Shown: piece after piece, positions 1 through 25,044 of the stretch | How positions within the stretch are numbered: the first letter of the stretch is position 1 | Layout: every line of letters begins with the position of its first letter | Source of the DNA: Promethearchaeota archaeon | Lineage (GTDB): Archaea; Asgardarchaeota; Lokiarchaeia; Sigyniarchaeales; SOKP01 | Assembly: GCA_048938445.1 (NCBI GenBank) | Contig: JBHLME010000061.1 | Span: 1-25,044, forward strand | Length of the DNA: 25,044 nucleotides | Reading direction: 5' to 3' | The notes under the pieces: model-generated | The model's input: the letters and a program-made list of their open reading frames with translations, nothing else | The model's database searches: none | Told to the model about the DNA's origin: nothing | Position numbers and translations under genes: made by a program

Positions 1-289
1 CATCACTAAGTGGTGAAGCTGAAATAAAAACTACAGGTAAACCCGGCCATTTTTTCCATAATATTTCACAACATTCAATCCCATCTCCATCGGGTAAAAC
101 CATATCCATCGTGACGATATCTGGTTTCTCGACCCCCTCTAAAAAAGCTTCAAAATCTACAACGCTAAATGCTATATCAATCACATCAATATTAAATACT
201 CTTAAAGCATTTTTTATAGAAACGGAGGAATAACGGCTATCATCAACGATAATTGCTTTATTTTTACAAATTTTATTACATTCTTTCAT
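1..289 (-). CDS. CheY-like response regulator receiver domain protein (3' end runs off the window)
   Basis: Not in the ORF track. My translation from ATG at 289: MKECNKICKNKAIIVDDSRYSS...KPDIVTMDMVLPDGDGIECCEILWKKWPGLPVVFISA. It shows the receiver-domain DD, the phospho-acceptor D (TMDMVLP), DG and the conserved S. Lies 20 bp downstream of cheR on the same strand. Confidence 0.9.
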   Translation of the reverse strand, partial: MKECNKICKNKAIIVDDSRYSSVSIKNALRVFNIDVIDIAFSVVDFEAFLEGVEKPDIVTMDMVLPDGDGIECCEILWKKWPGLPVVFISASPLSD

Positions 290-309
290 TTTACTACGGA
301 TATTTCTTT

Positions 310-1158
310 TTAAATTTTTGAATAAAAATGAACTTTAGGATTGAGCAAGTTAAATTTATTACTTTTTGAATTAATTATCATTTCAGTTTTTCCTATTACT
401 AAGAGCCCATTAGCGATCAAGTGTTGTGATAAAGTTTTTAGAACCTTGCGCTGAGAATGCCTGTTAAGATAAATGAGAAAATTTCTACAAAAGATGATAT
501 CATATTTTTGATTGAATTGGTGTCCTTCCGTCAAGTCTTCTTGAATGAATGTTACTTTTTCTTTAATCTCATCGCTTAATTCATATTGAGGACCATATTT
601 AGTCTTATGTTGTGTAAAATATGAATTGTAGATTTTAGGCAAATCATGAACGGAATACAATCCAAATGAACCTTTTTTTGCGATTTTTAAGGCATTAATG
701 TCTATATCAGAAGCAACAATCTCAATCTCAGGAATTCCCCTACAAGTTTTTTTCAAGTAATCAAACATCATTGCTAAGGAATAAGGTTCCTCACCTGTAG
801 AGCAAGGTGCTGACCAAATCTTTAGAACATCCATGTTCTGTCTTCTAATTTTATGATTCAGAATATCCTGCATAAGAGCTTGATATACTTCACAATTTCT
901 AAAAAAATAAGTATAATTAATCGTAAATAGATCACTGAATTCGTTAAATTCAGAGGGATTTCTTTTAAGATAATCCATATAATCCTTATCTGAAGTAAGA
1001 TTCAAGCGATACATTCGGGCTTTTATTCTTCTTTCTAAAAATTCCGTTTTATAACATTCAAATTTTATTTTAGTTGAATCGCGCAAATGAGCAATTAGAC
1101 TTTGAATTGACTCTGGATCAAACCTAATTTTATCTATTGCTGGTTCCGATATGATCAT
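310..1158 (-). CDS. cheR: CheR-type protein-glutamate O-methyltransferase
   Basis: CheR motifs: LERRIKARM, TINYTYFFR, KIWSAPCSTGEEPYSLAM, ASDID, YDIIFCRNFLIY, LVIGKTE. Confidence 0.95.
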   Translation of the reverse strand: MIISEPAIDKIRFDPESIQSLIAHLRDSTKIKFECYKTEFLERRIKARMYRLNLTSDKDYMDYLKRNPSEFNEFSDLFTINYTYFFRNCEVYQALMQDILNHKIRRQNMDVLKIWSAPCSTGEEPYSLAMMFDYLKKTCRGIPEIEIVASDIDINALKIAKKGSFGLYSVHDLPKIYNSYFTQHKTKYGPQYELSDEIKEKVTFIQEDLTEGHQFNQKYDIIFCRNFLIYLNRHSQRKVLKTLSQHLIANGLLVIGKTEMIINSKSNKFNLLNPKVHFYSKI

Positions 1159-1622
1159 GATATACCTAAAAGCCCTTATCTATTTGTACAAAAAAACTAA
1201 AAAAAAAAGATATCGAGATATTTTTTTATCAAAAAGAATCTTTTTTTATAATTTTTTTATCATTAATTGATAATTAAAAGAATATGTTTTTAAATTTAAT
1301 GATTACTTGAAAAAATACATTTTTCTGATGGTAGAACGTACTAGATTATTGATAATTTTGTGAAAAAAAAACATAATCATCATAGAGACTTCAATTGTCT
1401 TAAATACCTTTATTAAAACTAAAAACAGTGTAATTAAGAAATCCTTAAATATTATTCCAATAGAATTTTTATAGTAAATAAAAGGAATTAAGGGTAACTA
1501 AAAAATCATTTAGTTTTTTGGAGCAATTTAATAAAAAAAAAGATGAATATAATAAACTTGAATGATTTTTATACAGATATTTTCTATAAAATTTTAAAAT
1601 GATTCTTATTAGGTAGAATAAA

Positions 1623-2183
1623 ATGAGTGAAAGCAAAGCAGGTATCATAATATTAGGGATTGTGGCAATTGCCAGTTTGGGATTGAGTGGATACATGTTT
1701 CTCACCAATGAGATATTTGTTTCACCCGATAATCAAAATATTGTTGTTGGCATGTGGGATAATCTTGATGAGAATATGGATTTCGCCGATTATAATGAAA
1801 CTAATAAATTCCTTATCGAACTTAAGGATCAAAAAATTATCAACAATAATTACATTAGTATATCTAATGCGAATACTACTATTTGGCTTTTAAAACCCGG
1901 TTTATATAAAATAAGTTGTATAATCGATTTGACAAATCTTGGTGACACCGATTTATATCGTGGTCAAATCATAGAAGATTCTACAATTTATGAGGATGTT
2001 TTCTACTTTTTTCACCCCGCATCTCCTACTAGTGATTTTTATCAAGTAATTACAACTTTTTACATTCTGACAGATGGAACACATCTATATCGATTTAAAA
2101 TATATTCACCAGATGATACTGATTTTGGAATTTCTGATTCTGTGAGTTATAATCAATTTATAATTGAATATGTTAGGTACTAA
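1623..2183 (+). CDS. Hypothetical membrane-anchored or secreted protein (N-terminal hydrophobic helix, beta-rich acidic domain)
   Basis: 186-aa ORF; N-terminal GIIILGIVAIASLGLSGYMFL; followed by a T10 tract. Confidence 0.75.
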   Translation: MSESKAGIIILGIVAIASLGLSGYMFLTNEIFVSPDNQNIVVGMWDNLDENMDFADYNETNKFLIELKDQKIINNNYISISNANTTIWLLKPGLYKISCIIDLTNLGDTDLYRGQIIEDSTIYEDVFYFFHPASPTSDFYQVITTFYILTDGTHLYRFKIYSPDDTDFGISDSVSYNQFIIEYVRY

Positions 2184-2194
2184 TTTTTAAAATC

Positions 2195-2204
2195 TTTTTT
2201 TTTT
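2195..2204 (+). terminator. Oligo-T archaeal-type terminator candidate
   Basis: T10 run 11 bp after the stop of 1623..2183, between convergent genes. Confidence 0.4.
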
Positions 2205-2277
2205 CTTATTGATTCAACTTTAGGAGAAATAATTTTAGTAACATTAAATTATATGAGTAAAGTAAATTTTTACTTAT

Positions 2278-2820
2278 TTACCAAGTTATTCTTAATTTAG
2301 TTAATTCAGCGCCCTCCCAGGATTTTTCAATGAAAGAAGACGTGCATTTTTTATCTACACAAGATTCGACAAAGTTTTCCGTCAAACCACTCCATATGAC
2401 ATAAACCACTTCAAAATTAGGATCATGATCCTTATATGTCACTACCAATTCATTTTCGGATGGGAAATCTATTAATATTGTGCCAAAGTTGTAGATCATC
2501 CCAAAAAATCGCTTATAAGTCTCCATTGCTTCTTTAATATCTTTTGTTTTAATACCCTCCTTATAAATTGTTGGAACCAATTCGTTATAATAGTCAAAGC
2601 CCCAATTTTTAATCACGTCCATATCTCCCTTCACACCAAAACGTGCTACTGCATTTAAACATTCTTTATAAATCTCAAAAGGATACCACGATGTATTGAG
2701 CATTCTTTTAGATACTAAGTCTTTAGCTTCTTTAGAAAGTATATCATCATAGAGACCCGTTTTGTTTGAACGTATGCCTCTTATTATTGAGACAAAAATA
2801 GATCCTTTCACTTGTTTTAT
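2278..2820 (-). CDS. Hypothetical protein, DUF2378 / V4R-HNOB-like small-ligand-binding fold; start uncertain
   Basis: Sequence KQVKGSIF...SWYPFE...WG...ITW resembles the DUF2378-like family. AGGAGG (2829-2834) lies 8 nt before an in-frame ATA at 2820, so the extension to 2919 in the track is probably non-coding. Confidence 0.65.
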   Translation of the reverse strand: MKQVKGSIFVSIIRGIRSNKTGLYDDILSKEAKDLVSKRMLNTSWYPFEIYKECLNAVARFGVKGDMDVIKNWGFDYYNELVPTIYKEGIKTKDIKEAMETYKRFFGMIYNFGTILIDFPSENELVVTYKDHDPNFEVVYVIWSGLTENFVESCVDKKCTSSFIEKSWEGAELTKLRITW

Positions 2821-3078
2821 GATACTCTCCTCCTTTGCTTCTTGAATATTATTTGTTAATTTTGTATATACAAATATCATATTAATTGACAAATTTAAAT
2901 TTTTAATTAAAAAAATCATTTAATGCATAAGCATTGTGTTTTAAACAATTTTTAACTGACAATTGAAAAGATATTTTAAATCGATTATTATGAAAAAATA
3001 GTAATTCAATAATTCTATTTACCCTTTTGATTCTTATATAAAAAAATACAATCATATGAAAATTCACAGTGATTATAT

Positions 3079-3282
3079 ATGATCAGTAAAAAGAATAATC
3101 ATATTTCAAAAAACATGAAGGATAGGATTGACTATTTGACTCTTAGAATTGAAATCCTCACAGATCATTTGGACGAATATAAAAATGAAATGAATCCAAG
3201 AACCTTCGAGTATATATCGAAGGATATTGAAACACATAAAAGGGAATTGAAAATACGTCAGGATTTTCCTATTACTTTTTAA
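3079..3282 (+). CDS. Small hypothetical helical protein (start may be ATG 3115)
   Basis: 67-aa ORF with normal charged, amphipathic composition (MKDRIDYLTLRIEILTDHLDEYK...HKRELKIRQ), filling a gap between two genes. Confidence 0.6.
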   Translation: MISKKNNHISKNMKDRIDYLTLRIEILTDHLDEYKNEMNPRTFEYISKDIETHKRELKIRQDFPITF

Positions 3283-3311
3283 ACTATTTATTATGAAAAT
3301 TAAACATTAAT

Positions 3312-3827
3312 TTAGATCTTTTTATTCTTTTTGAGCTTAATCTCCATTTCATTCCATACTTTTAATAGATTTTTATAACCAGTAAATCTTACTAAATGTT
3401 CTTCTATATTAATTCTAATTTTTTCATAACCATTTAATTTATGTAATTTTTCCTGATTTTCTTCCATTTCTCGCTTTATTTCCAAAAGTTTATTTTCCCA
3501 TTTCAAGTTAGATTTAATAATATTGATGCCTCTATTAAAGATTTCTGACTCGATCGATTCCATTGAATAAGTAATTTCACCCGTAGAAGATTTATTTAAT
3601 ATTTTAATCAAATTCATTCGAACAAAATCATTCACTTCTTGGGAAATCTTTCCTGCTGAGATTCCAGTCAATCTTTGTAGATTTTTTTGAGTTAATTCCT
3701 TTCTTGTTATAAAATAAAATAGAATAGTTGAAGTGATTTCACTTCTACCCTCTCCTAAGATTGAATTTAGGAAGTAGGTTATTATTTCATTTTCAATCTT
3801 TTTTATTTCTGGATCAAATCTTACCAC
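3312..3827 (-). CDS. GbsR/MarR-like winged-HTH regulator, 'B-type' subunit (cassette 1)
   Basis: HTH LTQKNLQRLTGISAGKISQEVN with wing, and a C-terminal coiled helix with LNGY. GTG start with an AGGTG SD-like site, 26 bp after the partner gene. Confidence 0.85.
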   Translation of the reverse strand: MVRFDPEIKKIENEIITYFLNSILGEGRSEITSTILFYFITRKELTQKNLQRLTGISAGKISQEVNDFVRMNLIKILNKSSTGEITYSMESIESEIFNRGINIIKSNLKWENKLLEIKREMEENQEKLHKLNGYEKIRINIEEHLVRFTGYKNLLKVWNEMEIKLKKNKKI

Positions 3828-3853
3828 AATTCACACCTTTTAGATTTAATATT

Positions 3854-4357
3854 TTAGCGAGCAAAAATTACACTCATTTCAGACCATATGCTTGTAATTA
3901 AATCTAATGATTGGAGCATCTCATTTAATCTAGTTGAAAGGAGTTCAAATCCTGATTTATTCTCGTATTTTTTTAACTCCTTAAGTTTAGATAAAATATA
4001 TTCTTTAATTTTTGGAAGTTCCGTATAAGACAAGTTACCTACACGAGCATAGACTTGAGTGTCAATTTGATAATAATATTCATTTGTTTTTTCAATTCTT
4101 TTCTTTTCAATAACATTTGATTTAATTAGAAATCTTAATTTTTTTGATATCGTTCCTATTGAATATCCAGTTAAATCTCTAAATTGTTTTTGCGTTAGTT
4201 TTTTATGGATGCCCAAATAAGATAGTATTTTTTGAAGTTTAAGATCTGCAGATTTAGCTCTTCCAGATTCCATTGAGAAATCTACTAAAACTTGCTCAAA
4301 CTCCTTCATTTTACCTTCAAAAACATGACTATCAATATTATTTCGTGCAACAGGCAT
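3854..4357 (-). CDS. GbsR/MarR-like winged-HTH regulator, 'A-type' subunit (cassette 1)
   Basis: HTH IHKKLTQKQFRDLTGYSIGTISKKL, wing IEKKRIEKTNEYYY. Confidence 0.85.
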   Translation of the reverse strand: MPVARNNIDSHVFEGKMKEFEQVLVDFSMESGRAKSADLKLQKILSYLGIHKKLTQKQFRDLTGYSIGTISKKLRFLIKSNVIEKKRIEKTNEYYYQIDTQVYARVGNLSYTELPKIKEYILSKLKELKKYENKSGFELLSTRLNEMLQSLDLITSIWSEMSVIFAR

Positions 4358-4401
4358 TATCCTAATTTATAATATGACCTTTTAAGTATTTAAGGTTTTT
4401 T

Positions 4402-4500
4402 ATGTTTTTCATTTTTCATGAAGAATAGAAAACATTTAAATATACAATTTTATATAATTTTTATGGGAATTTTTATTTTTCATGAAGAATAGAAATTCCC
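4402..4500. promoter_or_regulatory. Divergent promoter of cassette 1: two near-perfect palindromes flanking a BRE/TATA box
   Basis: Exact 21-bp direct repeat ATTTTTCATGAAGAATAGAAA at 4411-4431 and 4475-4495. Each lies within a palindrome centred on TTCATGAA (4402-4435, 34 bp; 4465-4500, 36 bp). AAAACATTTAAATAT at 4429-4443. Confidence 0.85.
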
Positions 4501-4534
4501 CTATTTTTAAATAAAAAATAAAGAAGAAAACAAA

Positions 4535-5497
4535 ATGAATGCGATTGAAGTAAAAAATTTAGTTAAGTATTATTCTCGGGGAAAAATAAAAGCTGTTGAT
4601 GGGATATCATTTAATGTACCCCAAGGATCGAGGTTTGGATTTTTAGGTCCCAATGGTGCAGGAAAAACTACAACTATTCGATGTTTACTTGGATTATTAC
4701 AACGAACCTCAGGAGATATAAAGATTTTTGGTAAAAGTGTTGATCCAACTAAAGATATTAGATTTCGAAATCTTGTAGGATATTTACCTGGAGAATTAGG
4801 AATTTATAAACAGATGACTGCTACTCAACTAATTAAATTCTTTTCAAAGCTTTATGACATTGAAATTGATTGGGATTTCATTAAAGATGTTTCAGAGCGC
4901 CTTCAAATCGATATGAATCGAAAGATGGGGGTATTAAGTAAGGGTAACAAACAAAAAGTAGGTGTTCTTACTGCCTTAATGGGGAAGTTTGACTTGCTCG
5001 TCATGGATGAACCTACTTCCGGTTTAGATCCACTAATGCAATCTGAATTTTATAAAATTGTCTCGGAAAGGCAGAGAGACTCTAATTGCACGGTATTTGT
5101 TTCAAGTCATGTCCTTCCAGAAGTAGAAAAATTCTGCGACACGGTTGCTATTATTAAAAATGGTAAGATTGCGGAAATTTCAGAAGTTCAAAACCTTAAA
5201 GCTAAGAGTTTAAAGCATATTGAATTAGAATTCGCATCAAATGAAAGCAAAAAAAGCTTTATTTCTTACTTATCATCTGAATTTCCTGAAGGAATAATAA
5301 AACATCAATTTGATACCCAAATAAGTTTTTTACTCCCTCCTGATGACACAAGAAAAATAATAGGTGAGCTTGGTAATCATGAATGGGCGGGATATCCTAT
5401 TAAGGACATTACAATTAAACATTCGACTTTGGAAAATATTTTTTTACAGTATTATAAAAATACTAAATCTAATTCGAAAGGAGGTGTGGTTTCATGA
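4535..5497 (+). CDS. ABC-2 type transporter ATP-binding subunit
   Basis: Walker A GPNGAGKTT, signature LSKGNKQK, Walker B LLVMDEPTSGLD, H-loop SSH. Confidence 0.95.
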   Translation: MNAIEVKNLVKYYSRGKIKAVDGISFNVPQGSRFGFLGPNGAGKTTTIRCLLGLLQRTSGDIKIFGKSVDPTKDIRFRNLVGYLPGELGIYKQMTATQLIKFFSKLYDIEIDWDFIKDVSERLQIDMNRKMGVLSKGNKQKVGVLTALMGKFDLLVMDEPTSGLDPLMQSEFYKIVSERQRDSNCTVFVSSHVLPEVEKFCDTVAIIKNGKIAEISEVQNLKAKSLKHIELEFASNESKKSFISYLSSEFPEGIIKHQFDTQISFLLPPDDTRKIIGELGNHEWAGYPIKDITIKHSTLENIFLQYYKNTKSNSKGGVVS

Positions 5498-6372
5498 GTT
5501 CTAAAAATACTCAACTTAGAACAATCAAAAATGTAAAGAATCCCATAATATTTTTAAACAAACCCATTAGAATTGCTTGGAAAGAATTAGTCCTTGGAAA
5601 AAAGGGGATTTTGTTTTATACCATATTAATGTTATTATTTACATTCTGGTTCACGACCATATTTAATCCAGGTTTATTTTCCAAAATGGCTGAATATTTT
5701 GAGAATTATCCCGAGGTTGTTCTCGAGATGGTTGGTGGACAATTAGCATTAGGAGAATTTGGTGGATTCATTAACACGTATATCTTTTCATTTGCATGGA
5801 TGTATTTTGGAATATATCTCATAATGAGAGCCTCACAAGATATTCCAAAAGAAATCGATAACAAGACAATTGATTTAGTCCTTTCAAAACCTATAAATCG
5901 ATGGCAGTTTGTTATAGGAAAATACTTCCAACACTTAACTACGACACTTCTCATGACAGGTGCGGTTGCTCTTGGATTATTTCTTGGTATTTTCACGGTC
6001 CCTGCTATAAATCCCGCAGAAGTTTATTATAATGAAGTGATAATTGCCATTCTGTGGTTATTTTTATTCTTAGTAGCACTAGTAAGTACTGGTTTTTTCT
6101 TTTCTACCTTCATGAGTACAAGGTTGTCTTTAGCTTTTAGTTTTGGAATGATGATCTTTTTTTATGCAATTGGTTCTTTTTCAAGTTTAATGCCTGAAGC
6201 GGTGCAGGGCATTAAATATTTTAGCATATTTTATTATTTCTTGCCCTCTGACTTATTAATTGATCATACTTTAGATTTTATTTGGTTGCATGCCCTCGTG
6301 CTCGTCTTTTATTCCGTGGTTATCACGATTATCGCTGGAATCATCTTTAATAAACGAGACATCCCCGTATAA
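5494..6372 (+). CDS. ABC-2 type transporter permease
   Basis: About six hydrophobic segments; motif KEIDNKTIDLVLSKPINRWQFVIGK; ATGA overlap with the ATPase; GGAGGTG SD. Confidence 0.92.
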   Translation: MSSKNTQLRTIKNVKNPIIFLNKPIRIAWKELVLGKKGILFYTILMLLFTFWFTTIFNPGLFSKMAEYFENYPEVVLEMVGGQLALGEFGGFINTYIFSFAWMYFGIYLIMRASQDIPKEIDNKTIDLVLSKPINRWQFVIGKYFQHLTTTLLMTGAVALGLFLGIFTVPAINPAEVYYNEVIIAILWLFLFLVALVSTGFFFSTFMSTRLSLAFSFGMMIFFYAIGSFSSLMPEAVQGIKYFSIFYYFLPSDLLIDHTLDFIWLHALVLVFYSVVITIIAGIIFNKRDIPV

Positions 6373-6447
6373 TCATAAATTTATTTTTTTATTTTTATTA
6401 TAGCTATAAGGCAGAATTTAAAATCATTGCTCATTAGAGTTTTAGAA

Positions 6448-6972
6448 TTATTTATTTGCATTTTTAATTGACTTAGTGTATTTGTCAATTATATCGCTCA
6501 TTTTCTTATATTCCTTGATTAAATCCACGTAGTATGAAGTATTCTGATATATTCGCTTAAATCCATTCAAATGTTCGAATTCTTTCTTTCCTTGTTCTAA
6601 TTCTTTTTTTATTTCTGATAATTCTTGTTCCCATTTTACTAATTTGTTCACTGTAAATTTTGTTAAATTTAGAAATATTATGCCCGCGGAGTTCGCTGAA
6701 TAGGTTAATTTTCCCTTTTTAGATTTATCAACTATTTCTATGAGTCCCATTTCAAGAAGGTTATTGACCTCTTCAGAAATCTTACCAGCAGACATTCCAG
6801 TAATATCTTGAATGGTTTTTTGAGTTAGATGTTTTCGAGTAATGAATAACATTAAAATTCTTATGAATAATGGATCCCTTGGTGCAAAAAATGGGGCAGA
6901 AAGAAAGTGGTTAATTATATCATCTTCAATTACATACACTTCAGGATCAAATTCTATTTCGGACACGATCAT
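6448..6972 (-). CDS. GbsR/MarR-like winged-HTH regulator, 'B-type' subunit (cassette 2)
   Basis: FDPE...FITRKHLTQKTIQDITGMSAGKISEEVN...LNGF. Clear paralog of 3312..3827; 4-bp ATGA overlap with its partner. Confidence 0.85.
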   Translation of the reverse strand: MIVSEIEFDPEVYVIEDDIINHFLSAPFFAPRDPLFIRILMLFITRKHLTQKTIQDITGMSAGKISEEVNNLLEMGLIEIVDKSKKGKLTYSANSAGIIFLNLTKFTVNKLVKWEQELSEIKKELEQGKKEFEHLNGFKRIYQNTSYYVDLIKEYKKMSDIIDKYTKSIKNANK

Positions 6973-7484
6973 TCCTCCCGTGGTATTGTTTCTATAAAAT
7001 TTGGGAAAAGTTCCCTATAAACATCAAATATATCACACAATTCATCAATTCTTTGAGCTAAATGAGCCGCCCCTTTCTTCTTTTCTTTTTTCAATTTTAA
7101 TAATTCCTCTTTTTTTTTCTGCAAGAAAGATTCTGATTGAAGAAGACTCTTCAAAGCATTATCCATTCCTCTTGTTGTGAGGTCCTCTATATCTCCACGA
7201 TACCGATACGTATACTTATGAGTTCCATGGATTCTTTCCTTTTCATAATAACCTGTTCCAAGCATAACTGATAAAAATGTTGAGATTGTCCCAAGTGAAA
7301 ATCCGGTTAATTCTTGAAGTTGTTTTTGAGTCAATTTTTTATGAATTATCAAGTAAGCGGACATCTTCAAGTATTTTGGATTCACTCGCTTTTGTTCTCC
7401 TATACTCGTAAAGAATTCAATTAGTTTATTTTCATATGGTCTTAATTTTTTATCAAAAAGATATTCTACTACATCATTCGTCAT
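6969..7484 (-). CDS. GbsR/MarR-like winged-HTH regulator, 'A-type' subunit (cassette 2)
   Basis: YLIIHKKLTQKQLQELTGFSLGTIS. Clear paralog of 3854..4357. Confidence 0.85.
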   Translation of the reverse strand: MTNDVVEYLFDKKLRPYENKLIEFFTSIGEQKRVNPKYLKMSAYLIIHKKLTQKQLQELTGFSLGTISTFLSVMLGTGYYEKERIHGTHKYTYRYRGDIEDLTTRGMDNALKSLLQSESFLQKKKEELLKLKKEKKKGAAHLAQRIDELCDIFDVYRELFPNFIETIPREE

Positions 7485-7510
7485 TTCTTATACTATAATT
7501 GATTTTTCAA

Positions 7511-7679
7511 TTATTTAAATCTTTCAAATCTTTCAAATTTTATGAAAGGTAATTTAAAGTTATTATTTTAGCGCTAGACTGGTTTCATAAATTTTGAAAA
7601 ATAAAAACATTTAAATATCTAGTTTTCTATATTATTTATAGGTTTCATAAGATTTGAAATTTAAGAATCATGAAACCTA
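7511..7679. promoter_or_regulatory. Divergent promoter of cassette 2 with three TTTCA-N7-TGAAA boxes
   Basis: Boxes at 7531-7547, 7583-7599 and 7643-7659. BRE/TATA AAAACATTTAAATAT at 7604-7618 (+). TTTAAATA at 7512-7519 (-). Inverted repeat TAGGTTTCAT/ATGAAACCTA at 7639-7679. Confidence 0.85.
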
Positions 7680-7713
7680 AATAGAATTACTATAAAAGAA
7701 GTGATAGAAAAAA

Positions 7714-8535
7714 ATGGCCTTACAAGTAAAATTAACTGAATGGTTTGATGAATTAGAAGAATGGATTTATAATATTGACGACAAATTTGATGGATTTTTA
7801 GATAAGACATATAAAAATATACACGGAATGCATTTTGGTACTGTAGGTTTATTGATATATGCTTTATCAACATTAATCGCTGTATTGTTATATCTTTCGG
7901 TAGATTCTAGTTATTCAATTTTTACACACTGGATAAGTCATCTTGGAGATGGACCAAATGGAGCAAATATTGTTTTTAACATTGGATGGATTATATCAAG
8001 CGGAATATTACTCTTCTTTCTCGTTCATGAAATTCGCGAATTAAGAAAAAAGGGTGCAATAGAATTGATATTAGATACCATGTTATTAGCTGCAGTAGCT
8101 TTTTCAGCTGGACTTTTATTAGTTGGACTTTTCCCTTTACATTTAGGGATTCCACACACTGTTGCTGCGACTTTTTATTTTATTGGTGGTTTTACCTATT
8201 TTCTACTTTATGGGATTATACTACTCACGATACCTGTCGGAGGTAAAATTCGGTCTTTTTTTGCTTTTATCACGGTCGCATGTCACTTGCTATATTTCTT
8301 ATCTCCCATTATAACAATATATACTGTTCAAATTGGAATCACGATGAACTTTTTAGAGTGGATGGTGTTGATCTCAGAAGTTTCCGTGTTGCTCGTAATG
8401 TTATCCTATTATTACATAAACAAGGTTCAAGAGCGAAAAATAAATGAATTTAAAGTTAAAGCTAAAAGCTGGATTAAAAATGACTGGACATACAAAAACG
8501 AATTAGTAGAATATATTGAATTATTTTATAAATAA
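7714..8535 (+). CDS. DUF998 / Frag1-DRAM-Sfk1-like multi-pass membrane protein
   Basis: YSIFTHWISHLG...FN motif, VGLFP, H..A..F, about six TM helices. Confidence 0.75.
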   Translation: MALQVKLTEWFDELEEWIYNIDDKFDGFLDKTYKNIHGMHFGTVGLLIYALSTLIAVLLYLSVDSSYSIFTHWISHLGDGPNGANIVFNIGWIISSGILLFFLVHEIRELRKKGAIELILDTMLLAAVAFSAGLLLVGLFPLHLGIPHTVAATFYFIGGFTYFLLYGIILLTIPVGGKIRSFFAFITVACHLLYFLSPIITIYTVQIGITMNFLEWMVLISEVSVLLVMLSYYYINKVQERKINEFKVKAKSWIKNDWTYKNELVEYIELFYK

Positions 8536-8647
8536 TTAAATTTAGTATTATTTTTTTATCATGAAAATAACTGGTGAGTTTTAAAAAAAATTGAAATTCG
8601 TATTTATCCTTTTGAATATTAAAATAATAATTATATACTTGAAATGA

Positions 8648-9343
8648 ATGAAAATGAGTGAAAAAGAAACATCTAGAACAAAATTGATTATTGGTACAAC
8701 CATTGCGATAATCTTGGTTGAGATTTTTCTAGCTTTATGCTTATTCATACCAGCAGGAACAATTTTCTGGCTTGAACCATAGATATATCTCATTATTTTT
8801 GGAACATTTTTTATGACCGTAGTCATATATTTCAGTAAACATTCCCCTCAAATGCTTAAAAAGAGAACGAACCCTAAATTTACTGAAAAATGGGATAAAA
8901 TTGTCATAGCATTCATATCAATTGGATTTGTTCCAATTTTTTTTACCCCTGGAATAGAGTATAGATTTGGGTTAATAATCATTCTTCCCTTAGTTGAACT
9001 CATTGGATTTATTGTAATGTCTCTTGGTTTCATCATTATATTTTTGACGATGAAAGAAAATGCCTTTTTGTCAAAAGCTGTTGAGATTCAAGAAGGACAT
9101 GAAGTTATCACGACAGGTCCATATGGAATTGTTCGTCATCCAATGTACATGGGGTTCATCCTATACATGTTCGGATATTGTATAGCACTTGGTTCTCTAT
9201 TCTCCCTTATATTTGCGGTGATTGGCATCGTAGGATTAATAGCTAGAACCGTGCTTGAAGATAAAATGCTTCATGAAGAGTTGAGAGGATATACAGAAAA
9301 TGCTCAAAAAACTCGAAAGAAATTAATACCAGGGATATGGTAA
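8648..9343 (+). pseudogene. Isoprenylcysteine carboxyl methyltransferase (ICMT/PEMT) family gene interrupted by an in-frame TAG at 8780-8782
   Basis: C-terminal motifs HEVITTGPYGIVRHPMYMG and RTVLEDKMLHEELRGY. The same frame upstream of the annotated 8813 start reads MKMSEKETSRTKLII...LFIPAGTIFWLEP*IYLIIF; this family typically has ...AGT..W..AWIY. Confidence 0.8.
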
Positions 9344-9475
9344 TTAAGATAAATTTATAAATATAAACAAATCTAAATCCCATTACTTAAAATCATCCAA
9401 TTAAAGAATTTATTATCCAAGATTTTATTAATAAAAATTTATTTATAGTTAATATCAAGTATATTGGGGGTTTAA

Positions 9476-10900
9476 ATGGAACAAAAAAATTTGTCATATA
9501 GTTTCTATGTAATCGCACCTTTCAATTCGAGAATGGTCTTTAACAACTTAAATTTGATAGGTAAATATGAAGATATTAGAAAGTTATTGTATCAAAAGAT
9601 GAATAAAAAGTACCCTGAACAGGTACTCATAGAAAAATTAGGAAAAGTTACTTCTGACTCAGAAACCATTCAACGCTGGTTAGGAGAACTGGAAAATGTC
9701 TCGGATGAAGAGGAAGATATTAGGCTATTTAAAGGAACGGGAGGGAGTGGTGTTACTCAAAAAGATAAGAGCATCATCACGATAATGATTGATCAAGAAT
9801 TTGAATTATCCCTTGATGTATTTGGACATGATATTTTTACTACTCCACCTAAAATTGTTTTGGAAACCATGAGCTTCCATGAATATGGTGTTGGAACTAT
9901 TTATTGTAAGCTTAATATTAATCTTAAACAAGATTTATTACAGATTTCGGAGATTCCACCGAAAAAATTATTAACAAATTTACTTGATATATCAGTAACT
10001 CATCCTCCATTATTAAAAGCTACTCAAACGATTGGTGAAGATGTATATCAAAATTATTTAGAAATTATTGATGAACTTGAATTGGATGAACCAATTATTT
10101 CTTATGAAAATTTATTTACTGATCAAAAATCTTCTATTCCTTTATGGGGTCATATAGTGATTGTAAGAGAGGATATTGATGATACTCAGGAGGAATTAGT
10201 TAACACTTTGCTTGAAAAGTTAATTGATATTAGTCATCCTGATGGATCTATTGATTTTGCTGAAGGAACCAAGGGTTATGTTCATATTGGATGGGGAAAT
10301 AGTTTGTGGACGGGATTAAACGATATAGAATTAAATTATGCAAAAGAGATACTTCGATATTGCGAAGTTGAATGGCGTACACTTCAAGTCTTTAATGAGA
10401 TATTATATAAACGATTAAATCAGTTTGCTTCATATGATAAATTACATAAAAGACTGGTAAAGAAAACGATGCTTTGGATAGATGCATTGCGAATGGAAAT
10501 GGAACTCTATTCCCTTAATAAATCTAATTATTTGCAAAACCTCGCTCCATTTGCACATTTTATTTATAATGAGGCCTTGGAAAGTTGGCGAATTTCTCAA
10601 ATGGAAGATTTTTTTAAAGAAAAATTGGAAGTTTTTGAATATCTGCATCAACAAGGACGAGATACGCTAAATGAAATTAGCGATTCACGAATAAATAACA
10701 TTTTATTCGTTTTTACTTGTTTATCTTTAGTTAGCACTTTTATCGACGGACTCGTGTTTGTTTCAGCAGATCATCTTTCAGAATTTTTTATATTTCGCTT
10801 GTTCTTGTTAGTATTCCCTCCAACGGCATTTATCATACTGATATTAATGTTTTTTGCCAGATTTGGTGCATCAAAAAAGAAAAGACGAAGGAAAAAATAA
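9476..10900 (+). CDS. Hypothetical protein with CorA-like architecture (large soluble domain, long helical stalk, two C-terminal TM helices, polybasic tail)
   Basis: C-terminal ...SDSRINNILFVFTCLSLVSTFIDGLVFV...FRLFLLVFPPTAFIILILMFFARF...KKKRRRKK. No GMN motif. Confidence 0.6.
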   Translation: MEQKNLSYSFYVIAPFNSRMVFNNLNLIGKYEDIRKLLYQKMNKKYPEQVLIEKLGKVTSDSETIQRWLGELENVSDEEEDIRLFKGTGGSGVTQKDKSIITIMIDQEFELSLDVFGHDIFTTPPKIVLETMSFHEYGVGTIYCKLNINLKQDLLQISEIPPKKLLTNLLDISVTHPPLLKATQTIGEDVYQNYLEIIDELELDEPIISYENLFTDQKSSIPLWGHIVIVREDIDDTQEELVNTLLEKLIDISHPDGSIDFAEGTKGYVHIGWGNSLWTGLNDIELNYAKEILRYCEVEWRTLQVFNEILYKRLNQFASYDKLHKRLVKKTMLWIDALRMEMELYSLNKSNYLQNLAPFAHFIYNEALESWRISQMEDFFKEKLEVFEYLHQQGRDTLNEISDSRINNILFVFTCLSLVSTFIDGLVFVSADHLSEFFIFRLFLLVFPPTAFIILILMFFARFGASKKKRRRKK

Positions 10901-10927
10901 AAAAACTATCACTTATTTCTTATTTCA

Positions 10928-10937
10928 TTTTTTTTTT
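10928..10937 (+). terminator. Oligo-T terminator candidate
   Basis: T10 run between convergent genes, 27 bp after the 10900 stop. Confidence 0.4.
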
Positions 10938-10960
10938 ATAATTAGTATCAGTAAGAATAT

Positions 10961-12079
10961 TTATTTTTGCTCAACCTGCTTGAAATGTTTCATTGCTTCT
11001 TCAAACAAGATAATTGCTTTTTCAACGACCTGAAACGATTTTAAAAATTCAGATACGCGGTTTTTAATCAATTCATAACCATTTAAATTAAATAATTTAT
11101 CTTTCTTGGTATTTAATTCTTTTAAGATCTTGCTCAATTTTTTTTTTTGGTTCTCGATATATTGAAATCTTTTGTAAAATTTGAACATGTTAAAATATCC
11201 AATACTAGGTAAAACATACCTTCTCTGACGGATACCTTTAATTTTTTCAACTTGAATATATCCTTCAATTTGTAAGTAGTTTAAACCCTCAGAAATTAAT
11301 CCCGAAGATAAACCTGTCAAATTTTGTAATTCTAATTGAGTAAGTTTTTCACGAATCATCAAATAGGATACGATTGGTTGAAATTTCATCTCTTCGATAA
11401 TAAAAAGCGGGGAGTGAGATATAAAATTAAACATTTCTTGTACTACATGCTCAACACTATCATACATCATTTGAGTATCATTCTCAATATTTTGCTTGAG
11501 TTTATTTAATTCCTCAGCTATGGGTGCGAATTCTTTTCCTGTTTTCCCCGCCATAAATTTATCCAATAAAGACATGTGATAGATGAAATAATCTCTTAAT
11601 TCTAATGCTTTATTTAACAATAACTTTCGAATCTTAACGTCCTTATCATGTGGGATCATGTTTTTTAAACTTGATATCATTTTATTTATTTTCTTAATAG
11701 AATCAATCATCATGGTTATACCGATTTCTTGACTAATTGAAAACATGTCCGCAATATTGTCTACTACCACGTGGTATACAAATTCATTTTTTTTACTTGC
11801 TGTTTTTTCTTTCAAGATGATTTTAGGTTCATATGATAAATATTGATTTAAAAAAATTGATATCGCACCTCTTGAAATCTTTTTTTCGCGGAAAAATCCT
11901 GATAAATCTTGAATCTGCTTTTGAGTAAGACTTGGATGGAGCAAAAAATATCCTAATATATGTGATTCGATTTCAGTTTTTCTTTTACTTTTTCCAGATT
12001 CTATGATGAAATCAATTAATTCTTTTTCATATTTTCTAATTTCTTCTGGATAAATATGTTCTTGACTATTATCAGTCAT
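10961..12079 (-). CDS. Tandem double winged-HTH regulator: fusion of A-type (N-half) and B-type (C-half) GbsR/MarR-like domains (cassette 3)
   Basis: N-half: YEKELIDFIIESGKSKR...YFLLHPSLTQKQIQDLSG...SRGAIS. C-half: SPLF...YLMIREKLTQLELQNLTGLSSGLISEGLN...LNGY. Confidence 0.85.
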   Translation of the reverse strand: MTDNSQEHIYPEEIRKYEKELIDFIIESGKSKRKTEIESHILGYFLLHPSLTQKQIQDLSGFFREKKISRGAISIFLNQYLSYEPKIILKEKTASKKNEFVYHVVVDNIADMFSISQEIGITMMIDSIKKINKMISSLKNMIPHDKDVKIRKLLLNKALELRDYFIYHMSLLDKFMAGKTGKEFAPIAEELNKLKQNIENDTQMMYDSVEHVVQEMFNFISHSPLFIIEEMKFQPIVSYLMIREKLTQLELQNLTGLSSGLISEGLNYLQIEGYIQVEKIKGIRQRRYVLPSIGYFNMFKFYKRFQYIENQKKKLSKILKELNTKKDKLFNLNGYELIKNRVSEFLKSFQVVEKAIILFEEAMKHFKQVEQK

Positions 12080-12105
12080 TTTTTAATAATATATTAGTAG
12101 TTATT

Positions 12106-12221
12106 CTATTTAAATTTTCAGTAATCGTGAATTTTCATCATTTTTGAAAACATTTATATATGTAATTTTATATTATTTTTTTGGGACTTTCATTTTTTGT
12201 GAAAGTTCACATAGAGTGAAT
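12106..12221. promoter_or_regulatory. Divergent promoter of cassette 3 with two tandem pairs of TTCA-N7-TGAA boxes
   Basis: Boxes at 12116-12132, 12133-12149, 12188-12204 and 12205-12221. BRE/TATA AAAACATTTATATAT at 12147-12161 (+). TTTAAATA at 12107-12114 (-). Confidence 0.85.
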
Positions 12222-12244
12222 TATTTAAAATGTGATGTAAAAAA

Positions 12245-13660
12245 ATGATTATAAAACAATCAAAATATGAAACCCAGGATTTCAAGCGGAAAGCATTGCC
12301 TCAAGAGCGTAGACATCTAAAAATTCCCCTGTCTAATATTGTAATAATTGCGAAAATTAAAGGCCAGATTACCGAAGAAATGTTGAGATCTGCCATTCTT
12401 AAAGTAGAAATAAAACATCCAATAATAAAGGTAAAAAGCGTACTAGAACCAGATGGACATCTTTATTTTTCCTCTAAAAATGTACCAGATATACCTATTC
12501 AAATTATTCCAAAAATCTCTGAGGAACAGTGGAAGGAAGTTATCAAAAAGGAACATCAAATCCCCTTTGATTATGAAAAGGGTCCTTTATTGAGAATAAT
12601 ACTTCTTCAAGCTGTTCAGCATTCGGATCTTGTCATTTTTTGTCAACATTCAATCTCAGATGGAATGTCATTAGCATATTTAGCAAGGGATATTGTATCT
12701 TTCATGGCTAAACCAAATCAAGAAATTAAAAGATTAGTTCCAAGAGCATATCCATCTCCAGATTACGTTCCTTCTGATGTATCTGCGGGGATAGCCATGA
12801 AAATTTTTGGAAAGAAGATCAATAAAATGTGGAAATCTCAGAAAGTAGAGTTTGACAAAAAAGATTATATGGAACTTCACAAAGCATTCTGGAATATCCA
12901 CACGTATAAAATACTTGTCAGTCGATTGAATGAAACGCAAACTCTTGATTTAATTAAAAAATGCAGAAAAGAGGACATAACAGTCAACACTGCGATTACA
13001 ACTGCTTTTTTGGCAGCTCAAATAGAGATGCATGACTCACTTCCATCATATTTAGAAAAATTAGCGGTTGCTGTAGATGAACGTGATAGATTAATCAATC
13101 CCGTAGGAGAAGTTGTAGGCTTCAATGCTTCTGGTTTAATGGTCAAACATAAGTATGATACTAATAAAAATTTTTGGGAAAATGCACGCTCTCTTCACAA
13201 AATCATTCAAAAACAATTAAAATCAAGAAAAGATTTACAAGGAATCCTTCAAACAGCAATGATGGACGAATTAATGCTAGAAGCTCGACCATTTGCGGGA
13301 TTTGGATATATGGTTCCTCAAGAATCTCCTAGCTTTGAAAAGATAAACAAGTTCTTGTCTAATTCTAAAAATGTTGTTATAAAAAACATTAAAAAAATCG
13401 CTAAAAAATATGAAAAGATTGTATTTGGCAGCATAATAACAAATTTAGGTCGCACCGATTTTCCAAAAGAATATGCTAATTTGATTTTAGATGAACTATT
13501 ATTTGTAGCAGCAGCATCACCTCAATGCGAGCTGGTCTTGGGTATAATCACTCATGCTGGAAAACTTGATATAGTGATAAATTATTTTGAAGAAATAGTT
13601 AATACAGAGTTAATTGAACAAATAGCGAAAAAGGCGATAGAAAAGTTAAAAATTTTATAA
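12245..13660 (+). CDS. Stand-alone condensation-domain / alcohol acetyltransferase (PapA5-like) CoA-dependent acyltransferase
   Basis: HPII...PFDYEKGPLLR, active-site variant QHSISDG (HHxxxDG), C-terminal ITNLG. Confidence 0.85.
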   Translation: MIIKQSKYETQDFKRKALPQERRHLKIPLSNIVIIAKIKGQITEEMLRSAILKVEIKHPIIKVKSVLEPDGHLYFSSKNVPDIPIQIIPKISEEQWKEVIKKEHQIPFDYEKGPLLRIILLQAVQHSDLVIFCQHSISDGMSLAYLARDIVSFMAKPNQEIKRLVPRAYPSPDYVPSDVSAGIAMKIFGKKINKMWKSQKVEFDKKDYMELHKAFWNIHTYKILVSRLNETQTLDLIKKCRKEDITVNTAITTAFLAAQIEMHDSLPSYLEKLAVAVDERDRLINPVGEVVGFNASGLMVKHKYDTNKNFWENARSLHKIIQKQLKSRKDLQGILQTAMMDELMLEARPFAGFGYMVPQESPSFEKINKFLSNSKNVVIKNIKKIAKKYEKIVFGSIITNLGRTDFPKEYANLILDELLFVAAASPQCELVLGIITHAGKLDIVINYFEEIVNTELIEQIAKKAIEKLKIL

Positions 13661-13665
13661 TCTAA

Positions 13666-13675
13666 TTTTTTTTTT
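13666..13675 (+). terminator. Oligo-T terminator candidate
   Basis: T10 run in the 18-bp gap between convergent genes. Confidence 0.4.
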
Positions 13676-13678
13676 ATC

Positions 13679-14539
13679 TTATAAAAATTTTAAATGAATA
13701 ATTTTAGAAGTCTTCAAACTTCTTGCTACTTTTATCATTCTCTTGGTAGACTTGTTCCAACTTGGATTTAATTCTATTCTTGTCCATAACACGTGCCAAT
13801 CTTTTACCTGAATCCTGTCAGACCAAATAGGAAACAATTTCTCAGGATTTTTTACGCTAAAATACAATGCTTCATCTTTACCCAATTTTTTTGCTATACT
13901 ATTAAATTTTCTCATTGCAACTTTCGATACTACGTCAAATATAATTTCTCCTTCTTGAAAATGCCTGGCCATTGTACTGAATAATTTTTTTAGTTCCTGT
14001 TCTTTAAAATAGTAAACCAAACCACCTACTATAAAAAAAATTCCTTTCTTTTTTTCCCATTTTATCTCTTCATACCAGCTTTCATCAAAAACCGATTTTT
14101 CTATACACTTATTCCGAGGTCCTTCTGGGAGGAATTGTTTCCGAAATTCAATTGCATCTGGTAAATCCAAATCATACCATTTAATTGCCCCATTATCAAC
14201 TCGGGAAAATGTCGTATCCAACCCAGCGCCAATGTTAACAACCGTAGTTTCGGGACGATCTTCCATAAACTTGAGCAATGCAATATCAAAATTTTTCGCT
14301 CTTGCCAAGAGTCCTAATGAACGAAAGATATTAGTGCCATCTTTTCCTGTTAAAAATTCTTTTACATATGAAAAATCATAGTCAAGTTTATCAATGATTT
14401 CAATTGCTTTTTTATCATTCAGCAAGTCAGGATAAAGCTTGCTATAAGTAGCACGAGCCCATAAAGGTCCTAACATTGTCTCTTGAATCGAATCTCTTAG
14501 AATAAACTTATCAGAGGCAATTTTTTGATCTTCAACCAT
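13679..14539 (-). CDS. Class I SAM-dependent methyltransferase, LCM/TcmP-like O-methyltransferase family
   Basis: QETMLGPLWARA, VVNIGAGLDTTFSRVDNG, WYDLDLPD. Confidence 0.9.
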   Translation of the reverse strand: MVEDQKIASDKFILRDSIQETMLGPLWARATYSKLYPDLLNDKKAIEIIDKLDYDFSYVKEFLTGKDGTNIFRSLGLLARAKNFDIALLKFMEDRPETTVVNIGAGLDTTFSRVDNGAIKWYDLDLPDAIEFRKQFLPEGPRNKCIEKSVFDESWYEEIKWEKKKGIFFIVGGLVYYFKEQELKKLFSTMARHFQEGEIIFDVVSKVAMRKFNSIAKKLGKDEALYFSVKNPEKLFPIWSDRIQVKDWHVLWTRIELNPSWNKSTKRMIKVARSLKTSKIIHLKFL

Positions 14540-14600
14540 TTTATCTTTCCATTAATTATTAATAAAACCTATATTAATCATATAGAAAGTTTAATTTAAA

Positions 14601-15791
14601 TCAAATTGGTTTTATTCTGTTTTGAAAAATCAAATATACTATCCCGATGATTAGAATAATTAATGTTAATATCATAAAACCAAATAGAGGGGATATTACT
14701 AACATGAAACCCCCTATGACAGGGCCTAACCAGAAATTCAATCCTATTGCTGTTTCAAAATACGTGGTCCCCCTCATGTTATTCTTTTCCATGTTCTTGA
14801 GAATGCTCATTTTAAAAGGAAAGCAATAAAATATTCCAAAAAGAGCACCTAATAATCCAAACACGATTCCATATATGATAAAGTTGTCTAATAATCCGAA
14901 TATGAAGATATTAATGACCATGAGAACAATAGACATAGGAACCAGCCGTTTTAACGTGCTTATTTTAAAGGTCATACCTGCGGTAATCACTATTGTTTGA
15001 GAAATCATCCTGATAAAGCTTAATAGATATGCCAAGAAATCATCATATCCCAATATATCAAATTTTATTGGAAAGAGAATCCCAAAACATCCGCTTACAA
15101 ATGAAAAAATCGAGGCAATTAGGAGCGGAACAATATAAGGAAACACGTAATTTTCTTTTGAGTTTAATTTTACTTCTTTTTCCATTAGGAGTTCTCCATT
15201 CACGTCAAATGATTTGGGTTCTTCAAATAAAAACGCTGAAATAACCGCAATGATCATGTAAATCAAGGAGATACGAAATACGAGAATGATATCTGTAATA
15301 ACAAATAAAGCAATAGCACTTATTGAATATCCAAAAATTCCACCAATATTCCAGGAAAGTCCCAAGTTTCGACTCAATTTATCTTTCTCCTTTTCATTAT
15401 CACGAATTCCATCATGAGATAGAACCATCGTATAAGCACTTGTGATGATAGGCCAAAATAATCCCAAAGAAATACCATCGTAAAATAATAATAAATATGT
15501 TGGTATCCAATATTCTAGTGAGAATTGGAGCCCAATTTGCACACATAGCATGCCTCCTGTTGCAATTAGTAAACTATTTTTTATCCCTATCTTCTTATAT
15601 GCATTCCTGAACAGGTAAGGTGATAATAAATAGGATAATGCTGTAGCACCGGTCAGAAATCCAATTAAACCATCATTTAATTTGCCGTGATAAAAAAGAG
15701 GAAGAGCCAAAGTGATGCTGAAGGTGCTCGCTACTCTCAAAAATGCTAAGGTAAATAATGGGAATAATCGATATTCTAACTTTTTAGTCAT
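14601..15791 (-). CDS. Major facilitator superfamily transporter
   Basis: 396 aa, about 12 hydrophobic segments in 6+6 arrangement with a central hydrophilic loop; GPVIGG in TM11. Confidence 0.85.
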   Translation of the reverse strand: MTKKLEYRLFPLFTLAFLRVASTFSITLALPLFYHGKLNDGLIGFLTGATALSYLLSPYLFRNAYKKIGIKNSLLIATGGMLCVQIGLQFSLEYWIPTYLLLFYDGISLGLFWPIITSAYTMVLSHDGIRDNEKEKDKLSRNLGLSWNIGGIFGYSISAIALFVITDIILVFRISLIYMIIAVISAFLFEEPKSFDVNGELLMEKEVKLNSKENYVFPYIVPLLIASIFSFVSGCFGILFPIKFDILGYDDFLAYLLSFIRMISQTIVITAGMTFKISTLKRLVPMSIVLMVINIFIFGLLDNFIIYGIVFGLLGALFGIFYCFPFKMSILKNMEKNNMRGTTYFETAIGLNFWLGPVIGGFMLVISPLFGFMILTLIILIIGIVYLIFQNRIKPI

Positions 15792-15972
15792 TATGGCATT
15801 AAAAATCCTTTTTATATAAAAAGGAAAATATAGAAATGGAATTAAAGTTTGTTAATTCTATATTATTACGTCCATATCATTAATCGAATTAAATAAAATT
15901 TTTTAGGTAAATTTGCATTTATTAATAAACTTTCTAATTTGAAAAGTTATACTATAGTTGATTAACTAGAGA

Positions 15973-16263
15973 TTATTGAATAATAAAGTAATCGATAATA
16001 ATTTTAATTAATTTATTGAAAATTGCTTGAAATTTTTCTTTTCCTATATATGCAATCGTTTCTTCATCAAATCCAATAGTAAATATTAACTTTAACAAAC
16101 CCGCTATTATTTCTGGATCTTCACCAATTATATAACCTTGGTCTTGCCATCCTTTAATAAATTCAGGAATATATTCGTAAATATTTATGATTTGATTCAA
16201 TTTCTCATTGCCTTGAAGCTTCCTAATTAGATGCTTTTTAATTTTTTTTATGTTATAATAAAA
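15973..16263 (-). pseudogene. Probable remnant: C-terminal part of a TetR/AcrR-family regulator lacking its HTH
   Basis: Frame is open from 16263 without an ATG (only TTG at 16200). LIRKL...IKGWQDQGYIIGEDPEIIAGLL...IG.E resembles the ligand-binding half of a TetR subfamily. Confidence 0.45.
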
Positions 16264-16304
16264 TTAGTAAATTTTTCTTATTTATTCAATGGTTATAATA
16301 TGAA

Positions 16305-16841
16305 TTAATGAAGTGATTTTTCAATTTCTTGAGCAATAAAATTGCGAACTTCATTTTCGATGGATTTAAATGACCGAAGTTGTTTTTTAATACTTGGAGG
16401 CAGGATGAAGTAATTGATGAATGGAATTAAAAGAATAATCGATTCCTTCCCAAATTTAGTCAAGCCATATTCTACTCTGATAGGGCTCTCAGTTAAGACC
16501 TCACGTGAAACAATACCTCTTTGTTCAAGAAATTTCAATCTATCAGTAAGAGTACGTGAATTAATCCCAGGTAAAGCACTTTTTAGAGTATTAAAATTGC
16601 ATGTCCTAAACATTAAAAGTGAATAAAGAATTTCAATCGTCCATTTTCCCTGTAATAATTTGAATATTTCCTTATATAGATTGGCTTTTATTCTCACTTT
16701 TTCCACATTATTTACGTGATACTTACGATCTCGTTCTAATCCTTTTAATATTGTTTCTTGTACCGAAGGAATTAACTTGATTAGTTCTCGATAGTTATTA
16801 AAGGGAGGTTTTATCTCAATATCTTTCAAATTCATCACCAT
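16305..16841 (-). CDS. HxlR/DUF24-family winged-HTH transcriptional regulator
   Basis: LLQGKWTIEILYSL...FNTLKSALPGINSRTLTDRLKFLE...PIRVEYGLTKFG. Confidence 0.92.
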   Translation of the reverse strand: MVMNLKDIEIKPPFNNYRELIKLIPSVQETILKGLERDRKYHVNNVEKVRIKANLYKEIFKLLQGKWTIEILYSLLMFRTCNFNTLKSALPGINSRTLTDRLKFLEQRGIVSREVLTESPIRVEYGLTKFGKESIILLIPFINYFILPPSIKKQLRSFKSIENEVRNFIAQEIEKSLH

Positions 16842-16854
16842 TCAAAGAACATAT

Positions 16855-16957
16855 GTGTAAAAAATCTTACTTACTGAAAGAAATTTCTCTTTCTACTTTA
16901 AATGTAAGTAATAATTAATTAATTTTAACTATAAGTGTAAAAAGTTTACTTAGTTAA
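16855..16957. promoter_or_regulatory. Candidate HxlR operator region between hxlR-like gene and aor
   Basis: Inverted repeat TACTT-N7-AAGTA at 16894-16910. Imperfect direct repeat GTGTAAAAA..TTACTTA at 16855-16873 and 16935-16952. TTAACTA/TAGTTAA arms at 16925-16957. Confidence 0.5.
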
Positions 16958-17008
16958 TAAATTACACGATCATGAAATCTAATAAATGTTATTATAAGGA
17001 GTGATGAA

Positions 17009-19039
17009 ATGATGAATGGAGGATTTTTTGGAAAAGTTTTATGGATAGATTTATTCTCAGAAATTTTTGAAGAAGAAATCTTAAATGAAGAAATATATAA
17101 ACAATATATTGGAGGTTATGGTCTAGGTTCATATCTGCTTTATAAACACATGAAGCCACGTGTGGATCCTCTTGGAATGGATTCAATATTAGGATTTTTT
17201 CCTGGACTCATGACTGGAACTCCTGCCCCATTTTCAGGGAGATACATGGTTGTTGGGAAATCTCCGTTAACAAAAACATGGGCTAATCCTAATTCTGGCG
17301 GGAGTTTTGGTCCTGAGATAAAAAAATGTGGTTATGATGGGATTTTAATCAAAGGGATTGCATCTACACCTAAGTATATCAGTATAATTGAAGGAAAAAA
17401 AGAAATATTGGACGCTTCAGATATCTGGAAATTAGATATAGTTAGAGCAGAAGAAAGATTGAAAGAAAAGCATGGAAAGTTCATTAAAACAGCAGGAATA
17501 GGACAAGCAGGAGTAAATCTCTCTTTAATTGCCGGAGTTGCAAATGATAAAGGACGTATTGCCGCAAGACAAGGATTAGGTGCGGTCATGGGATCGAAAA
17601 ATCTTAAAATGTTAGTCTTGAAAGGTAATGAAAAAATGCCCTATCATAATAAAGATCATTTTCTAGATGTAATAAAAGAACATAATAGAGAACATGCCTT
17701 TAAAGAACCAAGAACGATTACTAAGCAAGTATTACAATTAGTTCCTAGATTGGGAAAATTCATGAGAAGAACCGGGATGGGATTTTCAGTTCCTCCTGGA
17801 ATAAAAAAGCAAGTTTGGCGAAATCTTGGAACTTCATCAGGAAACACTTTATGCGCTGAAATAGGAGATTCGCCGGTAAAGAATTGGAGCGGAATTGGCA
17901 TGGTTGACTTCCCTTATTCCAAGTCAAAGAATATTTCAGCTTTAGAACTTCAAAAATACAAAATAAGAGACTATGGTTGTTTTAGTTGTCCCGTGCAATG
18001 TGGAGCAATTTTAAAGGTTCCTGAACTGGATTTGGAAGAAACACATTTACCAGAGTATGAGACGTGTTGTGCATTTGGAACTCTTCTCCTGAATGATGAC
18101 CTCAAGTCTATTATTGAAATTAATGATATTTGTAATAGAGCAGCTATAGATACGATATCGCTGGGTGGAACTGTTGCGTTCGCAATTGAGTGTTATGAAA
18201 ATGGTATCCTTACTAAAGTAGATACAGATGGATTGGATTTAACTTGGGGAAATTCAGGAGCAATTGTTGCATTAACGAAAAAAATTATCAACAGGGAAGG
18301 GATTGGAGAAATTTTGGCTGATGGTTCAAAAATAGCTTCAGAAAAAATAGGTAATGGAAGTGACCAATATGTAATGGCTTCATTAGGATGTGAATTTGGT
18401 ATGCATGATCCCAAAAAATATGACTCTTTGGCTTTTTCCTATGCTTACGATCCGACTCCCGGGAATCATAATGCTGCAAGCATTGATTTGATGGAAACTT
18501 TGGGACCAATGGAGAAATTTATTAAAGGAACTTCGATGCCAAAAGGATGGAAAAAAAATCTAAACTCAAAATATAAAGCTCAAGTTATCAATACGAGCTC
18601 TACTCAAGTTATAAATAGTCTCGGTCTCTGCATTCTTGCGCCTTTATTCGGAGAATATCCATTTTTTGAATTATTTAACAGCTTAACAGGTTGGGATTAT
18701 GAATTTAATAATTTTTTTGAAATTGGTCTAAGAATTCAAAATCTTCGTCAAGCATTTACACTTCGAGAAGGGGTAAAACTTGCAGAAAATGAATTACCAG
18801 GAAGAGTGATCGGAAATCCCCCTAACGATATAGGACCTAATAAAAACATAACTGTAGAATATAAAGATTTTTATCAAGGTTATTGCAAAGAAATGGGTTG
18901 GAATGAAAAAGGATTTCCTTTACCTAATACTTTACTTGATCTTGATTTAGAATTTGTAATTGACGATTTATATAGAGATGATAAAGACAAGAAAAATATA
19001 TACAAGGAAATAGAGAGTATATCCGGAGTGTCCTCATAA
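17009..19039 (+). CDS. aor: Tungsten/molybdopterin aldehyde:ferredoxin oxidoreductase (AOR/WOR family)
   Basis: KSPLT, GAVMGSKNLK, [4Fe-4S] ligands CFSCPVQC plus SLGLC, EYET, DTIS; AGGAGTGA SD upstream. Confidence 0.93.
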   Translation: MMNGGFFGKVLWIDLFSEIFEEEILNEEIYKQYIGGYGLGSYLLYKHMKPRVDPLGMDSILGFFPGLMTGTPAPFSGRYMVVGKSPLTKTWANPNSGGSFGPEIKKCGYDGILIKGIASTPKYISIIEGKKEILDASDIWKLDIVRAEERLKEKHGKFIKTAGIGQAGVNLSLIAGVANDKGRIAARQGLGAVMGSKNLKMLVLKGNEKMPYHNKDHFLDVIKEHNREHAFKEPRTITKQVLQLVPRLGKFMRRTGMGFSVPPGIKKQVWRNLGTSSGNTLCAEIGDSPVKNWSGIGMVDFPYSKSKNISALELQKYKIRDYGCFSCPVQCGAILKVPELDLEETHLPEYETCCAFGTLLLNDDLKSIIEINDICNRAAIDTISLGGTVAFAIECYENGILTKVDTDGLDLTWGNSGAIVALTKKIINREGIGEILADGSKIASEKIGNGSDQYVMASLGCEFGMHDPKKYDSLAFSYAYDPTPGNHNAASIDLMETLGPMEKFIKGTSMPKGWKKNLNSKYKAQVINTSSTQVINSLGLCILAPLFGEYPFFELFNSLTGWDYEFNNFFEIGLRIQNLRQAFTLREGVKLAENELPGRVIGNPPNDIGPNKNITVEYKDFYQGYCKEMGWNEKGFPLPNTLLDLDLEFVIDDLYRDDKDKKNIYKEIESISGVSS

Positions 19040-19123
19040 CAAAATTCGATTTTTTCCTGTATTTTAATTTTTTTAATAATTCATTTTTTCACTTTTTATT
19101 TCAATTTTAAATGGTCTAATATC

Positions 19124-19140
19124 CTTGACTAATGGTCAAG
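19124..19140. promoter_or_regulatory. Inverted repeat CTTGAC-N5-GTCAAG, candidate operator
   Basis: Perfect GC-containing 6-bp arms in an otherwise very AT-rich spacer, about 70 bp upstream of the ArsR-like gene. Confidence 0.55.
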
Positions 19141-19211
19141 AGATCAGGAATTAAATACTAAGAATCAATAACTAATATTAATTAAAAAATTTAAAAAGGT
19201 GAAAGATAGTA

Positions 19212-19703
19212 ATGAATGGAAAGAATGAAACCAATAAAAACACAGATGAATTCTTACAAGTCGAGCTCTTCGAAGCGATTTCACATCCTACAAGAATAAA
19301 AATATTAAAATTACTAAATGATAAAGAATTGGGTTTTTCAGAATTAAAAAGAAAATTAGGATTGTCAAGTAGCGGAAATCTCACCCACCACCTTAATAAA
19401 CTTTTAAATTTAATCAGCAATAACCCAAATGGAAATTATGAAATTAGCGATATGGGAAAAGACGCGCTTTTCATGATCGAAATTGCTGCTCAAAAAGATA
19501 AAAATTGGATGGCAACTATTTATGGAATCATTTATACCTTGTCTTTTTATAGTGTATATATCACTATTTGGATTATTTTAGATGCTTTTTTTCCACTCGG
19601 ATTTCATCCTATATTTTCAATACCTATTGCATTAATTCTATCAACTATAAATTTTTATAGTAGTAGGTTAATGTTTCAAAAGAAATATCGGAATACTAAA
19701 TAG
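19212..19703 (+). CDS. ArsR-family winged-HTH regulator with two C-terminal transmembrane helices
   Basis: LFEAISHPTRIKILKLL...FSELKRKLGLSSSGNLTHHLNKL, followed by two hydrophobic segments; AGGTGA SD. Confidence 0.85.
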   Translation: MNGKNETNKNTDEFLQVELFEAISHPTRIKILKLLNDKELGFSELKRKLGLSSSGNLTHHLNKLLNLISNNPNGNYEISDMGKDALFMIEIAAQKDKNWMATIYGIIYTLSFYSVYITIWIILDAFFPLGFHPIFSIPIALILSTINFYSSRLMFQKKYRNTK

Positions 19704-19840
19704 AATATCAATTAAAAACGTAATCTTCCATTAATACCAATAATAATAATCTCTATTTTTATAAAATCAGCTTTAAAGTAAAATTATTTATATTAATTCT
19801 CATATTAATCATTTAAATTTTATGAGAAGGTCTTTGAATC

Positions 19841-20509
19841 ATGGTATCTTCAGATAAGAATGAAAAGAAATCTATGGGATTAGCACGCGAAATTTGCATT
19901 TGGAAAGACCAATTAGAATGTGGTGATTGTGAATTAAACGAAAAACTCTTCTGTCGTCCAAAATTGAAATATATGATATATTTTACAACTCCCTTTTTTA
20001 TAGGAATCATTCCAGTCGCACTAGGCATGTTAATCTCAGCAAATATCGAATTACTTTGGAAAATTATTTTTTTTACAGGATGGATCGGGTATAGTATTTT
20101 CTTCTTTTTTATCTGGGAAAGCCGGATGGTATGCAATCATTGCCCTTATTATGCGAATGATGAACAAAAAACTCTCCATTGTCCAATCGATAGAGGCAAG
20201 CTTAAAACGGGAAAATATAATCCCGGTCCCTTAAGTAAATCTGAAAAGATCCAATTCATCATTGGAGTGTCAATATTAGTGGGGTATCCTTTTCCATTCC
20301 TCATAATTTTTAATCTTTTCATTCCCTTGATTATATATATCGCTGCAATAGCAAGTTGGTTAATAATTTTACAGTTTAAAATATGTACTGATTGCGTGAA
20401 TTTTGCATGTGTACTTAATCGAGTTCCAAAAAGTATAAGAAGTGAGTTCATGAACCGAAATCCCATAATAAAAAAAGCATGGGAAGAGGAAGGATATCAT
20501 TTTGATTAA
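19841..20509 (+). CDS. Cys-rich four-TM membrane protein of unknown function
   Basis: Cys clusters C-x6-C-x2-C-x7-C, CNHCPYY...LHC and CTDCVNFAC, separated by two TM hairpins. Confidence 0.75.
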   Translation: MVSSDKNEKKSMGLAREICIWKDQLECGDCELNEKLFCRPKLKYMIYFTTPFFIGIIPVALGMLISANIELLWKIIFFTGWIGYSIFFFFIWESRMVCNHCPYYANDEQKTLHCPIDRGKLKTGKYNPGPLSKSEKIQFIIGVSILVGYPFPFLIIFNLFIPLIIYIAAIASWLIILQFKICTDCVNFACVLNRVPKSIRSEFMNRNPIIKKAWEEEGYHFD

Positions 20510-20773
20510 TGATATCAATTTCATGAGATTTAATTTTTTTTAAAATTTAGTGGGGAGCAAATATTTACGTGCATTTTATGACCATTTATTAATCACCAAA
20601 AACTTCAATTTAACAGTCTATCGACAAATTTTACTTTAGTATTTATAGTGAAAAGTTTAAATTCTTGAAAACACTAGTTTGTTTATTAAAACAATTGTTT
20701 GATCAATTAGAAACTTCTTTATTAAAATACTGTTGAAATTTTAATAAATTTTAACTAAAATGGTATAATTACT

Positions 20774-21568
20774 ATGGAAAAGAACACTCAACTAATACAG
20801 CAACTGCGATCTCAATCAATTAAAGCGATCATCTTCGATTTCGATGGAACGTTGCTTGACATAAAAGGAGCAATGGAAAAAGCCATTGAAGAAACATTTA
20901 ATGACAATCGAATTGAGGCGGATATGGAATTGACGATTCAAGAAATAGGGGAGTTATTAGAAACGCTACAAGGTTACCCTTTGCCCAAGATCATCTTACA
21001 TTCTTATGATCTGGTCAAGAAGATTACTGCTTTCGAGAAATTGACGTTTATAAAGAAAATTCTCATTAGCACGCAGATATTTTCAAAATATTTAGAATAT
21101 GCGAAAGAATCCCCCTTATTCCCCGGGATTGAGCAGTTATTAAAGACTCTCGGTAAAAAATGTAAGTGTGATCTCTATATCGTTTCTCACAGTAAGAAAG
21201 ATAATATCGTATTTCATTTAGAAAAAAATGGAATTGAGAAATATTTTAAGGGAATTTTTGGAACTGATGAAATTCCCGCGTTGAAACCACATCCTAATGC
21301 TCTTGAGCCCGCTATAAAAAATTATCCGATTAGCATTAATCGAAATCAATTTGTTATGATAGGAGACATGCCTTCTGACATCGAAGCAGGTCAAGAAGCA
21401 GAATTTAAAACGATAGGAGTTGCCAGTGGAATAAGCAATAAAGAGATTCTCGCGGGTCTTAACCCCGATTTATTAGTTGAGTCGATAAATGAATTACATG
21501 GATTAATCACTCAAGATAATACCGTTTCTAAACCAAAATCTCACAATTCATTAAAAATTAAATCATAA
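20774..21568 (+). CDS. HAD-superfamily hydrolase (phosphoglycolate-phosphatase-like)
   Basis: Motif I FDFDGTL, motif II VS, motif III KP, motif IV GDMPSD. Confidence 0.9.
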   Translation: MEKNTQLIQQLRSQSIKAIIFDFDGTLLDIKGAMEKAIEETFNDNRIEADMELTIQEIGELLETLQGYPLPKIILHSYDLVKKITAFEKLTFIKKILISTQIFSKYLEYAKESPLFPGIEQLLKTLGKKCKCDLYIVSHSKKDNIVFHLEKNGIEKYFKGIFGTDEIPALKPHPNALEPAIKNYPISINRNQFVMIGDMPSDIEAGQEAEFKTIGVASGISNKEILAGLNPDLLVESINELHGLITQDNTVSKPKSHNSLKIKS

Positions 21569-21679
21569 GGGGATGGGAAAGTAAAAAGGATTTTCCATGA
21601 ACTTCTTATGTTTTAAAGATAATTAATTTCTCTTTAGTTTAATTTCATAAAAATATAATAAAAAGAAAAAAAATAATAT

Positions 21680-23464
21680 TTAACGAGTTACTTTTCTATT
21701 CTTTATCATTCTCCTTAATTGACTTTGAATCTTTAAGCGATCTAAATTTTGGTGCATTTTTGGTTTTACAATTCGAGCTTCTTCGGGAAATTTTGAATTA
21801 AGTTCGTCAATCACAGTTATTAACTCTTCATCATTTAAATATTGTAAATATCCTCGAGCAATAAGATATTCAACCACATTTGGTACCCCACTTGTAAGCC
21901 TGAGGGCGATTTCTTCTTTAAAAACCTTTTTTGCTAAAGGATCTCCTAGTATAGTCAACCTTCTTAAGAGAGGAAATGCTAGATTTCTATGTAATAATCT
22001 TGTATCATAATCATTTTCAGCCCATGCTTGTAAATTTGAACAATGTCCCCAAAATTCCATTTCAGGAGTCAATATTCTACGATTTTGAACTCCTAATGAC
22101 TTATCTAATTTAATCTCTGCCTCATCAATTGAATCAATAGAATCGTTTAAGATTTTGTCTTCTACGGGAATGTTAAAAAGTAAATACATGCACTGTAGGA
22201 ACCTGATATTTCTTAGATATATATAAGTTTTATTATATTCAAACCTAAGTGTTATATAGTCATTAATTTTAAATTGTTTTAATGATTTCGTTTTAATCTT
22301 ATGCACTTTAAACGTGTTGCTAATCCCTAGGATTTGAATTATTGGATTTTCATTCAAGAATATAACATCTAATGAAACTAATTTGTTTATCGATTCTGGT
22401 AGAGTTTTAATGTTATTCCATCCTAAATATAGAAAATTGAGTGAAGTTAATTCCGTGATTTCATCTGGTAACAAAGAGATATCATTGTCTCCTAAATCAA
22501 TTCTTGTTAAATTTTCCAAATTTTTAATTGATTTGGGAATTACCTTAATATTATTCGTTCCAAGATATAATTCTCTTAGTTTGGATAGTTTGCATATCAT
22601 CTCTGGAATTTTATTAAGTTTATTTCTAAATAAATTTAAATTTATAAGGGATTTTAATTTTTTAAAACTTTTCGGAAGTGAATTTAAATCGTTATCGGCA
22701 AGTTTCAAATTTTTTAAATTAAATAATTTGCCAAATGTATCTGGAAGTTTAGTTAAGTTGTTTTTATTTAATAATAATTCTTCAAGAGAGTAGAGATCCC
22801 CAAATGATTCACATAACTTAAATATGTTATTTTTACTCAAATCTAAATATTTAAGGAATTTTAATTTTCCAAATGAATCTGGGAGAGATTGAATATTATT
22901 ATTTTCAAGAGATAAAAAGCTCAATAATTTAAGATTCCCGATGTTCTCAGGTAGTGATTTCAATTGATTATTTGATAGTATTAATTTTCTAAGATGCTTA
23001 AATGTTAAAATATATTCTGGAAAAACTTCCAAATTGCAATAACTTAAATCTAACTCTTTAATTTTACGCTTGTCAAGATAGTTATATAATATCAAGAATT
23101 CCTTTTCATGAAAGTACTTGCTAATCATTTTTTTCTTTAAATATATTATATTTTCGCTTGAAACCATTGTCAATTTTTTTCTAATTTCATTTCTCATAAA
23201 TATTGTTAAATTAGGATTTCCCGATTCAATCAATTTTTCCAATAGTGGAAAGGCCAATTCTACTTTAAGGATGTCAAAATTATAACCAGTTTTAATCCAC
23301 TCATGAATTAATTTACACTGATAATGGAACTCTTGCTCTCTCTCTTTTATGAATCTGGTTTTTGATAATGTTTTTAGAGTAACGATTTTAATATTATTTA
23401 CATGAGCACTAATCTTATTGCCTTTCAATCTTATCTTAATTAATTGGTTAATTTCATGCTCCAT
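21680..23464 (-). CDS. Leucine-rich-repeat protein with Lokiarchaeia-type 'EFWGHCSNLQAW' domain
   Basis: Ten complete 23-aa LRRs plus a partial one (aa ~135-375), then FKINDYITLR...EFWGHCSNLQAWAENDYDTRLLHRNLAFPLL...KVFKEEI. Confidence 0.9.
   Translation of the reverse strand: MEHEINQLIKIRLKGNKISAHVNNIKIVTLKTLSKTRFIKEREQEFHYQCKLIHEWIKTGYNFDILKVELAFPLLEKLIESGNPNLTIFMRNEIRKKLTMVSSENIIYLKKKMISKYFHEKEFLILYNYLDKRKIKELDLSYCNLEVFPEYILTFKHLRKLILSNNQLKSLPENIGNLKLLSFLSLENNNIQSLPDSFGKLKFLKYLDLSKNNIFKLCESFGDLYSLEELLLNKNNLTKLPDTFGKLFNLKNLKLADNDLNSLPKSFKKLKSLINLNLFRNKLNKIPEMICKLSKLRELYLGTNNIKVIPKSIKNLENLTRIDLGDNDISLLPDEITELTSLNFLYLGWNNIKTLPESINKLVSLDVIFLNENPIIQILGISNTFKVHKIKTKSLKQFKINDYITLRFEYNKTYIYLRNIRFLQCMYLLFNIPVEDKILNDSIDSIDEAEIKLDKSLGVQNRRILTPEMEFWGHCSNLQAWAENDYDTRLLHRNLAFPLLRRLTILGDPLAKKVFKEEIALRLTSGVPNVVEYLIARGYLQYLNDEELITVIDELNSKFPEEARIVKPKMHQNLDRLKIQSQLRRMIKNRKVTR
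22340..23062 (-). repeat. Coding LRR array, 69-bp period, about 10.5 units
   Basis: Consensus LxxLxLxxNxLxxLPxxIxxLxx counted in the translation. Confidence 0.9.
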
Positions 23465-23648
23465 AATTAGAATACAACCCTTTATTTTTTTATTTTGGAT
23501 CTTTTAAACCCTTACTACCCACAAATACATATAAAATTGAGCCTTATAAATTTAAGCATAAAGAGATGAATAAAATGGAAAAACCTAAAGAAAAAATAAT
23601 CCGGAAGCCATTTTAAACTGCATTCGGAAAAAAAAGATTGGCATAATA

Positions 23649-23807
23649 TCACGTTGATGTCAATATCTTCTTTCTTTTTATTAAATATTCTGGACACAGA
23701 CGAAAAAAAGCAACTTTGCTACAAGAATCCTTTTTTGGAAGGGAGCACGAAGTCAATAATGGACACTTTCCTCCCATTAAATTATTCAATTCCATATCAT
23801 TGGACAT
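23649..23807 (-). CDS. Unannotated 52-aa four-cysteine microprotein
   Basis: MSNDMELNNLMGGKCPLLTSCSLPKKDSCSKVAFFRLCPEYLIKRKKILTST* (C-x5-C-x7-C-x8-C). TTTATAAA box at 23830-23837, 22 nt upstream of the ATG. Shorter than any ORF in the provided track. Confidence 0.7.
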   Translation of the reverse strand: MSNDMELNNLMGGKCPLLTSCSLPKKDSCSKVAFFRLCPEYLIKRKKILTST

Positions 23808-23913
23808 GATAATATAATACAAGCCTCTCTTTATAAATAAAAAAGAAATCCAAACATATAAGAATAAATTATCAATATTTCAATAATTTTTAAGAAAAAA
23901 AGGGGAGGGATAG

Positions 23914-24597
23914 TTAAAGACAGTCCAGGTCATTGACCAAGAATCCAAAAAAAAAATATCCAACCAAATAAATATAAACACTTGGGGTATTTAATTTGGA
24001 CTTCTTGTTCGGGTAGCCCAGTGACATGCAGATAACCAGCTTTTTACTCTCTGCTATACCGAGGAATTTTTTTATCTCCTGTGCGTACTCGGTCACCGAG
24101 GCCTGCAGGCAGCTCCCCACGCCAAGCGAGTGGGCCGCCAGAATCAGGTTCTGGGCAAACAGTCCTATGTCGAAGATCGACCACTCTCCCAGCGACCCAT
24201 CAATGAAAAGGAAGACAGCGCACGGCGCGCCGTAAAACTCATAGTTCATCAGCCGCAATTTTTCTCTCCCCTCTTCATCATCCCTCGCCACCCCGAGCGT
24301 GCTGAGCCTACGAGCGCCATGTTCCCGGGAGCGCTCCTCCAACGCCGGCGGCCGGCCCTTCGGCATAGGCAGGTCGCGACTGGTCGGCGCCTTTGCCTTC
24401 GCCAGTTCCAGCAGTTTATGACCCAGTTCCTCCTTCTTTTTACCACTAACCACGACAACCTCCCAGGGCTGGGTGTTGGTATAGGAAGGGGTGTTGCTCA
24501 CCGCCTGCAATACCTTTTGCATCACATCTCTGGGAATGAGTTTGGGCTTGAATGCGCGAATACTCTGCCTTGTCTTTATACCTTTCAGGATTTCCAT
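23914..24597 (-). pseudogene. Nitroreductase-family flavoprotein, GC-rich, with its natural 3' end apparently replaced near 23985
   Basis: RQSIRAF, PSYTNTQPW, FYGAP, DIGLFAQNLILAAHSLGVGSC, LGYP. True start probably ATG 24597 (GGAGGT 7 nt upstream). After ...KSKLN the frame runs into AT-rich sequence giving an unnatural tail. Confidence 0.75.
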
Positions 24598-24737
24598 CGG
24601 TGATACCTCCATTTAAATGATTTAAAGTATGCGGTCATTAAAAGGTTGGCGATGCCCAGCCTTCTTTCAGAAGATCTGAGATTATTGACTGACATAGATC
24701 GGCCTTAAGTGTTAAGAACTTACTTCAGAATAGATTG

Positions 24738-24767
24738 AACTTAGCGAAAAAAAGAGCTATATGTCAA
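24738..24767 (-). promoter_or_regulatory. Bacterial sigma70-like promoter upstream of the nitroreductase
   Basis: TTGACA (24767-24762), 18-nt spacer, TAAGTT (24743-24738) on the minus strand. Confidence 0.5.
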
Positions 24768-25044
24768 GCCAAAAAGACATCGAGATATTAAGAAGGTTTT
24801 AGGCCAGTATTGCAGATAACGATTACCAAATCTTGCATCATGATCCAAATCTACCACCCAACGTCTTCATGAAATTATCCTGATTTTCCCAAAATCCTCG
24901 AATGGTAATTCTAGGTTCTCTCCAGGGGGAATTTGGGGTCAAACGTTCAACATTCAATTAAGCGTAAGGAGGGCCCATCCATGAGTTGCGGCCTGCTAAG
25001 GCCGTCTAGTCTTTCAGATGGAAAACCTTCCGACGTAGCCCTTA

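Follow-up and report, generated by a model that had tools for sequence, protein, structure and literature searches.

Five regulator genes on one contig of a Promethearchaeota archaeon hold six winged-helix domains, some in neighbouring genes and two joined in a single chain. Do the two kinds of domain act separately, or do they form one regulator that is sometimes encoded in two pieces? We addressed this question in the window (the whole stretch of DNA analysed, 25,044 nucleotides of contig JBHLME010000061.1) and in related Asgard loci, by typing the domains, reconstructing their history, modelling their structures and searching their promoter regions.

Two types of winged-helix unit

The five regulator ORFs, all on the minus strand, are the following:

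3312..3827, minus strand: B1, B-type unit of 171 aa with a GTG start, in the B clade of the tree; a gap of 26 nt separates it from A1 upstream
3854..4357, minus strand: A1, A-type unit and partner of B1, 167-aa ORF
6448..6972, minus strand: B2, B-type unit, 174 aa, sharing a 4-nt ATGA overlap with A2
6969..7484, minus strand: A2, A-type unit, 171-aa ORF
10961..12079, minus strand: F, natural A-B fusion, 372 aa (A unit ~1-180, linker ~171-208, B unit ~208-367)

They encode six winged-helix units, all GbsR/Mj223-like and falling into two paralogous types. The initial annotation had listed these genes, domains, coordinates, the ATGA overlap and a set of motifs for each type, and the ORFs and translations bear out all of them. 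The A-type motifs E..L.(D/E)F....G..K, Y...H..LTQKQ and S.G(T/A)IS are readable, as are the B-type motifs R..LTQ, S(A/S)G(K/L)IS and LNG(Y/F), with FDPE in both free B proteins. HMM scores separate the free units clearly, with the A model giving 204 bits for A1 and 287 for A2 (38 and 55 with the B model), and the B model 219 bits for B1 and 272 for B2 (39 and 33 with the A model). BLASTP likewise agrees with the proposal that like resembles like more than neighbour resembles neighbour: B1-B2 scores 115 bits (40.5% over 153 aa), A1-A2 74-76 bits, and every A-B comparison 31-42 bits. The C-half of F is not typed by BLAST alone (A1 50.4, B2 48.5, A2 43.5 and B1 41.6 bits). The HMMs type both of its halves (N-half, 63 bits A vs 32 B; C-half, 75 bits B vs 46 A) and both fall in the expected clades of the tree. 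There are 29 fused relatives, 356-395 aa long.

A and B align along their whole length as paralogs (hhalign probability 99.4%, E 8.3e-22, 164 columns, 23% identity). Invariant helix-turn-helix residues are L51, Q53, T60, S63 and S68 in A, and R46, Q51, T58, S61, G63, K64 and S66 in B.

Pairing, co-diversification and fusion

The 68 related Asgard loci and the window contain 98 A+B units, of which 44 are A-B fusions (43 fused ORFs and that of L021, interrupted by a scaffold N-run) and 54 are adjacent same-strand pairs, A then B. Across 195 typed units the best HMM led the other by at least 15 bits. In every A+B unit A took the upstream or N-terminal place and B the downstream or C-terminal one. 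Gaps between split genes range from -14 to +77 nt, with a 4-nt overlap in 17 of 54 and at most 27 nt in 53 of 54. Neither a lone B nor the B-then-A order occurred in the 68 B-seeded loci and the window, and the sole unpaired hit was an A fragment at a contig end (L048); the check for unpaired A or B thus favours the pairing suggested in the initial annotation. Because the loci were retrieved with a B-type query, a lone A would be visible only in the flanks, ~1 Mb in total. Lone B proteins may exist elsewhere, as the single-unit representatives in the library (35 B vs 18 A) are compatible with them; the mixed profile used in that search favours B by a mean of 22.7 bits, with B outscoring A in 53 of 54 known pairs.

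The tree was built on 192 units, drawn from the window and from every related locus except L021 (67 of 68). A single branch divides it into 96 A and 96 B (SH-aLRT 99), so the domains group by type rather than by cassette, as had been anticipated. The labels upstream/N-terminal and downstream/C-terminal need one change each on the tree, as against ~64 for shuffled labels, and none of 500 shuffles was as low. Mirror-tree correlation over 95 pairs was 0.912, a value reached in none of 500 permutations. At a patristic distance of 1.5 the ten A clusters and the ten B clusters coincide fully (adjusted Rand index 1.0; 0.94 at distance 2.0), and because these subfamilies match one to one, the A-B pair was duplicated as a unit. 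Cross-pairing (A1 with B2, A2 with B1), raised in the initial annotation as a source of combinatorial control, found no support and is if anything disfavoured by this strict co-diversification and by the many fused forms.

Fusion itself is recurrent, as the proposed split-versus-fused pattern implied. The A1B1-type subfamily has 17 pairs, all split, and the A2B2-type subfamily has 42, of which 32 are fused and 10 split; the fused/split state must have changed at least three times (B subtree) to five times (A subtree). The A-B order was seen in 90 of the 150 best library representatives and in two more whose domain call was split, and the B-A order in none. The constant order in fusions is no independent evidence, because it is inherited from gene order. 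Our computational analysis shows that A and B are two paralogous classes, strictly paired in the loci covered, co-diversified and recurrently fused.

Structure prediction is consistent with a joint unit. Two natural fusions are predicted with confidence to fold as compact two-unit single chains: F (AlphaFold2 pLDDT 87.7, pTM 0.84), each half of which has the order helix-helix-strand-HTH-wing-two long helices in the model, and a fused A2B2-type ortholog (pLDDT 83.2, pTM 0.74). The modelled A2+B2 complex scored 0.75 against 0.15 for the best of three controls, with at least 91% of contacts agreeing between runs and a partner pLDDT of at least 84. The mark for this score is reached by 116 of 157 solved complexes and by 2 of 215 mismatched pairs, counts that are only rough, own alignments having been used. 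These models support the initial reading of an A:B heterodimer, with the fusion as a pseudo-dimer, although the A2+B2 score does not separate A:B from A:A or B:B and may reflect resemblance to solved MarR-type homodimers. In the A2+B2 model the A C-terminal helix lies against the B N-terminal helix. Among A2B2- and A1B1-type proteins, 27 of 27 have a net basic helix on the A side of this contact; on the B side, 25 of 27 have a net acidic helix and two a neutral one. This complementarity is absent from three other subfamilies, and by charge the hetero pairing is favoured over the mean of the homo pairings in only 24 of 40 pairs overall.

Operator candidate and proposed joint repression

Each regulator of the window faces a divergent gene that is its probable target:

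4535..6372, plus strand: ABC-2 type transporter, probable A1B1 target (ATPase 4535-5497, permease 5494-6372; Pfam ABC_tran 87.9 bits, ABC2_membrane_2 62.2 bits)
7714..8535, plus strand: DUF998 membrane protein, probable A2B2 target (Pfam DUF998 31 bits)
12245..13660, plus strand: condensation/PapA-like acyltransferase, probable F target (Pfam Condensation 40.9 bits, PapA_C 32.2 bits)

A divergent ABC ATPase is the upstream neighbour in 47 of 72 scanned relatives (hand count), the ATPase of an ABC-2 exporter being the commonest probable target. A DUF998-type neighbour is also found in L001, and other split A2B2-type relatives (L003, L004, L013, L026, L036) have an ABC ATPase as the facing gene instead. 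The condensation/PapA-like neighbour adjoins all three other F-type fusions found (L015, L028, L041). Asgard archaea hold a sizeable family of DNA-binding regulators composed of two halves, related yet distinct, that probably operate as one unit in control of neighbouring export-pump genes.

The intergenic regions carry a two-fold symmetric 17-bp operator candidate, TTTCA-N7-TGAAA, newly found in this analysis, together with a repeated TATA-like element that we take to be a BRE/TATA element from the archaeal promoter consensus:

4407-4423: one-mismatch operator match TTTCA-N7-TGAAG, overlapped by repeat copy 1
4412..4431, no strand: 20-bp direct repeat TTTTTCATGAAGAATAGAAA, copy 1, abutting the TATA-like element
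4431..4443, plus strand: TATA-like element AACATTTAAATAT, directed toward the ABC transporter genes and lying 104 bp ahead of their start codon
4476..4495, no strand: 20-bp direct repeat TTTTTCATGAAGAATAGAAA, copy 2, 45 bp downstream of the TATA-like element start, in the expected transcription-start region of the ABC operon
7531..7547, no strand: operator candidate TTTCAAATTTTATGAAA, centred 55 bp upstream of the A2 start codon
7583..7599, no strand: operator candidate TTTCATAAATTTTGAAA, its start 23 bp before the TATA-like element
7606..7618, plus strand: TATA-like element AACATTTAAATAT, pointing at the DUF998 gene
7643..7659, no strand: operator candidate TTTCATAAGATTTGAAA, 37 bp downstream of the TATA-like element start
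12133..12149, no strand: operator candidate TTTCATCATTTTTGAAA, abutting the TATA-like element
12149..12161, plus strand: TATA-like element AACATTTATATAT, pointing at the condensation-domain gene
12188..12204, no strand: operator candidate TTTCATTTTTTGTGAAA, 39 bp downstream of the TATA-like element start

The window has five exact operator candidates, all upstream of A2 or F, where 0.28 are expected and none of 100 shuffles reaches five. It also has two exact copies of the 20-bp repeat (0.00 expected) and three of the TATA-like element (0.01 expected), one per regulator-upstream region. Over all loci, the 23.7 kb upstream of A hold 85 sites (3.59 per kb) and the other 1,012 kb hold 17 (0.017 per kb), an enrichment of ~200-fold. 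An exact site accompanies 63 of 95 pairs, and a site with at most one mismatch 89 of 95. Of 95 upstream regions, 41 have the TATA-like 12-mer directed away from A and 8 have it directed toward A; operator starts precede it by 16-24 bp in 21 cases and follow it by 36-48 bp in 14. Site position alone is compatible with repression or activation.

We consider it probable that A and B are a GbsR/Mj223-like (MarR-superfamily) pair functioning only jointly, which represses the divergent neighbour and its own promoter through TTTCA-N7-TGAAA until released by a ligand. Translationally coupled split genes would yield an A:B heterodimer and a fused gene a single-chain pseudo-dimer. In either form, two winged helices that read DNA through similar residues (LTQ, then S.G.IS) would sit on the two identical half-sites of the 17-bp operator. 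Operator copies lie just upstream and ~40 bp downstream of the TATA-like element that would drive the divergent gene, and a further one ~40-60 bp ahead of the start codon of the regulator itself; with this placement both promoters would be repressed, by blocking TBP/TFB or RNA polymerase. Most family members face an ABC-2 exporter, to whose cargo the releasing ligand would probably be related. We infer that A and B heterodimerise physically, that they bind DNA at the motif, that they repress and do not activate, and that a ligand controls them.

Operator start spacings of 52 and 60 bp in the A2 region, 55 bp in the F region and 64 bp between the A1-region repeats, with paired offsets around the TATA-like element that recur in further loci, raise a larger assembly in which two A:B units or fused chains bridge operators 52-64 bp apart and loop or wrap the promoter. 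The models give no support for a tetramer and the spacing may instead reflect independent occupancy of two sites flanking the core promoter, so we hold this to be unlikely. Such an assembly would extend joint repression rather than exclude it.

Alternatively, only one subunit might read DNA, with the other degenerate and serving to sense or modulate, for example as an anti-repressor. Sequence varies more in A than in B (mean column identity 47% vs 52%), and an A-only N-terminal extension of ~88 aa in one subfamily hints at a division of labour, but the helix-turn-helix is conserved in both types and the operator has two equal half-sites, which leaves this reading very improbable.

A and B might instead each homodimerise, as two co-expressed regulators, one ligand-responsive and one constitutive for example, that compete or cooperate at common symmetric operators. 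Such sites are also what a homodimer prefers: the half-sites are identical, without detectable orientation bias (among 89 one-mismatch sites the mismatch is distal in 40 and proximal in 49, p = 0.40), and the two to three copies per promoter region would suffice for two different dimers. The A2+B2 model is also compatible with homodimers, the form in which GbsR-type proteins are described (PMC6207618). Against this stand the repeated gain or loss of fusion and the majority of fused forms among the best library representatives (92 of 150), the compact fused models, which leave no partner free to homodimerise through the same interface, the matched A and B subfamilies, and the lack of any lone A or B among the 98 units. 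We therefore judge separate homodimers quite unlikely and retain the joint A-B repressor as the probable reading.

Relation to known systems

Several winged helices per chain, separated by helical spacers, are also found in RPC82/hRPC62, a subunit of RNA polymerase III that has four extended winged helices, and A and B could be architectural or basal-machinery proteins related to it or to TFE/TFIIE. Foldseek relates the fused A2B2-type model to RPC82/hRPC62 at E 2e-5 to 6e-4 (F more weakly), and B2 has a sub-threshold Pfam POLR3C_WHD match (16.2 bits, cutoff 30). TM-scores are 0.16-0.30 with an rmsd of ~25 A, identity is 10-12%, and no RPC82/RPC62 chain is among the sequence-profile matches up to E 10, whereas the B profile finds Mj223. 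Genomes carry several paralogs; every one adjoins a divergent transporter or enzyme gene and has an operator-bearing promoter of its own, a pattern typical of local regulators. A basal-machinery role is scarcely credible and the likeness is repeat-level resemblance only; the initial remark on eukaryote-like heterodimers is accordingly unsupported.

Mj223 of Methanocaldococcus jannaschii (1KU9) is the best or near-best solved match to a single unit (Foldseek TM by target 0.57), and the B profile matches it at E 0.002 over residues 39-152. Atlas structure matches of single units are bacterial clusters named GbsR/MarR family (TM by row 0.58-0.80), and some homologs are named GbsR by JGI; curated family models all missed the units (MarR_2 16-22 bits, cutoff 27; CudC 16.8, cutoff 218). 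Like A and B, the GbsR-type proteins (GbsR, OpuAR, and Mj223 as the structural prototype) consist of a winged helix-turn-helix between an N-terminal helix and long C-terminal helices for dimerisation, and are local regulators often adjoining transporter genes. Where GbsR-type proteins are described as homodimers of one gene product (PMC6207618), the A/B family has two diverged paralogs (23% profile identity), always co-encoded or fused.

Classical MarR-family homodimers are E. coli MarR, whose chains are among the Foldseek matches (TM by target 0.43-0.46), and its relatives. They resemble the proposed A/B system as winged-helix dimers on a pseudo-palindromic operator overlapping core promoter elements, and as autoregulated regulators divergent from an efflux gene. 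They differ in being symmetric homodimers from one gene, and the sequence relationship is at superfamily level only.

SarS of Staphylococcus aureus (PDB 1P4X) is a two-domain pseudo-dimer, and SarU and SarY are likewise two-domain. 1P4X has no specific relationship to the A-B fusions (ranks 16 and 40, E 0.02-0.04, TM by target 0.25-0.30), and to our knowledge the Sar family has been described neither as obligate two-gene pairs nor as two anciently fixed, co-diversifying domain types. Like fused A-B, the two-domain SarA-family proteins carry two homologous winged-helix domains per chain that mimic the homodimer of their one-domain relatives, and by this analogy they are the nearest known precedent for the fused form.

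Two unit types and their pairing

All five regulator ORFs reported in the initial annotation lie where it placed them, on the minus strand, and every motif it named for the A and B types is legible in their translations.

Regulator genes of the window, from ORF calls (A1/B1 and A2/B2, split genes of cassettes 1 and 2; F, natural A-B fusion)
3312-3827, minus strand: B1
3854-4357, minus strand: A1
6448-6972, minus strand: B2
6969-7484, minus strand: A2, with a 4-nt overlap with B2 (ATGA)
10961-12079, minus strand: F, the 372-aa fusion

The accompanying claim that each unit resembles its own type more than its neighbour also holds, BLASTP giving 115 bits for B1-B2 and 74-76 bits for A1-A2, with A-B comparisons all at 31-42 bits. 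The C-terminal half of F is not typed by BLASTP (50.4 bits with A1, 48.5 bits with B2); HMMs assign F an A unit first (63 vs 32 bits) and a B unit second (75 vs 46 bits). A and B are full-length paralogs (hhalign probability 99.4%, E 8.3e-22, 164 columns, 23% identity), and in the window their HMMs match the five genes and no others. Against Pfam and NCBIfam none of the five proteins reaches a curated-model cutoff, the best matches being sub-threshold winged-helix families: MarR_2 scores 16.2-22.0 bits (cutoff 27), HTH_34 scores 26.5 bits on F (cutoff 27), and CudC, the NCBIfam GbsR-type model, scores 16.8 bits (cutoff 218). Some relatives carry precomputed PF12802 or PF13601 annotations.

Word-indexed protein searches returned 32 relatives for B2, 18 for A2 and 30 for F, named from Lokiarchaeota, Hermodarchaeota, Odinarchaeota, Thorarchaeota and Helarchaeota and in some cases labelled GbsR (MarR family) by JGI. 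The B2 matches P0024, P0028, P0029 and P0031 are in-frame A2-like-then-B2-like fusions, or pieces of them. One species-representative genome scan with a B-type alignment as query recovered 68 loci, all in Asgard MAGs. Searching all ORFs of at least 70 aa from the 68 loci and the window with the A and B HMMs yielded 43 A-B fusion ORFs and 54 same-strand A-then-B gene pairs; one more A-B fusion, interrupted by a scaffold N-run (locus L021), brings the total to 98 units. The invariable A-then-B order first noted in the window extends to this whole survey of 68 Asgard loci and the window, which holds no lone B and no B-A order, and the sole unpaired match is an A fragment at the extreme end of contig L048. 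Assignment to type was clear throughout, the better HMM leading the other by at least 15 bits in all 195 units. Gaps between split genes range from -14 to +77 nt, with a 4-nt overlap in 17/54 and at most 27 nt in 53/54, which fits translational coupling.

Searching 1.84 billion cluster representatives with a mixed A+B profile gave 631 proteins at E<=0.001, 320 at <=1e-10 and 145 at <=1e-30. Among the best 150 of the 631, which were typed by A and B, 90 have the A-B order, another 2 do so with one unit split into two calls, 5 are labelled B-B with an N-half too divergent for typing (margins 0-17 bits), 35 are single B, 18 are single A and none has the B-A order. The single-B surplus could represent lone B genes; it is confounded by the best-150 scope and by the profile itself, which favours B to the extent that B outscores its known partner A in 53/54 pairs (mean 22.7 bits). 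The nearest two-unit clusters in the Atlas are 353-356 aa long and archaeal, most commonly from Promethearchaeota or Thorarchaeota.

Co-diversification and the modelled A:B complex

The two reciprocal clades predicted from the window appear in a unit tree (IQ-TREE, LG+G4, short search, 192 units of at least 120 aa), in which one branch separates 96 upstream or N-terminal units from 96 downstream or C-terminal units (SH-aLRT 99). Distances among A units correlate with those among their B partners (r = 0.912 over 95 pairs; 0/500 permutations as high), and at a patristic distance of 1.5 both types fall into ten clusters with identical pair membership (adjusted Rand index 1.0; 0.94 at 2.0). This correlation and the matching clusters show that the pair has duplicated and diverged as a unit. 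The main rival to A:B pairing is that A and B form two separate homodimers. That reading is ill-suited to the one-to-one co-diversification of A and B, and equally to the recurrence of fusion and the predominance of fused forms.

The fused or split state differs between subfamilies: all 17 A1B1-type pairs are split, the 42 A2B2-type pairs comprise 32 fused and 10 split, with the window pair among the split, and the 4 F-type members are all fused. Parsimony requires at least three changes of state on the B subtree and at least five on the A subtree, the root being ambiguous in both. Fission of a fused ancestor was our first reading of the A tree for the A2B2-type subfamily, but the deciding nodes there are weakly supported (28 and 34), and the B tree unites the 32 fused units in a single clade (support 88), the split forms making up a basal grade. 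On balance the trees lean tentatively toward fusion as the derived state within the A2B2 type.

Two further subfamilies, of 11 and 3 pairs, have a long A whose N-terminus is extended by about 88 conserved aa, with no counterpart on B (L051:9207-9986, L042:4946-5722, L064:9226-10002 and 11 further loci). The extension is helical, with an NPLW motif and a conserved LW..(I/M)E stretch, and matched no family in Pfam. A role in sensing or interaction is possible.

The structural models present F and a fused A2B2-type ortholog (locus L006) as compact two-unit chains (F: pLDDT 87.7, pTM 0.84, from an alignment of 29 relatives; L006: pLDDT 83.2, pTM 0.74). Each half of F is modelled as helix, helix, short strand, helix-turn-helix, two-stranded wing and two long helices, and the linker at about 171-208 has lower model confidence. 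Compared with 1KU9, each half of both models has the winged HTH followed by the C-terminal dimerisation helices. Among solved structures the best Foldseek matches of single units are Mj223 (1KU9, 1ku9_A; TM by target 0.57) and 4NB5 (0.62-0.69), and the B-type sequence profile ranks 1ku9_A first (E 0.002), spanning the wHTH and the C-terminal helices; PDB sequence searches with A2 or B2 alone, or with a fused-form profile, gave nothing meaningful. Atlas structure matches of single units are bacterial clusters named GbsR/MarR family (TM by row 0.58-0.80).

When A2 and B2 were modelled together, the complex score was 0.75 against 0.15 for the best of three controls; 116/157 solved complexes and 2/215 mismatched pairs reach the same mark, counts that serve only as a rough guide because our own alignments were used. 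Contacts agree between runs by at least 91%, and partner pLDDT is at least 84. The model shows that A2 and B2 can pack together in a MarR-dimer-like manner and does not show a preference over self-pairing; as paralogs in a family rich in solved homodimers, A2 and B2 can pass such a test by likeness. In the model the C-terminal helices of A lie against the N-terminal helix of B, and vice versa. The A C-terminus and B N-terminus are both at the predicted interface, an arrangement compatible with the natural fusions. A rough tally of charges for the A2B2 and A1B1 types finds the A C-terminal helix net basic in 27/27 and the B N-terminal helix net acidic in 25/27 and neutral in 2/27. The pattern is missing from three other subfamilies, and 24/40 pairs overall favour hetero-pairing. 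These counts back hetero-specificity partially and are suggestive only.

Operator candidates and divergent neighbours

A putative operator and promoter module shared upstream of A genes and fusions is new in this analysis. Its first element is the 17-bp, two-fold symmetric TTTCA-N7-TGAAA, present in five exact copies in the window against 0.28 expected (0/100 shuffles attain 5), all five upstream of A2 or F. The A1 region carries instead a 20-bp repeat in two exact copies (0.00 expected), one of which overlaps a one-mismatch operator match.

Operator candidates and repeat in the window
7531, 7583, 7643: exact TTTCA-N7-TGAAA before A2
12133, 12188: exact TTTCA-N7-TGAAA before F
4412-4431 and 4476-4495: 20-bp repeat, A1 region

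Across all loci the 23.7 kb upstream of A genes and fusions contain 85 exact copies of the operator candidate (3.59 per kb), compared with 17 in the other 1,012 kb (0.017 per kb). An exact site precedes 63/95 pairs, and allowing one mismatch raises this to 89/95. The centres of the 85 copies are concentrated 40-59 bp (36/85) and 100-119 bp (24/85) upstream of the A start codon. The half-sites are symmetric, mismatches in the one-mismatch sites (n=89) falling 40 times in the distal and 49 times in the proximal half (p = 0.40). We considered an asymmetric operator, as the spacer pair 7 vs 9 differs (p = 1.5e-5), but the sites are orthologous and non-independent and the half-sites are unbiased, and we set this aside.

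The second element is the 13-mer AACATTTAWATAT, which we read as a putative BRE/TATA element on the basis of the archaeal promoter consensus. It has three exact copies in the window (0.01 expected), one per regulator-upstream region, each directly after an operator copy and aimed at a divergent gene 96-108 bp off. Its 12-base core AACATTTAWATA, the 13-mer minus its final T, is oriented away from A in 41/95 upstream regions and toward A in 8/95, and operator starts lie 16-24 bp ahead of it in 21 cases and 36-48 bp past it in 14. Operators bracketing the core promoter and transcription start are the usual layout for archaeal repressors, and two operators would here flank the core promoter and transcription start of the divergent target gene. 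The family thus has a candidate for the pseudo-palindromic operator, in its own or the divergent promoter, to which a MarR-type local repressor would bind.

Putative targets divergent from the window regulators
4535-5497 (ATPase) and 5494-6372 (permease): ABC-2 transporter, facing A1B1 (Pfam scan)
7714-8535: DUF998 membrane protein, facing A2B2
12245-13660: condensation/PapA-like acyltransferase, facing F

The regulators have 78 distinct upstream neighbours, of which 72 were scanned, after subtraction of the three window genes scanned before and three family members. By hand count 47/72 encode ABC-transporter ATPases, each from the opposite strand, and the other F-type fusions (3/3) face a condensation-domain protein. 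Further recurrent neighbours are PEMT/ICMT-type methyltransferases, an alpha/beta hydrolase of about 590 aa, a radical SAM protein and a protein of 434 aa with no family assignment. The methyltransferase, a small membrane protein, adjoins regulator pairs in the window (8813-9343) and at L006:5638-6315, L007:6906-7583, L008:8622-9317, L009:8574-9269, L017:22-699 and L025:5204-5881; its recurrence may hint at a lipid- or prenyl-linked regulon theme. The 434-aa protein is conserved, has no Pfam match and lies beside fused A2B2-type genes (L006:8016-9317, L007:8053-9354, L012:7707-9008, L024:7946-9247, L029:6505-7806).

Elsewhere in the window, two winged-helix regulators fall outside the A/B family (16305-16841 and 19212-19703), one HxlR-type and divergent from an aldehyde:ferredoxin oxidoreductase (17009-19039), the other ArsR/DUF7347-type. 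The ORFs at 9476-10900 (474 aa, with a hydrophobic basic C-terminus) and 2278-2919 (213 aa) flank the regulator cassettes and matched no Pfam family, and 21680-23464 encodes a 594-aa leucine-rich-repeat protein (LRR_14 158 bits, LRR_8 123 bits). GC content rises to 49% at 24001-25000, compared with about 25-35% elsewhere, coinciding with a nitroreductase-family gene (23914-24612) that was possibly acquired horizontally; neither an Rfam family nor a tRNA was found at this GC-rich end.

The A:B reading and known systems

Genome data and models together point to A:B pairing in place of a one-gene homodimer. On the reading we favour, an A:B heterodimer, or the fused chain as its single-chain equivalent, would form one DNA-binding unit, pseudo-symmetric and of the GbsR/MarR type, that autoregulates and represses the divergent gene through TTTCA-N7-TGAAA. 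We consider this statement as a whole reasonably probable, hold physical association of A with B by itself with greater confidence, and hold repression and ligand control with less. With several pairs and fusions per genome (three in the window) and operator half-sites common to nearly all subfamilies, a combinatorial network within one Asgard genome is conceivable, with competition or cooperation across promoters and free A or B possibly swapping partners between cassettes. We regard such a network as improbable; if real, it would place a dimer-network logic, elsewhere linked with eukaryotic transcription factors, on a prokaryotic MarR-type fold.

What appears to have happened is the replacement of a homodimer by a fixed pair of diverged paralogs, or its single-chain version, and the A/B arrangement has been kept through at least ten pair-wise duplications in Loki-, Thor-, Odin-, Hermod-, Hod- and Heimdall-labelled Asgard genomes. 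Should this hold up, the family would be a natural system for studying how a symmetric regulator turns asymmetric and how paralogous dimer interfaces are insulated inside one cell, and it would raise the question of what is gained from asymmetry, such as a single ligand site in each dimer or a face left open to the basal machinery. The family also offers a testable cis-element and target set (ABC-2 exporters, acyltransferase, DUF998 membrane protein) with which to approach transcription regulation in Asgard archaea.

By textbook account MarR/GbsR-type regulators are symmetric homodimers. One study models the described GbsR-type proteins on the Mj223 homodimer, reports OpuAR as dimeric in solution and places the inducer site in an aromatic cage near the linker, of choline or glycine betaine type (PMC6207618). 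Searches of open-access papers and preprints found no paper treating GbsR together with Asgard, none that describes GbsR/MarR regulators as tandem or heterodimeric pairs and none on the A/B family in Asgard archaea. The nearest known precedent for a single-chain regulator with two winged helices is SarS. Its structure (1P4X) is a weak Foldseek match to the A/B fusions (E 0.02-0.04, TM by target 0.25-0.30), and PDB sequence searches with A2, B2 or the profiles gave no match to it. The best Foldseek E-values for the models of F and of L006:9416-10498 belong to RPC82/hRPC62 of RNA polymerase III (2e-5 to 6e-4), the same lists including chain W of RNA polymerase II pre-initiation-complex entries and P. 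furiosus TFE-alpha, and the Pfam model POLR3C_WHD has a sub-threshold score on B2 (16.2 bits, cutoff 30). We attribute the RPC82/hRPC62 matches to repeat-level similarity, given a TM of 0.16-0.30, an rmsd of about 25 A and no such chain among PDB profile matches at E<=10, and do not take them as kinship. Set beside these systems, the A/B family is a lineage-wide and internally consistent departure from the homodimer rule, one whose key property we infer, and yet it is still a MarR-type local regulator.

Follow-up and report, generated by a model that had tools for sequence, protein, structure and literature searches.

Among the closest described systems is the GbsR/OpuAR/MJ223 branch (COG1510) of the MarR superfamily. 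MJ223 (1ku9) was the top sequence match to the regulators studied here among solved structures, with a marginal profile E-value of 0.0018 and a TM-score of 0.53 on target, and many of their homologues are labelled 'GbsR (MarR family)' by JGI. Members of this branch combine a winged helix with long C-terminal dimerisation helices, as does the modelled regulator. In the available portions of the published accounts, GbsR binds an A/T-rich inverted repeat that lies downstream of the start and acts as a roadblock, and genes of the family often lie beside ABC transporters (PMC7396694, PMC6207618). The same portions place the GbsR half-sites 4 bp apart, compared with 7 bp here, and the accessible part of the published survey lists archaeal members from Euryarchaeota only, whereas the present regulators occur in Asgard archaea and Bathyarchaeia. 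GbsR-type proteins are moreover described as homodimers, while an A+B pair or an A-B fusion is found here.

Classical MarR-type efflux regulators (MarR, MepR and the Rv0678-like 4nb5, presumably Rv0678 itself) are encoded divergently from their efflux system and use palindromic operators, several of them in the shared intergenic region, with likely autoregulation; the present loci share this arrangement, and the 4nb5 chains matched the fold with TM-scores of 0.61-0.66 on target. Those systems, however, have bacterial sigma-70 promoters, whereas the sites described here are placed relative to an archaeal BRE/TATA, and their dimer unit differs from the hetero- or pseudo-dimer considered here. 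The Pfam MarR_2 scores of the window proteins also fell under the cut-off (18.3 bits for B1, cut-off 27). SarS (1p4x), a two-domain SarA homologue, carries two MarR/SarA-like winged-helix halves in one chain that mimic a dimer, like the fused form found here; it was retrieved in the fold search with a probability of 0.84 but low TM-scores (0.17/0.24) and no sequence relation, and differs in that split A+B pairs and fused forms coexist in the present family. Archaeal repressors such as MDR1, LrpA, Phr and TrmB have operators over the BRE/TATA or the start region and exclude TFB/TBP or RNA polymerase. They belong to protein families other than the A/B regulators, whose sites have a double arrangement, with one between divergent TATA boxes and another at a predicted position of about +5.

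The window, i.e. the whole stretch analysed, comprises 25,044 nt (positions 1-25,044, forward strand) of the Promethearchaeota archaeon contig JBHLME010000061.1 (GCA_048938445.1) and contains three cassettes, each with a divergent spacer between regulator and target. The palindrome TTTCA-N7-TGAAA in these spacers is interpreted as the predicted operator of the adjacent A/B regulators, serving ligand-released repression of the target plus autoregulation, with a probability of roughly 0.68. The regulators are distant MarR/GbsR-MJ223-like winged-helix proteins of a little-known family of Asgard archaea and Bathyarchaeia. In the following lists, operators were placed from the sequence (together with a clade alignment for cassette 1), as were the putative regulator-side TATA boxes, whereas target-side TATA boxes come from the alignment of the spacers, regulators from family profiles and targets from Pfam.

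Cassette 1:
3312..3827, minus strand, regulator B1 (171 aa), winged-helix, B-type (profile E = 7e-67)
3854..4357, minus strand, regulator A1 (167 aa), winged-helix, A-type (profile E = 7e-62)
4387..4394, minus strand, likely A1-B1 promoter TATA box, CTTAAATA on the minus strand
4407..4430, unstranded, upstream operator, 24-bp nested palindrome TTTCA-N2-TTTCA|TGAAG-N2-TAGAA
4435..4442, plus strand, ABC-transporter promoter TATA box TTTAAATA, conserved in all three spacers
4471..4494, unstranded, downstream operator, second copy of the nested palindrome
4535..6372 (4535-5497; 5494-6372), plus strand, target, ABC ATPase and ABC-2 permease

Cassette 2:
6448..6972, minus strand, regulator B2 (174 aa)
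6969..7484, minus strand, regulator A2 (171 aa), also supported by the complex model
7512..7519, minus strand, likely A2-B2 promoter TATA box, TTTAAATA on the minus strand
7531..7547, unstranded, box 0, exact TTTCA-N7-TGAAA, adjoining the regulator promoter
7583..7599, unstranded, box 1, exact, 10 nt before the target TATA box
7610..7617, plus strand, target promoter TATA box
7643..7659, unstranded, box 2, exact
7714..8535, plus strand, target, membrane protein with a marginal DUF998 match

Cassette 3:
10961..12079, minus strand, fused A3-B3 regulator (372 aa), two winged-helix halves (two profile matches, 1e-64 and 4e-66)
12107..12114, minus strand, likely fused-regulator promoter TATA box, TTTAAATA on the minus strand
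12116..12149, unstranded, upstream operator, two abutting 17-mers between the divergent TATA boxes
12153..12160, plus strand, target promoter TATA box TTTATATA, 3 nt after the operator
12188..12221, unstranded, downstream operator, two abutting 17-mers
12245..13660, plus strand, target, condensation-domain/PapA5-like acyltransferase

Every box that the first-pass annotation had placed in the three spacers was found at its coordinates when the sequence was read directly. Five exact TTTCA-N7-TGAAA sites occurred in the window compared with 0.28 expected, a number reached by none of 100 dinucleotide shuffles, and spacers 2 and 3 accounted for all five. Combined, the three spacers measure 571 nt, or 2.3% of the window. 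With up to one mismatch, 12 sites were found in the whole window (6.63 expected), which is not significant alone as 5 of 100 shuffles reached 12; seven of them fell in the three spacers, and the remaining five (3104, 5490, 8580, 11347, 24665) are compatible with chance. The cassette 3 17-mers comprised TTTCA-N7-TGAAT (12116-12132, one mismatch) and an exact site (12133-12149) upstream, and an exact site (12188-12204) and GTTCA-N7-TGAAT (12205-12221, two mismatches) downstream. The boxes within the cassette 1 operators were TTTCA-N7-TGAAG (4407-4423, one mismatch) and TTTTA-N7-TGAAG (4471-4487, two mismatches), but these sites are better read as 24-bp nested palindromes than as plain 17-mers. 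The two cassette 1 operators correspond to the two units of a 45-nt direct repeat, spaced at 64 nt, all 8 spacers aligned from the cassette 1 clade have the nested core TTCATGAA unchanged, and nested operators were present in 9 of 9 members of the A1 clade.

Aligned to one another, the three spacers share a common layout of box, GAAAACATTTAAATAT, about 25 nt, GG(G) and box. This conservation is evidence for function, since the window regulators are only 23-38% identical among themselves, a divergence at which spacer DNA free of constraint would be expected to differ. The downstream operator starts 36 nt after the TATA start in cassette 1, just 3' of the conserved GGG at 4465-4467, 33 nt after it in cassette 2 (box 2, directly 3' of GG 7641-7642), and 35 nt after it in cassette 3 (3' of GGG 12183-12185). 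The distance from the BRE-proximal to the downstream box was 64, 60 and 55 bp in cassettes 1, 2 and 3, in agreement with the 55-64 bp announced by the first-pass annotation. Its statement that one site abuts or overlaps the BRE held for cassette 3 (3 nt to the TATA box) and for the nested site of cassette 1 (4 nt, with a BRE-like AAAACA preceding the TATA box at 4435..4442), and applied only loosely to cassette 2, given the 10-nt gap between box and TATA box. On the regulator side, the putative TATA boxes flank the upstream box in the window spacers: that of A1-B1 lies about 37 nt ahead of the ATG at 4357, that of the fused regulator 1 nt from the cassette 3 upstream operator, and A2-B2 transcription would be expected to start some 5 nt ahead of the ATG at 7484.

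Outside the window, the motif was examined in 40 further cassettes (35 loci), obtained in one genome scan, by searching up to 250 nt upstream of the A genes (9,829 nt in total) and 135 control upstream windows (33,750 nt). It was present with at most one mismatch in 36 of the 40 cassettes and exactly in 25, although these locus counts overstate the number of independent events because many loci are close kin. The A-gene upstream DNA contained 33 exact sites and 79 with up to one mismatch, compared with 1 and 12 in the controls, while shuffling the cassette upstreams left 0.14 exact sites on average and never more than 2. About 300 kb of loci were also divided into gene-based intergenic classes, the three window spacers included: cassette spacers had 3.45 exact sites per kb, the remaining intergenic DNA 0.04 (one site in 27 kb) and coding DNA 0.01. 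The motif was approximately 85-fold denser beside A/B regulators than in the rest of the intergenic DNA at these loci, the reverse of the equal frequency that would have spoken against the first-pass annotation. A dyad scan that was not given the motif, and that covered all palindromic 4- and 5-mer pairs separated by 0-14 nt, ranked TTCA-N7-TGAA first (35/40 cassettes vs 6/135 controls, Fisher p = 3e-25). Its gap profile had a sharp peak at N7 (68 occurrences), with 24 at N0 and 10 at N14, both due to nested sites, and 0-1 at N5, N6, N8 and N9. The palindrome extends to A-N2-TTTCA-N7-TGAAA-N2-T: the flanks beyond the selected core are mirror-symmetric (A at -2 in 63/86 sites, T at +20 in 54/86) and spacer positions 6 and 7 mirror 12 and 11, as expected of a two-fold symmetric protein and not of a directional promoter element. 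The motif was kept across Asgard lineages and Bathyarchaeia with regulators about 30% identical, at 43-45% GC (Bathyarchaeia loci) and in a 66.6% GC contig. Box 0 of cassette 2 recurred with an identical N7 (AATTTTA) in the orthologous locus L001. No motif was found upstream in 4 of the 40 cassettes, i.e. three Thorarchaeota loci and one weak bacterial match. These three Thorarchaeota loci carry a different conserved sequence.

Across loci, 21 boxes ended 2-6 nt ahead of an exact TTTAWATA, and boxes 3' of the TATA box started 33-46 nt after the TATA start (mode 35), with a box-to-box spacing of 51-64 nt. The next box thus typically begins some 35 nt 3' of the TATA start and slightly beyond the expected transcription start, where the second site had been predicted. 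The right half-site overlaps BRE-like sequence. A few promoters at these loci that are unrelated to the cassettes also carry the generic (C)AAAACA-TTTAAATA BRE/TATA, so that some of the conservation around the TATA box is ordinary promoter sequence. One box by the BRE, one past the expected start and a regulator-side TATA box together fit a block of initiation plus autoregulation.

Every A homologue had a B homologue directly downstream of it, or was fused to one, wherever the contig continued. Fused-size proteins made up 86 of the best 150 family representatives, and fused forms occurred in at least three clades of the regulator tree; the AlphaFold2 model of A3-B3 reached a pLDDT of 92.2 and a pTM of 0.88. 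The B2 and A2 genes overlap by 4 nt, and the A2+B2 complex model scored 0.75 (best control 0.00), a result that cannot tell A-B from A-A or B-B; for comparison, 116 of 157 solved complexes attained this mark, as did 2 of 215 mismatched pairs. The A2+B2 runs shared at least 81% of contacts with a partner pLDDT of at least 84, although the pass may reflect likeness, as MarR-type dimers are common among solved structures.

In the proposed mechanism, an A-B heterodimer, or a fused single-chain pseudo-dimer, would bind the operator, each half using the same kind of recognition helix to read one TTTCA half-site; joint function of A and B as a heterodimer is presumed. Each cassette would have one operator between two back-to-back promoters, the right half-site of this upstream operator reaching or abutting the target BRE and its left side facing the TATA box of the regulator itself. 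When occupied, the upstream site would hinder TFB/TBP at both promoters, thereby including autoregulation, and the second operator, beginning some 35 nt past the TATA start of the target promoter (approximately +2/+5 to +20 of the expected start), would block recruitment or escape of RNA polymerase. The target, most often an ABC-2 exporter of DrrA-like type, would then be switched on when a small-molecule ligand frees the DNA from the regulator. Repression as the sign of regulation is suggested by geometry alone.

It is with this sign that the same protein-DNA pair could be read otherwise, the regulator being an activator or dual-mode factor that, bound just 5' of the BRE, recruits TFB/TBP to one or both divergent promoters, with the downstream site tuning or counteracting it. 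Some archaeal activators, among them Ptr2 and TFB-RF1, bind just upstream of the BRE; in 21 cases 2-6 nt separate the upstream box from the TATA box, and the cassette 2 box, 10 nt away, leaves the BRE uncovered. Most cassettes nevertheless have a second box just past the expected start (mode 35 nt), a classic repressing position, and the targets are mostly efflux-type ABC transporters, genes that related MarR/GbsR systems repress according to the available part of the literature (PMC7396694), so that activation appears unlikely, if worth keeping in mind. The palindrome might also be a by-product of promoter symmetry, its half-sites being the BREs of back-to-back promoters and no dedicated operator existing. 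TGAAA does adjoin the TATA boxes that flank the upstream box in cassette 3 and many loci, cassette 2 has an orphan TGAAA directly against its regulator-side TATA box, and the BRE-like AAAACA is generic. This is improbable, however, as the N7 gap is rigid (68 sites at N7) while the TATA distance ranges from 2 to 10 nt, of about 86 boxes only 21 have an exact TATA towards the target and 4 towards the regulator, downstream boxes come after the TATA box, TGAAA preceded the BRE in 0 of 20 TATA-bearing control promoters, and the flanking positions are mirror-symmetric.

That the half-site is common to all three paralogous cassettes would suit a global regulator encoded elsewhere, with A/B binding a different sequence; but the near confinement of the motif to DNA by A/B genes (1 exact site in 27 kb of other intergenic DNA), its company with these genes across phyla and a layout that changes with regulator clade make another factor very improbable. 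Least credible of all is that the spacers resemble one another neutrally, just because the cassettes were duplicated, or that the palindrome serves as a hairpin in the 5' leader RNA: homology of the three spacers and probable transcription of the downstream box speak for these readings, yet boxes are still exact with regulators at 23-38% identity, they are kept while the intervening sequence varies, the upstream boxes lie 5' of the TATA box and would be outside the target mRNA, and the stem has just five A/U-rich pairs.

Paralogous cassettes of one genome share a half-site and differ in layout (single 17-mer, nested 24-mer, abutting 34-mer), and under the preferred operator reading these differences probably limit cross-talk. 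The simple 17-mer, nested 24-bp and abutting 34-bp classes segregated by clade, operator layout following the regulator tree with 5 label changes (shuffled mean 18.6; 0 of 200 shuffles as low). The earlier proposal that differences in the N7 spacer confer cassette specificity was borne out only in part; it is site layout that follows the regulator clade. Divergent neighbour genes were ABC ATPases in 26 of 37 cases. The cassette 1 target matched ABC_tran (1.2e-24) and ABC2_membrane_2 (6.3e-17), and its top NCBIfam match is DrrA-like and under its cut-off. The cassette 2 target matched DUF998 with E = 2.5e-7 (31 bits, cut-off 30), and that of cassette 3 matched Condensation (1.4e-10) and PapA_C (8.9e-8). 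In loci L025 and L028, orthologous regulators adjoin the same acyltransferase target family, and the abutting layout of cassette 3 is found there as well.

All boxes of the palindrome TTTCA-N7-TGAAA that the first-pass annotation had reported in the divergent spacers were present at their coordinates when the sequence was read directly. In all three cassettes the spacer lay between minus-strand regulators, which are winged-helix paralogues A and B as split pairs (A1/B1, A2/B2) or fused (A3-B3), and a plus-strand target:

Regulators and targets of the three cassettes
3312-3827 (-), regulator B1, cassette 1
3854-4357 (-), regulator A1, cassette 1
4535-6372 (+), ABC ATPase and ABC-2 permease, target of cassette 1
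6448-6972 (-), regulator B2, cassette 2
6969-7484 (-), regulator A2, cassette 2
7714-8535 (+), membrane protein, target of cassette 2
10961-12079 (-), fused regulator A3-B3, cassette 3
12245-13660 (+), condensation-domain acyltransferase, target of cassette 3

Exact 17-mers occurred in cassette 2 (box 0, 7531-7547; box 1, 7583-7599; box 2, 7643-7659) and cassette 3 (12133-12149 and 12188-12204), while four boxes (12116-12132, 12205-12221, 4407-4423 and 4471-4487) carried one or two mismatches. All five exact matches in the window, whose GC content is 25-35%, fell inside spacers 2 and 3; the expected number for the window was 0.28, and a count of five was not reached in any of 100 dinucleotide shuffles. 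With up to one mismatch, 12 matches were found window-wide (6.63 expected), a number reached by 5 of 100 shuffles and not significant alone; seven of them were inside the three spacers, which together cover 571 nt. The cassette 1 sites were better read as a 24-bp nested palindrome, TTTCA-N2-TTTCA|TGAAG-N2-TAGAA, present in two copies 64 nt apart within a 45-nt direct repeat. Around the cassette 2 boxes, a direct repeat of two CTTTCAAAT units (7521-7538) ran into box 0, and an additional half-site, ATGAAACC, was located at 7670-7677, 21 nt past box 2, inverted relative to GGTTTCAT at 7641-7648.

The possibility, raised in the first-pass annotation, that the motif is no commoner beside A/B regulators than in other intergenic DNA was tested across genomes, and the motif was found to be enriched beside the regulators. 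A scan of species-representative genomes with an A-type alignment as query yielded 35 loci, in which genes were called and A/B genes marked by profile; nearly all belonged to Promethearchaeota, other Asgard lineages (Hodarchaeota, Odinarchaeota, Hermodarchaeota, Thorarchaeota) and Bathyarchaeia. Leaving out the window and one duplicated region (L009/L028), 40 cassettes, each represented by the 250-nt stretch preceding its A gene (total 9,829 nt), were compared with 135 upstream windows of other genes from the same loci (33,750 nt). The cassette upstreams contained 33 exact sites and 79 with up to one mismatch, counts that do not represent independent events since many loci are close relatives, and the control windows 1 and 12, respectively. 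At least one site with up to one mismatch was found in 36 of 40 cassettes but only 12 of 135 control windows; 25 of 40 had an exact site, and the same number had two or more sites. In 200 dinucleotide shuffles of the cassette upstreams, exact sites averaged 0.14 (maximum 2). Counted by gene-based classes, which include the window's three spacers, exact sites per kb numbered 3.45 for cassette spacers, compared with 0.04 for the remaining intergenic DNA and 0.01 for coding sequence.

A de novo dyad scan, blind to the motif and covering every palindromic 4- and 5-mer with gaps of 0-14, arrived at the same site. TTCA-N7-TGAA ranked first (35/40 vs 6/135, p = 3e-25) and TTTCA-N7-TGAAA second (25/40 vs 1/135). 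Gap length was sharply defined: N7 accounted for 68 occurrences and the gaps on either side of it for 0-1, while minor peaks at N0 (24) and N14 (10) corresponded to nested sites. The signal spanned regulators down to ~30% identity, as well as genomes whose GC content ranged from 26 to 45% and one contig at 66.6%. On that contig (L034), only the spacer beside the A homologue (3860-3940) was AT-rich; it contained two boxes 53 nt apart around TTTAAATG, and the neighbour gene was a methyltransferase.

No site with up to one mismatch was found upstream of A in 4 of the 40 cassettes, namely three Thorarchaeota loci and a weakly matching bacterial one, which probably lies outside the family. The Thorarchaeota clade of fused regulators (L030:744-824, L032:3433-3479, L033:632-713), which faces SBBP beta-propeller genes, conserved TTTTCTAATTTTTGAAAAT followed by TATAAAT instead of TTTCA-N7-TGAAA, and this stretch may be a diverged operator. 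One subclade of fused regulators (L005, L007, L008, L009, L011, L012) had spacers of 385-784 nt to the ABC ATPase, located before position ~3980, in which one exact box lay ~150 nt away from where the regulator starts; these long spacers may hold unannotated small genes or long leaders.

The three window spacers aligned over a common core (box, GAAAACATTTAAATAT as BRE/TATA, ~25 nt, GG(G), box), yet the corresponding regulator domains were only 23-38% identical. The conserved GG(G) lay 30-32 nt after the TATA start:

Promoter elements in the three spacers
4435-4442, TATA box of cassette 1; GG(G) at 4465-4467; downstream box 36 nt after the TATA start
7610-7617, TATA box of cassette 2; GG(G) at 7641-7642; downstream box 33 nt after the TATA start
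12153-12160, TATA box of cassette 3; GG(G) at 12183-12185; downstream box 35 nt after the TATA start
4387-4394 (-), TATA-like octamer beside or near the upstream box, read from sequence
7512-7519 (-), TATA-like octamer beside or near the upstream box, read from sequence
12107-12114 (-), TATA-like octamer beside or near the upstream box, read from sequence

The archaeal TATA box is centred near -26/-27, and from the usual TATA-to-start distance target transcription would be expected to start at the GG(G). The minus-strand octamers, if used, would give near-leaderless regulator mRNAs. Distances to the TATA box were conserved across loci: 21 boxes ended 2-6 nt (mostly 3-4) ahead of an exact TTTAWATA, and boxes past a TATA box started 33-46 nt after it, most often at 35 nt. 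The spacing between successive boxes was 51-64 nt, and offsets of 7 and 17 nt corresponded to nested and abutting sites.

An alternative is that the motif is purely a promoter element, an artefact of the BRE. This explanation is very unlikely, as the N7 gap is rigid while the TATA-box distance varies, some boxes sit past the TATA box, and TGAAA preceded a generic BRE in 0 of 20 control promoters. The symmetry of the flanks argues in the same direction. Beyond the selected core they were mirror-symmetric, with A at -2 in 63 of 86 and T at +20 in 54 of 86, and T/A then A/G followed TTTCA, mirrored before TGAAA, so that the site extends to ~23 bp with two-fold symmetry. In the cassette 1 clade (eight spacers aligned), TTCATGAA was invariant in both operators and the flanks were variable. 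Neutral homology, or an RNA hairpin formed by the palindrome, is extremely improbable: the spacers share an alignable core, but the regulator domains beside that core have diverged widely, and no Rfam family or tRNA was found in the window. Little credit is likewise given to the boxes being bound by some other protein, for which the motif's presence next to A genes in several archaeal lineages would have to be accounted for.

When mapped on a maximum-likelihood tree of 40 A domains, site layout followed the regulator clades. The cassette 1 clade (9 rows) had nested sites only, the cassette 2 clade (16 rows) single 17-mers only and the cassette 3 clade (3 rows) abutting 17-mers only, and the Bathyarchaeia clade (4 rows) had nested sites. 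The layout label changed 5 times on the tree, compared to a mean of 18.6 after shuffling, with none of 200 shuffles as low; as kin share labels, this demonstrates clustering and not co-evolution. The proposal that spacer differences confer cassette specificity holds in part, in that N7 was partly conserved between orthologues (cassette 2 box 0 and locus L001 share AATTTTA), while site architecture was the clearer discriminator.

The six regulator domains of the window are paralogues with a common HTH signature, LTQ...LTG.S.G.IS. A profile search of 1.84 billion representatives returned 451 family members at E <= 0.001, of which 83 reached E <= 1e-30, and 86 of the best 150 had the fused size. 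Homologues were named hypothetical, MarR family, winged helix-turn-helix or 'GbsR (MarR family)' in their sources, the last being automatic JGI annotation. No Pfam or NCBIfam model reached its cut-off for the regulators: MarR_2 scored 18-22 bits against a cut-off of 27, although PF12802 was precomputed for many homologues, and the NCBIfam GbsR-type model CudC gave E = 0.0046, its cut-off being 218 bits. By sequence, the closest solved structure was MJ223 (1ku9; E = 0.0018, 21.7 bits, profile against PDB). The AlphaFold2 model of the fused regulator (pLDDT 92.2, pTM 0.88) predicted in each half a MarR-like succession of helix, HTH, two-strand wing and two long helices, that is, the winged HTH flanked by N- and C-terminal helices that marks the MarR superfamily, and each half matched 4nb5 and 1ku9 with TM 0.53-0.66 on the target. 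The lowest E-values in the fold search of this model (m4dd5b02ba154, window 10961-12079) were for RPC62 of RNA polymerase III and TFIIE; given TM 0.2-0.26 and rmsd 18-25 A, they were judged to reflect generic winged-helix and coiled-coil likeness and not kinship. A possible relationship to the Methanosarcina Msr regulators was dropped, as no search match pointed there.

Wherever the contig continued, each A homologue in the scan loci was followed by a B homologue or was part of an A-B fusion, so that two paralogues or their fusion were always found, in contrast to the single gene product described for the homodimers of the GbsR/MJ223 family. This strict order, the overlapping genes and the repeated fusion (in at least three clades) form the stronger, genetic argument for an A-B unit. 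The A2 + B2 complex model scored 0.75 (best control 0.00); 116 of 157 solved complexes attained that mark, as did 2 of 215 mismatched pairs. Since solved structures include many MarR-type dimers, the score shows likeness. Runs agreed in at least 81% of contacts with partner pLDDT of at least 84, and the predicted interface involved residues 7-34 and 99-168, with contributions from the helix at the N terminus and those at the C terminus; the model does not separate A-B from A-A or B-B.

Together, these sequence patterns suggest, with a probability of about two in three, that the A-B or fused unit is a ligand-released, autoregulated repressor of the target acting through the boxes. An A-B unit or fused pseudo-dimer would occupy each 17-mer. 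Upstream, it would adjoin the TATA box of the regulator gene and lie at or beside the target promoter's BRE; downstream, it would cover ~+2/+5 to +20. Both units together would exclude TFB/TBP and RNA polymerase and bring about autoregulation. Activation from the BRE-proximal site is possible though unlikely: the upstream boxes would suit it, and the boxes past the TATA box would overlie the region just after the expected start. Even if the sign were wrong, the system would still be informative on BRE-adjacent factors at the archaeal, eukaryote-like initiation machinery.

Repression would be comparable in logic to that of bacterial relatives. According to PMC7396694, GbsR acts as a roadblock from an A/T-rich inverted repeat that lies past the transcription start and has half-sites separated by 4 bp, whereas OpcR blocks the promoter directly. 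The GbsR survey (PMC6207618) uses MJ223 (1ku9) as template for GbsR-type regulators and places archaeal members, described as homodimers, in Euryarchaeota only. The present system resembles these MarR/GbsR operator-repressor modules but differs in its obligate unit of two paralogues or their fusion, in an N7 palindrome positioned by the archaeal BRE/TATA, in site layouts that are specific to clades, and in its occurrence in Asgard archaea and Bathyarchaeia. No description of the family or site was found among open-access articles listed for the motif, COG1510 or heterodimeric MarR in archaea, or for Asgard MarR operators. A more tentative, overarching reading, rather doubtful as a whole, is that of an obligate hetero- or pseudo-dimeric MarR-like family restricted to Asgard archaea and Bathyarchaeia, with a common TTTCA half-site and specificity set by layout (17-mer, nested 7 bp apart, or abutting), in which a single unit between back-to-back TATA boxes replaces both BREs, so that one molecule would switch the target and its own gene at once.

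ABC ATPases made up 26 of 37 divergent neighbour genes; that of the window was closest to DrrA-type exporters, below cut-off. A condensation-domain gene was kept beside the cassette 3 orthologues (L025, L028). The targets were exporters and acyltransferases, not Opu importers, and could offer a handle on the exporters and lipid- or acyl-modifying genes under control in these archaea. Asgard archaea are the closest known relatives of eukaryotes, and to our knowledge almost nothing has been established experimentally about their gene-specific regulation. As a test case the cassettes would be cheap and concrete: the protein pair or fusion is defined, the 17-bp site is strictly spaced, its placement with respect to BRE, TATA box and start is conserved, and the three paralogous versions in one genome make cross-talk testable. 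A symmetric site served by two unlike subunits that have been fused repeatedly would be an unusual solution in the MarR world.

Elsewhere in the window, a 474-aa protein without Pfam or NCBIfam match was encoded between the cassette 2 targets and the fused regulator (9476-10900, +); it showed no paralogy to the 471-aa condensation-domain protein (12245-13660; E = 0.25). A further regulator-target pair, an HxlR-type regulator (16305-16841, -) divergent from an aldehyde:ferredoxin oxidoreductase gene (17009-19039, +), was without a TTTCA-N7-TGAAA box. The non-coding stretch at 24620-25044 had ~45-49% GC, compared to 25-35% elsewhere, with no Rfam family, tRNA or standout long ORF. A CheR-type chemotaxis methyltransferase was encoded at 310-1158 (-; PF01739, 6.9e-49), and a 594-aa protein at 21680-23464 (-) consisted almost wholly of leucine-rich repeats (LRR_14, 3.6e-46; LRR_8, 3e-36).
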